Source of the DNA: an uncultured virus (IMG/VR IMGVR_UViG_3300009419_000009) | Lineage: Duplodnaviria > Heunggongvirae > Uroviricota > Caudoviricetes | Strand: one strand, 5' to 3' | IMG/VR virus record: IMGVR_UViG_3300009419_000009 | Coordinates: 1 to 64,000 of that record | Length of the DNA stretch: 64,000 nucleotides | Part shown: piece by piece, positions 1 through 64,000 of the stretch | Numbering within the stretch: position 1 is the stretch's first letter | How the letters are laid out: each line of letters starts with the position of its first letter | Notes under the pieces: model-generated | Databases searched by the model: none | Seen by the model: the letters and a program-made list of their open reading frames with translations, nothing else | Told to the model about the DNA's origin: nothing | Position numbers and translations under genes: made by a program

Positions 1-2929
1 ATGCACCCATGTTGATTGTGGTTGCCGCACCACCCAAGTTGATAGTGGTTGCAGTGGTGTTAAACAATGCGCCAACAGACTGTGATGTTATCAAACCACC
101 AGCACCAGCAATGGTCATTGTACCTGCACTGGCAATACTAATACTGTTTTGTGTTGCAAAAGTACTGCCGTTCAAGCTCGCCCATAATCCAAATCCTTGG
201 ACTGAGCCTGCTGTTACAGCACCAGTTGTACCAGCCCAGCTAAAACTACCGCCGCTTATAGAGAACTGTGCGGCTCCGGTTTGTGTGTTTCTAGCATACA
301 TTGCACCATTGGCACCAAAGTAAGCATTGTTTAAGATATAGGTGCCGCCAAGTTGATTGCTACCTGCTCCAATTGTGGTTGTGTTACCAATAAACGTTTG
401 TGTAACGTTGGCCTGTAGCGCAGGTCTTGTGACAGGGTTACCAAGGTATATGGCTGTGTTGGCTGCTAGATACGCTGCTACATCTGCATTGGCATAACTA
501 CCTCCACCGCCTGCTACAGTTGATAATATGTTTACGCCATTAGCAAATACCACTGCTTTGTCGTTGGGTATAATCAAGTTGCCGGTTTTGATTTCAAGGC
601 CCGCGCTGGTTATCACTGTTCTCTGACCATTGTTGGTAAAGATTTCAACACTTCCAGCTTTGACACCGTATCCATCTTGGCCGTTGCGATACACAGTGAT
701 GTCGTTGTCAGCCCAGAGTCTAAACTCCCCGTTGTTGCTGATGGTAGCAGTATTTCCAAATGTGGTTACACCATTGGCTTGTAGCGCAACTTCGCTGCCA
801 CCGTTGGTTAGTCTGGTGGTTGCATTTGCCGCTGTCTGGAACGCACTGAGTGGAACTGATTTCCAAATTGCAGGCTGAGTTGGATTGGTCAGTGTGGCGT
901 TACCGCCTGTGGGCGAGCCGTACGGGGTACCAACCCAGGTAATCTGCCAACTGCCGTATCCATCATCGGATATGGTATCAATGGTAAAATCGTACCCGCC
1001 TTGACTAACGATCCATCCCACTTGTGGAGTTGGGTATGCACCTTGTGTTATAAACAGCGTGTTACTAACTGCACCGCCCCAACCCACTATGTAGACATTT
1101 GAAGCAAAGGTGCTGGTGCAATAGTAAATGTAGTTGCTGTCCACGCGAACCATGCCAGCTCGGTCGCCTGCGGATCCTGACAGTGTGCTGGGTGCAGGTC
1201 CTGACACTATCAAGTTGGCCACATTTGCTGTGCCAGTTGCTGTTACATTGCCAACATTGATGTCCACATTGCCAAACGCCAAGGGAGCAGAGTATCGTAT
1301 TTCAAACGAATTGGTTACACCGTTGACTGCATAGCTGTATCCTAACAATCCGTAACTAAAATCACCAGTGGCATCACTATAGGTTTCAGTGGTAACTGAT
1401 GTGCTGATACTGGTCACACCTGTGATTGTGTCAAATATGTTTACGCCATTGGCAAAGTTGTACTGTGTGGCAGTAACATTGCCGTTGGCAGTGATGCTGG
1501 TCACACCATCAATCACACTGGTGGCACTAGAATCAAATATTAAATTACCACCAGTTGGGAATGTTAATGTACCGTCTGCGTCAAAGATCCATTCAATGAA
1601 TGCTTCAGGACCGGTGGTGGCTCCAGTTTGAATAGCAACAGCACCAGTTGTGTCATTGAACGCAACCAAGGCTATGTTGCCTGGTTCAAATTCAAACTCA
1701 CTCCAGCCAATATAGGTAGCGGCATTGCCGGTTGTGGCCACTGTGATCTCAGCATTGGCCTGTGATATTATGGTGCCAGAACCAAGTGGGTTTGACCCTA
1801 TTATTAAGTTGCTTGGGAATGTTAGGCTACCAGCATAATCAAAGTTCCATTGATTAGAGTAGTCATCGCCTGTGCGTAGAGTTACATTACCACCGTTGTG
1901 TGCTATACCATTATATCCTAATCCACCAGATATTATGGTGTCACCACCCGGTATACTACAGCCCTGGGTGTGACCTGCGGTGATGTATAAATCGGTTCCT
2001 GGACCATTGCCAAATCCGCGATTGGGCTGATCAAGGTTACCTGTGATTGTTAGGTTACCGGCAGTGATATTACCAGTGGCTGGGAATGTTGTTGTACCGT
2101 TGGAATAGAATACATAGTCTGTGGTGTCGGCTGTGATGGTTACATTGGTACCTAGGCCTGTGATATCACTGCCAGAAAATGTGATGTCGCCGGTGCTGGC
2201 TGCAAGATTGCTCAGTATGCTTACACCATTGCTGAATTGGTAAGCAGGACTTCGTATGGAGTCCGTCACTGTGATCACATCCACATTGCCAATTCGTGCT
2301 GTGCTTGAAGTAAATTCAATGTCCCCATCAAATTCTAACAGGTAACTGGCCACAGTGGCATTTGAGTATGTGCCAGCACCCACTGTGCTGAGTATGTTTA
2401 CACCGTTGGCAAAGTTGATGTTGCCATCGGTAGGTAATGTCAAGGTGCCATCTGTGCCAAAGGTCCAAGAATATTGAGTGCTGTTACCTTGTGAGGCGAT
2501 TTCAACTCCGCCTCCCCAAGGAAGTTTTACATAATTACTGTCATCACCTAAGAATAAATCAAGGGCCTGCTGTCCACCTTTCATTATATGGAAATGATCA
2601 GCTAGGCCAATTTCAGGACTGTTGCCCAGCAATATTGTACCACGGTCCGTGGTTATTGGTACACCAGAGAAAGTATCAGCATCTCCTATGGTAGAACCGT
2701 TTGGTAATGTTAATGCACCAGTTGATTCAAGACTAACTGTGTTTGCACCGTTGACCAATGTGCTGCCGCTGGTAGTGGCATAGGCCAGTGCAGTCCAGAC
2801 TGTGTTGCCATCACCATACTTGACCCGGTTGGTGTCTATTTCTAAACCTGGTTCTCCATCCTCTAGAACAGGATTGACTCTGGTCCAGTTAGCGGCTGTG
2901 TCTCTTCGTAGTTGTATTCTATTTGCCAT
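1..2929 (-). CDS. Tail fibre / receptor-binding protein with Mtd-like N-terminal domain (3' end runs off window)
   Basis: ATG at 2929; MANRIQLRRDTAANWTRVNPVLEDGEPGLEIDTNRVKYGDG is a typical phage fibre N-terminus; same frame still reads Gly/Thr/Asn-rich at position 2; absent from ORF track, presumably because no stop in window. Confidence 0.8.
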   Translation of the reverse strand, partial: MANRIQLRRDTAANWTRVNPVLEDGEPGLEIDTNRVKYGDGNTVWTALAYATTSGSTLVNGANTVSLESTGALTLPNGSTIGDADTFSGVPITTDRGTILLGNSPEIGLADHFHIMKGGQQALDLFLGDDSNYVKLPWGGGVEIASQGNSTQYSWTFGTDGTLTLPTDGNINFANGVNILSTVGAGTYSNATVASYLLEFDGDIEFTSSTARIGNVDVITVTDSIRSPAYQFSNGVSILSNLAASTGDITFSGSDITGLGTNVTITADTTDYVFYSNGTTTFPATGNITAGNLTITGNLDQPNRGFGNGPGTDLYITAGHTQGCSIPGGDTIISGGLGYNGIAHNGGNVTLRTGDDYSNQWNFDYAGSLTFPSNLIIGSNPLGSGTIISQANAEITVATTGNAATYIGWSEFEFEPGNIALVAFNDTTGAVAIQTGATTGPEAFIEWIFDADGTLTFPTGGNLIFDSSATSVIDGVTSITANGNVTATQYNFANGVNIFDTITGVTSISTSVTTETYSDATGDFSYGLLGYSYAVNGVTNSFEIRYSAPLAFGNVDINVGNVTATGTANVANLIVSGPAPSTLSGSAGDRAGMVRVDSNYIYYCTSTFASNVYIVGWGGAVSNTLFITQGAYPTPQVGWIVSQGGYDFTIDTISDDGYGSWQITWVGTPYGSPTGGNATLTNPTQPAIWKSVPLSAFQTAANATTRLTNGGSEVALQANGVTTFGNTATISNNGEFRLWADNDITVYRNGQDGYGVKAGSVEIFTNNGQRTVITSAGLEIKTGNLIIPNDKAVVFANGVNILSTVAGGGGSYANADVAAYLAANTAIYLGNPVTRPALQANVTQTFIGNTTTIGAGSNQLGGTYILNNAYFGANGAMYARNTQTGAAQFSISGGSFSWAGTTGAVTAGSVQGFGLWASLNGSTFATQNSISIASAGTMTIAGAGGLITSQSVGALFNTTATTINLGGAATTINMGA

Positions 2930-2930
2930 G

Positions 2931-5900
2931 TTATGCTCCGCCCCCGTTTAATGTGTAATAGGTTGGTTCAGTTATTTCCGCGCCACCTCCATTGAACGAT
3001 GGTGTGTTTACTCCGTATCTTGTTGATGAGAATCCGCCTTCTGCGTAGTCCACTGTGACTTCATATATGGCAGCGGCTGCGCCACCATCCAGCATCAGGT
3101 TGTCCAGTCTTGTATAAGCTGTTTTCTGGAATGTGCCATCACTGAATGTAATGCCAACATTTGATGTTTGTGGCAGGGTCAAATTGCCTGTGTTTTCAAA
3201 TGCCCAGGTGTTGGTGCCAACCACTAACTCTATTGGAAGGCGCTCAACTGTGCCATCGCCAATTTCAAAATCAGTTGTGAGTATCTTTACACCGTCACTG
3301 TCGGCTCCAGTTTCACCAAGATAACTAACACGATCAATGTCAGCATTCACTGCCACCATGGTGAACATGCCCACTTCAGTGTTGACCATGCTCACATAGT
3401 CGCCACCAAATGCCGGGCTGTTGTACTGCGGATCATTTATGCCATAGTATATGCCATTGGATGTGTAAACAGTGGCATTTGCTTGGTCATTGATGTCATC
3501 ATAACCACCTAGAGCGTAAACGCCCGCTCCGCCTGGCGTGCCTGACACCTGATGCAGTATCATGTAATTGTGGTTGTCTTCGTTTTGTGACCAAAATGCC
3601 TGGAATGGAGCCAGTTCACCTGAGGTCACTGCGGACACAGTAATTCTCTCAGTTGCGGCATTGGCAGTGGCTGTGAACACACACTCACTGAGGTCAGTGC
3701 CAATAAAGTTGCCTTGATCGTAGGCGTCGTTGTTGCCTTCAACGATAAAATGTTTTGCAAACAAGTTGTCAAATCTGACACTGGCCATGCTGCCTGATCG
3801 TGTGAGATTGGTAATTCCGCCAGATCCATTGACCCCAGTCACAGTGATTGTCATGTTGTCATCAGGAGCAATACCACCTAGCACTGTGCCAGGAACTGTG
3901 ATAGTGTCGTTGACTTGATATCCAGTGCCTGCAACCAAGATTTGTGTTTCTTCAGACCCACTGTAAGTACGGCCATCATTGTTGTAGTAGTACACAAAAC
4001 CTGAGCCAGTGCCCGATGTGGTCATGCCTGCGGTGTTGATCACTGCTTGTATTTCATTGAAATCAAACGGAGTATGCAGAGTGTCGGCCGGCAAGCTGTC
4101 TATCAAATCTGCTTGTGCTGTGTCAAATGCTGTTTGTATGTCAGCAACATCTGTTCGTAAAGTATCGCCATCATACAGAACCAAATCAATGTAGGTTCGA
4201 ACAAAAGTTTTGATGTGTTCCAAAGGTATTGGATCGCTGGTGTCGGCGCCGTAGAGGTTAATCACAGCCACATGACTGCTGCCAGTTATACCATTGGCAA
4301 AGAATGTATCTTCATTGGTGTCATCAGACAGGTTATAGCCACGCATGGCGGCGCTACGACTCAATATGATTTGATTCAGTGATGGATCGTCATCTGCGCC
4401 GCCATCTTGTTCTGATATTTGATTTACAGTGGCATAGAATCCGCGATAGGCCTTTGAGTTTGAAACGCCAGCAACGATTGCGCCGGGCACTACCACAGTA
4501 CCGTTAGCACCAAATGTCCATGTGTGTTCTATGGATGTTGGATCACTTGGATCAAAAGAGCCAGTTATGAGTTGAACAGCACCGTTGGCAGCAAACGGAC
4601 TGTTGATTATCATCCCTGCAACAGATGTTGGGTTGCTATAATCATTTACCCATTGTACACCAACACCACCAGCTGATCCTTGTGCCAAAATGCCTATGAA
4701 ACTATTGGCAGTTGTTTCTATGACATCGCCGGCGCCTGTGTTTCCCATGGTCATGCCCGACGGGAATGTTAGCATGCCGCTGGTGTCAAATGTCCAATGC
4801 TTGGTATTTGTGTCAGTGCCAATAACAACATCACCGCCGTCTTTTTCAATCTTCACATACTGGTCATCGTCGCCTAGGTATATGTCAGTTGTTGCGGGAT
4901 CACCTGCTACCAAGTGGATGTGACTGGTTTCAATAACACCATTGTCGGTGACTGTTATAAAGGCAGTGTTCCAAGGGTTGTCGCCGCCCACTGTCAATGT
5001 AAATGTGGTAGCACTGGTATATTCAGGAATTGGTAGTACTACCGTAGTTGTTTGAGGAAGTTCACCAGCTGGAGAAAAAGCAGGGAATGTTCCTGTCAAA
5101 CTGCCTATGCCCAACTGTTGCGCTGTTGCTCCAGTGATTTCATAAGTTACGCCTGTAATATCAAGACTGGCATCTATATTGTTTAGAGTAATTGTTAAAT
5201 TTTGTCCAGGAACAATCGCACCGCTGGCAGTTAAAGTACCACCCGCAGTTGGACGAATAACCAGACTCTGTCCGGCAGCGGCCCCAGGTGGTGAAATAAC
5301 TGTGGTGGTTTCTGTTTCACCTATTGTACTACCCAGTGGTAATGTTATGTTTCCATCTGCTTCAAGTACAACTTCATTGGCACCATTTGTTAATCTATCA
5401 CTACTTCCGACTCCGTTGCCACCTAGCACACTCTCACCGTCGCTGTTGACAATGTCAGCACCTGCGGGTAGTTTTAGTTTTGGGGAATCACCAACGTTAT
5501 TAAATTCAAATGTTCCACTGCCCACTTGAATGTAAGCCGCACCCGTATCGCCATCACTACTCTCTGCCCATATATAAACGTTGCCGCTTTGTAGCTGTGC
5601 GTATGAACTGGCATTGATATTAACTACATTGCTTGTGGATCCAATCTCATCATCAGTAAATGTGATGTTGCCAGTGTTGGCACCGCCACCTGCATCAAAA
5701 TCGTATTCGCTTTCGCCTGCACGAGTTTCTGCACGGAATGGAATCTGTGTCCAGTCTCCAGCAACAAAGTTGTTGATGGGATCCGCTGTCTCAGTGGCCC
5801 ACATGTTCTGTTCTGCCAAGTCTGCCACTTGGCCACTATATCCCGATCCTGCTGTGTCAACAGTGATGTTTCTAATGTATCCTTCGTCGTCAATGCCGCT

Positions 5901-8162
5901 GGATGAATAAGTTGCTGGAGTGAATGATAAATTGTCAGCGTTGCCATTCAAGAAGGCAAAGTGAGCATTGTCAATTATGGTTGGATTGGTTGCAAAGCTG
6001 TAGGACTGATCCCCAGTTTCTTCCACTTGTTCCACAAAGGCCGAACTGGCCACTGCACGAGTCACGCCTGGCAGAATCAAGTTGCCAGATACGGTGGACT
6101 TGATTGCGGCATTGCCAATATACACCGTGCCTGGGCCCACATACAAGTGACGGAAACGATAGAGTGAACTGCCTAGATCAAACACATTGTCTGAGTTGGG
6201 CAGTATGCTACCAGGTACTGTGAGATTACCGGCGGTGTCTAGTACGGCATTGTACCCACTGTTGAACAGAACACTGATAGGTGCCTGTGTGTATGCTGTG
6301 CGTTGGAATGAGCCGTCACCAAACACAATACCTGTAGTGGATATTGCAGGACTGCTCATGAAATTCATGTTGTTTGGCAAGAACAGGTTACCGTCTTCTC
6401 TAAAGGTCCAAGGTTCTGCATTGGCTGTTATATAAACATTACCATTAGTTGACTTTAATTCAATATCGTTGATACTGCCTGTACCTGCATTGGATGCGTT
6501 GCCAAATACCAATTTGCCATCACCAGCGCCATTGAATAGATAAAACTCTTGAGTATCGCTGTCCAGTATCCAGGCGTTTGTGCCATTGCCAGTCTCTAAT
6601 ACCCACGAACCAAGTGTAGTTGTTAGTCCATTGTAATATAAAGTAGTTGTAGCACCACCAATCATTGGATCGTAAAAATGCCAATTGAATCCTTGACCGT
6701 TTGGTAGTGTGATGTTGTTGTTAAAGAATCTGGTGTTGTTAGCAAAAATCACGTTGCCAACTGTGATTGGTTTGTTGAATTCAAACGAGTCACTAACAGA
6801 TGAATAAGAGATGTTGGCCAGCGCACCAGCCACACGCAGACCAGCACCGTTTGCTGCCGCGCTGTTGATTGCACCATTGGCCACTGTTATGTACAAATCA
6901 GCTACATTCAAAGTGGCTGTATTAACTGTGGTTTGAGTACCATTGACCTGAAGGTTACCAAGTACCACTGCATTGTATGACACAGTTAGATTGCCAGTGG
7001 TTACATTGCCTGCCAGGTACGCGGCTGTGTTAACATTACTATAGACCTGTGTTTGTAGTGTGGTAATAGCAGAGTTAGCCGCGGTGATGTTTGCACGAAG
7101 CGCATTTATATCTGTAGCCTGTGTACCAGCATTAGCAGTCCATGCAGTGGTAACTGCATCAACATAGCTCTTCATGCCTGTGTTGGCAGTGACAATAGCT
7201 GAGTTGGCTGCTGACACGTTTGCGGTCAGTTGCTGTATTGTTGCAAATCCGGATCCAGTTTGCAAGGTAGCAATGGCTGCATTGGCCGCGGTAATATTAG
7301 CACGTAGGTCGTCAATCTCTGCGTGTGCGGCTGCGGCATTTGCTGTCCATGCAGTGGTAACTGCATCAACATAGCTCTGCATTCCTGTGTTGGCTGTGAT
7401 AATAGCACCGTTGGCTGCGGCAACGTTTGCATTGATTGTGTTGATCTGTGTCGCCTGCGTGGCTGCATTGGCCACTGTGCTGTATGTTGCATTAGCATAG
7501 GTATAAAACGGAGCCATGTATGCCGCAACATTGGTGTTCGAGTATGTTCCGCTTTGTGGATTGGCCACTAGATAAGACGCAACATTGGCATTGCTATAGG
7601 TGCTGGCACCACTTACAGGTGCACCGTTTACCAACAATGATCCATCAGCAGTGATACTCAATGGAATGCTATTGATGTAAATGGTGTTGTTGCTGACCCA
7701 GAGATCTTTCCACTGACGTGTGGCACTGCCTAGGCTGTATACTACATTGGCAGAGGGAATAATGTTGCCAGCAACTGTGGTTAGGTATGCAACCACATTG
7801 GCATTGCTGTAAGTACCTGCGCCGCCACCTGTAAATGTAGCATTGGCATAGGTTTGGAACGCACCAATATTGGCGTTAATGGAGTTGATTGCTACTGCTT
7901 GAACGGCTGCGTTTGCATTTGCCGCTGTGATTTGTGCTGTGGTTGCATAACCACTTAGGTTAATGTTGCCCACTGCAACGTTGGCAAGTTCAGCATAGGT
8001 GGCCAATCGTGTACCACCCACAACAACTCCGTCATGCACACGTAGAGTTTTCAACGTTGTGTCCATGGTGATTTCACCACGCACGCCTGTGTAGGTACTG
8101 CTTACTGTGGTGTTGCCGCGACCTACTAGGATCTTTTTAATTTGTACGTTTGCTGTAGCCAT
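2931..8162 (-). CDS. Large tail fibre-like virion protein
   Basis: ORF 2931..8186, likely start MATANVQIKK at 8162; GEITMDTTLKTLRVHDG fibre motif, YSNANV repeats, Ala-rich coiled coil, WTF..G.L..P repeats. Confidence 0.75.
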   Translation of the reverse strand: MATANVQIKKILVGRGNTTVSSTYTGVRGEITMDTTLKTLRVHDGVVVGGTRLATYAELANVAVGNINLSGYATTAQITAANANAAVQAVAINSINANIGAFQTYANATFTGGGAGTYSNANVVAYLTTVAGNIIPSANVVYSLGSATRQWKDLWVSNNTIYINSIPLSITADGSLLVNGAPVSGASTYSNANVASYLVANPQSGTYSNTNVAAYMAPFYTYANATYSTVANAATQATQINTINANVAAANGAIITANTGMQSYVDAVTTAWTANAAAAHAEIDDLRANITAANAAIATLQTGSGFATIQQLTANVSAANSAIVTANTGMKSYVDAVTTAWTANAGTQATDINALRANITAANSAITTLQTQVYSNVNTAAYLAGNVTTGNLTVSYNAVVLGNLQVNGTQTTVNTATLNVADLYITVANGAINSAAANGAGLRVAGALANISYSSVSDSFEFNKPITVGNVIFANNTRFFNNNITLPNGQGFNWHFYDPMIGGATTTLYYNGLTTTLGSWVLETGNGTNAWILDSDTQEFYLFNGAGDGKLVFGNASNAGTGSINDIELKSTNGNVYITANAEPWTFREDGNLFLPNNMNFMSSPAISTTGIVFGDGSFQRTAYTQAPISVLFNSGYNAVLDTAGNLTVPGSILPNSDNVFDLGSSLYRFRHLYVGPGTVYIGNAAIKSTVSGNLILPGVTRAVASSAFVEQVEETGDQSYSFATNPTIIDNAHFAFLNGNADNLSFTPATYSSSGIDDEGYIRNITVDTAGSGYSGQVADLAEQNMWATETADPINNFVAGDWTQIPFRAETRAGESEYDFDAGGGANTGNITFTDDEIGSTSNVVNINASSYAQLQSGNVYIWAESSDGDTGAAYIQVGSGTFEFNNVGDSPKLKLPAGADIVNSDGESVLGGNGVGSSDRLTNGANEVVLEADGNITLPLGSTIGETETTTVISPPGAAAGQSLVIRPTAGGTLTASGAIVPGQNLTITLNNIDASLDITGVTYEITGATAQQLGIGSLTGTFPAFSPAGELPQTTTVVLPIPEYTSATTFTLTVGGDNPWNTAFITVTDNGVIETSHIHLVAGDPATTDIYLGDDDQYVKIEKDGGDVVIGTDTNTKHWTFDTSGMLTFPSGMTMGNTGAGDVIETTANSFIGILAQGSAGGVGVQWVNDYSNPTSVAGMIINSPFAANGAVQLITGSFDPSDPTSIEHTWTFGANGTVVVPGAIVAGVSNSKAYRGFYATVNQISEQDGGADDDPSLNQIILSRSAAMRGYNLSDDTNEDTFFANGITGSSHVAVINLYGADTSDPIPLEHIKTFVRTYIDLVLYDGDTLRTDVADIQTAFDTAQADLIDSLPADTLHTPFDFNEIQAVINTAGMTTSGTGSGFVYYYNNDGRTYSGSEETQILVAGTGYQVNDTITVPGTVLGGIAPDDNMTITVTGVNGSGGITNLTRSGSMASVRFDNLFAKHFIVEGNNDAYDQGNFIGTDLSECVFTATANAATERITVSAVTSGELAPFQAFWSQNEDNHNYMILHQVSGTPGGAGVYALGGYDDINDQANATVYTSNGIYYGINDPQYNSPAFGGDYVSMVNTEVGMFTMVAVNADIDRVSYLGETGADSDGVKILTTDFEIGDGTVERLPIELVVGTNTWAFENTGNLTLPQTSNVGITFSDGTFQKTAYTRLDNLMLDGGAAAAIYEVTVDYAEGGFSSTRYGVNTPSFNGGGAEITEPTYYTLNGGGA

Positions 8163-8166
8163 TTTA

Positions 8167-8664
8167 TTATAGTTCTCCGGCGTCAACTACACCGTCATAT
8201 ATTGCGACTGGAAGTACAGGAGTATTTGAATAGTAGCCACTTAGTACCTGTACAGGTAATCTCACGCTGTAGTTGTCGTCAATGTACAATGGCGTTTCGT
8301 CGTTGGAAGTCAAGTCAATCAACTTGACTGTGAATTCATAGTGTCTTTGATCTAGTGCATTAACCACTGAAGCTGGTATTGTGAACACGCCTAGACCCTT
8401 GTTCTGAGTAACAAAATCCACAGTGAAAGTTTCTACTGTGAGTTTGTTTTCTGGATCTTGTATGTCAACTTGCACATCGTAACCAGTTAGATCAACAGCT
8501 TTTTGATCCTGATTTTTGGTCACAATGTGAATAGGGTTATCAATACCCTGGTAGATTTTTATTGTTCTGCTGTACACGATCCTGTTCCTCGTAGAGAAGA
8601 TGGCTGGATCTATGACCTGAATTTCTAGGATATTTTTATAAAAAAACGCTTCAATTGTTTGCAT
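8167..8664 (-). CDS. Hypothetical virion/baseplate-associated protein
   Basis: 165 aa beta-rich ORF upstream of fibre genes; TAAATA motif at 8691-8696. Confidence 0.55.
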   Translation of the reverse strand: MQTIEAFFYKNILEIQVIDPAIFSTRNRIVYSRTIKIYQGIDNPIHIVTKNQDQKAVDLTGYDVQVDIQDPENKLTVETFTVDFVTQNKGLGVFTIPASVVNALDQRHYEFTVKLIDLTSNDETPLYIDDNYSVRLPVQVLSGYYSNTPVLPVAIYDGVVDAGEL

Positions 8665-8699
8665 AGGATACTTTTGCCATCTGTATCCAGTATTTATGG

Positions 8700-9257
8700 T
8701 TAAACGGTGTAACGGTAGTTGACCATAATTCCCCAGCTTTCGTCCTGGCGGATGTCGCTGGCGTCTGCGTCAAAGTTAACTGCATGTAGGCTAGCACCAT
8801 TGCCCAAATGGAACTTGGCCACAGGATCTTTGCGTAGAGCAATAAACTCACGCACTTGTTCTTCAGTGGGCTGAGTATCAAAGTGCTTGCGCAAGCTGGG
8901 AATAGGGCTTAGTGTGTAGAAATTCTTCACACCTTGTGCGCTAAAATGATTCACAGCTTCTCTTAATGCTCTAGCACCCACGCCCATTAGTGCGTCAGGC
9001 AAACGGAAGATGGTGTAGAACATGGCAGTCAAACCTTCTTCTTTGCTGTCTACAAAGATGTCTTTCATGCTTCGTACCAAATCGTCACTTACCTTGGTGC
9101 AAATCATGCATTGGTGTTGCTCGTCTTCGTCGTACATGAGCACAGTACGTGTGCCCACTGCGCGAGATTCTTTGGCAATGGTTGGATGAACAGGGTCATG
9201 GCTGATGAGTTCTAGCCATTGCTTGTCAAATTTTTCTGAGTTGGATGGGATGATCAT
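8700..9257 (-). CDS. Malonyl-CoA decarboxylase C-terminal-domain-like protein (miniature)
   Basis: Motifs DPVHP, MFYTI, TLSPIPSL, DPVAKFHLGNGA, SWGIMVNYRY match the recalled MCD catalytic-domain pattern (TLSPIPGF, DPVARFHLGNGA, G.MVNY.Y). Confidence 0.75.
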   Translation of the reverse strand: MIIPSNSEKFDKQWLELISHDPVHPTIAKESRAVGTRTVLMYDEDEQHQCMICTKVSDDLVRSMKDIFVDSKEEGLTAMFYTIFRLPDALMGVGARALREAVNHFSAQGVKNFYTLSPIPSLRKHFDTQPTEEQVREFIALRKDPVAKFHLGNGASLHAVNFDADASDIRQDESWGIMVNYRYTV

Positions 9258-9301
9258 GGAAATTTCCTAGTTGAGTTATATGCGTATTTATTACAGTCGT
9301 G

Positions 9302-9324
9302 AAAAAAGGGGCCGTAGCCCCTTT
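9302..9324 (-). terminator. Intrinsic terminator after tRNA-Ser
   Basis: AAAGGGGC-TACG-GCCCCTTTTTT on minus strand. Confidence 0.8.
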
Positions 9325-9334
9325 ATTCTATGTT

Positions 9335-9424
9335 TGGCGGAAGCGGTGAGATTCGAACTCACGGTGCCTTTCGACACGACAGTTTTCAAGACTGTTGCAA
9401 TAAACCGGACTCTGCCACACTTCC
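9335..9424 (-). tRNA. tRNA-Ser(UGA)
   Basis: Cloverleaf, ACAGT-CTTGAAA-ACTGT, long variable arm, encoded CCA. Confidence 0.95.
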
Positions 9425-9425
9425 A

Positions 9426-10595
9426 TTAGTTGTATAAATCTTGCAGGCGATATATGCCTGTGCGATCTAGATTTTTGTTCACGGCCAAATAGGCCAAGAG
9501 CCCGGCGTCATTGCGACGGACAAGCTCTTTTTGTATACTAGCATCAACGATGGCGTCAATTATATTTTTTTCGTCCAGCTCTAGTGTTAGTTTTAACAGT
9601 TGTATGTCCTTGAACGGCGTGAATGTAATAGTGCGTCCAAGATGCCAGTGCTGGTGATCGTTAATGCACATCCGCAGAATATGCTCCGCAGTTGTTTGTT
9701 TGCTTTGTATTACCTTTTGTATTTGTTCGTCCTGCTGTTGTCTTGCATAGATAGCAGATTTCTCTACACCTTGAAAGTACAGGTAATGATAATGCTCAGG
9801 TTCTAACACCTGTTCCATATTTTTGCCTAGATGCATCAGCATGATATTTGCTGTTGCAGGCCCACGCAAAAAATACTCATCGCCACAGGCCCCAGTGACT
9901 AGAATAGTGGGCTTGCGGTAATGATGTATTTGGTTATAACCCCAGTGTTCACGCAACTGAGATTCAAAATTAATTGTGAACTGATCGTAGTCAGTGTGTT
10001 CAGCCATGATCAATTCATGTGGTATGTGCAGTGCTCGTAGATAACTGATACACAGCAAGGTATCGATGCCACCAGAGTAAAATACCTTGATGTTGTCTGC
10101 GTTTAGACCCAACCACGAAAACTTAGCAGTCAACAAGTTGTGCATTTCATCTACCACTTCAGTAAAACTGCGTGTGGACCCTGGCACAGGAATCACTGTA
10201 CAACGATGTTCATGTATGGTTTGATCAATAGTTACCCAGGCATCTGCCCATACGTTCACAGGATGTTGTACTTCAATGTTGCCAACTGCATGCTCGGCAT
10301 CGTCACGAAACAGTGGTGTTGCTCTACTGGTATCATTGGTAACTGTCACTGTACCGTTTTTATGAGCTAGTACTGCTACAAAGTTACCTTCAAATCTAGG
10401 CTGTGCATTTTCAAACAGTTCTTCTGCCAGCACATGATTGATGCCACGCTGAAAGCAATAGCCCTTGATGTATGCATAACCATACTGGGTGTGTATCTCT
10501 TGCCAACCTAGATCACAATTGAGCCAAAGTTCTTTGGTCAGCGGATACTGCGCAGGGAACTTGGTGTCTTGTGTGGGCTTGATACAAAAGAACAT
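9426..10595 (-). CDS. Asparagine synthase-like N-type ATP pyrophosphatase
   Basis: YSGGIDT PP-loop and TGACGDEYF motif. Confidence 0.7.
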   Translation of the reverse strand: MFFCIKPTQDTKFPAQYPLTKELWLNCDLGWQEIHTQYGYAYIKGYCFQRGINHVLAEELFENAQPRFEGNFVAVLAHKNGTVTVTNDTSRATPLFRDDAEHAVGNIEVQHPVNVWADAWVTIDQTIHEHRCTVIPVPGSTRSFTEVVDEMHNLLTAKFSWLGLNADNIKVFYSGGIDTLLCISYLRALHIPHELIMAEHTDYDQFTINFESQLREHWGYNQIHHYRKPTILVTGACGDEYFLRGPATANIMLMHLGKNMEQVLEPEHYHYLYFQGVEKSAIYARQQQDEQIQKVIQSKQTTAEHILRMCINDHQHWHLGRTITFTPFKDIQLLKLTLELDEKNIIDAIVDASIQKELVRRNDAGLLAYLAVNKNLDRTGIYRLQDLYN

Positions 10596-10954
10596 TACTT
10601 TTGACTGTCGCCTTTTGCTACTCTGTAATTGTCTTCCACAGAGTCCGGTGTGCTGACTTCAATCACTGTGCCTGCTTCGACGCATTCCAGCTGATGAGGT
10701 TTGCAAGGTTCATTGTGCCATACACTACCATCACGCAGTTCTTTTTCGTGCAGTTCAGCAGTGGCAGTGTCAATCCAACGCACAATAAATCGTCCTGATT
10801 GCACATACCATGTTTCTTCTTTGAATTGATGAAAGTGCATACTGAACTTGGCGCCAGTATTAAAGTTCATCATCTTGCCGCAGTACTTGTCATTGGTAGC
10901 CCAGATAAATTCTGAACCCCACCCCTTGGGTACTAATCCTTTTAACTGTGTCAT
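10595..10954 (-). CDS. Cupin (sugar isomerase-like)
   Basis: KGWGSE, SMHFH..KEETWYV..G, H.LE, EVSTPD..EDNYR. Confidence 0.8.
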   Translation of the reverse strand: MTQLKGLVPKGWGSEFIWATNDKYCGKMMNFNTGAKFSMHFHQFKEETWYVQSGRFIVRWIDTATAELHEKELRDGSVWHNEPCKPHQLECVEAGTVIEVSTPDSVEDNYRVAKGDSQK

Positions 10955-11699
10955 CGTATTTCATCCAATCTTGGTGCATACACACCAGTGTGTTGTACAG
11001 TAACGGCGCTGGCACGAATAGCAAATAAAATTGCTTGACTCATGTCACCATCTGTATTTAGATATTCATATGCCAATGCTGCCAAGAATGTATCACCGGC
11101 TCCACACACGTCAGTAACGTCTATTTCAGGCGCCGGATACATGACAAAATTGTGCAAAGCGCCTTCTTTACCCAGCGTTACAATCATGTTTGTGCAATCG
11201 CTGTGTCTTGCCTTGTATTCAACTTCGTTGATCTTTACAATGCAACCTTCAATCTTTTTAGATCCTGCTTTTTGGTGTCAATGAAAATAGGACCCGGAAA
11301 TTCTCTGCGTAGTTCTTCCACCAGCTCATATGTGATCAGGCCTTTGTTGTAGTCGCTGATCACAATGGCATGATACACTTGTGGTATTGCTGTTTCAAAC
11401 ACTAGCGGATCGTTTTTGACATCAGCATCTATTCTAACAATCTGTTGCTTGCTACGACTGTCAATCAATCGTGTCTTGACACTTTGTTGCCCTGTGATAA
11501 AATTTGCATCTAGGCCAAGTGCTTTGAGATTTTCATATACATTGGCCGCCATGCCTGGGCGTTTTTCTTCTGTGGTGGGTGTGAACACAGGAACAGGTGC
11601 TTCTGGACTCATACGATCCACAACACCATATTGATAAACATCTAAACAACTGTCACCTAGTAACAATATGTTGAATTGCTTTTGTACTGGAATACTCAT
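10951..11699 (-). pseudogene. PfkB-family heptose-7-phosphate kinase (HldE domain I-like), split by a 1-nt frameshift near 11251
   Basis: N-part LLGDSCLDVY..G.V.RMSPEAPVP and ISDYNKG; C-part DVCGAGDTF; adding one T restores DLKRFEGCIVKINEVE; may be a sequencing error. Confidence 0.75.
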
Positions 11700-12048
11700 C
11701 GAGTCTTTCAAAAAATTCAATGCGTGGCACATGTTCTTCACCAATGATTGGCCGACCACGATAGTCGCTGCCTTTGACCATGATGTCTGGCTCGCTTGTT
11801 TGGATCAGGTGTTCTAGTTCTTGATCTGTGTCAAAAGTACAAACCTTGTCCACGTACCTTAGAGCTTGCAACATTAGCCTGCGTTCATCTTGATTGAAGA
11901 ACGGACGGCCTGTGCCTTTTAGCTGTCGTACACGACGATCTGTATCTATAGCAACTGTTACCCTGCCAAGACTAGCCGCATACTGCAACAGCATCACATG
12001 CCCCGGATGCAGGATATCAAACGTACCATTGACGAACACTTTAATCAT
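11653..12048 (-). CDS. Cytidylyltransferase-family nucleotidyltransferase (HldE domain II-like)
   Basis: GTFDILHPGH, KG..RP, VKGSDY, YSST motifs; start trimmed to MIKVFVNG because the longer ORF overlaps tRNAs. Confidence 0.88.
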   Translation of the reverse strand: MIKVFVNGTFDILHPGHVMLLQYAASLGRVTVAIDTDRRVRQLKGTGRPFFNQDERRLMLQALRYVDKVCTFDTDQELEHLIQTSEPDIMVKGSDYRGRPIIGEEHVPRIEFFERLDEYSSTKAIQHIVTR

Positions 12049-12054
12049 TGTTAC

Positions 12055-12083
12055 ATTATATATTGTTGCACAAGCTTCGTCAA
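12055..12083 (-). promoter_or_regulatory. Sigma70-type promoter, probably leaderless
   Basis: TTGACG-17-TATAAT, ATG follows after 6 nt. Confidence 0.75.
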
Positions 12084-12091
12084 TAGATATT

Positions 12092-12165
12092 TGGTGCTCA
12101 AGTACAGAATCGAACTGTCGATTGCTCCTTACCATGGAGCCGTTATGCCACTTAACTACAAGAGC
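12092..12165 (-). tRNA. tRNA-Thr(GGU)
   Basis: GCTCC-ATGGTAA-GGAGC, T-loop, CCA. Confidence 0.92.
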
Positions 12166-12166
12166 G

Positions 12167-12243
12167 TGGTACCCCTCCCCCGACTCGAACGGGGAACACA
12201 CTCCTTTTGAGAGAGCCGCGTCTACCAATTGCGCCAGAGGGGT
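12167..12243 (-). tRNA. tRNA-Leu(CAA), short variable loop
   Basis: Loop CTCAAAA, 77 nt, CCA. Confidence 0.85.
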
Positions 12244-12249
12244 ATTGAG

Positions 12250-12325
12250 TGGTGGAAGTGGTGAGACTCGAACTCACGATAAACACCGTATGAAGGTGGC
12301 GCATTAGCCACTATGCTACACTTCC
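12250..12325 (-). tRNA. tRNA-Met(CAU) (elongator; Ile2 not excluded)
   Basis: CACC-TTCATAC-GGTG, CCA. Confidence 0.85.
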
Positions 12326-12330
12326 TGAAA

Positions 12331-12407
12331 TGGCGACCCCGAAAGGATTTGAACCTCTGACATTTGGTTTTGGAGACCAACGTTCTGCCGGACTGAACTA
12401 CGGAGCC
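12331..12407 (-). tRNA. tRNA-Trp(CCA)
   Basis: TTGGT-CTCCAAA-ACCAA, CCA. Confidence 0.95.
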
Positions 12408-12412
12408 ATGTA

Positions 12413-12490
12413 TGGAGCAACGGGTGAGATTTGAACTCACGGTTTTCGGGATTTGCAATCCCGTGCATTGGGCCGCTCTGCCACCGTTGC
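12413..12490 (-). tRNA. tRNA-Cys(GCA)
   Basis: CGGGA-TTGCAAA-TCCCG, U73, CCA. Confidence 0.95.
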
Positions 12491-12494
12491 ATAT

Positions 12495-12568
12495 TGGTTG
12501 CGGGCCCAGGATTTGAACCTGGGATGCTCCTGGCTTATGAGACCGGAGTGGTGGCCGCCCTGCCCGCG
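12495..12568 (-). tRNA. Initiator-like tRNA-Met(CAU) with aberrant D-arm
   Basis: CGCGGGC/GCCCGCA acceptor with C1xA72, loop CTCATAA, canonical T-arm, CCA. Confidence 0.75.
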
Positions 12569-12575
12569 ATAATCT

Positions 12576-12667
12576 TGGCGGAAACGGAGAGATTCGAACT
12601 CTCGGTGCCAATTACTTGACACGACAGGTTAGCAACCTGCTGCCTTAGACCACTCGGCCACGTTTCC
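12576..12667 (-). tRNA. tRNA-Ser(GCU)
   Basis: CAGG-TTGCTAA-CCTG, long variable arm, CCA. Confidence 0.95.
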
Positions 12668-12677
12668 AGTTGTTTGT

Positions 12678-12706
12678 ATTATATAGTGATAGCACATTGC
12701 TGTCAA
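12678..12706 (-). promoter_or_regulatory. Consensus sigma70 promoter internal to tRNA array
   Basis: Perfect TTGACA-17-TATAAT 10 nt upstream of tRNA-Ser(GCU). Confidence 0.88.
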
Positions 12707-12715
12707 TGTTTATTT

Positions 12716-12791
12716 TGGTAGTTCCTAGCGGGCTTGAACCACTGACCTTTACGATGTCAACGTAACGCTCTACCAACTGAGCTAAGGAACT
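12716..12791 (-). tRNA. tRNA-Val(GAC)
   Basis: TTACG-TTGACAT-CGTAA, CCA. Confidence 0.95.
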
Positions 12792-12793
12792 GT

Positions 12794-12868
12794 TGGTACC
12801 GCTAGGAGGAATCGAACCTCCGTCTTAACCTTAGGAGTGTTTTGTTCTATCCACTGAACTATAGCGGT
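12794..12868 (-). tRNA. tRNA-Arg(CCU), weak anticodon stem
   Basis: Loop CTCCTAA, only 3 WC pairs in anticodon stem; good acceptor, D and T arms, CCA. Confidence 0.8.
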
Positions 12869-13074
12869 TTGTTTAGTTTTTTGATATGCTCAATGTGGCG
12901 TTTGAATTCGCGCACATAGTAAGGATCTTTTTCCAGCATCTTGGCTAGATATCCTGCTAGAAAACCTGCATGATACAGCCTGTGCATTCTTTCGTTGCCC
13001 TTGTATTCCACAGGACACACTGACTCTACACTTTGTTGTATAAACTTAACATAGTCTTCGTGTGAGTAGTCCAT
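12859..13074 (-). CDS. Hypothetical 71-aa protein
   Basis: ORF filling a gap between tRNAs; TAAATA 5 nt before ATG; stop lies inside tRNA-Arg(CCU). Confidence 0.65.
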   Translation of the reverse strand: MDYSHEDYVKFIQQSVESVCPVEYKGNERMHRLYHAGFLAGYLAKMLEKDPYYVREFKRHIEHIKKLNKPL

Positions 13075-13085
13075 ACAAATATTTA

Positions 13086-13161
13086 TGGAGCCCCCTGAGG
13101 GATTCGAACCCCCGACTAACTGGTTCGAAGCCAGCTACTCTGTCCACTGAGTTAAAGGGGC
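13086..13161 (-). tRNA. tRNA-Arg(UCG)
   Basis: CTGG-CTTCGAA-CCAG, CCA. Confidence 0.93.
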
Positions 13162-13167
13162 AATGTG

Positions 13168-13243
13168 TGGTGCCAAGGACTGGACTCGAACCAGTAACAC
13201 ACGGATTTTCAATCTGCTGCTCTACCATTGGAGCTACCGAGGC
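13168..13243 (-). tRNA. tRNA-Phe(GAA)
   Basis: Loop TTGAAAA, CCA. Confidence 0.92.
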
Positions 13244-13248
13244 ATGTT

Positions 13249-13323
13249 TGGGGAGAAGTACGGGAATCGAACCCGTGATAGCGGAATCACAACCCGCGGT
13301 TTTGCCACTAAACTAACGACTCC
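13249..13323 (-). tRNA. tRNA-His(GUG)
   Basis: Loop TTGTGAT, G-1:C73, CCA. Confidence 0.92.
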
Positions 13324-13329
13324 ATTGAT

Positions 13330-13403
13330 TGGCACGGGAACTAGGGATCGAACCTAGGACGACAGAGTCAAAGTCTGTTGTGTTACCTCTACACCATTCC
13401 CGA
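13330..13403 (-). tRNA. tRNA-Gln(UUG)
   Basis: ACAGA-CTTTGAC-TCTGT, CCA. Confidence 0.93.
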
Positions 13404-13410
13404 ACAAAAC

Positions 13411-13487
13411 TGGCGCGACCAGCAGGATTCGAACCTACCACCCCAACGTTCGTAGCGTTGTACTCTATCCAAATGAGCTATGGTCGC
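13411..13487 (-). tRNA. tRNA-Arg(ACG)
   Basis: CAACG-CTACGAA-CGTTG, CCA. Confidence 0.95.
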
Positions 13488-13590
13488 ATAATTAGTGCTA
13501 GATTGTTTACTGCACAACCTAGCAAAGCAGGGGTCTGTAGACTGCATACAACTTGTCTCATTGTACTCCGTATGCAAGGGAGAGATTGAA

Positions 13591-13808
13591 TTTGAGAGCC
13601 TACGCCGCGTTTATCGTAGATTTATTCAGGACTTACCGGCCGCCTAGCCTGACCTCGCTCGCGATGGATATCACTTGGGCGCCTGTCCAGTTAGCAACCA
13701 ATCTGCACCGCTCTTCCGAGCAGCCGGGAGTTGAACCCGTCCCCTTTTACTATTTTGGTAGTTCGAACTTACCTAGATAGCGTGACTGCGCTTGCTGACA
13801 CTCTCAAA
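13591..13808 (-). ncRNA. Putative structured ncRNA (~220 nt), family unknown
   Basis: Closed by TTTGAGAG/CTCTCAAA stem; internal T-arm-like CGGG-TTCAACT-CCCG; GC-rich; no convincing ORF. Confidence 0.6.
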
Positions 13809-13811
13809 ACT

Positions 13812-13888
13812 TGGTCGGAGTACAAGGATTCGAACCTTGGACCCCCTGGTCCCAAACCAGGTGCGCTACCAGACTGCGCCACACTCCG
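13812..13888 (-). tRNA. tRNA-Pro(UGG)
   Basis: CCTGG-TTTGGGA-CCAGG, CCA. Confidence 0.95.
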
Positions 13889-13895
13889 AAATTGA

Positions 13896-13969
13896 TGGTG
13901 CCCCGTGACAGAATCGAACTGCCAACTACTGATTACAAAACAGTTGTTATACCACTTAACTAACAGGGC
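13896..13969 (-). tRNA. tRNA-Thr(UGU)
   Basis: Loop TTTGTAA, CCA. Confidence 0.92.
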
Positions 13970-13976
13970 TTGAAAC

Positions 13977-14050
13977 TGGAGCGGGGTAGGAGAATCGAAC
14001 TCCTCGCTTTAGCTTGGAAGGCTAAGGTATTACCACTATACGAACCCCGC
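13977..14050 (-). tRNA. tRNA-Gly(UCC)
   Basis: TTAGC-CTTCCAA-GCTAA, CCA. Confidence 0.95.
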
Positions 14051-14059
14051 AATAAAATC

Positions 14060-14134
14060 TGGTGCATCGTGAGAGGGTCGAACTCCCGACATTCGCCGTG
14101 TAAAGGCGCTACTCTACCACTGAGTTAACGATGC
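14060..14134 (-). tRNA. tRNA-Val(UAC)
   Basis: CGCC-TTTACAC-GGCG, CCA. Confidence 0.95.
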
Positions 14135-14139
14135 AATGT

Positions 14140-14214
14140 TGGTGGAGGATAGCGGGGTCGAACCGCTGACTGAAGCTTGCAAAGCTACTGTGTTCCCAAC
14201 TATACCAATCCCCC
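14140..14214 (-). tRNA. tRNA-Ala(UGC)
   Basis: Loop TTTGCAA, G3:U70, CCA. Confidence 0.92.
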
Positions 14215-14221
14215 ATAACAC

Positions 14222-14297
14222 TGGCTCCACAGGGTGGGCTCGAACCACCGACCAAATGATTAACAGTCATCTACTCTACCAACTGAGCTACTGCGGA
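14222..14297 (-). tRNA. tRNA-Asn(GUU)
   Basis: ATGA-CTGTTAA-TCAT, CCA. Confidence 0.95.
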
Positions 14298-14305
14298 ATA
14301 AAATC

Positions 14306-14381
14306 TGGAGCGGGCGAAGAGGTTCGAACTCTCGACATTTACCTTGGCAAGGTAATGCTCTACCAACTGAGCTACGCCCGC
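14306..14381 (-). tRNA. tRNA-Gly(GCC)
   Basis: TTACC-TTGCCAA-GGTAA, CCA. Confidence 0.95.
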
Positions 14382-14392
14382 ATGTGTTTTAC

Positions 14393-14614
14393 TTATTTGT
14401 CGCGAACTTTCTTCAAATATTCGCGACCTACTTTACCTTGTTCAATTTCTTCAAGCACTTGAATAATAGGACCATTTGTTGATACAACTTTTGATCTATG
14501 TCCAGCTTTGATTTCTCTTAGTCTAGCTGATGCAATCAACACTAGGTCAAATTGATTACCTATCATTTGTGCTGCCTCTTGTGATGTTCTACCAGTGATG
14601 TATTCGTCGGACAT
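14393..14614 (-). CDS. rpoZ: RNA polymerase omega subunit-like protein
   Basis: IGNQFDLVLIASAR.REI..GH and LEEIEQGKVG.EYLKKV match the recalled omega pattern NRF.LVL.A..RAR.L / ALREI..G.(I/V). Confidence 0.8.
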   Translation of the reverse strand: MSDEYITGRTSQEAAQMIGNQFDLVLIASARLREIKAGHRSKVVSTNGPIIQVLEEIEQGKVGREYLKKVRDK

Positions 14615-14667
14615 TAAGTTCCTTTGTTTTATTTACTTAGTATAACACACGATCATGCTAATTGCAA

Positions 14668-14742
14668 TGGTTGCCTATCTTGGGAACGATCCAAGGACCC
14701 CCGCCTTATCAAGACGGTGCTCTACCACTGAGCTAATAGGCA
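14668..14742 (-). tRNA. tRNA-Ile(GAU)
   Basis: Loop TTGATAA, T-loop variant ATCGTTC, CCA. Confidence 0.92.
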
Positions 14743-14747
14743 ATAAT

Positions 14748-14909
14748 ACCATATGGAAACACACTAGTGAGCCAGTCTAACGCAGCCATCGCAACTTTGC
14801 AAGTCGTTTCCAACTTGTGTATCGTCTTTCTGGGCGAGCTGTATGTGTAGAGCTCCGCAAGTTCTCAATGCAATCGCTTGCAAGGACAACTAGTATGTTT
14901 TCATATGGT
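14748..14909 (-). ncRNA. Conserved-stalk hairpin RNA, copy 4
   Basis: ACCATATGAAAACATACTAGT...ACTAGTGTGTTTCCATATGGT terminal stem; begins in the ACCA of tRNA-Lys(UUU). Confidence 0.6.
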
Positions 14910-14981
14910 AGAAGCAGTGGGACTCGAACCCACAACTATCCGGTTAAAAGCCGGGTACTCTAGCCATTGAGTTATGCTTCC
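14906..14981 (-). tRNA. tRNA-Lys(UUU)
   Basis: CCGG-CTTTTAA-CCGG, CCA. Confidence 0.95.
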
Positions 14982-14984
14982 ATA

Positions 14985-15060
14985 TGGTCCCTGCGGTCAG
15001 GCTCGAACTGACGACCAGCGGATTAAGAGTCCGTTGCGCTACCAACTGCGCCACACAGGG
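14985..15060 (-). tRNA. tRNA-Lys(CUU)
   Basis: CGGA-CTCTTAA-TCCG, CCA. Confidence 0.95.
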
Positions 15061-15120
15061 TTGTACGTATTGTTTGATTTTACGTGCCAACCCTAGACCA
15101 TACGGATGCCTAGAGCGACA

Positions 15121-15141
15121 CTAGAGTTTACCTCGTTTCAT
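15121..15141 (-). CDS. Minigene/leader peptide MKRGKL
   Basis: AAGGAG SD (15148-15153) 6 nt before ATG AAA CGA GGT AAA CTC TAG. Confidence 0.6.
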   Translation of the reverse strand: MKRGKL

Positions 15142-15164
15142 GTCAATCTCCTTGATTAAATAAA

Positions 15165-15357
15165 ATGCTCTGCGAACCCCGGTGGTAATTATACCGTATC
15201 AGACCTTTGGAGTCATCACGCACGGCCTCCACCCACTTCCCGACGGGTTCCGTTGTCGCATTGCCAGCGGCCTTTCGGTAGGAAGACTACCACCCTTGGC
15301 TATCACACCACTTCTCATCGTGCGGGTCACACTATCTGCTGATTAGGCAGAACGTTC
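15165..15357 (-). ncRNA. Putative structured ncRNA (~190 nt), family unknown
   Basis: GC-rich non-coding block; long-range CGCACG/CGTGCG and GGTGGTAGT/ATTACCACC complementarity. Confidence 0.55.
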
Positions 15358-15417
15358 TAGCTACAGGACACTTGTGTTGTTTAAGCCTGAGCACGGATGC
15401 AAGGCTCCTCTAAAAAT

Positions 15418-15492
15418 TGGCGGTGCCAAGGGGTAACGATCCCCTTCTTCGAGCGTGACAGGCTCGTGTGCGTCCATGAACACTTTGGCACC
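15418..15492 (-). tRNA. tRNA-Asp(GUC)
   Basis: CGAGC-CTGTCAC-GCTCG, T-loop variant ATCGTTA, CCA. Confidence 0.92.
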
Positions 15493-15498
15493 TAAAAA

Positions 15499-15574
15499 TG
15501 GTACACGGTACGGGAATCGAACCCGTCTTACTAACGTGAAAGGCTAGTGTCCTAAACCGATAGACGAACCGTGC
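15499..15574 (-). tRNA. tRNA-Glu(UUC)
   Basis: CTAGC-CTTTCAC-GTTAG, CCA. Confidence 0.93.
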
Positions 15575-15579
15575 ATAAA

Positions 15580-15664
15580 TGGTGGAGGTGGCTGGACTTG
15601 AACCAACAATGCACAAGGGCGGCGGATTTACAGTCCACTGGGGATACCATTTTCCTACACCTCC
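15580..15664 (-). tRNA. tRNA-Tyr(GUA)
   Basis: GTGGA-CTGTAAA-TCCGC, long variable arm, CCA. Confidence 0.93.
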
Positions 15665-15672
15665 AAATTTTT

Positions 15673-15803
15673 ACCATATAGAAACACACTCGGCTCCCCT
15701 TACAACCTTGTTCCTGTCAATTCAGGATGCACCTGGAATGAACCCAGCGGATCTCCTTGGTTGTTTGTATCTGTCAATTCAGATTGAAAATGTGTTCTTA
15801 TAT
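15673..15803 (-). ncRNA. Conserved-stalk hairpin RNA, copy 3
   Basis: ATATAAGAACACATT...AGTGTGTTTCTATAT; two internal CTG-AATTGA-CAG hairpins. Confidence 0.6.
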
Positions 15804-15806
15804 AAT

Positions 15807-15890
15807 ACCATATAGAAACACACTGGCTGTTGCTTGTCATTGTCTTTAACTACCTCTCGGTGGCGGTAGACCAGTGTGTTTTTATATGGT
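15807..15890 (-). ncRNA. Conserved-stalk hairpin RNA, copy 2
   Basis: ACCATATAAAAACACACTGG...CCAGTGTGTTTCTATATGGT. Confidence 0.6.
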
Positions 15891-16773
15891 GGAGGACTGA
15901 GAATACATCTCTCCCATAAGCACCTCAAGCATTATTGTACACCTTGCGAGCGTACTTTCTCTTGACTTCCACTCGGGTCCTTGCGGATCTCCTAGTCTGC
16001 TTACAGTATCGCCGTTTTTAACGTCAAGCAGTAGACGTGTCATCATATGCTATTCTGCGGATTCCATTCCGTTAGCCTTGCGAGCTATTCAGGTGCGCTA
16101 ACACCTTACGAACCCCCCTCCACAAACTAATGTCACCTTGCGAGCTTCATTAGACTTGATTCACTTGCGTGTCAAGTATTAGATACTTTTCACATATGAC
16201 CGAGGCAGTCTTTGCGTTTTTGTAATGATAGTTGGGATTTGAACCCGACTGCATCCAGCTTAAAAGGCTAGCGTTCAACCATTGAACTTTATCAACCTAC
16301 CGTGATGAGCTACCTCTGTTGCTATATAATCTTTTGGACTACATAATACAACTCACCACATACCTTTCCTCTTGCGGAGTAATCAGTGATGTTTCACGAC
16401 CAGTGTCCTGCTTCAAAACAGTCCACCACCCATTAACATTGCACACGAGCCCTTGGGTGCAACCCCTCGAACCAATATACTACCCTTTCTCATACCTGTT
16501 GACAAGTTGGTTTTGTATGGAAGTCAGCACCACCTGTTACTTTTCATGCACCCTGGTTCCCTTACGGGCCAGTCGATACACATTCTTCCCCATACACTTG
16601 CTTCACAGTTACAACCACCGGTCTTATCAGTGATCGCTACCTTGCGATAGTGAGCAGGCTTGTTTACATGAACCATCTCTGGCGCAGGAGTGTAGGACTC
16701 ATCTGCTTTGGGTAGGTCACCCTACTTATTCTTCGTAGACGGCAAGCCGCCTACAGGACAATAAACTGCCCCG
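15887..16773 (-). ncRNA. GOLLD-like giant structured RNA (~890 nt)
   Basis: No credible ORF; at least 7 CGCAAG tetraloop-type motifs; long-range helices 16763-16773/16201-16211 and GTGGAGG(~16116-16122)/CCTCCAC(3' end); size and phage tRNA-cluster context fit GOLLD; not confirmed by CM search. Confidence 0.7.
16225..16296 (-). other. tRNA-Lys(UUU)-like element embedded in GOLLD-like RNA
   Basis: D-arm GTTC/GAAC, CTAGC-CTTTTAA-GCTGG, T-loop TTCAAAT, short TGATA/TATCA acceptor, no CCA. Confidence 0.7.
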
Positions 16774-16776
16774 AAA

Positions 16777-16903
16777 CTTTATTTGTTCTGCCATCTGCAC
16801 TATATGCCTCGCTCAACAGCTTTACTCGAGTTTACTGTTTATTGCTTTGGTTACATAACGCTTGATCTTGCCTCTGTGCTTACAGAAGGCAGAACAAATA
16901 AAG
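16777..16903 (-). ncRNA. Putative 127-nt RNA closed by a perfect 16-bp stem
   Basis: CTTTATTTGTTCTGCC...GGCAGAACAAATAAAG. Confidence 0.55.
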
Positions 16904-16904
16904 C

Positions 16905-17116
16905 CCATATCAAAACATACTACAGGAACTCCACTTACCTCACAGGACCGTCTCCTGCTACTTCCGTTTCGTCATTACAGTCTAACATACTCCACCGTGT
17001 CATACTTGGGTTTCCCCTCAACTTTCATGTGACTTGCACAGAGCCAGTCCGTCAACTGGTTATCCTCAGTGCAAGCACCTAGTGGTGTTAGCAACCTCTA
17101 ATACATTTAGATATGG
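16905..17116 (-). ncRNA. Conserved-stalk hairpin RNA, copy 1 (divergent)
   Basis: CCATATCTAAATGTATTA...TAGTATGTTTTGATATGG; begins in the CCA of tRNA-Leu(UAG). Confidence 0.5.
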
Positions 17117-17190
17117 TGCCCAAGGAGAGACTCGAACTCTCAAAATTTGGCTTCTAAGACCAACACGTATACCAATTCCGTCACCTGGGC
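17114..17190 (-). tRNA. tRNA-Leu(UAG), short variable loop
   Basis: TTGGT-CTTAGAA-GCCAA, 77 nt, CCA. Confidence 0.88.
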
Positions 17191-17251
17191 ATTGCTTTTT
17201 AACGATGTTAAAGAACATTTGTTCGTCTGCAAACGATGTTGCAGTTGGGTT

Positions 17252-17280
17252 AGTGTAACTGCAATTTGCATTGCTGTCAA
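17252..17280 (-). promoter_or_regulatory. Sigma70-type promoter (tandem, proximal)
   Basis: TTGACA-17-TACACT. Confidence 0.75.
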
Positions 17281-17353
17281 CTAATTTTTCTACTGTGTTG
17301 CAAAACAACAACAGCACCCTTGTTAGCAACACGATGTTTGCTACAGTTTCACA

Positions 17354-17382
17354 AGTATATGTGATCCTGGCATTGCTGTCAA
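17354..17382 (-). promoter_or_regulatory. Sigma70-type promoter (tandem, distal)
   Basis: TTGACA-17-TATACT. Confidence 0.8.
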
Positions 17383-17477
17383 CTGCTTTTTTAACATGTT
17401 GCAAAAATACTACACTGGTTGTTGACTTTGCAACACTTACAGATTCACAGTCGGTAAGTCATGTTCGTCCAATGTAG

Positions 17478-17541
17478 GTATCAAAGCACTCTTCATGGAT
17501 GAACCCACTTGTCCCCTCGCGGGTAGAGAATGCTTTGATAC
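17478..17541 (-). ncRNA. Small conserved-stalk-like hairpin, copy 0
   Basis: GTATCAAAGCATTCT...AGAGTGCTTTGATAC. Confidence 0.45.
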
Positions 17542-17663
17542 GTTACCATTTTACCATCTGCGTTTCCACCACAGACTTCTCATCCGGTAAGCCGCCCACA
17601 TTAATAGCCGATGTTTTGAGTGCCAGCAGGGTCGCGTTCCCTATACACACTTTTCATGATCCT

Positions 17664-17698
17664 AAAAACAAAAAACCCCAGGGTTTTAAGCCTAGGGT
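17664..17698 (-). terminator. Intrinsic terminator of the putative attenuator
   Basis: ACCCTAGG-loop-CCTGGGGT followed by TTTTTGTTTTT. Confidence 0.85.
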
Positions 17699-17754
17699 CC
17701 TTGGAGTTTGCTGAGTTAATTTGTGTTAACTGTGCGAGTCTCCTGGACCCTTGG
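17691..17754 (-). promoter_or_regulatory. Antiterminator hairpin overlapping the terminator 5' arm
   Basis: AGGGTCC/GGACCCT, GGAG/CTCC and AGTTAA/TTAACT pairings; mutually exclusive with the terminator. Confidence 0.75.
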
Positions 17755-17866
17755 TGCCTGGTAGTGTGCGATCATTACTAATCTCAGTCGCAGACCACAA
17801 GGCCACTGGCATAAATGAATATGCTTGGCTATGCTGTTTGCAGTTGAGAACGAATGTCGGTTTCAT
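17726..17866 (-). CDS. 46-aa leader peptide containing all 20 amino acids
   Basis: MKPTFVLNCKQHSQAYSFMPVALWSATEISNDRTLPGTKGPGDSHS; A-rich leader with AAGGA; promoter upstream. Confidence 0.72.
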   Translation of the reverse strand: MKPTFVLNCKQHSQAYSFMPVALWSATEISNDRTLPGTKGPGDSHS

Positions 17867-17920
17867 TTTGTTTCTTTTTCCTTTGATACTCAGTACATTA
17901 TTGCACTGTGTAAGTCTTGT

Positions 17921-17949
17921 ATTGTAGAGATATTTAGCAATGCTGTCAA
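17921..17949 (-). promoter_or_regulatory. Sigma70-type promoter with TAAATA late motif in spacer
   Basis: TTGACA-gcattgcTAAATAtctc-TACAAT. Confidence 0.82.
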
Positions 17950-17995
17950 CCTCTTATGGTTTATTTAGTCTTTTGTTGTTTTTTCACAATGTATC

Positions 17996-18085
17996 TGGTC
18001 CCCCGTTGCAGAATCGAACTGCATCCTGGACCTTATCTAGATTAATCGTGTATAAAACGACCTGCTCTCCATGAGCTAACGGGGG
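17996..18085 (-). tRNA. tRNA-Ile(UAU) with long extra region
   Basis: GTCGT-TTTATAC-ACGAT, ~21-nt variable region, CCCCCGT/ACGGGGG acceptor, CCA. Confidence 0.78.
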
Positions 18086-18095
18086 ATTAAAAACT

Positions 18096-18180
18096 TGGTA
18101 CCCCCGACCGGACTCGAACCGGTACGCCTCAACGGCGGCAGATTTTAAGTCTGCTATGTCTACCATTCCATCACAGGGGC
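18096..18180 (-). tRNA. tRNA-Leu(UAA)
   Basis: GCAGA-CTTAAAA-TCTGC, long variable arm, CCA. Confidence 0.95.
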
Positions 18181-18187
18181 ACGATCA

Positions 18188-18235
18188 TCATAAAGATGAT
18201 ATTCGTAATCGGCCTATGTAGAATGGAGTGTTCAT
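18188..18235 (-). CDS. Leaderless minigene MNTPFYIGRLRISSL
   Basis: ATG 6 nt after the -10 box; ATA x2, TTA x2, CGA x2; tandem TGA TGA stop. Confidence 0.55.
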   Translation of the reverse strand: MNTPFYIGRLRISSL

Positions 18236-18241
18236 GTGTGT

Positions 18242-18270
18242 ACTATAACTTGAATATTTATTTATGTCAA
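18242..18270 (-). promoter_or_regulatory. Sigma70-type promoter with TAAATA in spacer
   Basis: TTGACA-17-TATAGT. Confidence 0.75.
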
Positions 18271-18744
18271 CCGCGATTCTTCAATTTCTAACCAGGTGTG
18301 GTCACCCATGTATTTCACTTGCGTTTGGTATTCGTAGTCTTCGGGTGCAGAGCTTGACCAATCGTTAGGCCCATGGTGTGTCAGTAGAACATGTTGTTTG
18401 CGCTTGTCCCAGACCAACCAGTAAGTCTGGCCCATCACAGGACTGAACTGATATACAGCGGCATGCACTGCATCTGTGACATCTAGTCGTCGTTTGATTG
18501 ACTGTGCTTGTTTTTCCAGTACTGAGACCAGTTCCATGATCCTGTCGTACTCTTGCTGGGCATACATCCTAGCATGGTTGATCATGAGATCTTTTTGCTG
18601 TGTAACGGGCACAAGATCAAACTTGGGTCCACCTGCTTCAGTTGGGTAAGGTGTTACATTACGATTAAAAAACGGAATAATCCCGCCTGTGGTGGTAGAG
18701 TCATAACTGTCTCTGCCCTTGGCTAGGTTTGATTTTTTTTCCAT
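18262..18744 (-). CDS. DUF2452-like protein
   Basis: Coiled coil followed by VH.A.YQF.P..GQTYWL and GP.DW, recalled as DUF2452-like. Confidence 0.55.
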   Translation of the reverse strand: MEKKSNLAKGRDSYDSTTTGGIIPFFNRNVTPYPTEAGGPKFDLVPVTQQKDLMINHARMYAQQEYDRIMELVSVLEKQAQSIKRRLDVTDAVHAAVYQFSPVMGQTYWLVWDKRKQHVLLTHHGPNDWSSSAPEDYEYQTQVKYMGDHTWLEIEESRLT

Positions 18745-18760
18745 GTAATTACTTATGTCT

Positions 18761-18835
18761 TGGTCCGGCGTGAAGGAATCGAACCCTCATTCTGGGAGTA
18801 GAAATCCCATGCATTATCCATTATACTAACGCCAG
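18761..18835 (-). tRNA. tRNA-Arg(UCU)
   Basis: TGGGA-TTTCTAC-TCCCA, CCA. Confidence 0.92.
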
Positions 18836-18840
18836 ATGTT

Positions 18841-18915
18841 TGGTGGGCTCACTGTGAATTGAACACAGACTCAATCGATTATGAGTCGACTGCTTTACCA
18901 TTAAGCTATGAGCCC
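18841..18915 (-). tRNA. tRNA(CAU), probably Ile2 (lysidine type)
   Basis: TCGA-CTCATAA-TCGA; GGGCTC acceptor resembles Ile2; CCA. Confidence 0.8.
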
Positions 18916-18923
18916 AAATTGCT

Positions 18924-18952
18924 ATTGTATGATTTATTTAGATTGCTGTCAA
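18924..18952 (-). promoter_or_regulatory. Sigma70-type promoter with TAAATA in spacer
   Basis: TTGACA-17-TACAAT just upstream of the first tRNA. Confidence 0.82.
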
Positions 18953-18955
18953 CCG

Positions 18956-20290
18956 TCATCTAGCACGTGGAAACACGGGTCTCTGTGCAGATGGTGCTGG
19001 TGTTGCCGCTGTTTGCGCTGATGGCGCCATGGTTCGTGCTGGTATTGCAACCGGAGCTGGTGCTGTTGCATCAGGTTCTGATTTTTTGGTTTTAGGAAAC
19101 ATTTTGTAAACCATTTTACCAATTTTGGCTGGATCGGTCCCTTTGGTGTATTCTTGTGCAATCATATTAGTTATGTTGGCAATAGATTGCGGATCCGACA
19201 CACCTCGCTCATAGGCCATTTCTTTGGCTGCTGCCTGAGCAATGGTCATAATTTTTTGTTTAGATAACTTTTGCCCAGTTTGTGGCAAAGATTTGGCCAC
19301 GTCAAAACGTCCAGCACGTATAGACGCACCCGGTGCTAGTTCCACTTGCGGCATCATTTCTGCTTCTGGTGCCAGAATGTAAGCAGTTTTCACGCTGATC
19401 TGGCCTTCCATGTCGTCAAAGTCTTTGAAGTATTGTACTTGTTCTGTGGGCAGGTCCATGATCAACATGCCTTCAAATTGACTGTACTTTTTGTAGTTAT
19501 TATAACCAACCCTGGCAATGGCACGTAGGATGGAGTTTTCATCACCGTCCATGAGTGCTTTTTGATATTCACCATTGGGCACATGATTGAATGTGCCGTC
19601 TGCAATGGCTTTACAAACTGTTTTTAAGTTCTTGGGATTGATTCTTGGACGAATAGTGTTTACCCAGTTGTCCAAACCCACACGATCACCAATTTTTACA
19701 AGGCGGCCTGCTGAGTTTGCAATAGCACTACGAATACCTGTTAGATCTAAGTTGGCTTTGCGGGCATTGATCCAGCGGCCACCTTTGGCTGCACGTGCTT
19801 TGACTTCAACTGGCATCTTGTTAACGATAATATCGCCGCCGCCTTTGATACGGCCACTCCAGGCAATGTTGGGATGTAGTACTGCCAGTGCCACCTCGCA
19901 CGGACCCACACCTTGCGCAGTTAATTCTGTTGATAAATCTTTGAATAACTCTTTACCAAATCCTGTGCCAATTACGTCGTCAAATGAATGCAACGATCCG
20001 TCTAACAGTTTACCTACATCGATTCCGTTGCCGTTTTTTACAAGCTCTAGGAAAGCATCTTTTTCTTCAATTGGAGCATCAATGTCAATGATTGAACGTG
20101 CGATCTTTGATAGAAACACACTGGCGTCAGCATCTTTGCCCAGCACTGATTTGATGCGTTCTTCAATGTTTCCTGCTTTGAGCGTTCGCAAGACTTTTTG
20201 CAGAACAGATGGATCATCGGTGGATTTTACCACTGCGATAATCTCTTTCTTAAGTGCAGGATCTTCTAGTACCAGGTCTGTATAGCGCAT
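18956..20290 (-). CDS. Hypothetical protein with PD-(D/E)XK-like motif
   Basis: 444 aa; E...GGDIIV...VEVKA; Pro/Ala-rich tail; TAAATA at 20311. Confidence 0.5.
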   Translation of the reverse strand: MRYTDLVLEDPALKKEIIAVVKSTDDPSVLQKVLRTLKAGNIEERIKSVLGKDADASVFLSKIARSIIDIDAPIEEKDAFLELVKNGNGIDVGKLLDGSLHSFDDVIGTGFGKELFKDLSTELTAQGVGPCEVALAVLHPNIAWSGRIKGGGDIIVNKMPVEVKARAAKGGRWINARKANLDLTGIRSAIANSAGRLVKIGDRVGLDNWVNTIRPRINPKNLKTVCKAIADGTFNHVPNGEYQKALMDGDENSILRAIARVGYNNYKKYSQFEGMLIMDLPTEQVQYFKDFDDMEGQISVKTAYILAPEAEMMPQVELAPGASIRAGRFDVAKSLPQTGQKLSKQKIMTIAQAAAKEMAYERGVSDPQSIANITNMIAQEYTKGTDPAKIGKMVYKMFPKTKKSEPDATAPAPVAIPARTMAPSAQTAATPAPSAQRPVFPRAR

Positions 20291-20320
20291 TGTTTAACTC
20301 GTAATAAGAGTATTTATGCG

Positions 20321-21070
20321 CTAGTGATCAATACGGTAAAGAGCTTTGTCCAGCCACGGAAACAGCGCATCCTGCTGGCGCACATGCCCGTAAGTGCGAA
20401 CACTGTTGGCAATGCTGTCGTTTACCAAGCCTTTTTCTATTAGCTCAAACCATGTGGTTTTTGCCGGATCCATAGGAGCAACATCTGATTTGAACACAGC
20501 CACATGCAACCAAGGATCATCTATGGCCTTGCGAAAATACGCATCTTTACAATCAAATCCATTCACAGCCAGCATGTACAGCATGGTCACAAATGTATGA
20601 TTAAAAAACTGAAAATTTTCGCCACGACTTTGCCAGCGTCCGTATTCATGATAGGTCAGCATGGGCATGCCCAGATACAGCATGCCGTTTACATTCATTT
20701 GTTCGCTGAACAGTCGCATGGTTTTTATTGGATTCACTGCATACTGAAATGCATCGTGACACCAGATTACATCAACAGTCTGTGGTAAACATGCTGTTTC
20801 AAAATCTTTTTGGATGTACAACATGTTGGTTGGTTGCTCAAAGTCAATCAACTTTGGCCTGCGATCCACTGCATAGCATTGCAGATTCAACGGATCTCGT
20901 ACATCATCTCTGGTGGATGCTTGTGCCCACCAAAGTGTATCCAGACATGCACCAGCACCCATGTCTGCTACGCTACTGATACTTTCCATGAACGTATCAT
21001 GTTCTCGTAAGAGATTCAACACCATTTGACTATGGTTGTGACTTTGTATTGCATTATCAAACTGAGCCAT
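20321..21070 (-). CDS. Class I SAM-dependent methyltransferase
   Basis: VADMGAG motif I; VDVIWCHDAFQY; M...GMLYL. Confidence 0.8.
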   Translation of the reverse strand: MAQFDNAIQSHNHSQMVLNLLREHDTFMESISSVADMGAGACLDTLWWAQASTRDDVRDPLNLQCYAVDRRPKLIDFEQPTNMLYIQKDFETACLPQTVDVIWCHDAFQYAVNPIKTMRLFSEQMNVNGMLYLGMPMLTYHEYGRWQSRGENFQFFNHTFVTMLYMLAVNGFDCKDAYFRKAIDDPWLHVAVFKSDVAPMDPAKTTWFELIEKGLVNDSIANSVRTYGHVRQQDALFPWLDKALYRIDH

Positions 21071-21314
21071 GTGTCAATATCTCAACTATTATTTTTTCTC
21101 TGTAGCTTTTTAATCTTGACTCAAATTGGTAGATAGACTCTGCGGTGTCCGTGTGCGTTGGATTCCATGAAAGATTCCTGGACATATAATTTGCCCAGTG
21201 TTCAAGTGCATCTCTTTCAATTTGCAAATTGATAGCATCGCTTTTGGGCTTGGCATTTTTGCACAAGGTCCATTCTTCCAACAGTTGTTCGCCACGTTGC
21301 TGTATGGTCATCAA
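21057..21314 (-). CDS. Hypothetical protein
   Basis: 85 aa, overlaps both neighbours in an operon. Confidence 0.6.
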   Translation of the reverse strand: MMTIQQRGEQLLEEWTLCKNAKPKSDAINLQIERDALEHWANYMSRNLSWNPTHTDTAESIYQFESRLKSYREKIIVEILTHGSV

Positions 21315-21763
21315 ACACTCACGTCTTCCATGCCAGCTGTGCGTAATCTAACAATGTGCCCAAGCATGAAGTTTTTACTTTCAATGCCTTTCATGATACC
21401 CAACCAACGGTTACGCAACAAAGCCACTTCATTGATGATTGTTTCAAAATCAATCACTTCGTCTTCACCATCCACATACTTTTCAGCATCACGTGATGTA
21501 AGTGCTCGATTGTAAGATTCAAGATACTTCTGAAAGTGTTTTCTACGTATTTTCCGCAATTGAATATTCAGGTGTTCAAGCACCGCTTCAATCTCTTGTA
21601 GCTGATTAAATCGATGCTCGGTCAGCCCTGGCAAATCGCTTATGCGTTGTTCAACACGGCCAGCAATGGCCACGTCTCGCTTGGCAGCAATCATTTCTGC
21701 TTCATAGAAAGCAATGAAGTCAGGAATATTACCAAGGTCCTGAACTACCTTGTTATACCACAT
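21311..21763 (-). CDS. uvsY: UvsY-like recombination mediator
   Basis: Helical 150 aa, Y..AL...DAEKYVDGEDEV; downstream of uvsX. Confidence 0.75.
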   Translation of the reverse strand: MWYNKVVQDLGNIPDFIAFYEAEMIAAKRDVAIAGRVEQRISDLPGLTEHRFNQLQEIEAVLEHLNIQLRKIRRKHFQKYLESYNRALTSRDAEKYVDGEDEVIDFETIINEVALLRNRWLGIMKGIESKNFMLGHIVRLRTAGMEDVSV

Positions 21764-22006
21764 TTAGTCTTCTTCGCCGTCGTCAAAGTTATCTTCGTCA
21801 ACTTCCTCATCGTCATGGAAGTATTCTTCGCATGAACGTTGAAGATATGAGTCGCATCCAGAAAATGCCTTAAGGTCTTTTTCGGATATACCATCCATAT
21901 CGGTTAGTATACTAAACAAATGGTCTGCCACCGCCTGGCGATCTTTTGAGCTAATGTATTCTTTCATTACTCCATAAGTTTCGCACAAAACTTCTACATC
22001 AATCAT
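21764..22006 (-). CDS. Hypothetical acidic protein
   Basis: 80 aa, coupled to uvsX by ATGA overlap. Confidence 0.65.
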   Translation of the reverse strand: MIDVEVLCETYGVMKEYISSKDRQAVADHLFSILTDMDGISEKDLKAFSGCDSYLQRSCEEYFHDDEEVDEDNFDDGEED

Positions 22007-23070
22007 TCTACTGGTTCCTCTTCTGATAATTGGGCAGTAACCACGTGATGTGGATTCTTTACAAAGTCCTCCATGACCTTGTCTAGTGAACTGTTTTCAT
22101 TGCGTTCCCAAGCCTTGCGAAACTGCTTGATAACTGTGCCATCGCCCAGGGTGTATTTAAGACTGTTGCCTTCTTTGGTCAATAAACCTTTTGCTTCCAA
22201 CATGTCTGTCATGCCCGAGTATGGACTCATGCCTGACTCATATGGAATCTTGACCTGTACTGATTCAAACGGTTTAGCATAACGAGTTTTCATGACCTTG
22301 CAAGCGGCACGAATACCTTTTACTTCTGAAATCTTGTTGCCGTCTTCGTCTTCCTTCAGTTTCAATTTACGCATGGCAACCACAATTGAGCTGGCATAGA
22401 TAAAGCCTTGTCCACCACTGATTTTATCATCTGGATCAAACATGTCCTGACTTGCATAAGTGTGATTTGTACAAACCAAACCTAAATTCAAATCGCCAAA
22501 CATGTTAACACAGTTTCTTACTAGAGCAGTAAGTGCTTTGGGTTTACGACCAAGATCGCCTTTCATTTCACCTGCTTCAAACTGATTCACGTCAGTTGGA
22601 GTAAGCAACATGCCCAAGCTGTCAATAACAAACAGCACCTTAGGACGTTCTGTTTCAGGAATAGTTTTGTATTCCTTTACAAAGTCTGAGATAACTTTGG
22701 CCAGGTCATCGATCATGGCCATGTTCAACTTGAGCAGTTTGTCGTCTGTGGTTTGTACACCAAGAGCATGCAACCACTTTTCATCCAGTGCGTTTTCACT
22801 ATCTACCAAGATAACATAGATACCTTGATCTTGTGCGTTCTTAATCAAATTGCCCGAACAGATAAAAGATTTGCCTGCACCTGATTCGCCAGCAAACACA
22901 GTAACTTTGCCCATTGGAATACCTCGATCAAAGGCTCCAGAGATCAGATAGTTTAGTGTGTAGTTGCCTGTGCTGATCCATGTGTCGGGATCTTTGAAGC
23001 CAACACTGATACCGTCAATGCTTTTTGTAATTGATTTTCTAAATTTACTTACGTCAAAAGGTTTTGCCAT
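22003..23070 (-). CDS. uvsX: UvsX/RecA-like recombinase
   Basis: GESGAGKS Walker A, VDSENAL, IDSLG, NHTY, SGG.G..YASS. Confidence 0.93.
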   Translation of the reverse strand: MAKPFDVSKFRKSITKSIDGISVGFKDPDTWISTGNYTLNYLISGAFDRGIPMGKVTVFAGESGAGKSFICSGNLIKNAQDQGIYVILVDSENALDEKWLHALGVQTTDDKLLKLNMAMIDDLAKVISDFVKEYKTIPETERPKVLFVIDSLGMLLTPTDVNQFEAGEMKGDLGRKPKALTALVRNCVNMFGDLNLGLVCTNHTYASQDMFDPDDKISGGQGFIYASSIVVAMRKLKLKEDEDGNKISEVKGIRAACKVMKTRYAKPFESVQVKIPYESGMSPYSGMTDMLEAKGLLTKEGNSLKYTLGDGTVIKQFRKAWERNENSSLDKVMEDFVKNPHHVVTAQLSEEEPVE

Positions 23071-23138
23071 ATTTTTCTCCGTGTTGATATATTAGCAGAA
23101 AGAGAGCTAGAGGTCAACCCTAGCTCTCTCATGATAGA

Positions 23139-24134
23139 TTACTGCTTTTGACGATTGCGGATCATGGCCAGGATATCTTCTGCGCGAGCATTAGATTTTG
23201 CTGGTTGAACCGGTGCTGTTGCTTCAGGAGCATCCTCGTCGGGTGTTGCTACTGGTGCTGGACGAGCCGCAGTTGTTGCAACTGGTACGTCATCCTCAGC
23301 GTCATCATGAGCCACTCGTGTTGCCGCTGCCGGCTTGTCGCCACCTGCAAAGCCTGCTGGCTTGTAGTACTGGCTCCAACGATCTGGATCATATGCTTGG
23401 CCGTCAACTGAAGCTTCAAACATTTCTTTGATCACTTTGAGTTCAACATCGCTAGGCTTCTTGGGCAAGAAGTCTGACAAATTAAACAAACCGAATTGGT
23501 CAATTGATGCTTGTTCTGCACTTGTGATTGCAGATTCTTTACGTGCCCAGCTAGAAGTGCTGTAGTCAGCGTAACCACCTTTGGATGTTTTCTTGATAGT
23601 AAAATCAAGTCCGCCAGTGTAGTCAGTTGGCAAGTTCTCCATTTCAGGATCCATCAACGCATTTTTAATGATGTTGAAGATCTGTGGACTAATGATGAAA
23701 CGACGGATTGGATTCTCCGGTGTCTTGTCATCGCCCATTGGGTTTTCGTGTACAAAGCCCTGGAACAAATAACTTTTCTTCTTCCAGTACTTGCGACCCA
23801 TTTCTTCCAAACTCTTGTCTTTGAACCATGTGCGCACTTCTGCAAGCACAGGGCATGCTTCACCATACATCTCCACGCATGGAACTTGTACGATAACAGG
23901 CTTTGAGTCTGCTTGACCTTTGATGCCAGCAAATGGCAAACGGATCATTAGACGTTCGACCCAGAAGAAAGAATTTTTGGAATTGCCGTCTGGTAGAAAA
24001 CGGACTTTTGCTGTGGAACCTTCTGCAATGTTCCAGTGAGCGTAGATGGCATTGTCGCCACCTGTTGAGTTACCGCCTGTGCGGCTTTCTTGCGCTTGTA
24101 GTTTTGCGCGGATTTCTGCGAGAGATGTAGCCAT
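23139..24134 (-). CDS. gp32-like single-stranded DNA-binding protein
   Basis: VRFLP, C......CP, G.DF.I....KGGYADYS.S.W; next to uvsX. Confidence 0.88.
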   Translation of the reverse strand: MATSLAEIRAKLQAQESRTGGNSTGGDNAIYAHWNIAEGSTAKVRFLPDGNSKNSFFWVERLMIRLPFAGIKGQADSKPVIVQVPCVEMYGEACPVLAEVRTWFKDKSLEEMGRKYWKKKSYLFQGFVHENPMGDDKTPENPIRRFIISPQIFNIIKNALMDPEMENLPTDYTGGLDFTIKKTSKGGYADYSTSSWARKESAITSAEQASIDQFGLFNLSDFLPKKPSDVELKVIKEMFEASVDGQAYDPDRWSQYYKPAGFAGGDKPAAATRVAHDDAEDDVPVATTAARPAPVATPDEDAPEATAPVQPAKSNARAEDILAMIRNRQKQ

Positions 24135-24228
24135 GATAATTTTCCTTTATAGTTTAAGATGGTCTTTATGTGCCTAGATACACACTAGCACCGTGCTAGT
24201 ATATAACATTAGTATTTAGCAAGTCAAT

Positions 24229-24254
24229 AAAAAAGGCGCAAATTTTGCGCCTTT
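24229..24254 (-). terminator. Intrinsic terminator
   Basis: AAAGGCGCAA/TTGCGCCTTTTTT. Confidence 0.75.
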
Positions 24255-24270
24255 GGTAGAATAGTTCGAA

Positions 24271-24666
24271 TCACATGTTTGGTTGTGTTTGTGTTATGGC
24301 AATAGTAAACTCGCCGCCCACGGGTTGATCGAATCGCCAACCTTTTTGTCTAAACATGTTGTAGTAAGGATCAATCACTTTGCTAACATTCTGAGGACTT
24401 ACTACGCCTTCTTGGTTGGCGTGTTGTGGATCCATGGTGCCTGGGTGACCCTGAATCACAGTTGCTGATCCGTCTTGATTGAATTTATGACTAAATCCAT
24501 ATTGTCCTGGCGTTGTGCCAAAATAACCATTCAATTTGTTAACAATTTCTTCAGCGTATTTGGCTGTGGCCTGTGGATCAATTGGTGCATTTGCCGCAGG
24601 CATTGCTTCTTCAACAGAAGCTTCAGTAATTAGATCTGCGTATTTTCTAAAAAACTTTGGGTCCAT
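24271..24666 (-). CDS. Hypothetical protein
   Basis: 131 aa, GAGGA SD. Confidence 0.7.
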   Translation of the reverse strand: MDPKFFRKYADLITEASVEEAMPAANAPIDPQATAKYAEEIVNKLNGYFGTTPGQYGFSHKFNQDGSATVIQGHPGTMDPQHANQEGVVSPQNVSKVIDPYYNMFRQKGWRFDQPVGGEFTIAITQTQPNM

Positions 24667-24681
24667 GTTATTTCCTCAATT

Positions 24682-26463
24682 TTATTTTACAAGGAGACCA
24701 GCAATTCGAAGCATCTGAACTAGATCTGCATCCTCGCTGACCACGCCACCTGAGTTTTGGCCAGCTGGTGTATTGGCCGCAGTTGGTTGTGGTGGTGGTG
24801 GAGTTTCTGGTGCAGGCTGTGCAGGCGGTGTATCAAACTCAGATGTTTCCAATCCTAGTTTTTGGTATATGTTTGGCCAGTTGTCTTTGAGCCATTCTTT
24901 GATTGCTGGCACAGCATCTGCATCCTCGCCAAGGTCATCCACTAGATCATGCAAGGTGTCAAACAAAGTGTCGTCGCCAATGATGTCATACAACACTGAC
25001 GTTACATTGGTTGCGTCCATGCCAAACGGCAGTGGCTTGGCCAATAGTTGTTGTAGTTGTTGCAGGTCTTCAGGCGTTTCAGGAATAGCCCAGGTGCCTT
25101 CGTCTAGTAGATCCACACCTGGGTCAAGGTCTTCTGCCACTTGATATTCTGCTTCGTAACGTAGATTTTGATTTTCTTTGAGATTGCGTAGGTCGCGTAG
25201 ATAGTGTGTGGCCAATTGTACTGCTAGTGTACGTGAGGGTGATTGACTGTCGTCTTCGGTTATTGTATCGTATTGTGTTGCCCAGTGTTTTGCAAATTCT
25301 GCTACCTCAGGCATGGTGGTAGCACGATTGGCAATATCTTCTAAAACAGATTTTACCAAGGTGCTGGGGTCTGAGAATCTGAGCATCTTCATGTATTCAT
25401 CCATGCCTTCATTGGTTGCTAGTGCAAGTACAGATTGGCCTTCAATGATATCCGTGATGGACTGAATTTGATTTTGTTTTCTTTGCTCGTGTAGCTGATA
25501 TGCTTTGTATACATGTGGTAATGCCGCTGTCATGCGGTCATCAAAAATTTTCTTGACAAAACGTTCTTTGAGATCGTTCACGTCCATTTCGTCCAATTGA
25601 GTTGTTTGTGGCTCAAACGATTCAATAAATTGATTGTATGATCTTGTGCCGCGCAAAGAATTCAATTGATGGTGCAGGTGATTATAGTGTGCAACTGCGG
25701 CTTCAACCATGGTCTTGGTCACGTTGTCTTCAAACACACGACGGCGCATGCCTCGTACAAATGTACCAAGCTCATTCATCTCTTTGACAGTTTCATTGAT
25801 GAACGATCCAACATCATCATAAGGATTGCCGCCTTCGCTGATGTGTCGTGCCATTGCACGTGCGGCGCTTAGTTTGTTGTGTTCTAGTTTGAAACGTTCA
25901 CCTTGTGAATTTTCAACATAGATAGCGTTGATGTGTCTTGCACGACTACCGCGCACTTCTGGATTGACACTTTCGGTGTGTACAATACGAATACGGGCAG
26001 AGCCAATATTTTCAAAACTGTGCTTGGGTGTGCCGTACAGCCTGCTCTCAGTCACTTTTACATCACCTGAGTCAAATGTAGAATCTGCGTGTGTCACTTG
26101 CTGTATGTCCTTGATGTTAAGGTTGCTCCTGGTTATATCTCGAGTGTCAAATGTCATTAGGTTGCGCCGAGCAAATTTGCGCATTTCATATAAAAAGGCA
26201 TACCACTCTTTGAGTTGGTCAGGGTCAAGTTTATCGCTGATATTTTTGCTAAAGTAGATTTTTAAGCTGTCATTGTCAATGATGCTGAGTGTTATATTTC
26301 CAAACTCTTCGCCATCTTTGCTGGTGTAATTAAAGTTGAAAAATCTAGCTTTTTCGGGTGCGGCAGTAGCTTGTGCTTTATCGTCGCCCAAGCTCACATC
26401 TTCAAATCTGCTACGGACTTTTTCAAACAATGCTTCTGCAATTTTATCAATATCTTGTGCCAT
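24682..26463 (-). CDS. Hypothetical (probable virion) protein
   Basis: 593 aa acidic ORF; TAAATA 5 nt before ATG. Confidence 0.65.
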   Translation of the reverse strand: MAQDIDKIAEALFEKVRSRFEDVSLGDDKAQATAAPEKARFFNFNYTSKDGEEFGNITLSIIDNDSLKIYFSKNISDKLDPDQLKEWYAFLYEMRKFARRNLMTFDTRDITRSNLNIKDIQQVTHADSTFDSGDVKVTESRLYGTPKHSFENIGSARIRIVHTESVNPEVRGSRARHINAIYVENSQGERFKLEHNKLSAARAMARHISEGGNPYDDVGSFINETVKEMNELGTFVRGMRRRVFEDNVTKTMVEAAVAHYNHLHHQLNSLRGTRSYNQFIESFEPQTTQLDEMDVNDLKERFVKKIFDDRMTAALPHVYKAYQLHEQRKQNQIQSITDIIEGQSVLALATNEGMDEYMKMLRFSDPSTLVKSVLEDIANRATTMPEVAEFAKHWATQYDTITEDDSQSPSRTLAVQLATHYLRDLRNLKENQNLRYEAEYQVAEDLDPGVDLLDEGTWAIPETPEDLQQLQQLLAKPLPFGMDATNVTSVLYDIIGDDTLFDTLHDLVDDLGEDADAVPAIKEWLKDNWPNIYQKLGLETSEFDTPPAQPAPETPPPPQPTAANTPAGQNSGGVVSEDADLVQMLRIAGLLVK

Positions 26464-26491
26464 GTGTGTATTTAGCTTTTTGACTCTAACG

Positions 26492-28054
26492 TTAGATCAT
26501 GATAAAAGGCATGGGTTCTACAAAATCTTCCACGCTGTCACGTACATAGCTATCTAAACTGGCGTCAAATTCCTTGACAAACTGTAGCATACGCACAACC
26601 AACAGCATGCTCATGACCAAATCATCAGTTTCGCCTTCTTTGGCTTCGTAGCCAGCACCTTTGGCAATGAACGTTTTTAATTCTGATATTAAGTTTTTGC
26701 TGGCAATTTTTAATTTGCTGTTTTCAACCAGTTGCTTGAATTTGGCACAAGCCGCCAGCTTGGATTTGTTGCTGGTATTAAAGCCCTTGCGCCAGATGTT
26801 GTTTGATCCAGGTCTGCGTGGCTCGCTGATAAAAATACCTGGAATGTTTTCTTCGCCAATTTCTGCAATCGCAACCAGTGCGGCTTCGCCCAGCGTGTTG
26901 TTTTCTACAGAGTAGTAAACATCAATATTGCTGCCTATTGCGTCAACAATGTACTTGTTGATTTCTTTGAGAATGACCACTTGCTTTTGTATGGGTGTTT
27001 TGTTATGTTGCCATTCAGCCACTTGCATGAGGCTAGGCAATTCCACAACTTGTATGGCGCTGGGATCTCCACCTGTGCCCAAGCTGGGATCTAGTCCTAC
27101 CAAATAGGTACAACCTTTTTGTGGTTTTTTATACCAGCGCACTTGTCCTTGACGTTCCAGTGGCTCAATGCCTGCCATTTCAATCAGGTGAATTGGATTA
27201 ATCAGTGTTTCATCAAAGATCAAGAATTCACATTCCATTTCACGACGGAAACGTTCTTCGCCTAGTTGGGCTTTCATTTCATGTGCCCATGCATCGTCAC
27301 GGTCTGGATGTTCTTGCCATTTTGAACGATAGGCTTTGAAGCCATTGGTGCCCACTTCTGTTTCGTTGCCAAACTCATCCATGCATTTGTTTGCCTGGCG
27401 CCAGATTTGTGAGAATTGATCTTCGTCAGAGTTGGGTGTGCTTGTGATAATACACTTACCACCTGTTGACAGTGTGGGCGCAATAGAAGTCCAAAACTCA
27501 GTGGCAATGCTGGGGCGTACGAATGCAAACTCGTCCATGTACAGCAATGAAATACTCATACCACGACCAGTATTTTCTGTTGTGGTTTGTGCCACTATAC
27601 GTGACCCGTTGTCAAAATCAATTGAACCTTTGTTGTAGCTGGTAACACCTGCTCGAATAAAGTCAGGACAGTTTTCATATGCATAACGAATACGTTGCAT
27701 GATTTCCTGCGCACCCAAATACTTGTGAGCCGCTACTAGAATAGTACTATCAGCTACAAACATTGCATACCATAATAAATACCCTGCGGCAGACGTTGAT
27801 TTCCCCGTTTGTCTTGGCATTAAGCTGATAGAGTATCTATAATTGTGATACGTGTCAATGAGACGTTTTTGATAGTCCCATGGATGATACTGCATGCTAC
27901 CCTTCATAGGATGCTGTATGTAAAAGTAGTTGTCCATGAAGTATTGTGGACCCGTGATAGGGTCTGCACAACGGGCAATTTCAAGGATCTGCTGTTCGGT
28001 AAAGCTCTCCTGTTGGTGAGCTTTTTTTACAATAACGCTTTCAAGTGTAGACAT
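26492..28054 (-). CDS. Terminase large subunit (T4 gp17-like)
   Basis: PRQTGKS Walker A, YMDEFAF Walker B, ITSTPN, GLDPS.G.G.D nuclease, DDLVM. Confidence 0.95.
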   Translation of the reverse strand: MSTLESVIVKKAHQQESFTEQQILEIARCADPITGPQYFMDNYFYIQHPMKGSMQYHPWDYQKRLIDTYHNYRYSISLMPRQTGKSTSAAGYLLWYAMFVADSTILVAAHKYLGAQEIMQRIRYAYENCPDFIRAGVTSYNKGSIDFDNGSRIVAQTTTENTGRGMSISLLYMDEFAFVRPSIATEFWTSIAPTLSTGGKCIITSTPNSDEDQFSQIWRQANKCMDEFGNETEVGTNGFKAYRSKWQEHPDRDDAWAHEMKAQLGEERFRREMECEFLIFDETLINPIHLIEMAGIEPLERQGQVRWYKKPQKGCTYLVGLDPSLGTGGDPSAIQVVELPSLMQVAEWQHNKTPIQKQVVILKEINKYIVDAIGSNIDVYYSVENNTLGEAALVAIAEIGEENIPGIFISEPRRPGSNNIWRKGFNTSNKSKLAACAKFKQLVENSKLKIASKNLISELKTFIAKGAGYEAKEGETDDLVMSMLLVVRMLQFVKEFDASLDSYVRDSVEDFVEPMPFIMI

Positions 28055-28068
28055 AATAAGTATTTAAC

Positions 28069-28599
28069 ATGAACTGCCTTCTTCTAAACTCTAATTACGA
28101 GCCTATTTCTATCCTGCCATTGAGCATTATCAATTGGCAACATGCTATCAAATTGATGTTTCTGGATAGAATCACTGTGCTCGAAGAATACGAGAATCAC
28201 GTTGCTCGTAGCGCCAGCTTGACTATTCATTACCCTGCGGTTGCTGTGACCAAAAACTATTTCAACAACAAGAAGGGTGTGCGCTTTAGCCGTGCTAACT
28301 TGTACTTACGTGACTTGTATCAGTGCCAATACTGCGGCGATACATTTGACAACAACGAGCTGACCATTGATCACATGGTTCCAAAAGCATCAGGTGGTAA
28401 AGTAAACTGGGAAAATGCGGTAACTGCTTGCAAGACTTGCAATCACAAAAAAGGCACCAAGCTGTGGAAGCCAATGAACATGCCTTACAAGCCAGACTAC
28501 TACCAATTGGTCAACAAGTGGAAAGGCCGTCCTGTGCATATCCAGCACTCAAGTTGGTACCAGTATCTGGGTATTGAAGATCAACGGGCCACTGGCTAG
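28069..28599 (+). CDS. HNH endonuclease
   Basis: RD.YQCQYCG, TIDH.VP...GG...WEN.V.AC..CN..KG. Confidence 0.92.
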   Translation: MNCLLLNSNYEPISILPLSIINWQHAIKLMFLDRITVLEEYENHVARSASLTIHYPAVAVTKNYFNNKKGVRFSRANLYLRDLYQCQYCGDTFDNNELTIDHMVPKASGGKVNWENAVTACKTCNHKKGTKLWKPMNMPYKPDYYQLVNKWKGRPVHIQHSSWYQYLGIEDQRATG

Positions 28600-28796
28600 A
28601 CTGGTTTTTCGCCTGTCCAGTAAGGCAGACTGAACCACAGGCGAAACCATTCAGGTGTGCCTGGTTGTATGTTGTGCTGTTTTTCTAGCTCTCGCTTTTC
28701 CGTACCAGTAACACTGATGTTCATGCCAGTATACTGCGACCAGTCTGGTTGCTGGCATGTGCCACTCAGCTTGCGGAGTTCTTCAATTGGATCCAT
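28596..28796 (-). CDS. Small hypothetical protein (HNIxPGTPxWF family, copy 2)
   Basis: Likely start MDPIEEL coupled to upstream stop; QHNIQPGTPEWFRLWF. Confidence 0.65.
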   Translation of the reverse strand: MDPIEELRKLSGTCQQPDWSQYTGMNISVTGTEKRELEKQHNIQPGTPEWFRLWFSLPYWTGEKPV

Positions 28797-29047
28797 TATT
28801 TGCCAAACCATAAAGCAAACCACGCAGGGGTGCCTGGTTTGATATTGTGCTCTTTCATGTAACGAGCTTTGTTGTTTTGTGGATTGTCTTTTTGCCAGGC
28901 TTGCAATTGAGAGTAGTCACGCTTGGGTGCTTCTTCTCCGCGGGCAATTTGAAAGATAGGATCGTTTACATCTAGTACAGCATCTTCATGCCCAGCATCA
29001 TGTTCAGCTAAGCCAAAATCTGACCTAGTGAATACTCGCTGTTTCAT
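28796..29047 (-). CDS. Small hypothetical protein (HNIxPGTPxWF family, copy 1)
   Basis: EHNIKPGTPAWFALWF. Confidence 0.65.
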   Translation of the reverse strand: MKQRVFTRSDFGLAEHDAGHEDAVLDVNDPIFQIARGEEAPKRDYSQLQAWQKDNPQNNKARYMKEHNIKPGTPAWFALWFGK

Positions 29048-29124
29048 TAGTGTTGTCCGTAAGGATTAACAGGGCGGTCGTATCCGTCTGGCTCAGGATA
29101 CACAGGATATTGATTTGGGTTCAT
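29047..29124 (-). CDS. 25-aa microprotein MNPNQYPVYPEPDGYDRPVNPYGQH
   Basis: ATGA overlap with upstream nuclease and TAATG overlap with downstream gene. Confidence 0.65.
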   Translation of the reverse strand: MNPNQYPVYPEPDGYDRPVNPYGQH

Positions 29125-29942
29125 TCAGCGGTGCCCTTGCACTTGGCACGTTTGGCATTGGTCAATGCACCGTAGTCCACTGGCCAAATTTGTCCGCCCG
29201 GCACTTCTTTGGCATTGGCAGGGAAAGCAAATGCCACACCCGATGCTTTTTCAACAGCATCAATACTTGCACGAACTGCAACCAAGTCGTTGCCTTGTCC
29301 TGGACGATGGTCAAATGCAAATGCCATTACTTCGCCTGTTACTGTGTCAGTTACAATCTTGTAAAAGCCACGTGGTACTACAACTTGATTGGCGCCAATG
29401 GTTTTGTCACCAGCGCCATATATAGCTCCAACGTATACCACAAGGGTATGGCCACGTTGAACTGCCCACCCGCGGGTCGCAGTTTCTAATAATTTCCAAA
29501 TTCCACGATTGAACCCCGGGAGTTGTGGATACATGTTTGTTAGTAAAAAACTTTCTTTTTCCGCACGGTCATTAAAACTCATGTCACCATTGGGTGCCAC
29601 GTGTCCAATATCATATCCTGACTTGGCATAGTCTGCTAGTTCAGCACGAGATCCTTTGGGAATACTTTGATCTGGTGCAAAGCCATTTGAACGTGGTACA
29701 CAGCCCAGTGCGTTCTGTGGGGTTAGTGTGTAACTGACCCACACAGGAATACGTGCGGCTGTGTCGTTTAGTGTAACATAACTTTGACGACAAATAGCCA
29801 CTCCGGGTTTTTTGGTTTGTGGAAAACCGTACGGTGCTTGTGCCTGGCATTGTGCTACAGGTAATGGTGGCCATTGTTCCCAGGCATGTGCTGTGGTAGC
29901 AAATAGTGCTATCGCTATAATTGAAATCCAGTGTTTCATCAA
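29121..29942 (-). CDS. DNA/RNA non-specific endonuclease (NucA/EndoG family) with signal peptide
   Basis: DY..SGYDIGH.AP, F...NM.PQ...FNRG.W..LE; N-terminal hydrophobic stretch ending AHA. Confidence 0.9.
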   Translation of the reverse strand: MMKHWISIIAIALFATTAHAWEQWPPLPVAQCQAQAPYGFPQTKKPGVAICRQSYVTLNDTAARIPVWVSYTLTPQNALGCVPRSNGFAPDQSIPKGSRAELADYAKSGYDIGHVAPNGDMSFNDRAEKESFLLTNMYPQLPGFNRGIWKLLETATRGWAVQRGHTLVVYVGAIYGAGDKTIGANQVVVPRGFYKIVTDTVTGEVMAFAFDHRPGQGNDLVAVRASIDAVEKASGVAFAFPANAKEVPGGQIWPVDYGALTNAKRAKCKGTAE

Positions 29943-29953
29943 TGATCCTTGAG

Positions 29954-32782
29954 TTACTCAGCGTTTCTAATTTTGTCCAGCATGCGAGCCAGTCGTGCTT
30001 CCAAATAGTTGTTGCCTTCTGGAATTGCCATTGGGTTGTCACTTTGCTTGTAGCTGTGTTTGTACATGACTTTGCTCTTGTGCATGTCATTGCCACTGGC
30101 AGTCACAGCAGATACAGGTGCAGTGCGCTCATCAGGCTCATTGGCGTATTCGTCCAAGTCACCAACTCTTACCACTTGTGGTTCTGGCTTTTTGCCTATC
30201 ATGCCTGCCATCTTGAGCATACTGGCTAACTCTTCTGCGGCTTCACCGTCAGCAGTTACAGTAACAGTCTTGCGACCTGTCTTGGTGTCCATGCTGGTAT
30301 TGATGCTGACACCATCTTCTTGGCTCATTCCGCCCATGCCCATGTCGCCGCATTCCTCTAGCTCTTCTTTGTCCTTGGCAGCGTCTTTCATGGACTCTTT
30401 TTCATCATTGTCACCGTCAATATCAGCATAGTCTGGCTTTTCTTCACTTTCCATCATGCCGCATTCGTTCATGCCATGCATTTCGCAGTACTGCCCTTCA
30501 GCAGTCATGTTGCATCCGCCTTCATTCATTTGTTCGTCTTCGGCGCCTGTGACACTGAAAGACTTGCCGCCTACTTCAAAAGAGTCTTTGCCTGCACGAA
30601 TGGCATTGGCACGAGCACCTGAAAATTCATTGCCTTCGTCAGTGGCCACTTCATCCATTGCGCTAGGCAATCCCGCAAGTCTTGCCAGTTCGTTTAGGCT
30701 GTCATGAACTTTGGTTTCACTAATTTCTACATCGCCGCCTTCAATCGCATTATGGAATTCATCAGCAACCCATTCATACGGATCACCATCACGACCTTTT
30801 TTAACACCGTATGGCATGTCGTCAAAGTAATAGTCATACAATGCTTCAAACAAGTCTTGATCAAAATGTCCGCCTTGTGCAAATTCGCGAACTTCTTTAC
30901 CAAAGCGGCGAACGATTGCTTGTAACGTACTTTCTGTCAGAACGCTTTCGTCAACTTTTTTCTTTTTAACTTTGTCTGGCAAACCTTTGTGCTTGGTAGA
31001 TGCAAAATCTTCAGCATCTTTTTTGCCTATGTCTTTGGCAACCTTGCCGACTTCTTTGCTGGCTGGCTTTTCGCCTTTTTGTGCGGCGTGTACCATACCA
31101 AAGAATTTTTGTTGTGACTTGCTCTTGGCTTTTTCCATTACGAAAATTGCTTCAAGTTCAGCCATGGTGTCTTCAACATAAGTTTCAAGATTGATAGACT
31201 CAGCAACACGTGAACCTTTGTGTTTGTATGCCTTGGCTGTGGTACGCTCTGGGCCAAAGTTTTTCTTTGGACGACCTTTGGTCTTGGGTGCATCACCGGG
31301 TGCAGTTTTTTTCACACCTTTCTTTTCGTTGCCGTACTCGTCGTAGTCATCATCGTTGCCTGTGTCGTCACGATCACTGCGAGCACCATATTTCTTGTTG
31401 CGATTGCGTTCGCTTTCAGGATCAGTGTTAACACCTCTCATGCCGCCTTGTGCGCCTTTGAGTAGATTCATGTCTAGGCCAGCTTCATCAATGGTCTCAT
31501 GATGCTTTGCGCATTTCTTGCAAGCGTTTTTGACTTCGTCAGTCAACGTGTCATCATGCTTGCTGTCCAAGTTGTCCATGATGTATTTCATTGCTGGTTT
31601 GAATTCACTCTTGGGATCCCACCCACGCTTACGCATCCACTTGCGAACAGTATGTGCTGCCGCATCGTATTCACTGTGTTCTTCTTCTGTGGTTTTACGT
31701 GTGCCTGGCAATGAACTGTTGGCATTGTTCTCGTCGTACTGTTCTTCTTTGACTTCGTCATTCAATGCATCATCATCGTAAACACCGTGGCCACTGGTCT
31801 TTGATTCATCGTCGTAGCGGAATACCATTACATTTACATCGTCAATGTAGCCACGCACTTCCATGCCGTCGTCACTTTCTTCTTCACGATCCAACCAGTC
31901 ACCTTCAATGGTACTAAAGAAATCATCTGCATTGTCATAGTGGCGGCCATCGTCAGCTTGTAATTCTTCATTCATGCCTAGTCGTGCTTTGGCTTTGGCC
32001 AAACCTGCAGAACCAGTTGGGCTCTTGCTGGCTTCGTCGTCTAGGTCTTTTGTAGTTGTCTTCCAGCTGTCGTCACCAGGAGCGGCTTTGGCTTTGCGTT
32101 GGAAAGCAGGAATGTCACTCTTGTTAGGGCCGTCTTGATATTCGCCTTCATAAACTGTATCAACATCGGGTCTGGAACCCAAGTAAGTGAAACGATTTGT
32201 GCTGTCCCATTCTTGAAACGCTGCCTTTGCTTCAACTGCACTAGTAGCCTTGACTTGAGTGCTGTGTGATTTGCCTGGCTTCTTAGAATCTTTGTAGGCT
32301 ACTGTGTATGTGCTGGCGCCTTTAGTTTCGCCTTCGTTGACATCGTCTTTATATTTGTTATATTTGTCTCTTACTTTGTCTAGGTCTTTGCCTTCACGTC
32401 CGGCCTTGGCTAGTGCTTCCATGCCTTTTTTGCCGTACTTTTCATAACCTTTGGCAGCACGACTCATTGTGCGCTCTTCAGCTTCATCTACTATGTTCTT
32501 TTTACCCATGGCTTTTTTAATAGCTTTGTCTTTGCTACCCATGTACTCATCTTTACCAGATTCTTTTTTGCCGTCGCCGTCATAGTCTTTCTTGGCAAGC
32601 ATGTCTTCATCAACTTCTTTTGCTTCAGCCAGTTTCTTGGCCAAACGGTCTTTCAACGAAAGAGGATTAGATGCAACAGCACCTTCATTCAATTGCTTGA
32701 GCAGGCTCTCTTGCCTAGGAGGTTGTGGTTCCAGCGAGGCTAGTTTGTTCAATATATTGTAAATGTTATTACTTGTGGTCAT
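29954..32782 (-). CDS. Large charged mosaic protein, probable head-associated
   Basis: 942 aa of Lys/Glu/Asp-rich modules punctuated by (V/L/M)xE motifs. Confidence 0.6.
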   Translation of the reverse strand: MTTSNNIYNILNKLASLEPQPPRQESLLKQLNEGAVASNPLSLKDRLAKKLAEAKEVDEDMLAKKDYDGDGKKESGKDEYMGSKDKAIKKAMGKKNIVDEAEERTMSRAAKGYEKYGKKGMEALAKAGREGKDLDKVRDKYNKYKDDVNEGETKGASTYTVAYKDSKKPGKSHSTQVKATSAVEAKAAFQEWDSTNRFTYLGSRPDVDTVYEGEYQDGPNKSDIPAFQRKAKAAPGDDSWKTTTKDLDDEASKSPTGSAGLAKAKARLGMNEELQADDGRHYDNADDFFSTIEGDWLDREEESDDGMEVRGYIDDVNVMVFRYDDESKTSGHGVYDDDALNDEVKEEQYDENNANSSLPGTRKTTEEEHSEYDAAAHTVRKWMRKRGWDPKSEFKPAMKYIMDNLDSKHDDTLTDEVKNACKKCAKHHETIDEAGLDMNLLKGAQGGMRGVNTDPESERNRNKKYGARSDRDDTGNDDDYDEYGNEKKGVKKTAPGDAPKTKGRPKKNFGPERTTAKAYKHKGSRVAESINLETYVEDTMAELEAIFVMEKAKSKSQQKFFGMVHAAQKGEKPASKEVGKVAKDIGKKDAEDFASTKHKGLPDKVKKKKVDESVLTESTLQAIVRRFGKEVREFAQGGHFDQDLFEALYDYYFDDMPYGVKKGRDGDPYEWVADEFHNAIEGGDVEISETKVHDSLNELARLAGLPSAMDEVATDEGNEFSGARANAIRAGKDSFEVGGKSFSVTGAEDEQMNEGGCNMTAEGQYCEMHGMNECGMMESEEKPDYADIDGDNDEKESMKDAAKDKEELEECGDMGMGGMSQEDGVSINTSMDTKTGRKTVTVTADGEAAEELASMLKMAGMIGKKPEPQVVRVGDLDEYANEPDERTAPVSAVTASGNDMHKSKVMYKHSYKQSDNPMAIPEGNNYLEARLARMLDKIRNAE

Positions 32783-33396
32783 TTTTGCTTTCCTCGCGGA
32801 TTAGGGTTTTTTGTGTTCACAGGACTTGTGTTGTTCTGTGCAATGTCTGCTGTGGTCTTTGCAGTTTTTTCTTTGTGCAAAGATGCGGCCAAGATGTTGT
32901 CGTTGACATTTTTAACTTGTTGCGGCTCACTGCGATTTTTTTGTAATTCTTTGAGAAGACTGTCCACACGTTTTAATCCCACGTGCTCTTGTGCTTGATC
33001 ATCTTCTTTGAAGTTATCCTTGCCAGGCTCGAGACTCTCTTCTGGATGCACATGCAAGTCGGCACCGTTTATTTCATCTTCGAGAGTGAAACGTGCCACA
33101 ATCTGTACAGCAGGTATTCCTGTGCTGGCATGAATGGCAGCACGTACAGCTTCAGCTGTGGTTGGATAGTTTAGCTTTACTTCGAACTGTTGTCGTGCAA
33201 CAGGACCAAGACTATTAAATTCTCTGGTCACTGTGATTGGCTGTGCTTTGGGCTTGCTGATGTCCACTAGATCAAATGCGCTGAGTCCACGCTCAATTTT
33301 GTCCAGCAGTTCATTATCAAGCTCGCAATCAGCAATACGCACACGAAAATCAAATGTTCGGTGGCTTTCTGCTAGGTATTTCTTAAACGCTTTCAT
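32779..33396 (-). CDS. Hypothetical protein with T4 internal-protein-like N-terminus
   Basis: MKAFKKYLAE; TAAATA at 33416. Confidence 0.65.
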   Translation of the reverse strand: MKAFKKYLAESHRTFDFRVRIADCELDNELLDKIERGLSAFDLVDISKPKAQPITVTREFNSLGPVARQQFEVKLNYPTTAEAVRAAIHASTGIPAVQIVARFTLEDEINGADLHVHPEESLEPGKDNFKEDDQAQEHVGLKRVDSLLKELQKNRSEPQQVKNVNDNILAASLHKEKTAKTTADIAQNNTSPVNTKNPNPRGKQK

Positions 33397-33427
33397 TACA
33401 GGATCCTATATCACATATTTAGCATTA

Positions 33428-33907
33428 TCATGCCTTTTTATTCTGGCCAAGTATCTCTTTGAGCAGGGTATTACGGTCCAACACTACACCTTGACCATCA
33501 ATCGGCGGTTCTTTAGTACCTTCTTTTTGTGCAACTTGATCTATGCGTAGCTTTTTGAGCTGTAGATCTACCATGCGCAGTTTCTTATCCAACTTGGCTT
33601 GCTTGGCAGTAATTGCATGTCCCAACAACACACCTGCTGTTTGAAAGATTGTACCAGCATAACGTGCTTCTACATTCATGCCCAGATCCATTAGATCTTG
33701 AAACTTGTCTTGAGCAAGTGCCGCTAGGTCATCCATCTCTTGATCAGCAACTTCTAAATCACGCACACCAGGCAGTGCGGCATCAATTTTGTCAATGGCC
33801 GCATCAATGTCACGTATGTGTTCCTTATGATCACTGATAGTGGATTTTGGGTCCTCTATAAATGTTTCTGCAGGAAGGTCAAAAAGTTGTTCTAATTTTT
33901 TGGTCAT
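33428..33907 (-). CDS. Hypothetical coiled-coil protein, possible terminase small subunit
   Basis: 159 aa helical hairpin; gp16-like size only; function tentative. Confidence 0.4.
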   Translation of the reverse strand: MTKKLEQLFDLPAETFIEDPKSTISDHKEHIRDIDAAIDKIDAALPGVRDLEVADQEMDDLAALAQDKFQDLMDLGMNVEARYAGTIFQTAGVLLGHAITAKQAKLDKKLRMVDLQLKKLRIDQVAQKEGTKEPPIDGQGVVLDRNTLLKEILGQNKKA

Positions 33908-33915
33908 GCAGGTAT

Positions 33916-34350
33916 TTACCGCTTGGCACCTTGGTGGAAAATCTCATTTTCAGTTACTACCCTAAAACGCATACCGTTTTGTTTGCACCAGGCATTGGCT
34001 GCGGCCCATTTTGCATGATTAAGCGCCACATAGGCTTTGTCTCTCATGCTACGTGCGCTTTCCATTGTGGTTTCAGTTGACGGTTTGATTTCAATTACCT
34101 CAGCATGTTTTTGCTGATTCTTGTCTGCGTAGATTATTAAAAAATCTGGAATGTACACTGTGTTTTTGTTTGTGAAAGGATTGCGATAAGGTATACTAAT
34201 TGCTTCACTTGCCCATTGCAGTATCGCAGGGTTGTTGTCGCAGAATTGCATAAACGCAAATTCCCATCCTGATCGATAGGTGGGAGTTCCTTTACCAATG
34301 TACTTGGCAGGATTGCGTACTTGAAATTTGCCTTGTGCGTATTTTGCCAT
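33916..34350 (-). CDS. Head completion nuclease (T4 gp4-like)
   Basis: NP.KY.G, YRSGWE, W.SE...IPY, Y.PDF, IEIKP, KW.AA. Confidence 0.9.
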   Translation of the reverse strand: MAKYAQGKFQVRNPAKYIGKGTPTYRSGWEFAFMQFCDNNPAILQWASEAISIPYRNPFTNKNTVYIPDFLIIYADKNQQKHAEVIEIKPSTETTMESARSMRDKAYVALNHAKWAAANAWCKQNGMRFRVVTENEIFHQGAKR

Positions 34351-34730
34351 TATGCCAAGATGCTACGTTTGACAAACACGCTGGCTCTTGGTTGATTGGT
34401 TAGGCCAAGCAAGCTGGTGTTTATTCTATTGAGATTAAGAAAAGTTGCTAGATACAAATTAAGTTCACCAGGTGGCACTTTCTTGAAGTCTGCTAAAATT
34501 TTCATAGGAGTACTTCCACTGGCTAGACTAGTGAACACCACTGCATTGGTTAAATTTTTTGCACTTTCTTTATCGCCAGTTACACTTTCAAAGTAACTTA
34601 GTATAGCACCTTCAGCATCCACTGGCACATTCAATGTTGGTTGGAACAAGTTATTAAAATATTGTTCTACGTCTTTGCGAGCGCCTGGTGTCAGGTCCAC
34701 ACTGTTTGGTAGATTGCTAGATGTTGACAT
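34350..34730 (-). CDS. Hypothetical protein
   Basis: 126 aa, TAATG-coupled on both sides. Confidence 0.65.
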   Translation of the reverse strand: MSTSSNLPNSVDLTPGARKDVEQYFNNLFQPTLNVPVDAEGAILSYFESVTGDKESAKNLTNAVVFTSLASGSTPMKILADFKKVPPGELNLYLATFLNLNRINTSLLGLTNQPRASVFVKRSILA

Positions 34731-36142
34731 TATACTGTTTTACCTTGTGATAAATTTCTTAATAGGGTATCAGCATCATTGATGTTGATTTCATATCTGG
34801 CTGCAATCTCAGCTGTGAGTTCTTCAACACTAAATTGAGGAAGAGTGCGAGCACTGGTTGCCAATGTGTTTGTTGTAGCTTGCGGCAACTGAGGAAACGG
34901 TGCTGGCGTAAATGGTCCAGTGCTCGAAGGCACAGTTGATACCAATGCACCATCACTACTGGCTCTGTAATCTATTGAAGGCAGTGTTTCGTCGCGCAGT
35001 TGTTCTCTATTGAGAACATCAACAATAGTAGTTCCGTTAGGTAGTCGTGGATTATTACCACTGGCATTTAATGCATTGATACCAGTGCCTGGCTGTACGC
35101 CTGATGATTCTGCAATGATTGGCGAGCCACTACCACGTATGGTATTTGTTGAGTCAGCAACACTAGGCACGGTGACTCGAGACAAAGGATTTGCACCACT
35201 GCCAAGTGCCACTTGAATAGTGTTCAACCCTTCATTGATTGCCATGTCTCCAATGTTTTTACCTTTGAATGTTTGCTGTGCTTTGTTTAGTTTTAAGAAT
35301 GCTGCACCAAAGTTGCCTGTGGCCAGGTCTGCCATAACGTTGTCTAGAGTATCTACCAGACCGCCAGTACCAAACACACTAGAAGTAACACCAGTTTTAA
35401 GAGGACTTGGCACATTATCGTACAACAATAAAAAACTGTCGCTGAAATTGTCCTGCGTGACTGCACCTCTAAAATACTTTACTGTTTCGTAGGCAACAAC
35501 CATGTCATGTTCTAGTAGATTAGATCCGTCATTGGTATGTTCGCCATGGCGGAATGCTGTAATAATTGGATTGATTAAAACATACTCGCTGAATCGACCA
35601 AGACTAAAACTAAAGATGCGAATGGCTCGCAGTGGGTTATAACTTTGAGTTCCTGCCAGCTCGTCAAAACCTGGACGAGGATTATAACCCCATCCATCTT
35701 TATTTCTAGGAAAACTTTTATTAGTAGTTAGATACTGTCCCAGTACATAGTCACTATCTCTATAGTAAAATGACATATAGTCATACCAAAATTCTCTAAT
35801 GATATCACTGCTGTCGTCATGAAACTTCAGTGTCACCGGATCATACTTTAATTTCTTCTGAATAATATTGGCACGATTGTAGGCATTTACAGTTTGAGTA
35901 TCAATGGTAAACTTTGGAAGCTGTGCAGACTTGGCCAAGGCGCCCATTTGGATTGCTGATTTTGCATTTGTCAATAGACCTTGCGGGCCATCGTCAAAAT
36001 CAAATTGCACATAGAACATGAACGCATATTTGGGACTGCGAATAAATTTGCCGTCCACAAATATTTTTGAAGCGTGTTGATACGACTTCAAAGTGTCTTG
36101 TGAGTTTAATCCTTGGGTAAGGGTTTCTAGTAAATTGGCCAT
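34730..36142 (-). CDS. Tail-tube-like baseplate junction protein (gp48/gp54-like)
   Basis: LPKF......N.YNR......Y.PV...FHDD resembles the adjacent tail tube; start MANLLE after TAAATA. Confidence 0.6.
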   Translation of the reverse strand: MANLLETLTQGLNSQDTLKSYQHASKIFVDGKFIRSPKYAFMFYVQFDFDDGPQGLLTNAKSAIQMGALAKSAQLPKFTIDTQTVNAYNRANIIQKKLKYDPVTLKFHDDSSDIIREFWYDYMSFYYRDSDYVLGQYLTTNKSFPRNKDGWGYNPRPGFDELAGTQSYNPLRAIRIFSFSLGRFSEYVLINPIITAFRHGEHTNDGSNLLEHDMVVAYETVKYFRGAVTQDNFSDSFLLLYDNVPSPLKTGVTSSVFGTGGLVDTLDNVMADLATGNFGAAFLKLNKAQQTFKGKNIGDMAINEGLNTIQVALGSGANPLSRVTVPSVADSTNTIRGSGSPIIAESSGVQPGTGINALNASGNNPRLPNGTTIVDVLNREQLRDETLPSIDYRASSDGALVSTVPSSTGPFTPAPFPQLPQATTNTLATSARTLPQFSVEELTAEIAARYEININDADTLLRNLSQGKTV

Positions 36143-36170
36143 TGGTGTTTTCCTAGTAGTATTTATGACC

Positions 36171-36200
36171 AAAAAAAAGCCCAGCAAATGCCGGGCTTTT
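36171..36200 (-). terminator. Intrinsic terminator after tail tube
   Basis: AAAAGCCCGGC/GCTGGGCTTTTTTTT. Confidence 0.8.
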
Positions 36201-36220
36201 GTAGTGTGTTGCCGTCTGGA

Positions 36221-36847
36221 TCAACCAGTCATTGTTGTACCCAATGTTCTTCCAATAGCGGCTCCTACTCCTGAGACGCCTTGTGTTTGAATTGCATTGT
36301 CATATTTCATTGTTAACTGAATTTTGACAGGATCGTTTGATGTGTAGTTTAGTTCACCATAGTTGACTGCGCTCAGCAAGCAACCATAGATTTCCCAAGT
36401 TTCAAGCACGTTTGGTCCACCACCACTAGCAGTACCGTTACCGCCATCTAGCATTTCACAAACTGTGATAAACTTATAATCAATACCCGAAGCGGCAGAA
36501 GCCTGCTCCATAAAGTCAAACTGTTTCTGTAATTGCTCGCCCACTAAACGGCTTACGTTACCTTGCGCATCGTCGCGTAGGTTAATTGTAATGTCTTGCC
36601 AAGCTGGTTTTCCAAGTAGTTTCACACGACTGTTGTAAGCATCGACTGTGACTTCGTCGAATGTTACTTGAGGGCGAGTAAAATCCATAACCTGTTTGGT
36701 AAGTTCTGTTTTAGGGTTGCTTACCCCAAAGCCGTTAAATGTAATGCGGAATCGGTAGGACAGTTTGGGCATCAACAGACCTTGCGTTGACGCACTTTGG
36801 CTGGTAGCCAACGGTACTGTAAATTTTGTTAATGATGCAACAGCCAT
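36221..36847 (-). CDS. Tail tube protein (gp19-like)
   Basis: RFR..F, GK..W..I....RDD, V.YGEL.Y, YD; follows the sheath gene. Confidence 0.85.
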   Translation of the reverse strand: MAVASLTKFTVPLATSQSASTQGLLMPKLSYRFRITFNGFGVSNPKTELTKQVMDFTRPQVTFDEVTVDAYNSRVKLLGKPAWQDITINLRDDAQGNVSRLVGEQLQKQFDFMEQASAASGIDYKFITVCEMLDGGNGTASGGGPNVLETWEIYGCLLSAVNYGELNYTSNDPVKIQLTMKYDNAIQTQGVSGVGAAIGRTLGTTMTG

Positions 36848-36927
36848 TTTTGTAATCTCCTATTACTTTTATTTATCCTTTTTGGAGAGTTATAAATCAG
36901 CCCCAGCTGACCTATAACTCATTCCAA

Positions 36928-39900
36928 TTACCTTCCGCCTGCCGCAATATCACCTGGATTCTTCAAGCGAATTGGGATGTAGATAAACTCAACATCTTTC
37001 ATTGGCTCGATAGCAATATCCACATACAGCTCATTACGTGCAATACGATCTGACGTATTGTTGGTGGTGTCACAAACTACTAGGTAGTCGTAAATACCAC
37101 GTTTTGCTACTAGATCGTTCATTGCGCCATCAATTGCATTCTTGATCTGGTCACGTGTGCCTTTGTCGTTTGGCTCAAACAAATAAGCATTACTGATACC
37201 TGTTAAAGTGGTACGAATAAAGTTTACCAAACGACTTACGTTCACGCGATCTGTGCTCTGAGCAACTGCGCTACGTGTTTTGTTACCATACACAGTGATA
37301 CCTGCACCTGGCAACAAACTGATTGGGTTGATACGATTGATGTACAACATATCGCGTTGGCTTTGTGTGATACCAGTGCGTACAAACTGCCCAGTAGTGT
37401 AGTTTACATAACCAATTGCATTGGCATTGTCAATCTGTCCACGGCGTGTTCCAGCTGGTGCGAACCAAGGAAAGCTGATGTTATCGCTGTAGATGAATGT
37501 ACGCAATGCCATATGACTTGCTGGGACTACAATTTCGTTGCCGTTGATATCATTGGTCAATCCATGTGGATAATATGTACCTAGGTACACATGTCCAGAC
37601 ACTTCTGATGTTTCGCTCCACTGAGTTACTGCTGTGCTAACAGGAGTAAGATCAAGTGGTGTGTCGCCAATGATAAATGCAGTTTCGTTACGGTCCTTGT
37701 TCAAGGTTACCATGTTAGGAATCAGCTCTGGATAACCTGGGCAAACGATCAAGTTGTAGTTGTATTGCTCTTCACGGATGTCAGTATTGCTATCAATGGC
37801 GCTTCGCAGAGCCTTGATAACCATTTGGCGTTGAGCTTTGTGTCCATGATATGGAGTTCCGTCGCTTTGTACACCGCTGGCATTTACCCATGTGCTGGTA
37901 TAAGTTGGAATAGTACCAATTTCGTTGCTGCCATCATCTGTTGCTTCTGGATAAGCTGTGGCTGTGAATTTGGCGCTGACAAATTGTTTTACATTCATGC
38001 CGTTGCGGCGTGTGTTCCACAACAATGTACCACGTGGATACAAGCGATAGTCTGGGCAGTCAAGGTCAATGTAGTTGCTGAGCAACATGGTTGCAACCTC
38101 TGGTAGATCGCCTGCTACTGGGTCAACAATGCCACCAACACTGGTTGCACCATCAAGACTTGCGTCCCAACGTGCATCAGCAAATATCACACCGTTTTGG
38201 CTGATCTTGTCGGTGTTGTCAAGCAATGTCCAGTTTGCACCTGTGTAACGATACAATACTGGGAAGTTTTCCAAGTCAGCTGTGTCAATCCACAAGTCAC
38301 CTGCCACAAGAGCAGTGCCGTCACTTTGCAGTGTTGGTTGTGTTGTTGCAAACAATGGACCAGCTGGGTCGGTGTTGGTCAGATTGTAACCACGAGCATC
38401 GTTGGTTACTGTGCGATACCCTTTCCAACCGTCTGTGCCACAGATCATTACATCTGCTTCAGTAGCATTTCCATAGTACCACAGTGCGCCATCTTCTGGA
38501 GCAATGTATGGTGTTTCGGTGCTGTAAGTCAAGTCTGTCAGTGTTGTCCACTTGCTGGCAACCAAACTACCAAAATATGAACCACTTTCGATACGTTCAA
38601 TACCAGATATAGTAGTGCTAAAGCCTGCTTCACTGATTTGATTGTTACCCACACCCTGGTTACCAGTTGTGTCAGTTAAAATAATGTCACCACCTGAACG
38701 ATGAATTAAACTTACTGCGCCAGTGGTTTCCTTTTGTGCAAACACATTTGGAATATTCTTGGCCAGGACCAATGCTACAAAAGCATCAGCTGTGGTACCA
38801 TTGGTAGTAAATGTATAGTCAGAAACTGTAGGACTACCTGCTTGTGTTACACTGAGAGTAAATGTACGTCCAATAGTAAATGTTGGACTTGTGGTACCTG
38901 TTACTTTTGTTTGGCCTGTACCGTTGCGTTTGAACACACGGAATGTTGCAGGATATGATGTTTTGGCATTTGGACTGTAAGGATTGGCTCCGCCATCTGT
39001 TGTGATATCCAATGATCCGTATTGAATAAACACACTGGAATCAACAATGCTTGCTCCGCCGTTCAGTGCATCAATACCCGCAAGTGCGGCTGCACGTGAA
39101 GCATACAAAGGAGCACTTTGTGTGGTAAAGGTTGATGTTGAACTATTGTATTTTTTAACTGCCCAGCTTGCGCCGCCGCCTGTGGCACCAGTCTTGATCC
39201 AGATACTACCGCTTGGTGCAGGTGTTGCTTCGCCTGTGGCAAATGTTGGCACTTGAGTATAAGTACCAAATTTTAGCATTGGTGCATAGTATGTTTTGCT
39301 GGCCACGCCTGCTGCCAACAATCCCAAAGTCACAGCGGTGTTGTTGCTGCCTTCTTGAATAGTGACTGTTCCAGCGCCGCTGGCTGCTGTTGCATCTGCA
39401 CGAATAATCAAACGCAATCCAGTTGCTGTATCAGTGTCAGCAGTGATACCAGTCAATCCTGCGGTGTTGTTAATACTGCTAACAACTTCCGCTACAGTTT
39501 CTGCTGTAATACTGTTTGTAGCGTTGATAGTAACTTGTACACCATTGATGCTAAAATAGTCACCATCGTTAACTTTGTCTGTGGTGTAATCAACCACAGT
39601 GCTTTCCACTGTTGGCCATGTTTCTTGCCAAGCACTGGTACCTAGTGGTACCCAGGTATTGGTATGATCTTTATAGAACATTGGGTTGTTTGCATTACGC
39701 ACCACAACAGCATATGATCCAATGCTACCCACGCTGGTTTTTGGTGTGTTCAAATCATCATTTTGAACATCGTTTACGCTGGTAATTATTGTAGGAGTAA
39801 TTTTGCTGTAGGCCTGGGTTGCCGCGCTCCACTGGAACAAACCAAAATCTGTTGCAGTAAGATCAAGGTACAGGAAGTTGTTGGCAACTTCGCCTTTGGG

Positions 39901-40275
39901 ACGAATGCTAGTGGCTGTGAGAGCATTGAGATCAATGTCAGCACGGATGGCATATACCTGACTGCCAATTCCCAAAGCACTGTATGCGGCTTGTAGACCA
40001 TATTCGTTGCGCTCATCGCCGTGTAGTGGACTGCCACCCGAAGTACGGAATGTTGGATATCCTAATGCGTTGATTAGTTCGCGTTGACTACCAAACGACT
40101 GAAGTCTGCCTGCGTTAGCTTTGGTAGTACCAGTAGCAGTGCCACCGGTAGCAGGACTAGTTTTGTCTTGTTGTGTAGCAAGTAGGAGCAGAGGAATGGT
40201 TCCTGTTCCGGCAGTAACATATTGACTTTCGTCTGTTACTGTAATGCTTACACCTGGTGAAGTTAAAGTTGCCAT
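36928..40275 (-). CDS. Tail sheath protein (gp18-like) with large insertions
   Basis: L.SPGV, WFAPAG..RG, Y..RINPI, R.NV.RL, FEPND, VCD.TNNT, EFIYI. Confidence 0.93.
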   Translation of the reverse strand: MATLTSPGVSITVTDESQYVTAGTGTIPLLLLATQQDKTSPATGGTATGTTKANAGRLQSFGSQRELINALGYPTFRTSGGSPLHGDERNEYGLQAAYSALGIGSQVYAIRADIDLNALTATSIRPKGEVANNFLYLDLTATDFGLFQWSAATQAYSKITPTIITSVNDVQNDDLNTPKTSVGSIGSYAVVVRNANNPMFYKDHTNTWVPLGTSAWQETWPTVESTVVDYTTDKVNDGDYFSINGVQVTINATNSITAETVAEVVSSINNTAGLTGITADTDTATGLRLIIRADATAASGAGTVTIQEGSNNTAVTLGLLAAGVASKTYYAPMLKFGTYTQVPTFATGEATPAPSGSIWIKTGATGGGASWAVKKYNSSTSTFTTQSAPLYASRAAALAGIDALNGGASIVDSSVFIQYGSLDITTDGGANPYSPNAKTSYPATFRVFKRNGTGQTKVTGTTSPTFTIGRTFTLSVTQAGSPTVSDYTFTTNGTTADAFVALVLAKNIPNVFAQKETTGAVSLIHRSGGDIILTDTTGNQGVGNNQISEAGFSTTISGIERIESGSYFGSLVASKWTTLTDLTYSTETPYIAPEDGALWYYGNATEADVMICGTDGWKGYRTVTNDARGYNLTNTDPAGPLFATTQPTLQSDGTALVAGDLWIDTADLENFPVLYRYTGANWTLLDNTDKISQNGVIFADARWDASLDGATSVGGIVDPVAGDLPEVATMLLSNYIDLDCPDYRLYPRGTLLWNTRRNGMNVKQFVSAKFTATAYPEATDDGSNEIGTIPTYTSTWVNASGVQSDGTPYHGHKAQRQMVIKALRSAIDSNTDIREEQYNYNLIVCPGYPELIPNMVTLNKDRNETAFIIGDTPLDLTPVSTAVTQWSETSEVSGHVYLGTYYPHGLTNDINGNEIVVPASHMALRTFIYSDNISFPWFAPAGTRRGQIDNANAIGYVNYTTGQFVRTGITQSQRDMLYINRINPISLLPGAGITVYGNKTRSAVAQSTDRVNVSRLVNFIRTTLTGISNAYLFEPNDKGTRDQIKNAIDGAMNDLVAKRGIYDYLVVCDTTNNTSDRIARNELYVDIAIEPMKDVEFIYIPIRLKNPGDIAAGGR

Positions 40276-40377
40276 GTTCGTCTTTCCTTTATATGATGAC
40301 GTTTTAGATATTTATTTGGTTTCGGCAAAAGACACCCATTACAGGTACCTTTATAAAGGTCACCGCATAAATACCAT

Positions 40378-40731
40378 ATGACAACACGTAAATTGTGCCC
40401 AAAATGCAATCAACATCCGGTTGCAATCAACTACATACGCAACGAAAAAACCTATTATCGAGGTTTATGTGGGTATTGTAGTAAAAAGGGCAAGAAAGTC
40501 AAACACCAACCACCGCAATGGTATCGGTCTGGATATAGAAAAAAACCACAGTGCGAACGCTGTAGCTTCAAGGCTGAAATGCCCGGTGACCAGTTGTTAG
40601 TATATCACGTTGACGGTAACCTGCACAACAACGACCGTAGTAATCTAAAAACTATCTGCTTAAACTGTCGGCCAGCGGTTTATAAATCGCGGCTTCCGTG
40701 GCGACCTGCTGAGGTTGTACAAGACTTCTAA
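40378..40731 (+). CDS. Zn-finger/HNH-like protein
   Basis: Several CxxC pairs, H.DG...NN...NL...C.NC. Confidence 0.7.
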   Translation: MTTRKLCPKCNQHPVAINYIRNEKTYYRGLCGYCSKKGKKVKHQPPQWYRSGYRKKPQCERCSFKAEMPGDQLLVYHVDGNLHNNDRSNLKTICLNCRPAVYKSRLPWRPAEVVQDF

Positions 40732-41326
40732 TCTGAGTGTACAAGGATTCGATAGTGCCATTGTTATCAATTATGGCATCAAAGTCTGTGCCTACCCAGG
40801 CTGTTTCACTTGCATGGATAGCATTGTCAGTTAGCCACTGTTGTGCTTTTGTATCACCTCGATTGGCCATACAAGCAATGTCATGCCAATGCGGCATGAC
40901 GCCACGTTGTACCCATACTATACGGCCACCTTGTTCTTTGATTGCTTTGATTTCATTAGGAAAACGCACATCACTAATAACTGTATGATCACTGCGCCGG
41001 GCAAGTCTTGATTGCAGTGCGGCAATCCAGATATCATCGTGGAAGTGGTTACGGCATACCTCTGTACCCCACCACTGCAAAATCCACCGTGGCGTCAAGA
41101 GTGGCATTTGCAATCTTTCTGCCCACCAGGTGTCCACTTGCTCGCGCCAGGCACGAGCTTCAGGAGTACGTCCTTCAATTAGTTCTCGATCCCAACCAAA
41201 CACCGCGCTTACTGCATCCTTGAGTGTGCCAGCAAAGCTGTCGCGTCTGAAGCCATGAAAGCCCACAAGATAGTCTGCCGCTGTGTCTTTGCCACTACCA
41301 ATGAAACCGCAAATTCCTATGATCAT
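40652..41326 (-). CDS. Deoxynucleoside monophosphate kinase (T4 gp1-like)
   Basis: G..GSGKDT, FA..LK, TPR..LQ..GTE, DVRF.NE, H.SE. Confidence 0.92.
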   Translation of the reverse strand: MIIGICGFIGSGKDTAADYLVGFHGFRRDSFAGTLKDAVSAVFGWDRELIEGRTPEARAWREQVDTWWAERLQMPLLTPRWILQWWGTEVCRNHFHDDIWIAALQSRLARRSDHTVISDVRFPNEIKAIKEQGGRIVWVQRGVMPHWHDIACMANRGDTKAQQWLTDNAIHASETAWVGTDFDAIIDNNGTIESLYTQIRSLVQPQQVATEAAIYKPLADSLSR

Positions 41327-41377
41327 AAAAAAGCCCCTAGTATATAGAGGCTAGTTTACACAAATAAATGGCAAAAG

Positions 41378-41758
41378 TCAAACGCCGTATTTGTTCTTTT
41401 TCTTGGGTGCAACAGGACTTTGTTTATGAGTGTCTTGCATTTCTAAACTTTTCATGTTGCCTTTGTTCATGTCTTTGTAGTTGGCCCCTACCAGTTTGTA
41501 GCTTTGTTTCAGCATGTCTGCTTCTTCTTGTGTGTAAGGATGTGCTGTGTGTTTCTTGCCGTAGAAAGTTTTAGGATCCATGTCAGCAAGATTGCCTTTG
41601 CCATCTGCACAAGCCAAGGCCAATCCTAATCTAAAATGTGTGTAATCTGTGTTTGCTCGTTCTGCATCGCTAAAGGTATGCAGTCCCGGGTTCGACTCCT
41701 TGTAATTTTTAGGAATGTCTCCGGCTTTCACTTCCGTGATAATTTCATTAATTTTCAT
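41378..41758 (-). CDS. Hypothetical protein
   Basis: 126 aa, MKINEIITE N-terminus. Confidence 0.65.
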   Translation of the reverse strand: MKINEIITEVKAGDIPKNYKESNPGLHTFSDAERANTDYTHFRLGLALACADGKGNLADMDPKTFYGKKHTAHPYTQEEADMLKQSYKLVGANYKDMNKGNMKSLEMQDTHKQSPVAPKKKNKYGV

Positions 41759-42775
41759 TTAGCAATTCCATTTACGTAATGCCAATGCTTTGCGAGTTGG
41801 CTTGCCATTGGGCTTTTTCATAGGCCCTTTGACTCCGCCCATTCTAGCACAAAATGATTTGCGGCGCTTGGCTGCTTTAGAGCCTGGCTTCAACTTGCTG
41901 GGTTTAGTAGTCACTGCCATTTGTAGTTTGCTACCTGGATTTTCTCTACGATAGCTAGCAACACCTTTTGCGTTGAGTCCACCTTTTTTGCTTTTGCCAG
42001 CACTGCGTCTCCAGGCTGCTGTTTCAAACAAAGCACGATCGTCCATGGCTTCAAATGTTTCCCATACTGCATCAGCACTGGTCTGTGTGTTGGTTGCAAT
42101 TTCTTCAGCAAACAATTCCATTGCTTCGTACATTTCTGCAATCTCTGGATCTTCATTACCTTCTTCAGACTTCATGTAGTCCCATACTGTAACCAGCATT
42201 GACTTTGCCACAGCAATCTTTTCTTGACACCATTCAGGCAAGTTATCGCCAGCTTGAATTAAATCATCAATGCCGTCGACTGCACGTTCTAGTGTTTCAA
42301 GGTTATTGTCTGCCATGCCTGCTTCGTCGTCATACTCAGGATTGAACTGATCGTGTTCACCTAAGGCTCCTTTAATGTTACCCTTGGCTAGTTTGGCAAT
42401 AGGACCACCGATGTCTTTTTTGATTTTTTGAACTATGTTTGTTGGTTGGCCAGCACGTGCGGCCAAACGCTGTTCAGCATCATCAGCACGATTTTGTATT
42501 TGCATTGATCGAACTTTGGCATCCATTTCTAGTTCTTGTGGGTGCGGAGCGGCCTCGTCAACGTTCTTTGGCTTCTTGCCTGCCTTCTTCATGCTGATAG
42601 CAATAGCCGCTTGCTGTGCAGGGTTGGCAGCTTCTTCCACTGACTCAGCAGGTACGCAGTTGTTTACACGTACTCCACCCTTCATTTTGGTTTTAGGGTT
42701 GCCAATTTTTTTACCTGTCCAACACTTGGGATCCAAACGGACTTTTTCTTCTACAACAATTTCAGTTACTTTCAT
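41759..42775 (-). CDS. Hypothetical mosaic protein with basic C-terminal domain
   Basis: CW.G...V.NCV, LPEW.Q.KI and GGLN.KG..SYRRENPGSKL...RRKSFCARM modules recalled from T4-like phage hypotheticals. Confidence 0.65.
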   Translation of the reverse strand: MKVTEIVVEEKVRLDPKCWTGKKIGNPKTKMKGGVRVNNCVPAESVEEAANPAQQAAIAISMKKAGKKPKNVDEAAPHPQELEMDAKVRSMQIQNRADDAEQRLAARAGQPTNIVQKIKKDIGGPIAKLAKGNIKGALGEHDQFNPEYDDEAGMADNNLETLERAVDGIDDLIQAGDNLPEWCQEKIAVAKSMLVTVWDYMKSEEGNEDPEIAEMYEAMELFAEEIATNTQTSADAVWETFEAMDDRALFETAAWRRSAGKSKKGGLNAKGVASYRRENPGSKLQMAVTTKPSKLKPGSKAAKRRKSFCARMGGVKGPMKKPNGKPTRKALALRKWNC

Positions 42776-42785
42776 TTTTGTTCCT

Positions 42786-43919
42786 TTATCCTGTTACCCA
42801 GGTATATGGTTCACTGCCGTCGATAAAACGCTTGAGCTCTTCTTCCAGCGCATCCATTTCGGCTTTGGCTTCTGATTTGAGTGCCGCACCATTCAATTGC
42901 GTTCCGCCCTGTGGACCAGCAATGGTAGCAAACTTTTCACGTGCTTGACCCAACATGTCTTTGGCCGCAGCCAAGGCATAGTCTTGTATCCAAGGCAACA
43001 CTCGGTAGTCGTTGAATATCATGCTGTCAGGTTTTTTGTTATATATCCAAAGCAGTACTGTTTCTGATGGATCTTCATTGGCTGGTGCATAGATGTTGGT
43101 CACATTGAGATCAAATCCAGTCACTGCTGTAGTATTCAATATTTCTTTGCTTTCAACTGTGAACAAGGTATTGTTGTTGCTGGCTGTTAGTACTTCATAG
43201 GTATTGTTATAGCCGTTCTTGGGGCAATTGATAATGGCAATGGTACTGCCCACAGTTGCAATATCCCAAGGGTCGTACAGTTCAAATGTGATAGTGCTAC
43301 CAACTGCGGTGCCACTGGCGCTGAGTGTCTTCATGCGCTTGTAGGTATGACCAGTGTTTGGCATCTTGCGGACAATGGTCAGTTTTCTAGTGACTGGGTT
43401 GAATGTAAAATTCATATAGCCACCAAACATACGCATGGCCAGCTCTTGATACTGCGAGAACAATTCGTAGTTGACCAAGCCGCCCACGCGACCTGCTACC
43501 AACATATAGGTATTTAGATAGCCTGATGCAAACGGTTCAAATTGACTGGCAGTTGTGCCAGTGACACTGCCAATGCCACGACGAAACACTTGCCGTACCA
43601 TTTGTATTTCTGCTGGCAGTATGTATTCTTGTGTTTCTGGCAGTAGCTCAAGAAACGCATAGCTTTCTTCTTGGCTGTTTTGTGCTCGTTGACGATACCG
43701 GCTTAGTGCCTTGTCAATGGCCACTTTGTAGTGTGCAGGATCTAGTTCAACATCAACCATGCCGTCACCCAGACGGAAACGGATATAGTCTTCAATTTCT
43801 TTGCGCTTTAGCGCATTTGAATCAACGGTGGTTTCATCGTAGGCAATTGGACCCGGCCCGCCTAGGCTGTCCGTTAATAGTGCTTGTCTACCATTTAACC
43901 CTGTTTTGAGTGTGGCCAT
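42786..43919 (-). CDS. Neck protein (gp13-like)
   Basis: YI...LG...VDVEL, W...YA.A..K..LG..R.KF....GP.GG..LNG. Confidence 0.85.
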   Translation of the reverse strand: MATLKTGLNGRQALLTDSLGGPGPIAYDETTVDSNALKRKEIEDYIRFRLGDGMVDVELDPAHYKVAIDKALSRYRQRAQNSQEESYAFLELLPETQEYILPAEIQMVRQVFRRGIGSVTGTTASQFEPFASGYLNTYMLVAGRVGGLVNYELFSQYQELAMRMFGGYMNFTFNPVTRKLTIVRKMPNTGHTYKRMKTLSASGTAVGSTITFELYDPWDIATVGSTIAIINCPKNGYNNTYEVLTASNNNTLFTVESKEILNTTAVTGFDLNVTNIYAPANEDPSETVLLWIYNKKPDSMIFNDYRVLPWIQDYALAAAKDMLGQAREKFATIAGPQGGTQLNGAALKSEAKAEMDALEEELKRFIDGSEPYTWVTG

Positions 43920-43958
43920 AAAAAATCCCTGTATGCTGTATTTAGCACACAGGGATTT
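43920..43958 (-). terminator. Terminator hairpin with a TAAATA late motif in its loop region
   Basis: AAATCCCTGT...ACAGGGATTTTTT; tattta at 43939-43944. Confidence 0.65.
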
Positions 43959-43971
43959 GGAACAGTCCTTG

Positions 43972-45195
43972 TTACTGTACTCGAAGCAACATCACGTCTG
44001 CATTTATGCGTCCGTTTAGTTTGGTTTCTGTGGCTTTGATACTGTTAAGGAAAGTGCGCAATGCCACTTTGCCGGCTTTCATAAAATCAGCCAATTGCTG
44101 ATCTGGTTTGCGCAGGGTCTTGCTTGCGCTTTTGGCAGTGTAGTTGTCAATACTGGTACCTTTGATAGCCAGCCCAGAACTTGACATTGCCATGTACTGT
44201 CCTAGCTTGCGAGTTTTTGTATTGTAAACCCACAGCTCTTGAGCACCAATGATATCCACAGGATTAACACTGACCAATTTCAATGTGTTATCTTGCTTGA
44301 GATACTTGAGCTTGGCCACCAGTTTTTCTTTGCTAGGGCTCTTTTTAACTCTAGCTTTCTTTGTGGCTTTTTTCACACCACGATACTGCTCAACTGCTTT
44401 TTGCAGTTCATCCAACCAGGCGTAGATACGCTTGTAGTCAGCGGCTTTGAAATGTTTGTAACCTTCAACCAATTGCTCATCTTCTCGGGCCTGTGCGGCT
44501 TCTAACTCTGCACGGGTAGAGTCAAACGCTGATTCAAGTTTGCCCAACTGGGCTTGCGCAACATTTTGTGCAACAAGGAAGTCATAGGGCTTGAACGTGC
44601 TCTTGGTGTTGGTCACAACATCATCAAAGTGACCTTCAAGTTCACCAATGGTAGCGGACAACTTTTCATTCAAACGGTCTTGAATGGTTGGTACGTATAC
44701 TTTGGGCGTGTCTTCTTTTACTGCCAGGTCATCTTCTTCTTCGTTGTATTCGGTGTATTTTTCAACGACGTCACGAACTGCTGTTTCAAGATATTGCAAT
44801 GCACGAGGCTTGAGTGGCATGCCTTTGCCATGTGCGGCAATGATACTACATGCAGTGATTGGTACCCAACGGCTTTTGATCACCTTGCTGAGATCAGATT
44901 TAGTGACCACAAAGTGTTTTTGCTCTTGGAGCCATGTGATAAAATCAGGCTTCAAGTCTTTAACACTGAAGTGATAATTGTAGTAGTAAAAACTACGGCG
45001 CAGGTGGTGATCAAAATCTGCATCACTCATTGCAAGTGCTCGTTCAGTGTCCCACTGAGGTTCACCACCTGTGTACTTTTCGTCTGCTAAGTGAGCTCTG
45101 CGTACACTTACTTTTTTCTTTGCAATTTTAACGCCCGCCACTGTTTTGCCAGTGTTGGCTTTTTTAACGGGTGCTTTTTTAGTGGCCGTTGCCAT
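43972..45195 (-). CDS. Conserved hypothetical phage protein
   Basis: 407 aa; IIGA..LW.YNTK.RKL, KTLRKP, GRIN; SD AAGGAG; TTGACC-17-TATAAT at 45227-45255. Confidence 0.7.
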   Translation of the reverse strand: MATATKKAPVKKANTGKTVAGVKIAKKKVSVRRAHLADEKYTGGEPQWDTERALAMSDADFDHHLRRSFYYYNYHFSVKDLKPDFITWLQEQKHFVVTKSDLSKVIKSRWVPITACSIIAAHGKGMPLKPRALQYLETAVRDVVEKYTEYNEEEDDLAVKEDTPKVYVPTIQDRLNEKLSATIGELEGHFDDVVTNTKSTFKPYDFLVAQNVAQAQLGKLESAFDSTRAELEAAQAREDEQLVEGYKHFKAADYKRIYAWLDELQKAVEQYRGVKKATKKARVKKSPSKEKLVAKLKYLKQDNTLKLVSVNPVDIIGAQELWVYNTKTRKLGQYMAMSSSGLAIKGTSIDNYTAKSASKTLRKPDQQLADFMKAGKVALRTFLNSIKATETKLNGRINADVMLLRVQ

Positions 45196-45251
45196 TTTTG
45201 CTCCTTGGAAAATTGATTACCTAGTAATTATACAATAAAACGGAAAAAAGG

Positions 45252-45521
45252 TCAACCATGTTGCAAATGAGCTAACATTAGCCATTTTTCGTACTCTATA
45301 ATACTTTCGTTTATACGGGCCAGCAACTCTTGTTGTCGTGGACTTGATTCTTTTCGGTTGCGCCGGAGCTCAACTTCTTCACTGCCCAATTTGTGTACCA
45401 GGCTTTCAATGCCACCTATCATACGGGCTAGATCTTTGCGGCAATTGGTTGGTGCGGAGTGCATCTGGGCACGAAGTTCCGTACTAATTGGGTTCCAATC
45501 CAGGGCTGTTTTTACACGCAT
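45252..45521 (-). CDS. Hypothetical protein, leaderless
   Basis: TTGACA-17-TACAAT (45528-45556) with ATG 6 nt downstream (MRVK). Confidence 0.65.
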   Translation of the reverse strand: MRVKTALDWNPISTELRAQMHSAPTNCRKDLARMIGGIESLVHKLGSEEVELRRNRKESSPRQQELLARINESIIEYEKWLMLAHLQHG

Positions 45522-45586
45522 AGCAGTATTGTAGCACCGTTTGGACATAGTGTCAATCCTGATAAATATCACAATAAGGATCCAAA

Positions 45587-46783
45587 ATGCCTCGTTTGAG
45601 CTTATGGCGTGAAAATCACGGCGCCGATTACAAGTTTATAGATCGCCGCATAAGCGAAATGTTTACCATTGGCGGAACTGGTGTGTTGATCCACAAATAT
45701 CTGGGCACCACAAACGACAGCACCGAAGCAGATGCAACTCGTCCTGCCTATGCCAATCAAAGCGAACTAAACATTCAAGATTTATTGTTTTTGGAAAACC
45801 GCGATAGAAAGTACGAACCAGATGTGTACAGCATGCGCGGTATATATCAATTGACTGACAGCGATTTTGATCTAAAACAATTTGGTATTTTTCTTGCTAC
45901 TGGCACAACTTTCATGACGTTTCACATCAACGACATGATACAACTGCTAGGTCGTAGACTCATGGCAGGTGATGTACTTGAACTCATGCACCTCAAAGAC
46001 TATGATAGTCTGGACACGTCAGTTCCTTACGCACTCAAAAGATTCTACGTTATTGCTGAAGCCACTAGAGCCGCAGAAGGATTCTCACCAACTTGGTGGC
46101 CGCACCTGTGGCGTTGCAAACTACAACCGCTAGTGGACTCGCAAGAATACAAAGACATCTTGGACAAACTTTCTGCCAGCTCTGATCCATTTGCTGGTAA
46201 CATAAATGCAAACACCAATCCAAGCATTGGTTCAGTACTCAGTACCTACAGCAAGTACATGAGCATCAATGAAGCTATCATTGAACAAGCTGAAATAGAA
46301 TTACCCAAGAGTGGATACGATACCAGCAAATATTACACAGTTCCAGCCGAAGGCAAAGAGCTTGGAGACCCCGATGGTGTTAATGTTGCTGATCCAAATG
46401 TAAATGTTGCTACAGATTCGTTGACCGCAGACAGTGGAATAACATCACCGGCTGGCAAGATCCAAGGCTATTTGGCCGGAGATGGTTTGGCACCAAATGG
46501 ACTGGATGTAAGCATGGGTGTGGCATTTCCTAGCTCATCACTCAAAGGCGATTATTTCTTGCGTTTGGATTTTGTGCCCAATAGGCTGTTCCGATATGAT
46601 GGCAAACGCTGGGTCAAGATTGAAGATGCAGTTCGCACCAATCTTACCCCTGGCGCAGTAGACAACAAAACGGCACGAAATCTTTATGTTAATAACACCA
46701 ACACCTACACTGATTTGCAAGGCAACGTGCATCCACAAAGACAAAGCCTTAGCAAGGCACTTACCCCTGAGGCAGATAATTAA
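45587..46783 (+). CDS. Neck/head-closure protein (gp14-like)
   Basis: DLLF.E.R...Y, L.QFGIF, GD..EL; lies between gp13- and gp15-like genes. Confidence 0.65.
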   Translation: MPRLSLWRENHGADYKFIDRRISEMFTIGGTGVLIHKYLGTTNDSTEADATRPAYANQSELNIQDLLFLENRDRKYEPDVYSMRGIYQLTDSDFDLKQFGIFLATGTTFMTFHINDMIQLLGRRLMAGDVLELMHLKDYDSLDTSVPYALKRFYVIAEATRAAEGFSPTWWPHLWRCKLQPLVDSQEYKDILDKLSASSDPFAGNINANTNPSIGSVLSTYSKYMSINEAIIEQAEIELPKSGYDTSKYYTVPAEGKELGDPDGVNVADPNVNVATDSLTADSGITSPAGKIQGYLAGDGLAPNGLDVSMGVAFPSSSLKGDYFLRLDFVPNRLFRYDGKRWVKIEDAVRTNLTPGAVDNKTARNLYVNNTNTYTDLQGNVHPQRQSLSKALTPEADN

Positions 46784-48192
46784 TGGCTGTGCAATTTTTC
46801 TACGATAATCAAATCAGACGTTTTCTACTACAGTTCACACGTTTGGTCAGTAACTTCCAGGTGCAGTTTTCAACCACTGATGCCGCTACAGGCAAACTGG
46901 CGTTACAAACTGTACCAGTGTTCTATGGTGACGGTAGTCGTCAAGCATCTGCAATACTTCGCAACAACAGTGAGAATGCACTCAGCGCAGTTCCTGCCAT
47001 GGCATTTTATATTGCCAATCTACAGTATGATCGTCAACGCATACAGGATCCAAGTTTTATTGGAACAATGAACATACGAGAAAGACGCTACGATCCCAAT
47101 ACTGGCATGCAAACACACGAGCAAGGCGATACCTATACTGTTGAGCGTCCAATGCCAGTGCCGTATCTGATGACCTTGAAGTTGGATATCTGGACCAGCA
47201 ACACTGATCAAAAACTGCAACTTATTGAACAAATTGCCACACTGTTTAATCCCAGCTTGGAAATACAAAGCACTGACAACTACATTGACTGGACCAGTTT
47301 GAGCTATGTTATGTTAAGCGACATGACTTGGAGTAGCCGTAGTGTTCCAGTGGGCACCGATGATCCAATTGACATTGCCACAATGACTTTTGAGATGCCA
47401 ATTTGGATTGCACCTCCTGCCAAAGTTACACACATGAATGTTATACAACGTATTATTGCCAGTGTGTACGACAATGCAGGCAATTTGGACAAAGATATAT
47501 TTGATCCAGATAAAATTTTAATTCGTCGTGTTATGACTTTGCTTGGTTACGGTGTGGTGTTGGTTGGTAACAAACTCAAACTAGTAAAACAACAACAGGG
47601 CCTATCATCTGAAGAATTTGATATTACCACAGAAGTCTACGGCACTGACAAAGTTGTATGGCGCAATGTTCTAAACCAATACGGCACTATCACCAATGGT
47701 GTTAGTCAGATTCGATTAGAAACAGAAACTGGTGCAGAAGTAATTGGCACAGTGGCATTTGATCCAACTGATGAAGCACAGCTATTGTTTAATGTAATCA
47801 GCGACACTGTTCCTACCAATACCTTGAATTCAATCAATGCAATTATTGACCCATTCAAAAGCAACATTATCGAACTGCTGTTCAACAACGATGGTACATA
47901 TAAAGTAACTGCTGGAACCAGGTTCTTGATACTGAATGATATAGGATCAGAGTCTAGTACAGAATTTGCAAAAGCATGGGCACCGAACAATATTCCGGTT
48001 GTGGCACATGCCAATGATATTGTACAATATGATGGTTCGCGTTGGTCAGTGTCTTTCAACAGCAGAGATGCAACCACAGCGCACTATGTAACTAACACCA
48101 CTACCAATGTGCAGTATCGTTGGGATGGGGAAAATTGGGTAAAAAGCTATGAAGGCCTGTACAGAGAATCATCATGGAGACTAGTGTTGTAG
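46783..48192 (+). CDS. Tail sheath stabiliser / tail terminator (gp15-like)
   Basis: FFY..QIRR...QF, VP..YG, PVPY, Q..EQI...FNP. Confidence 0.82.
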   Translation: MAVQFFYDNQIRRFLLQFTRLVSNFQVQFSTTDAATGKLALQTVPVFYGDGSRQASAILRNNSENALSAVPAMAFYIANLQYDRQRIQDPSFIGTMNIRERRYDPNTGMQTHEQGDTYTVERPMPVPYLMTLKLDIWTSNTDQKLQLIEQIATLFNPSLEIQSTDNYIDWTSLSYVMLSDMTWSSRSVPVGTDDPIDIATMTFEMPIWIAPPAKVTHMNVIQRIIASVYDNAGNLDKDIFDPDKILIRRVMTLLGYGVVLVGNKLKLVKQQQGLSSEEFDITTEVYGTDKVVWRNVLNQYGTITNGVSQIRLETETGAEVIGTVAFDPTDEAQLLFNVISDTVPTNTLNSINAIIDPFKSNIIELLFNNDGTYKVTAGTRFLILNDIGSESSTEFAKAWAPNNIPVVAHANDIVQYDGSRWSVSFNSRDATTAHYVTNTTTNVQYRWDGENWVKSYEGLYRESSWRLVL

Positions 48193-48605
48193 AAAGCTCC
48201 GGAGCATTGATCTATGCCAAGAACACGCATAGGTACTTGTTCCTGCTGAGAACCAGCAGTAAGTATCGAAACAGTTGGGGACTTGTGGGCGGCAAAATTG
48301 AAGCAGGAGAAACCATAGTACAAGGCCTGCGACGAGAAATACTTGAAGAACTTGGCGGTGAAATCAAAGATGCAAAAATTCGCCCAATTGAAAAATTCAC
48401 CAGCGACAACAACCAATTTTGTTATCACACTTTTTTAATTGTAGTTGATGAGGAATTTATTCCCCAACTCAACAACGAGCACGACGGCTATTGTTGGGTT
48501 CCGTTAGAAAAATATCCAAAGCCATTACACCCAGGAGTTTGGCGTACATTCAAATTTGATGTAATCATCAATAAAATAAAAACAATTGAAAAAATTGTCA
48601 AGTGA
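48174..48605 (+). CDS. Nudix hydrolase
   Basis: GGKIEAGETIVQGLRREILEELG Nudix box. Confidence 0.92.
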   Translation: METSVVESSGALIYAKNTHRYLFLLRTSSKYRNSWGLVGGKIEAGETIVQGLRREILEELGGEIKDAKIRPIEKFTSDNNQFCYHTFLIVVDEEFIPQLNNEHDGYCWVPLEKYPKPLHPGVWRTFKFDVIINKIKTIEKIVK

Positions 48606-49344
48606 CGCCAAGGTCGGCTTCAATGATATATTGGTTAAAACTAATCTGTCTAAAATTAGATAACTTGCGCCACGCTGGCGGGCATACATAATTTGGTGTG
48701 CTGGTGACTCTAACAAATTCTACTTCGTTATAAACTGACATCACATGCTCCATGGACAGTATCCAGTAGTCGTCACTGTAGTTGTGTGATGGATCTGCAT
48801 AGCCTGGAGTGCCAGCATAGACATTGTTGTTGTAGTTGGCGCCAGCTGAATTGTCAAAACCCAGTAGATATATTTTTTCATGTCCATCAAAGCAAGCCAA
48901 GTACACAGCAACCGTACCTGCATTGCTCACGTAGTCTTGCGGAACTAGATAAAATTTATTTGGATATTTAAGAATTTTGTCGCTGTTGGCATACACAATG
49001 TTTCTGTCACAGTAGCCATTGTCTGCAATTTCATCGCATATGTCGTTGCCAACTGCAACTAAGAATGTTGGGTTGATATCTCTATATGCGGCATTACATG
49101 CATAGGTCTGCATGCTCTTAGCACCTAGCCTTCCGGCTAAGTGCGTCATGAGTAACTTGGTAGGGAATGTTTTTCTAGAACTACCATTGCCAATGATTGT
49201 GGCAATTTTGGAGAGTTGGTTGTTGGCTACTGCTGTAGGAACCCACTCGGTTTTGTAAAGCCATTCAGATCCTCGAAACGCGGCCTCGGTGGTAATACGC
49301 TCACCACCGTAATTGGCCCTATAGATCTTGTTTAGCTTTTGCAA
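48598..49344 (-). CDS. Hypothetical Maf/glycosyltransferase-like Rossmann protein
   Basis: IIGNG.SR, Y.CNA.YR, IYLLGFD motifs; TTG start. Confidence 0.55.
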   Translation of the reverse strand: MQKLNKIYRANYGGERITTEAAFRGSEWLYKTEWVPTAVANNQLSKIATIIGNGSSRKTFPTKLLMTHLAGRLGAKSMQTYACNAAYRDINPTFLVAVGNDICDEIADNGYCDRNIVYANSDKILKYPNKFYLVPQDYVSNAGTVAVYLACFDGHEKIYLLGFDNSAGANYNNNVYAGTPGYADPSHNYSDDYWILSMEHVMSVYNEVEFVRVTSTPNYVCPPAWRKLSNFRQISFNQYIIEADLGVT

Positions 49345-49346
49345 CT

Positions 49347-49685
49347 TTAGACACCGAAGATAATCCCAACGGAGTCAACGTAGCTCTTTGGAACAATGCT
49401 GTATGCTGTGAACGCACTAGTTGGTGCGGATGCGTAACTCAATGTACCACTAACTGTAAAGTTCTGTACAGTCATGTTGCCAGTAAAAGTAGGACTAGTC
49501 AATGTTTTATTGGCCAGTGTCTGTGTGGCTGTTAGGCTAACCAACTCAGAGATACCACCAGCGGTTGAACCGTCGTGAACAATCAGAGTTTGTTTATTTG
49601 TATCGAGAGTAACTTCACCAACCGCACCAGTGAATGTGCTGTGTTGTACTGATGTACCTCTGCGAAATTGTACTTGTGCAGTCAT
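49347..49685 (-). CDS. Small fibre-type protein (Mtd N-terminal-like)
   Basis: QFRRGT...H..FTGA.GE.T.DT......VHDG.T.GG. Confidence 0.75.
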   Translation of the reverse strand: MTAQVQFRRGTSVQHSTFTGAVGEVTLDTNKQTLIVHDGSTAGGISELVSLTATQTLANKTLTSPTFTGNMTVQNFTVSGTLSYASAPTSAFTAYSIVPKSYVDSVGIIFGV

Positions 49686-49686
49686 T

Positions 49687-50244
49687 TTATGCTATACTCC
49701 CGTAATCTTGTTGGAAATTTGGTGCGTTGGTAATTAAGCCGTAATCAGCTGTGAAATTGTTTGTGGTAACTGGCGCACCGTTAATTGTAACGATACCTTT
49801 GAAATCCCAATTTTCTGGACTTACCCATTGTCCATCATAAACGCTGATGTTACCGTATATGCCGCCTGGACCAATGCTGATTCCGCCGCCTCGTGCTTGT
49901 GTTGCACTGGCTGCGTTATTTGCCAGGGTAATATTCTTGTCATTGGTTGTGATTTCTGTGGTACCTACAGTAGTAGTGTTACCTGCAATAAACAAGTTAC
50001 CAATAACATAAACATCGCTTAACGCACTTACTAATCCGCCCACGTTTAGTCGTCCAACAACACCAGCGCCGCCTGTAACTACTAAAGCACCTGTTGTTGG
50101 GCTTAGGCTGGTTGCACCAGCAATAGTTACGTTGGAAATCTGGGTAGCTTGACGTGTCCACGTACCGTAGGTGGAGTTATAGGTATACAGAATGTTATTA
50201 ACTGTAGCCTGTTGTCCATTAACTGGTGATGATGGAAATGCCAT
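49687..50244 (-). CDS. Fibre-associated structural protein
   Basis: FP.SP.NGQ....N...Y.Y.....W and TGALVV.GG.G motifs. Confidence 0.65.
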   Translation of the reverse strand: MAFPSSPVNGQQATVNNILYTYNSTYGTWTRQATQISNVTIAGATSLSPTTGALVVTGGAGVVGRLNVGGLVSALSDVYVIGNLFIAGNTTTVGTTEITTNDKNITLANNAASATQARGGGISIGPGGIYGNISVYDGQWVSPENWDFKGIVTINGAPVTTNNFTADYGLITNAPNFQQDYGSIA

Positions 50245-50291
50245 TTTTACCGTACCTTTTTCTTGTCAAAGTATTTATGCCGAACTCAAAA

Positions 50292-53200
50292 TTACCATGT
50301 GTACAAGCCTGCACGTACCCAGCTATTTGGTGCTACGCACACGTACAACCAGCCGCCATCCCAGGTAATTTCCCCAGTAAGTCCTGGGCTACCCGGAGTG
50401 GCAGGGCTTTGAGTTTTGGTTACACGGAAACGCTCTACTTTGAGAGTGCCCGTAGTTTTATCAAAAGCAAAGTTTGCATTTGCTCCAAAAGTGCCATTGT
50501 CGTTGAACTGTACTTCGCCGTCTCCGCCAGCAATATCCTGACTTGGAAGTACAGCACGTAGCGGAGTAGAGAACAGATCTATCCAGTATTCATTTGTGCC
50601 ATCAAATATGTAACGGTATAAAATGTCTGTGCCACTTTGATACCACATGTCGCCGTTGACTGGGCCAGGCGGTGGGGTCGGGCTTGTGGTAGTTTTGATA
50701 CCACCGCCTTGGTATATTAAGTTGCCGTTTACTGTGAAATCAGTGAAGCTAATATTTGGTGTAAAACCAATGCTGATTGTATTGCCAGCAACTGTGGTAC
50801 TGATTTGATTTGGTACGCCAACAACAACCAGTGTGTTGCCACCATTGATTGAGCTGGTTCCTACATTACCAACCAAGCCAAATGTTGTGCTAACTGAATT
50901 ACTTGTGATGCTGGTGATACGACCTTTGTCGTCTACAACCACAGTTGGTATACTTGTTGCACTTCCGTAGTTGCCTGCCGCAACACCTGTAGGTGTTAGG
51001 TCAAGTCCTAGGTTAAAACCGTTTGTAATATTAGCAACAATATTCTGTGTGTTAGCAACAGTTGTAGTTACAAAACTCACACCGTTCGCATAGTAGTAGT
51101 TGTCGCTGACAATACCATTACCAATCACGTTTCCAATAGTTTGAAAGTCGCCAAGCCCATCAAAATCGTTTGTGATATTTGCCACAGTGGCAGACGCAAA
51201 GTCAACCCAGTATGTGTTTGTACCATCATCAATGTATTGATACAAGATATCAGTATCAGTCTTGTACCACTGGTCACCCACAGTTGGACTTGCTGGAGCA
51301 CTGATACTGGTTGTCTTACGAATACCACCACCTACTACGTTGCCGGTAATTGTTACATTGCCGCCAATTGTGGCACTACCAATCACATCCAAACTAGCAA
51401 TAGATCCAAAGCCACCGTTGGCAATAGTCAACCCACCAATGACGGCAGTTGTACCTGTTGCCGTGATATTACCGTTTAGCGCAGTAAAACCATTGACAGC
51501 CAAGTATGAGCCTGTTGCACTCAGGTTACCAGGTACAACAGATAGTCCACCAACTGTCAGTTGCCCAGTTGCTGTTACATTACCATTATTTGTGCTGAAT
51601 CCATATGCTGTAATATTACCAGCAGTTAGATTACCAACCACTGCATTGCCTGCAATACTTAAAGTTGCACCAGCAACACTTGTGTTAGAAACAATGCTTT
51701 GCCCAGTAATGGTGTCTAACGCAGTTACCTTACCAGTCAAGTTAATGTTGCCTGTTATGCCAACACCGCCAATCACAACCACAGCGCCGGTTGTTTGATC
51801 TGTACTCAATGTGCCAGAAACAAATCCTACGTCACTGCCATACTGTGAGTTTGCCACCGTGATGTTGGCAATTGCCGCACTAGTATAGTCAATCCAGTAT
51901 GTGCTTGTGCCATCATTGACAAATTGATAGTACACATCTGTGTCTGTTTTGTACCAAACATCGCCCACAATTGGATTTGCTGGGGTAAAAGTTTGAGCAT
52001 ACTTGCGAAGTCCGCCACCAGATATATTGCCAGTAACAATGACATCACCACCTGCTGTGATGTTGCCAATTACTCCTAGACTTGTAATGTCTGCAAACGA
52101 TCCATTTTCAATTGTGAGTCCACCAACAACAGCGCGAGCACCTGTTGACAATATGTTGCCATTGCTGGTACTAAACCCTTGAGCTGTGATATTGCCAGCT
52201 GTGACACTTAGCCCGGCTGCTGAGAAATACTGTCCTGTAGCAACAAGATTTCCGCCTGTTGTGGTAATTCCTTGTGCTGTTAAATATCCGCCAACATTGG
52301 CATTTGAGTATGTGCCAAAATAATATCCGTCTAGGATACTTGCGCCATTTGGATATGTGAACGCAGTTGCACGTATTGCTGGAGTGTACACAGTGCCGGC
52401 AATAACATTGCCAACTGTGATATTGGCACTGATGTTTACATCGCCTACAACACCAACACCACCTGCAACACGCAATGCACCAGAGGTTGAATCTATACTA
52501 GGCGTGCCGCTAACAATTTCTAAATCACTAACTGTTTCTGCGCTTTGTGTTACATTTGCAACAGTTGGACTGACCATGTCAACCCAATAAGTGCCAGTTC
52601 CATCATTGATGTACTCATAGTAGACATCAGTATCTGTTTTGTACCAGATGTCTCCTACTATTGGATTCACAGGAGCATTAGTGCTTGTGGTTTTACGAAT
52701 ACCACCGCCCGTGACATTGCCTGTGATTGTAACATCACCACCAATTGTAGCTGAGCCAACTACACCTAAACTTGCCAGTGAGCCAAAGCCACCATTGATA
52801 ATTTCAAGTCCACCAATCTGAGCATAGGTACCAGTTGCAATTACATTACCGTTGCTGGTTGAGAATCCATAAGCTGTGATATTGCCTGCTGTGACACTCA
52901 ATCCACCAGCTGAAAAATAAGAACCAGTTGCGCTTAGATTACCCGGAATTTGTGCTAGGCCGCCAACTGTCAGTTGCCCAGTTGCTGTTACATTGCCATT
53001 GTTAGTGGAGAATCCATAGCCTGTGATATTACCAGCAGTTAGATTACCAACTACGGCAGCACCTGCAATACTCAGTGTTGCACCTGTGATGCTGGTATTA
53101 GATACAATGCGTTGACCAGTAACGGTATCTAGTGCTGTCACTTGTCCGGTTAAATTAATATTTCCTGTGACGCCAACACCACCAATCACAACCACAGCAC

Positions 53201-56200
53201 CTGTTGTTTGGTCTGTACTCAATGTGCCGGAAACAAATCCTACATCAGTTCCGTATTGAGCATTGGCTGTGCTGATATTTGCTACTGTGGCGCTAGTGTA
53301 GTCAATCCAGTAGGTATTGGTACCGTCATTGACATATTGATAAAATACGTCAGTGTCTGTTTTGTACCAAACATCTCCTTGTACTGGATTTACTGGAGCA
53401 GTAGTGCTTTGTGTTTTGCGGATGCCGCCGCCTGTGATGTTACCAGTTACTGCAAGGTCGTTGCCAATTGTGACTGAGCCAATTACTCCCAAACTTGCAA
53501 CATTTCCAAACGCACCATTTTCAATGGTGAGTCCACCAACAACTGCTCGAGAACCTGTGGTAATCAAATTGCCGTTGTTGGTTGAGAATCCATACCCAAC
53601 AATGTTGCCTAGAGTTACATTTCCTGCTAGAGCAGTTAGACCGCCTGCTGAAAAATACTGTCCTGTAGCAGTGACATTGCCGTATTCTGCTTGGAATCCG
53701 CCGCCGGTAATTTTGTTACCGCGACCAATAATGTTTCCATTGACGCCAACAAACTCGCCAAACTCGGCATAGCTTTGTGACACAAAATATCTGTCAATTT
53801 CAATAGCCCCTTGGATAAACAAGTTGCCACCAATACTGGCACCACCATTGCCTGCAATTACCAGTGCACCAGTGTTGTGCTGTGTTGCTCTAGCGTCGCC
53901 ATCAATAACAACATTACCGCTAATGGTTGCATTAGCGCCAAGATTTAGATTTCCAGTTGCACCAATGCCGCCAACCACAGTGAGTGCGCCTGTGCTGGTG
54001 CTGGTACTTTCTGTGCCGCTGGCAATTGAAAAATTACTATTGGTACTGTTGTCAACTGCGGCGTTACTTACTGTTGCGCCTGCATAATCAATCCAGTAAC
54101 TGGCAGTGCCATCATTGATGTATTGATAGTACACATCTGTGTCTGTCTTGTACCAAACATCGCCTTGCACTGGGTTCACAGGAGGTGTTGTGCTTTGTGT
54201 TTTGCGTAGGCCACCACCAGTGATGTTGCCAGTTACTGCAAGATCAGCGCCCACAGTTGCTGAACCAATCACGCCCAAACTTGCAAGACTGCTCAACCCA
54301 CCGTTGCTGATAACTAGTCCGCCAATATTAGCACTTGGTGCAAAAATATTACCAGCTGTTGCTGTAAATCCACCTGCGCTCAAATAACTGCCTGTGGCAA
54401 CAATATTTCCGTCAGCAATAGTAACGTTACGAGCTGTTAGGTAAGCAGTGACATTGGCATTGGAGTAGGTACCTTCATTGCCAACCAAAATGCTCACACC
54501 ATTGGCATAAGTGAATGCAGTACCTGTAACAGTGCCGTCTGCTTTTAAGTTTCCACCTAGATTTACATTACCAACAACACCAACACCTCCTACAACTTGT
54601 AGTGCGCCGGTTGAATTACTAGTGCTGAGTGTGCCGCTAGCAATTAAAAAATCACTGTTGGTGCTGTTGTTAACAGTGGCATTGGAAATAGTAGCGCCAA
54701 TGTAGTCTACCCAATAGTTGTTTGTACCGTCATTGATGTACTGATAGTACACATCAGTATCAGTTTTGTACCAAACATCACCCACCACTGGATTTGCAGG
54801 AGCACCTAATTGTGCATACTTGCGTAGTCCACCGCCAGTGATATTGCCAGACAATGTGACATCTCTAGCAACAATATCCAATGCTGAAACATTGGCAGCA
54901 ATTATATTACCAGCCGCAATGTTACCAGTTGTGATTGCTCCAGTCAAGTAAGCGGCTACATTGGTATTGCTGAATGTACCTGTGATACGCGATGCTAAAG
55001 ATTGACCGTTTGCAAATATAAAATTGTCTGAACGGAAACTGGTTGCTGTTGCATTGCCAGCAAATACATTTCCAGTTATGCCAACACCGCCAACAACAGT
55101 CAACGCACCTGTATCAACATCAGTGCTTTCTGTACCGCTGGCAACACGATAATCATTATTGGTGCTTGCAGAAACTGCGGCATTAGAAACAGTTGCACCT
55201 ACATAGTCAATCCAGTATTTGTTGGTACCATCTGATGTGTACTGATAGTACACATCCGTATCAGTTTTGTACCACAGGTCACCAACTGTTGGATTAACAG
55301 GAGCAGTTGTGCTTTGTGTTTTACGCACACCGCCAGCAACAATGTTTCCTGTAACAGTTACATCACCACCAACTGCAAGTGCGCCAGCTATGTCAGCACG
55401 AGCAATGGATGCAATACCTGTGGACAAATTGGCACTGGTTAAATTACCGCCAATTGTGCCTGCACCTGTTACTGCAAGAGTAGCAGACTGTAGGTTGAGA
55501 TTTGCTGTGATGTTGTTTGCAACCAGGTTGGCACCAATTATTGACAAACCACCCACATACAAGTTTTCAGTGATGCCCACACCGCCAGTGATTCTTGCCG
55601 CACCTGTTATGGTGCTGGTGCTAGAGGTGCCAGTCACAACCTCCAAATCAGACAACAAGCCAGTGCTTGGACTTGCGTTACTTACACTAGGACCAACATA
55701 GTCAATCCAGAAATTGTTTGTGCCATCGTGTGTGTATTGGTACAAAACGTCTGTGTCAGTCTTGTACCAAATATCACCCACTGTTGGGTTGGCTGGTGCG
55801 TTGATACTTGTGGTCTTGCGAATACCACCACCAACCACTCGTCCTGTGACATCCAAGTTGCCGCCAATGGTTGCAGCGCCACTGATAGCCATTGCTCCAG
55901 CAATGTCAGCACGGCCAGCTAGGCTCATGTTGGTACCAGATAGGTTACCAGATAAGTTTGTTGGGCCAGCTACTGTTAAACTGTCTGCGGCAAGAGCACC
56001 ACCAATATTGGTGTTGGCACTTACACCAAGTCCACCAGTGACTACCAATGCACCTGTTGTGGTACTAGTACTTTGAACACCGCTAATGGCACGTAGTTGT
56101 CCTTGTGCGCTTACAATACCGCCTGCAAAGATATTACCAACAACACCTACACCACCAACAACTGTAATTGCACCAGTATCGGTATTGATGCTTTCTGTAC

Positions 56201-59200
56201 CACTTGCCACACGCAAGTCAACTGATTGGCTTGCAGTAGTTGCGGCATTGCTTACTGTGGCACTTACATAGTCAATCCAATAATTGGTTGTTCCGTCATT
56301 GACATAGGTGTAGTAAACATCTGTGTCTGTTTTGTACCATACATCGCCCACTGCTGGGGAAACTGGAGCAGTTGTCTGTGCATACTTACGGATACCAGGA
56401 GCATCAATGCTTGTGGTTACATTTAGAGTTGGTACTGTCAGTGTACTACTCAGATTCAATGTTGTCAAGTTTGCAGAAGAAGCAAACAACGATGTGAATG
56501 TACCCACGCCTGCATTTACATTGCCTGTTACGTTTACATGCTGACCAACACTCAAAGTTTTGGCTACGCTGGCATTGCCTGCTGTGTTAATTTTGAACGC
56601 ATCAGCTTGTACTGTGGATCCAATTGCATTCTTAATGCCAATACTGAATGTGTTGGCGTTGATACCAAATGGAGTTGCACCAGTTAGTTCATTGTTCAGT
56701 GCATCAATTTCAAAGCCGCCACCTGCCACGCTGGTCTTGATTCCAAGTACGTCATCTGCGGCATCGCTAGAACGAACTTGTACTGTGTAATTTGGTGTGC
56801 CTGGGCCGTGAATAACAACGTTACCGTAGCTGTCAATACCATCTGCAACGTTTAGATAACCTGCGGTCACTGCGGTACATGCTGTGAATGTACCATCAAT
56901 TGAGAAGTCGCCGGTGACATTGATATCACCTGTTACTCCAACTCCACCAACCACTACCAACGCACCAGTGTCAGCATCTGTGCTTGCTGTTCCACTTGCA
57001 ATGGTAAAATCATTATTTGTACTGTTGTCAACTGCGGCGTTGGAAACAGTAGCACCTACATAGTCAATCCAATAACTGCTGGTACCGTCATTGACATAGG
57101 TGTAGTAAACATCAGTATCAGTTTTGTACCAAACATCTCCTGGTACTGCATTGGCGGGTTTGGTAGTTTGAGCATACTTGCGCACACCGCCTGCAACGAT
57201 ATTGCCAGATGCAATAATGTCGCGAGTTATGTTTACGTTACCAGTTACATCTACGTTGGCACCAAATGTTGCGGCACCAATCACACCCAAAGTTGGTAGG
57301 CTTGGCAAGCCACCATTGTTGATAACTAGTCCGCCAATTGTGGCTGTTGTACCAGTGGCAACTACATTACCATTTGTTACGCTGATACCACCTGCAGAAA
57401 AATATGTGCCAGAGCTGGTGATATTACCAACTGCTGTTAGTTTGTTTACATTGGTGTCACCAATTACCTGCAAGGTTGTTGTCTGCAGGTTGTTGTTTGC
57501 TAGAATATTGCCAGCAGTTAAATTGCCACCAAAGTCAGCAATACCAGTGGTATAGATATTGCCAATTAAACCAATACCACCTTGGACTCGAACAGCACCT
57601 GTTGTTGTGCTTGTGCTTTGAGTATCAGTTGTGATAACAATATCGTAGGCAATTTGATCGCTTGTGATAGACGCATTAGAAACTGTAGCACCAGCAACGT
57701 CAACCCAATATTTGGTTGTGCCATCGTTGATGTATTGGTACAGTGTATCAGTATCTGACTTGTACCACTGATCACCCACAACAGGGTTGACTGGTGCAGA
57801 TGCACTGGTGGTCTTGCGAATACCGCCACCAGTAACATTGCCAGTGATTGTGACATCACCACCAATGGTGGCTCCACCAATCACATTCAAATTTGCAAGC
57901 GAACCAATGCCACCTGCTTCAATTATCACGCCGCCAATGTTGGCAGATGCGGTTTTCAAGTTACCTGCGGTAACTGTCATACCAGCTGTGCTCAAGAAGC
58001 CATCGCTGATGGTTGTGGTACGAGCTGTTAGGTAAGCAGTGACATTGGCGTTGGAGTACGTGCCTTCATTGCCAACCAGGATACTTACACCATTTGCATA
58101 AGTGAATCCTGTACCAACAACAACTCCAGATGAATTCACTGTTGTGGCTGTTATTGTACCTGTTGTTACATTTCCTGCATTGACATTGCCAGAAATGCCT
58201 GCGCCGCCAGTTACTTGTAATGCACCGCTTGTGGTGTTTGTGCTTGGTGTACCAGAAACAATTTGTAAATCCTGCAAGCTCTGTGGACTTGTGGGATTTG
58301 CATTAGAAACTGTGGCACTGGTGTAATCAATCCAGTACTTGCTAGTACCGTCATCAACGTATTGATAAAATACATCGGTGTCTGTTTTGTACCAAACGTC
58401 ACCAACTATTGGGTTGGCAGGGGCTCCTGGTTGAGCATACTTGCGAAGGCCACCTGCGCTAATATTGCCAGTAATAGCAACATCACCAGTAATAGCAACA
58501 TTGCCACCAATTGTTGCTGCACCCAACACGCCCAAACTTGCCAGCTGACCAATACCACCTGACTCAATAACAACACCACCAATGTTGGCAGATGTAGTTT
58601 TTAGATTGCCTGCTGTGACAGTCATGCCTGCTGAAGACAGGAAGCCATCACTTATAGTTGTTGTACGTGCTGTTAGATATGCTGTTACATTTGCGTTGGA
58701 GTATGTGCCTTCGTTACCAACCAGGATACTTACACCATTGGCATAGGTAAAGTTACCAGCAGATACTGTGGCAGTGGATAGGTTGCCAACAAATACATTT
58801 CCGCTTGCGCCAATTCCGCCTTGTACAACCAATGCACCAGTTGATGTACTTGTGCTTGGTGTGCCGCTTACGATCTGTAGGTCTTGCAGGCTTTGTGATG
58901 TGGTTGGACTTGCATTAGAAACTGTGGCACTTGAGTAGTCAACCCAGTACTTGTTTGTGCCATCATTGATGTATTGATAGTACACATCTGTGTCTGTCTT
59001 GTACCACACATCGCCCACAACAGGGTTAGTAGGTGCGCCTGCCTGGGCATACTTGCGCAGTCCGCCACCTGTTATGTTGCCTGTAACAGCTAGGTCAGCA
59101 CCAATAGTGGCAGCACCCAACACACCCAAACTTCCAGCTGACCAATGCCGCCTGACTCAATGATAACACCGCCAATGTTGGCAGATGTTGTGCGAATGTT

Positions 59201-62113
59201 ACCTGCTGTGGCTATGAAACCACCTGCGGCCAGATAGCCGCCGGTTGCTGTGATGTTGCCGTCAGCAATGGTGACACTGCGAGCAGTTAGGTAAGCAGTG
59301 ACATTGGCGTTGGAGTACGTGCCTTCGTTGCCGGTCAAAATGCTCACACCATTGGCATAAGTGAATTGATCTGCGGCAATGGTTGCTGTTGTTAGGTTAC
59401 CTGTGAATACGTTGCCTGTTACTGCGGCACCGCCTGTTACTTGTAATGCGCCTGTGCCAGAACCTGTTGAGGGTGTGCCCGAAACAATTTGTAAATCTTG
59501 TAAACTTTGTGGGCTGGTTGGGCTGGCGTTAGAAACTGTGGCACTGGTATAATCAATCCAATACTTGTTGGTTCCATCGTTGACATATTGATAGAATACG
59601 TCAGTATCCGTTTTGTACCAAACGTCACCCACTATTGGGTTGGCAGGTGCTCCTACTTGTGCGTATTTTCTTAAGCCGCCAGCGGTAATGTTACCAGTGA
59701 TTGCAAAGTCGCCACCTAAGGTGCCTGAACCAATGACATTTAGACTTGCAAGGCTGCTAATACCGCCGTTCTCGATGGTCAAACCACCAATAACTGCCCT
59801 GGCTCCTGTTGCTAGTATATTGCCCGCTGTAACGCTTAATCCACCTGCAGAAAAGAATGATCCGCTGGCAGTTAGGTTACCAGTTGCCAAAATGCTTCCG
59901 CCAACACTGATGTTGCTTGCGGCCAAATATGCCGTAACGTTGGCGTTTGAATAAGTGCCTTGATTGCCTTCTAAAATACTTACGCCGTTTGCATAAGTGA
60001 AGTTGGTTGCAGAAACGGTTGCTGTGTTTAGATTTCCAGTAAACACGTTACCAGTAATACCTGCTCCGCCTTGTACTTGTAAGGCACCACTTGTTGTATC
60101 TGTTGCAGGAGTACCACTTACAATTACAATATCGCTAAGTGTCTGATTTGTTTGTGGACTGATGTTGGCCACAGTGGCGCCTGCATAGTCAACCCAGTAT
60201 TTGTTTGTGCCATCATTGATGTATTGATAAAATACGTCTGTGTCTGTTTTGTACCAAACATCGCCCACAACTGGATTGGTAGGAGTATTAATTTGTGCGT
60301 ACTTGCGAAGTCCACCACCTGCAATGTTGCCACTTGTACTGATATCACCAGTTGCAATCAGTGCGCCGCCAAGTGTAATGTTGCCGGTTACACCAAGATT
60401 GGTAAGTCCGCTGATTGCACCTGCGGTAATTGTTAGCCCACCAATTTGTGCTGTTGTTCCACTGGCAACTACGTTGCCGTTGGTTACACTGAGTCCACCA
60501 CCAGTAAAGTATGTGCCACTTGAAATCAAGTTAGCAGAAATGATTACGTTTTGTAGGAAACTGGCAGTTTGTGCAACACTTAGGTTACCGCCAACGTTGA
60601 TATTGCCACCAACGCCAACACCACCTTGCCCAGTAACAACCATTGATCCTGTGGTAGTGTCAATGCTGGTAACATTTTGATTGGCAACAATATTACCGCT
60701 GGTAATATTAAATCCACCTTGTAGATTCAAGTTGCCTTGAATCCCAACACCACCGCTGACTGTTAGTGCGCCTGTGCTGGCGCTGGTACTTGGAGTACCA
60801 CTCACAATTTGTATGTCAGTTAAACTTTGTTGGCTTTGTGCAGAAATGTTTGCAACTGTTGCACCAGCAATGTCAACCCAATAGCTACCAGTACCATCAC
60901 TCACATACTGATATAAAATATCTGTGCCCAGCTGGTACCATTGGTCACCAACCACAGGATTTGCAGGAGCACCAGAACTGATAGTTTGACGTACACTGCC
61001 ACCAGTGATATTTCCAGCTACATTTAAGTTTTGGCCAACAAACACATTGCCGCCAACGCCCAATCCACCTATGCCAGGAACAACAATTGCACCAGTTGTG
61101 ATACTGGTACTTGGAATTCTACTATTGGCAACAATGGCGCCGCCAGCCCAGATGTTACCACCCACACCCAGCCCGCCTGGACTGGCAATACGAATGGCAC
61201 CTGTTGTTTCGCTAGTGCTGGTTGTGTTTGATGATATTACTAGATCGCTGCCTAGCTGACCGCCACCAAAAGATACTGACCCACCCACATTTAGATTGCC
61301 AGTAATACCAACACCACCAACAACTTGTAGAGCACCTGTGGTTGTGCTTGTGCTTTCGTCACCACTGTTGACTACCAGTGTGCCAACGTTTTGCCCAGTG
61401 ATTGGATTGATGTTGGCAATGGTTGCACCGCTGATGTCAATCCAGTATGCTGTTGCGCCGTCTTGCAACCATTCGTATAAAATGTCTGTGCCAACCTGAT
61501 ACCATTGGTCGCCCACTGCCGGAGTAGACGGAGGTGTTGCACTGGTAAACACCTGCGGCACACGTTTGCCGTTTTGATACAGTAGCGTGGTGTTTACATT
61601 GCCTGTTAGAACCAAGTTGCCTGTTACATAATCGTAGCTGGTGGTTGTTGCACCACCAATCACGTTGTTGACGTTGGCAAACTGTAGCTGTCCTGTTGCG
61701 CCCGCTGGTTCTGCGGCTTGTATTCCAAAACTTAAATTTGTTGTGCCAAGATCAATATTACCTGTTGTGGTTAACTTGAAGGTACGATTTTTATTAACAG
61801 TACCTTCTTCAACTTGAGTAACAATAGAAGGAGTAACTGCACCCAGTGCGCCACCAGAACTGGCATCTTTGGTACGTTCCCAAATGCCGTTGACACCTGT
61901 GCCCACTGCTTTGACATAGTAGATACCATTCTGTGCCGCATTGGCCTGTGACGTTAGAAGAACACGATCGTAGAAATTAAGTGTAACGCCATCAACTGAG
62001 TTTGGCATTGCTGCCAACATCACGTTACCTACATCGGCAGTCGTGGCCACCCGGACACTTTGTTTCCAATCGGTGTCAGGTATCTGACTATAGCGCGGTC
62101 TTGTTAATGCCAT
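50292..62113 (-). CDS. Giant repetitive fibre/adhesin (~3940 aa if the frameshift at 59133/59134 is repaired)
   Basis: ORFs 59090..62113 and 50292..59129 share the same repeats; 18 copies of P..P..GD.WY...TD..Y.Y..DG...YW.D alternating with STTTGAL.V.GG.G. Confidence 0.8.
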
Positions 62114-62172
62114 GGGAATCTATCTCGTTTGTACTATTTATGGAAAAGCGTCCAAATGAAAAACAGCCCAAA

Positions 62173-62196
62173 GAAAAAGGCCCTTGCGGGCCTTTC
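62173..62196 (-). terminator. Intrinsic terminator
   Basis: AAAGGCCC-GCAA-GGGCCTTTTT. Confidence 0.8.
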
Positions 62197-62213
62197 TCTC
62201 GAGTGGCTTTGGA

Positions 62214-64000
62214 TTAAGCCTGTGATTCAACGTATGTAACTTGAATGTCAACGTTAGCTTGTGAGCCCTGAGCAGGCACAATGTTAAACGCAACAATTTC
62301 GTTACCGTTTGGATAGAAGCCAGTTCCTGGAAGAATAGCACCACCAATTTCCTTAACGTTGGTCAAGTCAATGAAGCCAGAGTTCTGAGCTGACACTGGA
62401 ATGGAGAACAACTGCTCACCACCCTGTGCATATGGCTGACCGTTGTGCTGGCCGCTTGCACGTGTGTCAAACAACACGTTGTTAACACCATGTAGTGTTG
62501 TTGGCTTGTCACTGGCTGGATACACGTTAGCAACGAACTGTGTAAACGATGGTTGGTTGAAACCACCAGTTTGGTTGGTACCACCAATTGAACCACCTAC
62601 GTTGAAACGTTGATTCAACGGTGCCCAGTTACATGACAATACGTTGGTTGGATTCAAAATCGCTTGCAACAAGAAGCGTGGCTTCAAGCTGGCTGATGTG
62701 TCAGCAACGTTGATGTACATGTTCTGCAACAACATCTGTGCGCGGTTGATAATGTCTTTGGATCCCAAGTCGCCTGTGATAGCGTTTGTAATACTTGGTG
62801 CCAAGCGCATCATGAACAGAGTCTGCACTGCTGTTCCAAGCACGTTAACGTTGGCCAGGTTGTATGTGAACTGGTATGAACGGTCCTTGGTAAATCCACC
62901 GTCTAGAATAACAGCAGAGCCCCAGTGATTCAAGTCTGGTGAAGCTGTTACACTGAACAAGCGAACTGCAACACCTACTGCATGCTGAACACCCGAACCT
63001 TGTGGCTGCACACCTATACTCAATGAACGATTTTGACCAAGGTTGTAGTTGGAGATAACTGCACTACGTGTTAGAGTACAAATGTTACCGTTGGCTGCAA
63101 ATGGACCTGCGCTGTAGGTAATCAATTCATCTGTGTCAGTTCCAAATCCAGAAACAAGTACTGTTGCTGGGTAGGTCACGTTGGCTGTTGGGAATCCAAC
63201 AATGCTGGCTAGGTTGATGTTGCCTGTTTCGTTTGGTGCCAGGCCAAGATTCAAACGTGTGTACGCTGTGTTATTAGCTGTCTTATAACGAGCTGGCAAG
63301 TTACCAGAACGCATAAAAGCTTCATCGTTTGTGTTGTTGTTTTTGCTACGATGTGCCCAGATCATTTGACCGTCTGTGGCTCTCATGCCCCAGTCAATAA
63401 AACCAGCACCGTACCAGGTGTACTGAATGGCCACCATCTGCATCTTGGTCTTGTCCATTACATAGCCGCTTGGGCCTGTACCGTCCAGTCGATCTTTGTT
63501 GAACTGGTCTTGTGGAATCAAGAACTCGTCAACCACAACCATACGTGCATCTTCTGCGTTTACCACACCACGATATGCTGGTGAAACGTACATGGTGTTT
63601 TGACTTTCAATGCGACTCACAGTGTGACTCATACCGCGGATAACAATTTGATCACCTGCTAGCACTTGATCCTGGAAGCGAGTGAATTGGTTACCGTTCA
63701 CACGATATGTGTTGGTACCAATGTTCACACGGCCTAGAATTTCACGTGTTGAAGTACGACGACCTGCGTAGACCTTTTGACCATCATAGTGCCAGAACAC
63801 ACCGTTTTGGTCATCAAACATACCCACACGCACTTTACCACCGTGCCAGTTGAGCACTGCGAATTTAGGGAATGTGCCATATTGTGGTGTTGTTGCACCC
63901 AATGTAGCTGTGGCTAGAACTGTGAATGAGTTCTGTGACACCACAGTGGCCACACGATAGAATGTGTTGTAACCTGAAGTTGTAACGCCTGTAATCTGAA
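62214..64000 (-). CDS. Large virion structural protein (start outside window)
   Basis: Frame open to window edge; R.G.FDDQNG.FW, QM..IQY.WYGAGFI, MRSGNLP.RY, HWGSAVI.DGGF recalled from T4-like virion proteins. Confidence 0.7.
   Translation of the reverse strand, partial: QITGVTTSGYNTFYRVATVVSQNSFTVLATATLGATTPQYGTFPKFAVLNWHGGKVRVGMFDDQNGVFWHYDGQKVYAGRRTSTREILGRVNIGTNTYRVNGNQFTRFQDQVLAGDQIVIRGMSHTVSRIESQNTMYVSPAYRGVVNAEDARMVVVDEFLIPQDQFNKDRLDGTGPSGYVMDKTKMQMVAIQYTWYGAGFIDWGMRATDGQMIWAHRSKNNNTNDEAFMRSGNLPARYKTANNTAYTRLNLGLAPNETGNINLASIVGFPTANVTYPATVLVSGFGTDTDELITYSAGPFAANGNICTLTRSAVISNYNLGQNRSLSIGVQPQGSGVQHAVGVAVRLFSVTASPDLNHWGSAVILDGGFTKDRSYQFTYNLANVNVLGTAVQTLFMMRLAPSITNAITGDLGSKDIINRAQMLLQNMYINVADTSASLKPRFLLQAILNPTNVLSCNWAPLNQRFNVGGSIGGTNQTGGFNQPSFTQFVANVYPASDKPTTLHGVNNVLFDTRASGQHNGQPYAQGGEQLFSIPVSAQNSGFIDLTNVKEIGGAILPGTGFYPNGNEIVAFNIVPAQGSQANVDIQVTYVESQA

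What the first reader, a model, noticed from the sequence alone, without database searches (positions are those of the whole stretch)
14906..18270. Candidate system: ribosome-based tRNA-shortage sensors gating a phage tRNA array
Seen: three unannotated mini-ORFs (17726-17866, 15121-15141, 18188-18235). In each, the codon content matches the tRNAs downstream (all 20 aa before the all-20-aa block; Lys AAA before both tRNA-Lys; TTA/ATA before tRNA-Leu(UAA)/Ile(UAU)), and each is coupled to alternative RNA pairings. Established: leader-peptide attenuation (trp, his operons) reads charged-tRNA levels; anticodon nucleases such as PrrC destroy tRNA as anti-phage defence; phage tRNAs can compensate. 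Inference: the phage monitors translation and releases replacement tRNAs on demand, through transcription attenuation globally and tRNA folding/processing locally. I do not know of a description of this for phage tRNA arrays, but could not search the literature.
Basis: partly seen in the sequence, partly recalled or inferred. Interest (0 to 1): 0.92.

Follow-up and report, generated by a model that had tools for sequence, protein, structure and literature searches.

The report
Ribosome-read leader switches before phage tRNAs
Three tiny genes inside an uncultured lake phage's tRNA cluster are kept in many related phages. Each ends inside an RNA fold, so a passing ribosome probably decides whether a nearby tRNA or regulatory RNA gets made.

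Summary
All three mini-ORFs are real and lie on the minus strand.

- **#2 (MKRGKL):** the same module occurs in 42 distinct versions. It has a Shine-Dalgarno site, M-K-[R/H]-…-K-x-UAG, a helix starting at the stop codon, and a tRNA-Lys called downstream in 38 of the 42.
- **#3:** it starts at the predicted transcription start, so it would be leaderless. It keeps AUA CGA UUA CGA AUA. Its 5' part is complementary to the nascent tRNA-Leu(UAA).
- **#1 (46 aa, all 20 amino acids):** this is a leader-peptide attenuator. In 8 of 8 types folded, including unrelated sequences, its last codons pair with the terminator's 5' arm.

- ORF1's terminator gates a new structured RNA ("X"), not the whole array. 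Strong promoters follow it.

Translation and tRNA sensing are inferred, not shown. This scan noted look-alike cassettes before on other genomes. My literature searches found no published account.

The parts
18242..18270 (-). Sigma-70-type promoter (TTGACA, 17 nt, TATAGT). Six bases separate the -10 box from the ATG of mini-ORF #3.
   Evidence: 11 of 12 matches. The same promoter and the same 6-nt spacing to ATG are seen in all 9 relatives' sequences.
18188..18235 (-). Mini-ORF #3, predicted leaderless: MNTPFYIGRLRISSL*, with core ATA..CGA TTA CGA ATA.
   Evidence: Relatives read MNYK[AG][FLH]HSIRLRIR*, with the stop at the same codon as TAA, TAG or TGA.
18213..18228 (-). Leader segment complementary to nt 3-21 of tRNA-Leu(UAA), a candidate 'anti-tRNA' strand.
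   Evidence: 16 bp, duplex -19.6 kcal/mol, reached by 0 of 100 shuffles.
18180..18207 (-). Hairpin overlapping the end of mini-ORF #3 and abutting the tRNA's 5' end.
   Evidence: Relatives have hairpins of at least four different sequences at the same place.
17996..18180 (-). tRNA-Leu(UAA) at 18096-18180 and tRNA-Ile(UAU) at 17996-18085.
   Evidence: The Ile(UAU) gene is 90 nt and was not matched by Rfam's tRNA model.
17921..17949 (-). Promoter of the ORF1 unit (TTGACA, 17 nt, TACAAT).
   Evidence: It is conserved in relatives. RNA contigs of two studies end at 17906.
17726..17866 (-). ORF1: a 46-codon leader ORF holding all 20 amino acids, with a purine-rich Shine-Dalgarno-like stretch upstream.
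   Evidence: The frame is open in 9 of 9 homologous sequences, and their ORF lengths (45, 46, 48 and 50-60 codons) differ by whole codons.
17740..17754 (-). Antiterminator 5' strand (ORF1 codons 38-43). It pairs with 17691-17706, which is the terminator's 5' arm.
   Evidence: The equivalent pairing is present in 8 of 8 types, with different sequences in L315 and L291.
17671..17702 (-). Intrinsic terminator (12-pair stem followed by a U run).
   Evidence: It is conserved. One RNA contig ends inside it and another bridges it.
17390..17650 (-). Structured RNA 'X' directly after the terminator. It has no promoter of its own in the consensus scan.
   Evidence: 57 pairs, 29 with compensatory changes. 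No Rfam match. No promoter between 17670 and 17383.
17252..17382 (-). Two promoters (17382->17354 and 17280->17252) ahead of tRNA-Leu(UAG).
   Evidence: 11 and 10 of 12 matches.
17114..17190 (-). tRNA-Leu(UAG).
15894..17095 (-). GOLLD RNA, about 1.2 kb. The conserved 3' domain is 15894-16359. A tRNA-like insert lies at 16223-16296.
   Evidence: RF02032, 198.2 bits (gathering score 150), E = 4e-55, with a tRNA match of 44.4 bits. RNA contigs span 15897-17095 at depths 484, 158, 44 and 24.
15418..15664 (-). tRNA-Tyr, tRNA-Glu and tRNA-Asp.
15170..15360 (-). Structured RNA 'Y'. The promoter of mini-ORF #2 lies in its 3' end.
   Evidence: 55 pairs, 11 compensatory, from 5 sequences. No Rfam match.
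15188..15216 (-). Promoter-like site (ATGACT, 17 nt, TATAAT) ahead of mini-ORF #2.
   Evidence: 10 of 12. Relatives carry stronger promoters at the same place.
15121..15153 (-). Shine-Dalgarno AAGGAG (15148-15153) plus mini-ORF #2, MKRGKL* (15121-15141).
   Evidence: 42 distinct modules elsewhere.
15084..15121 (-). Bipartite helix that starts at the G of the UAG stop: GUGUCR pairs with UUGGCAC and encloses a covarying hairpin.
   Evidence: 6 outer pairs paired in 39-40 of 40 sequences; the inner stem has compensatory changes.
14906..15083 (-). Conserved single-stranded spacer with an invariant AAA, then tRNA-Lys(CUU) at 14985-15060 and tRNA-Lys(UUU) at 14906-14981.

Best explanation
The interval is the middle of the 33-tRNA array of an uncultured myovirus-type phage (121 kb). 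It is cut into many host-type promoter units. It also holds a GOLLD RNA and two unnamed structured RNAs, X and Y.

The three mini-ORFs are conserved, promoter-proximal leader ORFs. The 3' end of each overlaps a conserved RNA helix. Where a ribosome sits on the ORF would therefore choose between two RNA folds.

(1) ORF1 is a leader-peptide transcription attenuator.
- Its codons 38-43 pair with the 5' arm of the terminator, forming an antiterminator.
- A ribosome that reaches the end of the ORF in time prevents that pairing, and transcription stops.
- A ribosome delayed anywhere in the roughly 36 upstream codons lets transcription run on into RNA X.
- Those upstream codons carry all 20 amino acids in 6 of 9 types.

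(2) The Lys leader reads SD-MK[R/H]..Kx-UAG.

(3) The leaderless Leu/Ile leader carries AUA CGA UUA CGA AUA.

Leaders (2) and (3) have no terminator. Instead, a leader strand can pair with the 5' acceptor/D region of the nascent tRNA. A ribosome held on the cognate codons keeps that strand unavailable: covered by the ribosome in #3, or locked in its hairpin in #2. The tRNA can then fold. A ribosome that runs through, or is absent in #3, lets the leader trap the tRNA precursor.

Shown: sequence, conservation, the codon-degeneracy pattern, covariation, and presence in RNA libraries.
Inferred: translation, stalling, the direction of the effect, and any link to tRNA-cleaving defences.
For: ORF1
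- Promoter, ORF and terminator are conserved in 9 of 9 homologous sequences; the frame stays open in all and ORF lengths differ by whole codons.
- Distant carriers of RNA X keep the layout promoter + 36-56-codon ORF + terminator. This holds for L291 and L315 although their peptides are unrelated; L300 and L349 keep an ORF1-like peptide.
- In 8 of 8 types folded, RNA folded up to the terminator loop pairs the terminator's 5' arm with the last codons of the ORF. The sequences differ: GGGUCC/GGACCC, GGCUUCCUU/AAGGAAGCC, CCGGGGUUCU/AGAACCCCGG.
- X is a real structured RNA (29 of 57 pairs compensatory). It has no promoter of its own in the scan.
- One RNA contig ends in the terminator and another bridges it.
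- All 20 amino acids are present in 6 of 9 types, against 0.6-2.3% expected. Cys sits in four different places.

Mini-ORF #2
- 42 distinct modules were found with patterns that name only the TAG stop (or nothing) of the ORF. A tRNA-Lys was called downstream in 38 of them. The other 4 are two cut at a contig end upstream of the tRNA... in fact L202 and L235 are cut on the ORF side, and L167 and L221 have no tRNA call.
- 0 of 80 chance hits to the same patterns have a tRNA-Lys or this ORF.
- In 40 full modules, codon 2 and codon -2 are always Lys (AAA or AAG, never AAY). Codon 3 is CGA 18, CGT 18, CGC 1, CAT 2, CAC 1. ORF lengths are 6, 7 or 8 codons.
- This pattern of variation follows the genetic code.
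- The helix begins at the stop codon.
- The predicted acceptor-stem probability is 0.94 for the tRNA alone. It is 0.83 with a ribosome at Lys2, 0.47 at Lys(-2) and 0.01 at the stop (31 of 37 below 0.5). With a shuffled arm at the stop it is 0.36.

Mini-ORF #3
- The -10 box, 6 nt, then ATG are kept in 10 of 10 sequences.
- Stop codons TAA, TAG and TGA all occur at one position.
- The window's version differs by an in-frame 3-nt length change.
- The leader with the ORF occurs in 13 of 13 loci that have the Leu(UAA)-Ile(UAU) pair. It occurs in 0 of 8 where tRNA-Leu(UAA) has no adjacent Ile(UAU).
- Acceptor-stem probability is 0.00-0.15 with a free leader in 7 of 9 types. It is 0.89-1.00 with the ribosome A site on AUA or UUA.
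- The window's divergent leader matches its own divergent tRNA: -19.6 against -9.6 to -12.7 kcal/mol.

Precedents for uORF sensors of amino acid or tRNA supply (abstracts read): whiB7, bmrB, mycobacterial leaderless Cys ORFs.
Against: - There is no direct evidence of translation. The RNA contigs cannot show starts, strand or level.
- #2 and #3 have no terminator. Their effect on tRNA rests on thermodynamic folds that ignore kinetics, RNase P and tRNA tertiary structure.
- #2: arm-to-tRNA complementarity beats shuffles (at most 10 of 200) in only 8 of 37 modules. The cognate mean is -10.9 and the non-cognate mean is -9.3 kcal/mol. Shuffled arms also lower the acceptor probability in 22 of 37.
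- #2: Arg or His at codon 3, and often Arg last, are conserved too. A pure Lys sensor does not explain that.
- #2: AAA precedes tRNA-Lys(CUU), which cannot read AAA.
- #3: no excess pairing in 2 of 8 types (24 and 29 of 100 shuffles reach it). It is marginal in 3. The L098/L102 type folds as a tRNA even with a free leader.
- #3: the core is invariant at nucleotide level, so codon and RNA constraints cannot be separated.
- #3: 8 of 21 relatives have tRNA-Leu(UAA) with no leader at all, so the leader is dispensable.
- ORF1: all 20 amino acids are missing in 3 of 9 types. A conserved peptide core (MPVALWSAT.ISNDRT) could mean a functional small protein.
- Of 87 distinct tRNA leaders examined, only the Lys and Leu(UAA) ones carry such ORFs. 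This is not a general rule of the array.
Confidence: 0.5

Rival explanations
1. The mini-ORFs are not translated. The conserved sequences are promoter-proximal and pre-tRNA leader signals, such as hairpins and single-stranded tracts for RNase P, RNase E or RNase III, or protein-binding repeats like (WUACGA)x3. The ORFs are by-products.
For: - The core of #3 (CACAGCAUACGAUUACGAAUACG) is invariant even at wobble positions in 9 of 9 non-window sequences.
- TAGTGTC and TTGGCACGT in #2 are invariant.
- Conserved hairpins sit next to the tRNA 5' ends.
- No ribosome data exist.
Against: - #2 varies exactly as the genetic code predicts: AAR never AAY in 80 of 80 Lys codons, and CGA/CGT/CGC or CAT/CAC at codon 3.
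- #2 lengths are 6-8 codons, always in frame.
- A purine-rich Shine-Dalgarno-like stretch sits 6-8 nt upstream, clear in most modules, despite different flanking sequence.
- #3 keeps a stop as TAA, TAG or TGA at one position, and an in-frame length change.
- The ORF1 frame is open in 9 of 9 sequences and their lengths differ by whole codons.
Confidence: 0.15
2. The ORFs are translated, but for a generic reason. Ribosome loading might shield the 5' end of long untranslated transcripts from Rho or RNases, or the peptides themselves might act. There would be no sensing of particular tRNAs.
For: - The peptides are partly conserved beyond the 'sensor' codons. #2 keeps M-K-R..K-R. ORF1 keeps the core MPVALWSAT.ISNDRT.
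- AAA as second codon is common in bacterial genes (recalled).
- The Lys codon type does not track the anticodon downstream.
Against: - The module is bound to tRNA-Lys: a tRNA-Lys was called after 38 of 42 modules and after 0 of 80 chance hits.
- The #3 leader goes with the Leu(UAA)-Ile(UAU) pair.
- It uses three of the phage's rarest codons: ATA 1.16%, TTA 0.77%, CGA 0.41%.
- Distant carriers of X keep the ORF-antiterminator-terminator layout without peptide similarity.
- Only 2 kinds of the 87 tRNA leaders have such ORFs, which argues against a generic need.
Confidence: 0.2
3. ORF1 is an ordinary small phage protein gene with its own promoter and terminator. X is a separate RNA gene that happens to lie next to it. 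The 'all 20 amino acids' property is chance.
For: - There is a conserved peptide core.
- Three protein clusters were called by gene finders.
- 5 of 221 random small ORFs in this genome also hold all 20 amino acids.
- 3 of 9 types lack the property.
Against: - The antiterminator strand lies inside the last codons in 8 of 8 types, with unrelated sequences in L315 and L291.
- X never appears without the ORF and terminator upstream in the 13 distinct sequences seen.
- X has no promoter of its own in the scan.
- One RNA contig bridges the terminator.
Confidence: 0.15

Closest known systems
whiB7/wblC uORF transcription attenuator of mycobacteria (PMC10274678, abstract read)
   Same: A uORF in a 5' leader, where stalled translation gives antitermination. 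It responds to loss of many amino acids, tRNAs and synthetases. The uORF sequence varies while its composition matters.
   Different: ORF1 here sits in a phage. It controls a structured non-coding RNA (X) next to tRNA genes, not a transcription factor. It is diverse (all 20 amino acids in 6 of 9 types) rather than Ala-rich.
Leader-peptide attenuators of amino-acid operons (trpL, hisL, ilv leaders; textbook knowledge, recalled)
   Same: A short ORF, with an antiterminator strand near the ORF's end and an intrinsic terminator. Regulatory codons are cognate to the product (the Lys and Ile/Leu leaders here).
   Different: ORF1 has no predicted 1:2 'anti-antiterminator', so naked RNA favours read-through. 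Leaders #2 and #3 have no terminator. The helix competed for is the tRNA's own acceptor/D region. The products are tRNAs or an RNA, not biosynthetic enzymes.
bmrB-bmrCD ribosome-mediated attenuation in Bacillus subtilis (PMC4191407, abstract and section titles read)
   Same: A small ORF containing alternative stem-loops and an intrinsic terminator. Its translation is required for control. Rare codons affect the decision (section title).
   Different: That is a cellular drug-efflux operon induced by ribosome-targeting antibiotics. Here it is a phage non-coding target.
Leaderless polycysteine short ORFs of mycobacteria (bioRxiv 10.1101/834739, abstract read), and VapC4 tRNA-Cys cleavage read by Cys small ORFs (title seen in the reference list of PMC10264068)
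   Same: A leaderless short ORF at the transcript's 5' end, with runs of one kind of codon. A stalled ribosome reshapes a downstream RNA duplex. tRNA cleavage acts as the input.
   Different: Those control translation of downstream protein genes. Here the downstream gene is the tRNA that reads the codons.
GOLLD RNA, Rfam RF02032 (bioRxiv 10.1101/2024.12.08.627333, passages read)
   Same: A full-length match to the conserved 3' domain. It lies in a phage, next to tRNAs, with a tRNA-like insert, and is abundant in RNA libraries.
   Different: None that was tested. It is a member of the family. Its length of about 1.2 kb is at the long end.
T-box riboswitches (recalled)
   Same: A leader RNA that reads a tRNA and contains a codon-like triplet. 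An invariant AAA lies in the Lys leader.
   Different: No Rfam T-box match at E up to 10. There is no Stem I or T-box sequence. The leaders are far shorter and carry ORFs.

Membership tests
Leader-peptide transcription attenuator (ORF1) | A short ORF with start signals in the 5' leader, close to a promoter. | tested here: met
   Promoter 17949->17921. ATG preceded by a purine-rich stretch. The ORF is conserved in 9 of 9 sequences.
Leader-peptide transcription attenuator (ORF1) | An intrinsic terminator between the ORF and the regulated gene. | tested here: met
   Terminator 17702->17671. It is conserved.
Leader-peptide transcription attenuator (ORF1) | An antiterminator mutually exclusive with the terminator, with one strand placed where a ribosome on the ORF covers it. 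| tested here: met
   Window 17754-17740 pairs with 17706-17691. Present in 8 of 8 types with differing sequences.
Leader-peptide transcription attenuator (ORF1) | Translation of the ORF changes termination. | not testable with these tools
   There are only RNA contigs. One ends in the terminator and one bridges it.
Leader-peptide transcription attenuator (mini-ORFs #2 and #3) | An intrinsic terminator downstream of the ORF. | tested here: not met
   The hairpins are followed by UUGGCACGU (#2) or 3-9 mixed bases (#3), with no U run. They may work like attenuators but are not members of that family.
Leader-peptide transcription attenuator (mini-ORFs #2 and #3) | Regulatory codons cognate to the regulated product. 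| tested here: met
   Lys codons in 80 of 80 positions before tRNA-Lys. AUA and UUA before tRNA-Ile(UAU) and tRNA-Leu(UAA) in 10 of 10 sequences.
GOLLD RNA (RF02032) | A covariance-model score above Rfam's gathering score over the whole model. | tested here: met
   198.2 bits against 150, model positions 1-416 of 416.
GOLLD RNA (RF02032) | Phage or prophage context near tRNAs, and expressed as a long RNA. | tested here: met
   It lies inside the array. RNA contigs span 15897-17095 in 4 of 4 runs, while the neighbouring coding stretch 18250-18675 has depth 0.
T-box riboswitch | A match to the T-box model (Stem I, specifier, T-box sequence). | tested here: not met
   No match at E up to 1 over 8000-22000, nor at E up to 10 on the two sub-regions.
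Leaderless mRNA (mini-ORF #3) | The transcript starts at the A of the AUG. | tested here: inconclusive
   The -10 box, 6 nt, then ATG occur in 10 of 10 sequences, so +1 is predicted at the A. No 5'-end data were available.

The most novel reading that the evidence does not exclude
Phages run a tRNA homeostat in which the tRNA's own acceptor/D region takes the place of the terminator in an attenuator. A mini-ORF spelled in the codons of the downstream tRNA (Lys, or Ile/Leu) sits in the pre-tRNA leader. A ribosome waiting for that tRNA keeps a leader strand from trapping the nascent tRNA. Mature tRNA is then made when it is scarce, for example after host nucleases cleave tRNA-Lys. Output is throttled when the tRNA is plentiful. 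Beside this, a 20-amino-acid leader ORF acts as a general translation gauge that releases a new structured RNA (X).
Probability: 0.3. Interest if true: 0.9.

Novelty: new variant of a known kind. Interest (0 to 1): 0.8.

Why it matters
Why phages carry tRNAs, and how they time and dose them, is an old question. Recent work shows that host defences cleave tRNA-Lys and that a phage tRNA-Lys variant rescues infection (PARIS, PMC11464382, abstract read).

A ribosome-read switch in front of phage tRNA-Lys, and another before tRNA-Leu(UAA)/Ile(UAU), would be the first case of tRNA genes regulated by the codons they decode. It would extend attenuation logic from terminators to tRNA folding.

The ORF1-terminator-X cassette gives a testable handle on a new structured RNA that sits next to GOLLD, whose function is still unknown. 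The Lys module, with 42 natural variants, is small enough (about 125 nt) to test directly in reporters.

Tried and rejected
- **GenBank phages.** No relative by megablast, blastn or tblastn beyond tRNA-level hits. No cultured system was found.
- **The search for related loci with the 46-aa ORF1.** The query was too short. I used DNA motifs and a protein search instead. The protein search gave only 3 clusters.
- **Motif scan for X.** It was too loose: 120 loci, of which 6 passed my filter.
- **Core scan for #3.** It returned the same 13 loci.
- **Genome scan for #2.** 1 true module among 9 hits, in a MAG contig. I draw no host from it.
- **A general rule of a 'cognate-codon uORF before every tRNA block'.** Rejected. 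Of 87 distinct leaders, only Lys and Leu(UAA) have one.
- **Sigma-54 promoter reading of TTGGCACG.** Rejected. There is no TTGC at the -12 spacing (read).
- **T-box, tmRNA or RNase P readings of X and Y.** No support.
- **X and Y as related RNAs.** They share only a 10-nt identity.
- **RNA depth.** Parts of the interval without RNA cover are not taken as silent.
- **Literature searches**. None returned a paper describing leader ORFs controlling tRNA genes. Old T5 tRNA-region papers that I recall mentioning small ORFs were not in the library and were not seen.
- **Supplementary files.** None were opened.

Full report
**Context.** The window is the first 64 kb of a single 121,177-bp contig with 44% G+C. 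It encodes a T4-type large terminase, a tail sheath, a gp15-like protein and a RecA/UvsX-like protein. It is therefore a tailed phage of the myovirus type. Runs that hold it are labelled lake, freshwater or subsurface metagenomes. All 33 tRNA genes lie on the minus strand between 9335 and 18915. No close relative is in the GenBank phage collection.

- Rfam finds a full-length GOLLD RNA at 15894-16359 (198 bits, gathering score 150, E = 4e-55). A tRNA-like insert lies at 16223-16296.
- In four metatranscriptome runs from four studies, contigs at depths 484, 158, 44 and 24 span 15897 to about 17095. The neighbouring protein-coding stretch 18250-18675 has depth 0 in all four.
- The signal is therefore RNA, and the GOLLD transcript is about 1.2 kb. 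It begins just after tRNA-Leu(UAG).
- GOLLD near phage tRNA islands, sometimes carrying tRNAs, is already described (passages read).
- The consensus scan finds 21 promoter-like sites against 11.2 ± 3.3 in shuffles. They include near-perfect minus-strand promoters at 18952, 18270, 17949, 17382, 17280 and 12706. The array is many transcription units, not one operon.

**Mini-ORF #2 (15141->15121, MKRGKL*).**
- A scan of viral contigs used only a motif downstream of the ORF. It gave 12 true loci and 1 chance hit.
- A metagenome scan named only the TAG stop and the downstream motif. It gave 120 loci.
- Together these are 42 distinct true modules and 80 chance rows.
- A tRNA-Lys (CUU or UUU) was called 14-28 nt downstream in 38 of the 42. 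L202 and L235 are cut at the contig end on the ORF side but do have the tRNA-Lys. L167 and L221 have no tRNA call.
- All 40 modules whose ORF side is complete have an in-frame M-K-[R/H]-(0-3 residues)-K-x-UAG ORF. A purine-rich Shine-Dalgarno-like stretch lies upstream; it is weak in a few (for example L129, L155, L192).
- No chance row has a tRNA-Lys or such an ORF.
- In the 40 full modules, codon 2 is AAA 31 / AAG 9 and codon -2 is AAA 32 / AAG 8. Codon 3 is CGA 18, CGT 18, CGC 1, CAT 2, CAC 1. ORF lengths are 6, 7 or 8 codons (the 41st regex match, L146, is a false hit).
- Third positions therefore vary as the genetic code allows. This is the best available sign that the frame is read.
- The G of UAG starts an invariant 6-pair helix (GUGUCR with UUGGCAC) around a covarying hairpin.
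- Each relative has a promoter just upstream. The window has a weaker one at 15216->15188.

**Mini-ORF #3 (18235->18188).**
- The promoter 18270->18242 leaves exactly 6 nt between the -10 box and the ATG. The predicted start is the A of AUG, so the mRNA would be leaderless.
- Thirteen related loci (9 distinct sequences) keep the promoter, the spacing and a 14-codon ORF, MNYK[AG][FLH]HSIRLRIR.
- The stop is TAA, TAG or TGA at the same codon. The window's version differs by an in-frame 3-nt length change.
- The core is AUA CGA UUA CGA AUA CGN. These are three of the phage's rarest codons (ATA 1.16%, TTA 0.77%, CGA 0.41%).
- The leader is present in 13 of 13 loci with the adjacent Leu(UAA)-Ile(UAU) pair. 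It is absent in 8 of 8 where tRNA-Leu(UAA) has no adjacent Ile(UAU).
- The hairpin at the ORF's end has at least four different sequences.

**ORF1 (17866->17726).**
- It has its own promoter (17949->17921) and an intrinsic terminator (17702->17671).
- Nine homologous sequences, in five types, keep an open frame; their ORF lengths (45, 46, 48 and 50-60 codons) differ by whole codons.
- Right after the terminator lies RNA X (17650-17390). 29 of its 57 predicted pairs show compensatory changes. It has no Rfam match and no promoter of its own in the scan.
- A loose scan for X found four more carriers. L291 and L315 have ORFs of unrelated sequence (36 and 56 codons). They still have a promoter, an ORF and a terminator directly before X.
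- In 8 of 8 types folded, RNA folded up to the terminator loop pairs the terminator's 5' arm with the last codons of the ORF. In the window this is 17754-17740 with 17706-17691.
- The sequences are unrelated across types, which amounts to covariation. This is the architecture of a leader-peptide attenuator.
- Naked RNA favours the antiterminator. Only a ribosome arriving at the ORF's end in time should give termination. A delay at any upstream codon would then cause read-through.
- That makes a codon-diverse ORF sensible. All 20 amino acids occur in 6 of 9 types, against 0.6% expected, or 2.3% for random small ORFs. Cys sits in four different places.
- The types share ancestry, so I give no formal p-value.
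- RNA contigs of two studies end at 17906, near the predicted start. One ends inside the terminator and one bridges it. This is a weak hint of partial termination.

**How #2 and #3 might act.** These points rest on fold predictions (inference).
- #3, free leader: nt 8-23 (18228-18213) pair with tRNA-Leu nt 3-21. Acceptor-stem probability is 0.00 in the window, and 0.00-0.15 in 7 of 9 types. The other two, L098 and L102, give 0.96.
- #3, ribosome footprint with its A site on AUA or UUA: the probability is 0.89-1.00 in all types.
- #3, leader-tRNA duplex against 100 shuffles: WIN 0, L090 1, L092 1, L101 7, L100 8, L087 10, L097 24, L098 29 shuffles reach the observed energy.
- #3: the window's leader prefers its own tRNA (-19.6 against -9.6 to -12.7 kcal/mol).
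- #2, 37 modules with a full tRNA: the tRNA alone gives a median of 0.94. A ribosome at Lys2 gives 0.83, at Lys(-2) 0.47, and at the stop 0.01 (31 of 37 below 0.5).
- #2, shuffled 3' arm with a ribosome at the stop: 0.36 (22 of 37 below 0.5). The natural arm is at or below all but one of 20 shuffles in 18 of 37 modules.
- #2, direct arm-tRNA complementarity beats shuffles in only 8 of 37 modules.
- The signal is real but uneven.

**Limits.**
- Nothing shows translation.
- Only these two leader kinds, among 87 examined, carry such ORFs.
- The AAA codon precedes tRNA-Lys(CUU), which cannot read it.
- Arg or His is conserved beside Lys. Both leaders share 'cognate codon + CGN' units: Lys-Arg twice, and Ile-Arg, Leu-Arg, Ile-Arg. 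I cannot explain this.

**Comparison and novelty.**
- ORF1 works like the whiB7 uORF attenuator (abstract), bmrB (abstract) and the trp/his leaders (recalled). It meets the tested structural criteria for that family.
- #2 and #3 fail the terminator criterion. They resemble leaderless Cys-codon ORFs that reshape downstream RNA (abstract).
- Five literature searches found no account of leader ORFs controlling tRNA genes.
- Earlier notes of this scan describe the same #3 leader (e1-5874610). They also describe similar ORF-terminator cassettes on other genomes. I reached the same readings from my own calls.

**Verdict.** This is a new variant of a known kind. Interest 0.8.

Noticed in passing
window 17390-17650 (-): RNA 'X' is about 260 nt. 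29 of 57 predicted pairs have compensatory changes in 10 sequences. It has no Rfam match. It always lies after the ORF1-type leader and terminator.
   Followed up: partly
window 15170-15360 (-): RNA 'Y' lies between tRNA-Asp and the Lys leader. It has 55 predicted pairs, 11 compensatory, in 5 sequences, and no Rfam match. It shares a 10-nt string (GATGAGAAGT) with X.
   Followed up: partly
window 15894-17095 (-): The GOLLD RNA is about 1.2 kb and is by far the deepest RNA contig. It has a tRNA-like insert at 16223-16296 (Rfam 44 bits, missed by ARAGORN). By my own reading, its anticodon loop reads UUU (Lys).
   Followed up: partly
window 16772-16904: RNA contigs of two runs join 16771 to 16905, with 10 other letters in place of 133 nt. 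This is a natural variant of the GOLLD 5' region lacking this insert. The motif CCATATCAAAACATAC sits at the joint (16905-16920).
   Followed up: no
window 14749-16920: The motif CCATATGRAAACAYAC has 7 hits against 0.38 expected. It occurs in inverted pairs that bracket inter-tRNA spacers. One copy lies right after an RNA's 3' CCA and the other just before the next tRNA's 5' end. These may be processing stems or module borders.
   Followed up: partly
window 17996-18085 (-): tRNA-Ile(UAU) is 90 nt with a long extra arm. ARAGORN calls it, but Rfam's tRNA model does not at E up to 1. Relatives also have a long-armed Ile(UAU).
   Followed up: no
window 14393-14614 (-): A 73-aa ORF inside the array matches the RNA polymerase Rpb6/omega family (Pfam, E = 3.6e-9).
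   Followed up: no
window 18262-18744 (-): A DUF2452 gene is embedded in the array. It is very conserved (80-94% identity), with 537 relatives in viral contigs up to 353 kb long. Its stop codon lies inside the -35 box of the #3 promoter.
   Followed up: partly
window 15121-15141 and 18188-18235: Both tRNA leaders are built of 'cognate codon + Arg CGN' units: Lys-Arg twice, and Ile-Arg, Leu-Arg, Ile-Arg. This is unexplained.
   Followed up: no
window 8700-9257 (-): A 185-aa ORF matches the C-terminal domain of malonyl-CoA decarboxylase (Pfam, E = 2e-20). This is unusual for a phage.
   Followed up: no

What the first reader, a model, noticed from the sequence alone, without database searches (positions are those of the whole stretch)
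14985..15153. MKRGKL minigene and a two-state switch masking the 5' end of tRNA-Lys(CUU)
Seen: strong SD plus ATG AAA CGA GGT AAA CTC TAG, ending 60 nt before tandem tRNA-Lys(CUU) and tRNA-Lys(UUU). Hairpin A (15106-15120 with 15085-15101) starts right after the stop. Hairpin B (AGGGTTG..ACGTA, 15081-15094, with TACGT.CAACCCT, ~15057-15069) uses the 3' arm of A and pairs with nt 1-4 of the tRNA acceptor strand. Inference: a ribosome at the stop blocks A, so B forms and the tRNA is masked; stalling at Lys codon 2 lets A form and frees the tRNA for RNase P. tRNA-Lys is the known PrrC target.
Basis: partly seen in the sequence, partly recalled or inferred. Interest (0 to 1): 0.8.

Follow-up and report, generated by a model that had tools for sequence, protein, structure and literature searches.

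The report
Lysine-codon leader switch before phage tRNA-Lys
A tiny translated reading frame with two lysine codons, followed by two competing RNA hairpins, sits in front of the lysine tRNA genes of many uncultured large phages and looks like a ribosome-operated switch that hides or frees the ends of that tRNA, a kind of control not described for tRNA genes.

Summary
On the minus strand a strong SD (15153-15148), ATG AAA CGA GGT AAA CTC TAG (15141-15121), hairpin A (15121-15084) and hairpin B (15094-15057) precede tRNA-Lys(CUU) (15060-14985) and tRNA-Lys(UUU). The same module occurs in at least 167 distinct versions in uncultured phage contigs and always precedes tRNA-Lys, never one of 759 other tRNAs. 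The mini-ORF varies (60 versions, 21/24/27/30 nt) but stays in frame. Only Met, Lys at codon 2, AAA as the penultimate codon and TAG are constant. Both hairpins share one segment and both covary with it (0 of 10000 permutations each). B pairs with tRNA nt +1/+2 (153 and 129 of 155), and tRNA nt +3 covaries with the leader. No U-tract follows B (0 of 155), so B is not a terminator. Folding gives two near iso-energetic states. Masking UAG plus 7 nt turns A off (0/108), turns B on (105/108) and breaks the acceptor stem. My best reading is trp-attenuator logic in which the terminator is replaced by helices that mask the tRNA ends, so tRNA-Lys is released when ribosomes stall at Lys codons. Translation, RNase P control and any link to defence are inferred, not shown. 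There is no Rfam family, no cultured phage match and no published precedent in my searches.

The parts
15188..15216 (-). promoter-like site ATGACT-17 nt-TATAAT upstream of the leader
   Evidence: Consensus scan, 10 of 12 matches. TATAAT and the 5' UTR after it are conserved in the 3 closest relatives. Function is not shown.
15148..15153 (-). Shine-Dalgarno AAGGAG, 6 nt before the ATG
   Evidence: Read. An SD-like 4-mer lies at -16..-4 in 107 of 108 unique relatives. Mean duplex with a 9-nt anti-SD is -7.3 kcal/mol against -2.2 for shuffled sequence.
15121..15141 (-). mini-ORF ATG AAA CGA GGT AAA CTC TAG (MKRGKL)
   Evidence: In frame in 114 of 114 instances found with an anchor that ignores the ORF, and in 114 of 114 found with a pattern that leaves the frame free. 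There are 60 distinct versions of 21, 24, 27 or 30 nt.
15136..15138 (-). Lys codon 2 (AAA; AAG in some relatives)
   Evidence: Invariant Lys at codon 2 in all ORF versions.
15127..15129 (-). penultimate Lys codon AAA, the proposed decision codon
   Evidence: Invariant AAA in alignment A1. Always followed by one sense codon plus TAG before hairpin A. With this codon in the A site, the first pair of A lies 11 nt downstream of the first P-site nucleotide (inference using PMC7282821).
15084..15121 (-). hairpin A (segments 2:3): GUGUCGCUCUAGGC with GGUCUAGGG(U)UGGCAC, loop 15107-15099
   Evidence: RNAalifold. The count of structure pairs gives 87.6% of cells paired against 21-50% when slid, 7 of 14 pairs with changes on both sides, and 101 such cells against 47.8 in shuffles, 0 of 500. 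Cognate against swapped duplex energy is -15.3 against -11.2, 0 of 10000.
15096..15100 (-). UGGUC in the 3' half of A, complementary to the tRNA 3' end GACCA (14989-14985)
   Evidence: TGGT[CT] is present in 150 of 155. It pairs with the last 8 nt of the tRNA in 89 of 108 masked-state folds. No covariation is possible because both sides are invariant.
15057..15094 (-). hairpin B (segments 3:4): lower stem AGGGUUG with CAACCCU (includes tRNA nt 1-4), upper stem ACGUA with UACGU
   Evidence: In the MFE. Register count on 155 instances: +1 paired in 153, +2 in 129, position -1 AU 69/UA 57/GC 9, tRNA +3 GC 56/UA 38. Overall 66.6% paired against 27-44% slid and 59.2% shuffled, 0 of 500. Cognate against swapped is -10.3 against -8.1, 0 of 10000.
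14985..15060 (-). tRNA-Lys(CUU), with C1-G72 and encoded CCA
   Evidence: ARAGORN and Rfam tRNA at 62.7 bits. C1 and a 3' GACCA occur in 154 of 155 relatives.
14906..14981 (-). tRNA-Lys(UUU), 3 nt after the CUU tRNA
   Evidence: ARAGORN and Rfam tRNA at 67.3 bits. The same CUU-then-UUU pair is seen in 28 of the 31 loci scanned.

Best explanation
This is a ribosome-operated RNA switch in the leader of the phage's tRNA-Lys genes. It is built like a classical leader-peptide attenuator, but its output is masking of the tRNA ends rather than a transcription terminator. The leader has a strong SD and a 6-9 codon ORF whose only constant codons are Met, Lys at position 2 and AAA as the penultimate codon. 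The TAG stop is itself the first base pair of hairpin A. Segment 3 (the 3' arm of A) can pair instead with segment 4, which is the last leader bases plus tRNA nt +1 to +2/+4 (hairpin B). At the same time the leader's UGGUC can pair with the tRNA 3' end GACCA. In state A the tRNA folds and has a single-stranded 5' leader. In state B the acceptor stem is pulled apart and both ends are buried. Inferred dynamics: a ribosome waiting for Lys-tRNA at either Lys codon leaves A closed, because with the penultimate AAA in the A site hairpin A sits exactly at the mRNA channel entrance. A ribosome that decodes both Lys codons and reaches TAG unwinds about 6 pairs of A, which frees segment 3 so that B forms. 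Poor decoding of Lys codons would therefore release tRNA-Lys for 5' processing, presumably by RNase P, and good decoding would hold it back. What is shown here is the conserved anatomy, the coding-type variation, the covariation of A and B, and the specificity for Lys. What is inferred is translation itself, ribosome positioning, RNase P as the regulated step, and the physiological trigger.
For: Linkage to Lys: a tRNA-Lys follows in 156 of 160 instances and in 114 of 120 matches of a second scan. The module precedes tRNA-Lys 44 times and no other tRNA. An SD plus mini-ORF with at least 2 cognate codons is found for 45 of 90 Lys tRNAs against 1 of 759 others. Coding signature: instances are in frame in 114 of 114 and 114 of 114, while chance matches of the same frame-free pattern are in frame in 7 of 24. 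There are four length classes, all multiples of three, and 60 ORF versions with synonymous changes; Lys makes up 129 of 345 sense codons. An SD is present in 107 of 108. Switch: A and B both covary with the shared segment. The two global states differ by -0.94 +/- 3.16 kcal/mol, with 49 of 108 within 2 kcal. Masking UAG plus 7 nt changes A from 97/108 to 0/108 and B from 10/108 to 105/108, and the 7-bp acceptor stem survives in 1/108. Geometry: the bacterial mRNA channel holds 11 nt downstream of the first P-site nucleotide, and hairpins placed 11-12 nt downstream hinder A-site tRNA binding (PMC7282821, passages read). Here the first pair of A is 11 nt downstream when the penultimate AAA is in the A site. 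Output plausibility: a synthetic hairpin that sequesters the tRNA 5' leader blocks RNase P in vitro and in E. coli (PMC7897497, abstract and passages). No U-tract follows B in 0 of 155, so B is not a terminator.
Against: There is no direct evidence of translation or of an effect on processing. The RNA-library contigs that cover the leader cannot prove transcription, ends or strand. The sensor codons are AAA, which the adjacent CUU tRNA cannot read, so any feedback must go through tRNA-Lys(UUU) or be feed-forward. ATGAA, AAA and TAGTGTC are invariant at the nucleotide level, which could also reflect RNA-level constraints. AAA as second codon is generally favoured for expression (recalled). The SD-AUG pairing with segment 2 (1:2) that would complete the attenuator shows no covariation (1795 of 10000). 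B is weak in some types (-3.7 to -5.3 kcal/mol) and in the 12 of 167 leaders that precede G1-type tRNA-Lys(UUU). Predicted default states differ: the A-type is more stable in only 67 of 108, and the window's own sequence prefers the B-type by 3.1 kcal/mol. ViennaRNA energies for tRNAs are rough. Single-sequence folding z-scores are not significant.
Confidence: 0.6

Rival explanations
1. The ORF is translated and toggles A and B, but it does not sense lysine decoding. The Lys codons are there for efficient initiation or termination, and the switch simply couples tRNA-Lys maturation to overall ribosome availability or to the timing of transcription.
For: The SD, frame and A/B evidence applies here too. 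The adjacent tRNA has anticodon CUU and cannot read AAA. Favourable effects of AAA as second codon and of a basic penultimate residue are recalled, not tested.
Against: It does not explain why the module is found only before tRNA-Lys (44 against 0 for other tRNAs; 45 of 90 against 1 of 759). It does not explain why inserted codons are often extra Lys codons (Lys is 129 of 345), or why the spacing from AAA to hairpin A is invariant.
Confidence: 0.13
2. The switch is real, but its output is not RNase P access. State B may instead trigger decay or cleavage by another RNase, act on transcription (Rho or pausing) of the downstream tRNA array, or block 3' end use or aminoacylation.
For: UGGUC pairing with GACCA buries the 3' end as well (89 of 108). 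tRNA-Lys(UUU) starts only 3 nt after that 3' end. In 3 of 33 contexts the leader lies within 35 nt of an upstream tRNA, inside a polycistronic precursor.
Against: There is no terminator-like U-tract (0 of 155) and no terminator call at this place. B ends exactly at the RNase P site and includes tRNA +1/+2. That is the arrangement shown to block RNase P in a synthetic system (PMC7897497).
Confidence: 0.14
3. The mini-ORF is not translated. The element is an RNA-only sensor, for example one that binds tRNA-Lys itself in a T-box-like way, with an AAA triplet presented to the anticodon and UGGU pairing with the ACCA end, or one that binds a protein.
For: AAA and UGGUC are invariant at the nucleotide level. 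UGGUC is complementary to the tRNA 3' end. A small hairpin inside the ORF places AAA in or next to its loop in many versions (seen; not tested formally).
Against: There is no T-box or other Rfam match, and the leader is about 100 nt, too short for a Stem I platform. The SD is kept in 107 of 108 although its sequence varies. The ATG is invariant, the frame is kept across four lengths, and changes are of the synonymous type. Chance matches are in frame in only 7 of 24.
Confidence: 0.08
4. This is a chance combination of an SD, a short ORF and hairpins in a tRNA spacer.
For: Single-sequence folding is no better than shuffles (z -1.30 and -0.60).
Against: There are 167 distinct conserved versions, always before tRNA-Lys, with covariation in two helices.
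Confidence: 0.01

Closest known systems
Ribosome-mediated transcription attenuators of amino-acid operons (trpL, hisL, pheL, leuL, thrL)
   Same: Both have an SD-led short leader ORF enriched in codons for the amino acid concerned. Both have a stop codon next to segment 2 and overlapping alternative helices 2:3 and 3:4, with a possible 1:2. Both use the same three-way logic (no translation, read-through to the stop, stalling).
   Different: The 3:4 helix is not a terminator (no U-tract, 0 of 155). Its 3' arm is the tRNA's own 5' end. The regulated gene is a tRNA, not an enzyme operon. The ORF has only 6-9 codons. The element is in phages. The 1:2 pairing is not supported by covariation.
Synthetic RNase P riboswitch (Ender et al. 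2021, PMC7897497)
   Same: A hairpin that sequesters or exposes the single-stranded 5' leader next to the tRNA decides whether RNase P can cleave.
   Different: That device is engineered and is driven by a theophylline aptamer. This one is natural, apparently driven by a translating ribosome, and also engages tRNA nt +1 to +4 and the 3' CCA end.
T-box riboswitches
   Same: Both are tRNA-specific cis-regulatory leaders with competing helices, and both have a UGGN-type element complementary to the tRNA NCCA end.
   Different: There is no Rfam T-box match and no Stem I. This element has an SD, ATG and conserved frame, sits before a tRNA gene rather than an aminoacyl-tRNA synthetase or transporter gene, and is about 100 nt long.
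Translational attenuation leaders of erm and cat genes
   Same: Ribosome stalling in a very short leader ORF remodels downstream hairpins.
   Different: There, stalling is induced by a drug and the nascent peptide, and the output is exposure of the SD of a downstream ORF. Here the peptide sequence is not conserved and the output is a tRNA.
Phage lambda bar minigenes
   Same: Both are SD-led ORFs of a few codons in a phage genome.
   Different: bar minigenes act through peptidyl-tRNA drop-off (recalled). They have no conserved switch helices and no fixed position before a tRNA gene.

Membership tests
Ribosome-mediated (leader-peptide) transcription attenuator | Short leader ORF with a ribosome-binding site and start codon | tested here: met
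   SD in 107 of 108. ATG is invariant and the ORF is in frame in 114 of 114.
Ribosome-mediated (leader-peptide) transcription attenuator | Regulatory codons cognate to the regulated amino acid or tRNA | tested here: met
   Lys at codon 2 and AAA as the penultimate codon in all versions. Lys is 129 of 345 sense codons. The downstream gene is tRNA-Lys.
Ribosome-mediated (leader-peptide) transcription attenuator | Mutually exclusive helices that share one segment (2:3 against 3:4) | tested here: met
   A and B both covary with the shared segment. The two states are near iso-energetic.
Ribosome-mediated (leader-peptide) transcription attenuator | 1:2 helix involving the leader ORF region | tested here: inconclusive
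   Pairing is possible (-8.2 against -4.4 kcal/mol for shuffled) and is predicted in 97 of 108 B-type folds, but it shows no covariation (1795 of 10000).
Ribosome-mediated (leader-peptide) transcription attenuator | The 3:4 helix is an intrinsic terminator (GC-rich stem followed by a U-tract) | tested here: not met
   None of 155 have 5 or more T in the 8 nt after B, and the longest T run is 3 or less. No terminator-like call at this place.
T-box riboswitch (RF00230) | Match to the family covariance model (Stem I, specifier loop, antiterminator) | tested here: not met
   No T-box hit at E up to 1 in 13 kb or at E up to 10 in 391 nt.
T-box riboswitch (RF00230) | UGGN element that pairs with the tRNA NCCA end | tested here: inconclusive
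   UGGUC is complementary to GACCA and pairs with it in 89 of 108 masked-state folds. Both sides are invariant, so covariation cannot be tested.
Any Rfam 15 family | Covariance-model match over 15061-15160 | tested here: not met
   Searches gave only two chance-level snoRNA hits (E 8.6 and 9), and these lie elsewhere in the spacer.
tRNA (RF00005), for the two downstream genes | Cloverleaf model match and anticodon | tested here: met
   ARAGORN calls Lys CUU and Lys UUU. Rfam tRNA scores are 62.7 and 67.3 bits.
bar-type toxic minigene | Toxicity through peptidyl-tRNA drop-off when peptidyl-tRNA hydrolase is limiting | not testable with these tools
   This is a phenotype, not a sequence feature.

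The most novel reading that the evidence does not exclude
This is a natural ribosome-actuated 'RNase P switch' that works as an on-demand counter-defence circuit. When host tRNA-Lys(UUU) is destroyed by anticodon nucleases (PrrC- or PARIS-type), ribosomes stall at the leader's AAA codons, hairpin A stays closed, and the phage's own tRNA-Lys pair is unmasked and matured. When lysine decoding is normal, the precursor is held in the masked state. Hairpin A would double as a brake on A-site tRNA binding at the decision codon, sharpening the response.
Probability: 0.25. Interest if true: 0.95.

Novelty: new variant of a known kind. Interest (0 to 1): 0.85.

Why it matters
Leader-peptide attenuators are textbook regulators of amino-acid operons. 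None is known to control a tRNA gene or to act by masking tRNA ends. Control of RNase P access by a leader hairpin has so far been shown only in a synthetic device (PMC7897497). If the model holds, it shows that phages regulate their tRNA supply in response to the decoding state of the cell. It would link that regulation to the tRNA most often attacked by host defence nucleases: PARIS cleaves host tRNA-Lys and a phage tRNA-Lys rescues infection (PMC11464382). It would also offer a compact natural part, about 100 nt, for codon-specific sensing. The element is abundant in freshwater-type viral metagenomes and absent from cultured phages, so it marks an unstudied group of tRNA-rich jumbo phages.

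Tried and rejected
Single-sequence thermodynamics gave z -1.30 (121 nt) and -0.60 (357 nt), neither informative.

BLAST against 50,697 cultured phage records found no match: megablast with 1 kb, blastn with the 357-nt spacer, and blastn with the commonest leader type at E up to 1.

The genome-contig scan returned 28 hits. 24 are chance (7 of 24 in frame). 4 are real and lie on MAG contigs with 4-20 tRNAs (bins named Haliscomenobacter, Crocinitomicaceae, Bacteroidetes, Polynucleobacter). Binning of phage contigs is unreliable, so I name no host.

The intrinsic-terminator reading of B is rejected. The T-box reading has no model match. The 1:2 helix shows no covariation. Pairing of the A loop with the 3' strand of the upper B hairpin is marginal (cognate -4.06 against -3.52, 378 of 10000).

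Analogous cognate-codon leaders before other tRNAs were found in 1 of 759, probably by chance.

RNA evidence: contigs of 4 metatranscriptome runs cover the leader. One 181-nt contig spans 14946-15126, and three run from the leader into relatives' tRNA-Lys. Contigs cannot show transcription, ends or strand, and DNA may be present in such libraries.

Literature searches for a precedent found none. The library holds only open-access papers and preprints.

Full report
**Context.** The window comes from a virus record. It encodes a tail sheath, a UvsX-like recombinase and a large terminase. The terminase is about 54% identical to those of PA5oct-type Pseudomonas jumbo phages and about 51-53% identical to those of the Sinorhizobium and Agrobacterium jumbo phages Phosso and Atu_ph07. 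Between 9335 and 18915 it carries 33 tRNA genes, all on the minus strand, and a GOLLD RNA at 15894-16359 (198 bits). The finding lies in the 357-nt gap between tRNA-Asp (15492-15418) and tRNA-Lys(CUU) (15060-14985).

**The observation.** Read on the minus strand:
- AAGGAG lies at 15153-15148.
- The ORF is ATG AAA CGA GGT AAA CTC TAG at 15141-15121.
- 60 nt of leader follow, then tRNA-Lys(CUU). After 3 more nt comes tRNA-Lys(UUU) at 14981-14906.
- Hairpin A is slightly larger than stated. It starts with the G of the stop codon (15121) and ends at C15084.

On this sequence alone nothing is significant: the z-scores are -1.30 and -0.60.

**Conservation.**
- The exact 21-mer occurs in 45 IMG/VR stretches.
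- In 30 of the 31 loci I scanned with ARAGORN, a tRNA-Lys starts 60-63 nt after the stop (28 CUU followed by UUU, 2 UUU directly). In L037 ARAGORN made no call at that place. The rest of the tRNA order is shuffled among these contigs.
Of 118 distinct sequences, 4 were unrelated coding-region matches. All other 114 had TAG and an in-frame ATG-AAR start.
- Over 160 instances, 153 are followed by tRNA-Lys(CUU), 3 by tRNA-Lys(UUU) and 4 are unresolved. The spacing is 59-66 nt in 155 and 86 nt in one.
- A second scan left the frame free (120 rows, limit reached). It gave 114 matches followed by tRNA-Lys (101 CUU, 13 UUU), all in frame. One apparent exception arose because my regular expression took an upstream ATGAAA.
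- Of the 6 matches without a tRNA call, 5 are clearly the element and in frame, and one is a chance match out of frame.
- The same pattern in bacterial and archaeal genomes gave 24 chance hits, in frame in 7 of 24, and 4 real ones, all in frame and inside tRNA arrays on MAG contigs.
- The combined set has 167 distinct full instances.
- No cultured phage record holds the element. No Rfam family matches it.

**Is the minigene a gene?**
- There are 60 distinct ORF versions, with lengths 21 (29 versions), 24 (20), 27 (8) and 30 nt (3).
- Only Met, Lys at codon 2 (AAA, sometimes AAG), AAA as the penultimate codon and TAG are constant. Everything else varies, for example MKRGKL, MKRSGKR, MKRAKR, MKVGKP, MKHTGKQ, MKDTAKQ and MKLDKI.
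- The same peptide is encoded in several ways.
- Lys codons make up 129 of 345 sense codons.
- An SD-like motif lies at the right distance in 107 of 108, although its sequence varies.
- The phage's ordinary genes use SDs moderately (12 of 25), and the leader's SD is among the strongest.

This is the pattern expected if codon identity and frame matter and the peptide does not. TAG is invariant because its G pairs with the invariant C of GGCAC at the base of hairpin A.

**The switch.**
- On alignment A1 (110 of the 111 unique references; L077 was left out), hairpin A has 87.6% of cells paired, against 21-50% when partners are slid. 7 of 14 pairs change on both sides, and there are 101 such cells against 47.8 in shuffles (0 of 500).
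- MAFFT does not align B well, so I used two alignment-free tests. The first compared duplex energies of cognate against swapped segments on one representative per shared-segment type. With 30 types, A was -15.96 against -10.71 and B was -9.30 against -6.88. With 41 types, A was -15.26 against -11.17 and B was -10.34 against -8.06. No permutation of 10000 reached the cognate value in any of these tests.
- The second test used the fixed register of B relative to TGGCAC and tRNA +1. In 155 instances tRNA +1 is paired in 153 and +2 in 129. Position -1 shows AU 69, UA 57 and GC 9. tRNA +3 itself covaries with the leader (GC 56, UA 38). Overall 66.6% of cells are paired, against 27-44% slid and 59.2% shuffled (0 of 500).
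- One segment therefore covaries with two different partners. Those two pairings cannot exist together, which is what a two-state element looks like.

**What state B does to the tRNA.** I folded the leader plus tRNA for 108 instances.
- With nothing masked, A forms in 97 and the acceptor stem has at least 5 pairs in 97.
- With UAG plus 7 nt masked, A forms in 0 and B in 105, and the full acceptor stem survives in 1.
- 106 of 108 of these tRNAs begin with C1 and end in GACCA. The leader's nearly invariant UGGUC (150 of 155) pairs with that end in 89 of 108 masked-state folds.
- With the SD and ORF included, the A-type and B-type states differ by -0.94 +/- 3.16 kcal/mol, and 49 of 108 are within 2 kcal. 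In the B-type state the SD-AUG region pairs with segment 2 in 97 of 108. That 1:2 pairing shows no covariation, so it stays a hypothesis.
- No U-tract follows B (0 of 155), so the output is not intrinsic termination.

**Mechanism (inferred).** The bacterial mRNA channel holds 11 nt downstream of the first P-site nucleotide. The ribosome unwinds three pairs per step. Hairpins placed 11-12 nt downstream hinder A-site tRNA binding (PMC7282821, passages read). In every version the order is AAA, one sense codon, TAG, with the G of TAG as the first pair of A.

When the penultimate AAA is in the A site, hairpin A therefore starts 11 nt downstream of the first P-site nucleotide. It is intact, at the channel entrance, and placed where it should slow Lys-tRNA binding. 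Two more steps bring TAG into the A site and open about six pairs of A. That frees the UGG of segment 3 to nucleate B.

Stalling at either Lys codon keeps state A, with the tRNA folded and its 5' leader single-stranded. Full decoding gives state B, with both ends buried. A synthetic hairpin that sequesters a tRNA 5' leader blocks RNase P in vitro and in E. coli (PMC7897497, abstract and passages). RNase P access is therefore the most likely regulated step, but I could not test it.

**Open problems.**
- The sensor codon AAA is read by tRNA-Lys(UUU), not by the adjacent CUU tRNA. The circuit would therefore report on the UUU tRNA pool and release the CUU/UUU pair.
- How the UUU gene 3 nt downstream is affected is unknown.
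- In 12 of 167 instances the leader directly precedes a G1-type tRNA-Lys(UUU), and there B is weak.
- Predicted default states vary, and the window's own sequence prefers the B-type by 3.1 kcal/mol.
- RNA-library contigs from four studies cover the leader and bridge it to tRNA-Lys. Contigs cannot prove transcription or processing.

**Comparison and novelty.** The element works like a trp-type attenuator up to the output step and fails the terminator criterion. It shares the leader-sequestration principle with an engineered RNase P riboswitch. It is not a T-box. It is specific to Lys: an SD plus mini-ORF with at least 2 cognate codons precedes 45 of 90 Lys tRNAs against 1 of 759 others.

Host tRNA-Lys is a known target of defence nucleases, and a phage tRNA-Lys can rescue infection (PMC11464382, passages read). 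That gives a plausible but untested reason for sensing lysine decoding. My searches found no published precedent (open-access papers and preprints only).

**Verdict.** I rate it a new variant of a known kind, with high interest.

Noticed in passing
window 15894-16359 (-): A GOLLD RNA (RF02032, 198.2 bits, E 4e-55) lies inside the tRNA array. It has an embedded tRNA-like match at 16223-16296 (Rfam tRNA, 44.4 bits) that ARAGORN did not call.
   Followed up: partly
window about 15213-15365 (-), upstream of the leader: A block of about 150 nt is almost invariant among the window and its 3 closest relatives, while its flanks diverge. Its 15213-15311 part has the highest contig depth in all 4 metatranscriptome runs. 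No Rfam family matches it. It may be an unknown abundant small RNA.
   Followed up: partly
L047:194-270 (-): One related phage contig carries a tRNA with anticodon CUA, which ARAGORN labels 'Pyl'. An amber suppressor could read through the leader's invariant TAG and change the switch late in infection.
   Followed up: no
window 14985-15060 (-) and relatives: The leader-associated tRNA-Lys(CUU) genes start with C1 (C1-G72) and encode their CCA in 154 of 155 versions. The 12 tRNA-Lys(UUU) genes directly behind a leader start with G1. The unusual C1 seems tied to pairing with the leader's GG.
   Followed up: partly
window 14890-14904 (-): A second tiny frame, ATG AAA ACA TAC TAG, starts 1 nt after the CCA of tRNA-Lys(UUU) and has no SD (read). 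It is probably chance.
   Followed up: no
IMG/VR contigs: The element occurs on very large viral contigs (for example 524,565, 349,369 and 270,181 bases) with dense tRNA arrays of up to 30 tRNAs in 6 kb. The DNA holders found for the window are mostly labelled freshwater metagenomes.
   Followed up: no

What the first reader, a model, noticed from the sequence alone, without database searches (positions are those of the whole stretch)
17664..17949. All-20-amino-acid, codon-sampling leader peptide with terminator/antiterminator
Seen: promoter TTGACA-17-TACAAT, then a 46-codon ORF containing every amino acid by codon 37 and 40 distinct codons (31 distinct in the first 33). My hand estimate for uniform random sense codons is about 32-33 distinct in 46. 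Codons ~38-46 form the 5' arm of a long hairpin (AGGGTCC/GGACCCT, GGAG/CTCC, AGTTAA/TTAACT) that sequesters the 5' arm of the terminator ACCCTAGG/CCTGGGGT-T-tract. Inference: a ribosome reaching the stop blocks the antiterminator, causing termination; stalling at almost any earlier codon allows read-through toward 28 tRNAs and the ncRNAs. This inverts the classical leader enriched for one amino acid. Caveat: two further promoters lie downstream (17252-17382), so control may be additive or limited to the adjacent RNAs.
Basis: partly seen in the sequence, partly recalled or inferred. Interest (0 to 1): 0.9.

Follow-up and report, generated by a model that had tools for sequence, protein, structure and literature searches.

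The report
All-amino-acid leader gating phage tRNA genes
A giant lake phage places a tiny translated test gene that uses all 20 amino acids, wired to a switchable transcription stop, ahead of its tRNA genes, probably so that it makes more tRNA when ribosomes read any codon slowly.

Summary

- **The element.** Promoter, 46-codon ORF with all 20 amino acids, antiterminator and terminator lie at 17664-17949 (minus strand).
- **Homologues.** They stand in 62 of 64 related phage loci. Of 49 distinct peptides, 35 keep all 20 amino acids, although the peptides evolve almost neutrally. A column shuffle gives 5.2±2.0.
- **The switch.** In all 49, the end of the ORF pairs with the 5' arm of the terminator. 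The arm sequences covary between lineages (median z -4.1, against -0.7 for 67 control terminators).
- **Link to tRNAs.** The module normally heads the tRNA array. Where a leader lacks amino acids, the matching tRNA genes are also missing downstream (12 of 14 cases, P≈2e-9). One clade split the array and carries two complementary leaders.

The likeliest mechanism is a ribosome-mediated attenuator. Smooth translation melts the antiterminator and transcription stops. Stalling lets transcription run into an unnamed structured RNA and the tRNAs. No experiment supports this yet.

The closest known logic is the mycobacterial whiB7 uORF and the classical amino-acid leaders. I found no publication of such control for tRNA genes. 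Earlier notes of this scan report the same kind of element in other phages.

The parts
17921..17949 (-). Sigma-70-type promoter TTGACA-17-TACAAT of the leader transcript. The spacer carries a CTAAATA motif that recurs in the homologous promoters.
   Evidence: 11 of 12 consensus positions. Homologous promoters are listed. RNA contigs of two studies both end at 17906, close to the predicted start near 17914 (a weak hint).
17867..17914 (-). Predicted 5' UTR of about 47 nt, A-rich, with AAGGA 14-18 nt before the ATG. Many homologues have no UTR and are leaderless.
   Evidence: The start site is inferred from the promoter position; the ATG lies within 4 nt of the predicted start (offset -4 to +4) in 19 of 62 loci (17 of 49 distinct leaders).
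17726..17866 (-). Leader ORF of 46 codons plus TAA, with all 20 amino acids and 40 distinct codons.
   Evidence: The ORF is conserved with in-frame indels in homologues.
17688..17759 (-). Antiterminator hairpin. The 5' arm AGGGTCC (17751-17745) lies in codons 39-41, and the stop codon lies in the apical part. The 3' arm GGACCCT (17700-17694) overlaps the terminator's 5' arm.
   Evidence: -30.0 kcal/mol for the segment, z=-3.7. The same architecture occurs in all 49 distinct homologues, with arm sequences that covary between lineages.
17664..17702 (-). Intrinsic terminator: ACCCTAGG / CCTGGGGT stem followed by TTTTTTGTTTTT.
   Evidence: It is conserved in 62 of 64 loci, 20-37 nt after the stop codon.
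17415..17655 (-). Conserved structured RNA (called DS-RNA here) directly behind the terminator. It is the first product of read-through.
   Evidence: Alignments (6 of 10 predicted pairs show compensatory changes). Its conserved block occurs in 63 viral contigs. No Rfam family matches it.
17252..17382 (-). Two further consensus promoters between the DS-RNA and tRNA-Leu(TAG).
   Evidence: Such promoters are absent in 9 of 15 related genomes.
9335..17190 (-). Downstream targets: tRNA-Leu(TAG), GOLLD RNA (about 15897-17095) and 28 further tRNA genes, covering all 20 amino acids.
   Evidence: RNA contigs cover 15931-17095.
18188..18270 (-). A separate small unit. A promoter and a leaderless 15-codon mini-ORF MNTPFYIGRLRISSL (ATA x2, TTA x2, CGA x2) stand directly before tRNA-Leu(TAA) and tRNA-Ile(TAT). 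The big leader avoids these codons.
   Evidence: The core ATA CGA TTA CGA ATA CGA is conserved in 11 of 18 relatives that carry tRNA-Leu(TAA).

Best explanation
The element is a ribosome-mediated transcription attenuator that reports how smoothly ribosomes decode a sample of all codon kinds. It gates transcription into a structured RNA and the phage's tRNA array.

**Proposed sequence of events (inferred):**
1. Host RNA polymerase starts at the TTGACA/TACAAT promoter.
2. A ribosome translates the 46-codon leader.
3. If decoding is fast, the ribosome reaches the last ten codons and the stop codon while the polymerase is still transcribing the next ~50 nt.
4. The ribosome then occupies the 5' arm and apex of the long hairpin. 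The segment GGACCCTAGG is left free to pair with CCTGGGGT.
5. The terminator forms and transcription ends at the T-tract.
6. If the ribosome is absent, or stalls at any codon before about codon 33 for lack of a charged tRNA, the long hairpin forms first and sequesters the terminator's 5' arm.
7. The polymerase then runs on into the structured RNA and, in most relatives directly, into the tRNA genes.

The result would be a demand-controlled tRNA supply. This would be useful when host tRNAs decay or are cleaved during infection.

**Shown here:** the parts; their conservation and covariation; selection for amino-acid content rather than peptide sequence; and the match between leader content and downstream tRNA genes.

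**Inferred:** translation of the ORF, the direction of switching, and the physiological trigger.
For: **1. The ORF is kept.** 62 of 64 loci have an ATG ORF of 34-89 codons ending 20-37 nt before a hairpin and T-tract. In 19 of 62 loci the ATG sits at the predicted transcription start.

**2. Content is selected, not sequence.**
- 35 of 49 distinct peptides have all 20 amino acids, 6 have 19, and 8 have 18 or fewer.
- P(all 20 | 45 aa) is 0.0025 with phage proteome composition, 0.019 with the pooled leader composition, and 0.088 even for a uniform composition.
- A column shuffle of the alignment gives 5.2±2.0 all-20 sequences (maximum 13 in 2000 shuffles) against 35 observed.
- Close pairs differ by 33 synonymous and 95 non-synonymous codons, spread 71/58/77 over codon positions 1, 2 and 3. 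This is near-neutral.
- All-20 is nevertheless retained in 24 of 25 directed same-length pairs, against 12.8 expected.

**3. The switch is conserved.**
- In 49 of 49 distinct loci, part of the terminator's 5' arm pairs with the ORF's 3' end (4-10 of its 7-14 nt).
- Antiterminator segment energy is -22 to -40 kcal/mol, against -10 to -21 for the terminator.
- Arms covary between lineages: AGGGTCC/GGACCCT, CCGGGGTTC/GAACCCCGG, GGCTTCCTT/AAGGAAGCC, GTGGGGTGT/ACACCCCG.
- Median z is -4.08, with z<-2 in 45 of 49 leaders. For 67 other terminator-like sites the median is -0.72, with z<-2 in 9 of 67.
- The terminator is in the minimum-energy fold in 15 of 49 loci without a ribosome, 31 of 49 with a ribosome at the stop, and 13 of 49 with a mid-ORF stall.

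**4. Link to tRNA genes.**
- 55 of 63 loci have a same-strand tRNA within 736 nt or less behind the structured RNA.
- Of 26 distinct leaders with at least 8 kb of downstream sequence, 18 have all 20 amino acids. Ten of those 18 have tRNAs for all 20 within 10 kb.
- None of the 8 incomplete leaders has a complete downstream tRNA set.
- 12 of 14 amino-acid kinds missing from leaders also lack a downstream tRNA gene, across 7 lineages. The expected overlap is 2.95 (P=2.4e-9; P=3.1e-7 for the 5 lineages with at least 10 kb).
- The cleanest case is L196: the leader lacks only Trp, and its 30 downstream tRNAs lack only Trp.
- In the complete genome G002 the leader lacks Trp. tRNA-Trp lies 142 kb away behind its own promoter.

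**5. The split array.**
- In the 36-codon clade the leader lacks D, H, R, V and Y. It sits inside the array, downstream of the Glu, Tyr, Asp, Arg and His tRNA genes.
- A second leaderless ORF with its own terminator stands in front of those tRNAs: MNKQNAQLSFEIPSHDLHDYAREALAYTNSGWSGT. It contains E, H, D, Y and R.

**6. Codon level.**
- Leaders of the window's clade use ATA in 0 of 11 Ile codons, TTA in 1 of 33 Leu codons, and AGA in 0 of 19 Arg codons. The tRNAs reading these codons lie upstream.
- Across all leaders the figures are 38 of 124, 39 of 161 and 29 of 104.
- A separate mini-ORF made of ATA, TTA and CGA precedes the Leu(TAA) and Ile(TAT) tRNAs.

**7. Precedent.** In the whiB7 uORF, efficient translation gives termination. 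Removing the single Trp codon abolishes the response to Trp starvation (passages of bioRxiv 10.1101/2023.06.02.543512).
Against: - **No experiment.** There are no raw-read RNA ends. The RNA evidence is assembled contigs only. They cannot show starts, ends or levels, and may contain DNA.
- **Downstream promoters.** In this window two consensus promoters lie between the attenuator and the tRNAs. Six of 15 genomes have at least one such site. The contribution of read-through to tRNA output may be small here.
- **Geometry in this window.** A simple mask of -15 to +14 nt around the stop codon does not bring the terminator into the minimum-energy fold. It fails in 18 of 49 loci overall. The model needs the assumption that a helix cannot close across a bound ribosome.
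- **Late amino acids.** Several kinds, mostly D, E, V and G (Gly in this window), first appear inside or next to the antiterminator arm. A stall there should favour termination.
- **The match is one-directional.**
  - Eight of 18 all-20 leaders have incomplete tRNA sets within 10 kb. L184, for example, lacks F, K, P, Q and T.
  - The 36-codon leaders lack R and V although Arg(TCG) and Val tRNAs lie downstream.
- **Rarity bias.** Rare amino acids are a priori likelier to be missing both from short peptides and from phage tRNA sets. The hypergeometric P values are therefore too optimistic.
- **Codon decodability is not distinctive.** Downstream tRNAs can decode 43 of 46 leader codons, against a share of 0.89 in long ORFs.
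- **Codon bias.** The extra codon diversity could simply reflect weak codon bias in a short ORF.
- **Sequence-level constraints.** Some sequence motifs are conserved (W, SNDR, TPE). Within the window's clade a ~60-nt core is invariant even at third codon positions. Constraints therefore exist beyond amino-acid content.
Confidence: 0.72

Rival explanations
1. It is a general translation-speed or coupling timer rather than a per-amino-acid sensor. The diverse ORF only averages over the tRNA pool. The element reports overall ribosome performance (antibiotics, ribosome damage, global starvation), as proposed for whiB7. It mainly gates the adjacent structured RNA, and in other lineages a ~52-aa protein, rather than the tRNAs.
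For: - The same terminator and antiterminator geometry applies.
- The structured RNA is always the first downstream product.
- About half of the lineages insert a small protein gene behind the terminator.
- Promoters lie behind the structured RNA in the window and in 5 other genomes of the 15 examined.
- All-20 leaders persist where the tRNA set within 10 kb is incomplete (8 of 18).
Against: - A timer has no need for completeness.
- It does not predict the loss of exactly those kinds whose tRNA genes are not downstream (12 of 14).
- It does not predict the two complementary leaders of the split array.
- It does not predict avoidance of ATA, TTA and AGA where their tRNAs are controlled separately.
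Confidence: 0.15
2. It is an ordinary small protein gene with its own promoter and terminator. The peptide itself is the functional product, and the hairpin only stabilises the 3' end of the mRNA.
For: - The ORF is conserved in 62 of 64 loci.
- Some residues recur (M1, P, W, N, R; motif SNDRTPE).
- One leader variant is called as a 'hypothetical protein' in public annotations.
Against: - Close pairs show 33 synonymous against 95 non-synonymous codon differences, with no third-position excess.
- W, C, H, K and V sit in different alignment columns in different lineages, while each peptide keeps at least one of each.
- No Pfam or PHROG family matches.
- The terminator's 5' arm is always complementary to the ORF's end, unlike at control terminators.
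- Leader content tracks the downstream tRNA genes.
Confidence: 0.06
3. It is a non-coding small RNA of about 250 nt that runs from the promoter to the terminator. The open frame is incidental to a conserved RNA structure.
For: - The transcript folds far better than shuffles (z=-5.3).
- A ~60-nt core is invariant at the nucleotide level in the window's clade. A scan that let third codon positions vary found only the same 9 contigs.
Against: - The frame stays open in all lineages despite indels, which come in multiples of three.
- ORF length varies from 34 to 61 codons in most leaders (two have 73 and 89), yet the stop codon always lies in the hairpin.
- The ATG coincides with the predicted transcription start in 19 of 62 loci.
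- An RNA-only constraint cannot explain amino-acid completeness or its match to the tRNA genes.
Confidence: 0.04

Closest known systems
whiB7 uORF attenuator of mycobacteria (passages of bioRxiv 10.1101/2023.06.02.543512 read; the model is credited there to its reference 22, which I did not read)
   Same: - A long, compositionally diverse upstream ORF.
- Efficient translation leads to a rho-independent terminator; impaired translation leads to an antiterminator and read-through.
[quoted passage not shown]
- Which starvations induce read-through depends on which amino acids the uORF contains.
   Different: - Host and target differ. whiB7 is an actinobacterial transcription factor; this is a phage RNA and tRNA array.
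- There is no sequence relationship.
- Here completeness is itself conserved (35 of 49) and tracks the downstream tRNA repertoire.
- Many versions here are leaderless.
- whiB7 uORFs are Ala-biased, and M. tuberculosis lacks several amino acids.
Classical leader-peptide attenuators of amino-acid operons (trpL, hisL, leuL, thrL, pheL; multivalent ilv leaders). Recalled from general knowledge, and mentioned and in the listings.
   Same: Short ORF, alternative antiterminator and terminator hairpins, an intrinsic terminator before the regulated genes, and a stall at regulatory codons that gives read-through.
   Different: - Those leaders are enriched in one to three amino acids and control biosynthetic enzymes.
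- They have a four-segment design in which absence of translation gives termination.
- Here the leader samples all amino acids and controls RNA genes.
- The structure is a three-segment design in which absence of translation should give read-through.
T-box riboswitches (recalled)
   Same: They control transcription read-through in response to tRNA charging.
   Different: - T-boxes bind one uncharged tRNA directly, without translation.
- No T-box or any other Rfam family matches here.
Leader-ORF attenuators before phage tRNA genes noted earlier in this scan (e1-5802700, e1-5525145, e1-5886956, e1-5943215, e1-5355203, e1-5926040, e1-2978539, e1-5990122, e1-5874610). These are AI notes, mostly unchecked.
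   Same: Same idea: a small translated ORF and terminator ahead of phage tRNA blocks, written in the amino acids or codons of those tRNAs. Two of the notes describe all-20 versions.
   Different: - They concern other phages (T4-like, rumen jumbo, Flavobacterium-type).
- No sequence similarity to this leader was reported, except for e1-5874610, which concerns the neighbouring mini-ORF.
- One note found that completeness was not kept among relatives. Here it is kept.

Membership tests
Ribosome-mediated (leader-peptide) transcription attenuators | A short translatable ORF in the 5' part of the transcript, upstream of the regulated genes | tested here: met
   A 46-codon ATG ORF lies at 17866-17726. 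It is conserved in 62 of 64 loci, and its ATG sits at the predicted start in 19 of 62. Translation itself was not shown.
Ribosome-mediated (leader-peptide) transcription attenuators | An intrinsic terminator between the ORF and the regulated genes | tested here: met
   (17702-17671 plus T-tract). In homologues a hairpin and T-run lie 20-37 nt after the stop codon.
Ribosome-mediated (leader-peptide) transcription attenuators | An antiterminator that is mutually exclusive with the terminator and overlaps the ORF, so that ribosome position decides between the two | tested here: met
   (49 of 49 loci, with arms that covary between lineages). (z<-2 in 45 of 49 leaders, against 9 of 67 controls). 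(terminator in the minimum-energy fold: 15 of 49 without a ribosome, 31 of 49 with a ribosome at the stop).
Ribosome-mediated (leader-peptide) transcription attenuators | Regulatory codons correspond to the product of the regulated genes | tested here: met
   Met in a generalised form. The leader's amino-acid kinds track the downstream tRNA genes (12 of 14 missing kinds match). The split array has complementary leaders. Exceptions are listed in the Against line.
Ribosome-mediated (leader-peptide) transcription attenuators | An anti-antiterminator or pause hairpin (segments 1:2) that synchronises polymerase and ribosome | tested here: inconclusive
   A small conserved hairpin (GATTA GTAA TGATC, codons 29-33) and a long intra-ORF hairpin appear in the folds. 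No segment that competes with the antiterminator's 5' arm was identified.
Ribosome-mediated (leader-peptide) transcription attenuators | Read-through depends on translation and on starvation | not testable with these tools
   Only assembled metatranscriptome contigs are available. One bridges the terminator (17551-17906) and one ends at it (17682-17906).
whiB7-type uORF attenuator | It controls the whiB7 transcription factor of Actinobacteria, with a homologous uORF and leader | tested here: not met
   The element lies in a phage genome and is followed by RNA genes. It works like the whiB7 uORF but is not a member.
T-box riboswitch or any other Rfam cis-regulator | A match to the family's covariance model | tested here: not met
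   No match up to E=1 in 17400-17950, and none in 12 homologous loci up to E=0.5.
GOLLD RNA | The element lies within the GOLLD covariance-model match or transcript | tested here: not met
   The GOLLD match is at 15894-16359 (198 bits). The RNA contig spans 15931-17095. It is separated from the leader by a tRNA gene and two promoters. Only 3 of 10 related records searched have a GOLLD match.

The most novel reading that the evidence does not exclude
Large phages run a demand-controlled tRNA supply. Their tRNA arrays are divided into units, and each unit sits behind a tiny test ORF written in the amino acids, and partly the codons, of the tRNAs it gates. The all-20 leader is the master version for a whole array. 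A shortage of any charged tRNA would switch on exactly the tRNA block that cures it. Such a shortage could come from decay of host tRNAs after the host genome is degraded, or from host anticodon nucleases used as anti-phage defence. Leaders and arrays co-evolve: amino acids drop out of the leader when their tRNA genes move out of its reach.
Probability: 0.55. Interest if true: 0.92.

Novelty: new variant of a known kind. Interest (0 to 1): 0.88.

Why it matters
- **tRNA gene regulation.** tRNA genes are usually thought of as constitutive or growth-rate controlled. A leader peptide that measures decoding of every amino acid and feeds back on tRNA transcription would be a new regulatory logic for RNA genes.
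- **Phage tRNA arrays.** It would give a concrete, testable answer to an open question: why large phages carry near-complete tRNA sets and how they deploy them.
- **An unusual evolutionary signature.** Selection here acts on the presence of residues rather than their position. The peptide sequence evolves almost neutrally, yet the set of 20 amino acids is kept. That signature could be used to search for similar sensors elsewhere.
- **A compact natural part.** The element is about 290 nt. It could serve as a reporter of general translation stress.
- **Directly testable.** Omitting one amino acid, or removing its codon, gives a clear prediction in cell-free systems or in laboratory bacteria.

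Tried and rejected
- **Cultured phage relatives.** Searches of the GenBank phage collection found nothing. I tried DNA in near and distant modes and the 444-aa neighbour protein, so no cultured relative or annotation could be used.
- **Peptide alignment search.** The search for related loci with the peptide alignment was not possible because there is no conserved stretch of 7-10 columns. I used DNA patterns instead.
- **Rfam.** Nothing matches the leader or the structured RNA.
- **Pfam and PHROGs.** Nothing matches the leader peptide or the ~52-aa neighbour. Three of four leader peptides are not in the 15-billion-protein collection.
- **Amino-acid completeness in the window alone.** This is not convincing: 5 of 154 small ORFs have all 20.
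- **Codon decodability.** The share of leader codons that the downstream tRNAs can decode is no different from ordinary genes (43 of 46, against 0.89).
- **More leaders in G002.** I looked for further leaders before the remote tRNA clusters of G002. There are none; those clusters have plain promoters.
- **Ribosome-mask folding.** A simple ribosome mask at the stop codon does not bring the terminator into the minimum-energy fold in the window or in 17 other loci. I keep the model only under the steric argument that a helix cannot close across a bound ribosome.
- **Metatranscriptome runs.** All four runs laid were assembled contigs. They show that the region occurs in RNA libraries of several studies. 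They cannot show ends, strand, level or termination efficiency.
- **Leader as part of GOLLD.** Rejected on position, and because GOLLD was found in only 3 of 10 related records searched.
- **Alternative genetic code for the window.** There is no suppressor tRNA among its 33 tRNAs.
- **Not run.** Structure prediction, complex prediction and the large protein searches were not used, because the peptide shows no sign of being a folded protein.
Full report
**1. What is at the coordinates**

The window belongs to a 121-kb fragment of an uncultured virus, estimated 35% complete. Complete relatives measure 330-365 kb. All of the following lies on the minus strand.
- The scan finds TTGACA-17-TACAAT at 17949-17921.
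- It also finds a terminator at 17702-17671 followed by TTTTTTGTTTTT.
- One search lists the ATG ORF at 17866-17726, 46 aa, MKPTFVLNCKQHSQAYSFMPVALWSATEISNDRTLPGTKGPGDSHS.
- The peptide contains all 20 amino acids (complete at codon 37) and 40 distinct codons.
- The long hairpin forms as described: AGGGTCC/GGACCCT, GGAG/CTCC, AGTTAA/TTAACT. Its 3' arm shares GGACCCT with the terminator's 5' arm.

**2. Surroundings**

The minus strand carries 33 tRNA genes and a GOLLD RNA. The Rfam match is at 15894-16359, 198 bits. Metatranscriptome contigs cover 15931-17095.

Directly behind the terminator, at about 17655-17415, lies a strongly conserved structured RNA, here called DS-RNA. It has compensatory base changes and matches no Rfam family. 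Then come two more consensus promoters, tRNA-Leu(TAG), GOLLD and the rest of the array.

Four tRNAs lie upstream of the leader: Met, Arg-TCT, Leu-TAA and Ile-TAT.

**3. Is the window's ORF special by itself?**

Only partly.
- Of 154 six-frame ATG ORFs of 36-61 aa in the window, 5 have all 20 amino acids.
- Codon diversity does stand out. 40 distinct codons compares with 28.9±2.3 for draws from the phage's codon usage, and with 32.8±2.0 given the peptide (P=0.0004).

**4. Homologues**

The GenBank phage collection holds nothing similar.
- A neighbouring 160-aa gene has 537 relatives in IMG/VR, of which 80 were fetched. A few of these carry the leader.
- Exact and third-position-degenerate scans for the leader's core each found the same 9 contigs.
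- A pattern for the conserved block of the DS-RNA found 63 contigs (fetched again with 10-kb flanks).

I used a purely positional definition of a leader: an ATG ORF of at least 30 codons whose stop lies 10-50 nt before a hairpin and T-run, within 650 nt upstream of the DS-RNA. By this definition 62 of 64 loci, window included, have a leader. My terminator script found nothing in the other two, L122 and L135.

Among the 49 distinct peptides (34-89 aa):
- 35 have all 20 amino acids.
- 6 have 19.
- 8 have 18 or fewer.
- At 60% identity they form 19 clusters. 14 are all-20 throughout, one is mixed, and four are incomplete.

The chance of all 20 in 45 residues:
- 0.0025 with the phage's proteome composition;
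- 0.019 with the pooled composition of the leaders themselves;
- 0.088 even for a perfectly uniform composition.

**5. What is being selected**

The peptides diverge strongly. Compare MTLRNCKPSLHLQPTLGGLAYWSMFANTVINSDRESGGLS (40 aa, all 20) with MKNITCQSIAHTIASLQMPVAAFEGKNIPSIRWSYNDTSLRRGFIAGVSYT (51 aa, all 20).

Single-copy residues such as W, C, H, K and V sit in different alignment columns in different lineages. One example is a reciprocal K/E exchange between two related leaders.
- Shuffling residues within alignment columns leaves 5.2±2.0 complete sequences (maximum 13 in 2000 shuffles), against 35 observed. This control does not preserve relatedness.
- Eighteen close same-length pairs differ by 33 synonymous and 95 non-synonymous codons, spread 71/58/77 over the three codon positions. 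This is close to neutral.
- Random amino-acid-changing mutations in the observed numbers would preserve completeness in 12.8 of 25 directed pairs. It is preserved in 24 (the pairs are not independent).

The frame stays open through indels that come in threes. The pattern is that of an ORF whose content matters but whose product does not.

In 19 of 62 loci the ATG lies within 4 nt of the predicted transcription start (offset -4 to +4), which makes those mRNAs leaderless. The window's version has a ~47-nt A-rich UTR.

**6. The switch**

In all 49 distinct loci, part of the terminator's 5' arm pairs with the last 1-14 codons of the ORF (4-10 of its 7-14 nt). The stop codon lies inside the hairpin.
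- The arm sequences differ between lineages but stay complementary: AGGGTCC/GGACCCT, GAGGGTCTC/GAGACCCT, CCGGGGTTC/GAACCCCGG, GGCTTCCTT/AAGGAAGCC, GTGGGGTGT/ACACCCCG.
- Against shuffles of the upstream part, the median z is -4.08. z is below -2 in 45 of 49 leaders.
- For 67 other terminator-like sites in the window and five related loci, the median z is -0.72 and z is below -2 in 9 of 67.
- The bare fact that a terminator arm finds partners upstream is not discriminating. It holds at 39 of the 67 control sites.

Folding with constraints:

| Ribosome position | Terminator in minimum-energy fold |
|---|---|
| None | 15 of 49 |
| At the stop codon | 31 of 49 |
| Stalled mid-ORF | 13 of 49 |

In the window itself the mask does not suffice, because the 5' arm lies just behind the ribosome's trailing edge. 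The model then rests on the steric argument that a helix cannot close around a bound ribosome.

Most amino-acid kinds (17-20 in all-20 leaders) occur before the point where a stalled ribosome would already cover the arm. The late kinds are mainly D, E, V and G; in the window the late one is Gly.

**7. The link to tRNA genes**

- 55 of 63 loci have a same-strand tRNA within 736 nt or less behind the DS-RNA. Three of the other eight have truncated flanks.
- In 9 of 15 genomes no consensus promoter lies between the DS-RNA and the first tRNA.
- Among the 26 distinct leaders with at least 8 kb of downstream sequence (17 of them with no same-strand tRNA in up to 10 kb upstream), only one of the tRNA genes found lies on the opposite strand.
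- Of the 18 all-20 leaders in that set, 10 have tRNAs for all 20 amino acids within 10 kb. None of the 8 incomplete leaders does.

Leader content against downstream tRNA genes:

| Lineage | Kinds missing from leader | Kinds with no downstream tRNA | Note |
|---|---|---|---|
| L196 | W | W | 30 downstream tRNAs |
| G002 (complete genome) | W | W, G, V | tRNA-Trp lies 142 kb away behind its own promoter |
| L218 | K, T | A, I, K, N, T | |
| L226 | K | F, K, M, V, Y | |
| L217 | V | ten kinds, V among them | |
| L233 | C, H | C, H, V | |
| 36-codon clade | D, (E), H, R, V, Y | D, E, H, Y | |

In total, 12 of 14 missing kinds match, against 2.95 expected (P=2.4e-9). For the five lineages with at least 10 kb, 9 match against 2.15 expected (P=3.1e-7). 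The null treats all amino acids as equally likely to be missing, so these P values are optimistic.

In the 36-codon clade the leader sits inside the array, downstream of the Glu, Tyr, Asp, Arg(ACG) and His tRNAs. Those tRNAs are preceded by a second leaderless ORF with its own antiterminator-like pairing and terminator. Its peptide is MNKQNAQLSFEIPSHDLHDYAREALAYTNSGWSGT and variants, and it supplies E, H, D, Y and R.

Counter-examples:
- Eight all-20 leaders have incomplete tRNA sets nearby. L184, for example, lacks F, K, P, Q and T.
- Arg(TCG) and Val tRNAs lie downstream of leaders that lack R and V.

**8. Codon level**

In the window's clade the tRNAs reading AGA, TTA and ATA lie upstream of the leader.
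- Its ten distinct leaders use ATA in 0 of 11 Ile codons, TTA in 1 of 33 Leu codons, and AGA in 0 of 19 Arg codons.
- All leaders together use them in 38 of 124, 39 of 161 and 29 of 104. These counts are not phylogenetically independent.

Those upstream tRNAs have their own device. A promoter (18270-18242) drives a leaderless 15-codon ORF at 18235-18188, MNTPFYIGRLRISSL, with ATA x2, TTA x2 and CGA x2. It ends 8 nt before tRNA-Leu(TAA). Its core ATA CGA TTA CGA ATA CGA is conserved in 11 of 18 relatives that carry that tRNA.

**9. Expression**

All four metatranscriptome runs laid were assemblies. Contigs of two studies end at 17906, near the predicted start. One contig spans 17551-17906 and so crosses the terminator. 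Another ends at 17682. These are hints only.

**10. Mechanism and rivals**

The best-supported reading is a ribosome-mediated attenuator. Completed translation frees the terminator's 5' arm. An absent or stalled ribosome lets the antiterminator form, and transcription runs into the DS-RNA and the tRNAs. The direction is inferred from three things:
- the geometry;
- the logic that shortage should raise supply;
- the experimentally studied whiB7 uORF.

Rivals are scored in the rival section. They are a general coupling timer, a functional small peptide and a non-coding RNA. The tRNA match and the near-neutral peptide evolution argue against them.

**11. Relation to what is known**

The passages of bioRxiv 10.1101/2023.06.02.543512 that I read describe the whiB7 uORF:
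- Efficient translation gives termination, and stress gives antitermination.
- The M. smegmatis uORF encodes every amino acid but Cys.
- A Trp-less variant loses the Trp response.

Broad sensing by a diverse leader is therefore known. New here:
- the phage setting;
- RNA and tRNA genes as targets;
- conservation of completeness;
- co-variation of leader content with the tRNA repertoire;
- split and codon-specific versions.

Six full-text searches found no description of leader-peptide control of phage tRNA genes. For all papers except the one above, I saw listings and the starts of abstracts only.

Earlier AI notes of this scan report the same kind of element in other phages. They agree with my reading but are not independent evidence.

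**12. Open points**

- The function of the DS-RNA.
- The reason for the nucleotide-invariant ~60-nt core in the window's clade.
- The conserved TAAATA motif in the promoter spacers.
- How much the attenuator contributes where internal promoters exist.
- The true ribosome footprint geometry.

Noticed in passing
window 17415-17655 (-); L100-L162 around the pattern match: A conserved ~240-nt structured RNA lies directly behind the attenuator in 63 viral contigs. It has several covarying helices, including a hairpin with an AACG(C/A)G loop, CTGTGGCG-AAACGCAG, and CTTACC/GGTAAC. By eye, a pseudoknot is possible (AGTG...CACT crossing GCCC...GGGC). It has no Rfam match. In some lineages its 3' conserved block doubles as a promoter.
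   Followed up: partly
window 18188-18270 (-): A promoter and a leaderless 15-codon mini-ORF MNTPFYIGRLRISSL (ATA x2, TTA x2, CGA x2) end in a hairpin 8 nt before tRNA-Leu(TAA) and tRNA-Ile(TAT). The core ATA CGA TTA CGA ATA CGA is conserved in 11 of 18 relatives. No T-tract follows the hairpin.
   Followed up: partly
window 15897-17095 (-): Abundant metatranscriptome contigs show a GOLLD RNA of about 1.0-1.2 kb that starts right after tRNA-Leu(TAG). A strain variant replaces 133 nt (16772-16904) with 10 other letters. A tRNA-like element is embedded at 16223-16296. GOLLD is found in only 3 of 10 related records searched.
   Followed up: partly
L105, L111, L114, L117, L118, L120 and others, between leader terminator and DS-RNA: About half of the lineages carry a ~48-62-aa ORF with the conserved motif ..EQ..KLI..K.ERAK.. 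between the attenuator and the structured RNA. It has no Pfam or PHROG match and is absent from the window.
   Followed up: no
L168:2511-2981, L169:2003-2388: The 36-codon clade encodes phage tmRNA genes (tags ANDEQFALAA and ANDELFALAA) between tRNA clusters.
   Followed up: no
L168:4545-4623, L174:1926-1999; leader of L104/L188: tRNAs with a CTA anticodon (amber-suppressor-like, labelled Pyl by ARAGORN) occur in two related genomes. The leader of one of these genomes ends in TAG. Stop-codon reassignment late in infection would extend that ORF through the terminator.
   Followed up: no
window about 17765-17824 (-): Within the window's clade, about 60 nt in the middle of the ORF (AYSFMPVALWSAT..ISNDRT) are invariant even at third codon positions, apart from two synonymous sites. 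The flanks differ by 30% or more. In the fold this part forms a long intra-ORF hairpin. A pause or timing element is possible, but the invariance is unexplained.
   Followed up: partly
leader promoters, e.g. window 17921-17949 (-); one search list: The 17-nt spacer of the leader promoters carries a conserved (G)A(C)TAAATAA motif across distant lineages. The other tRNA promoters of the window lack it. It could be a regulator site.
   Followed up: no
window 18262-18744 (-): A 160-aa DUF2452 protein gene sits between two tRNA clusters. It has 537 relatives in IMG/VR and made a handy marker for this phage group.
   Followed up: no
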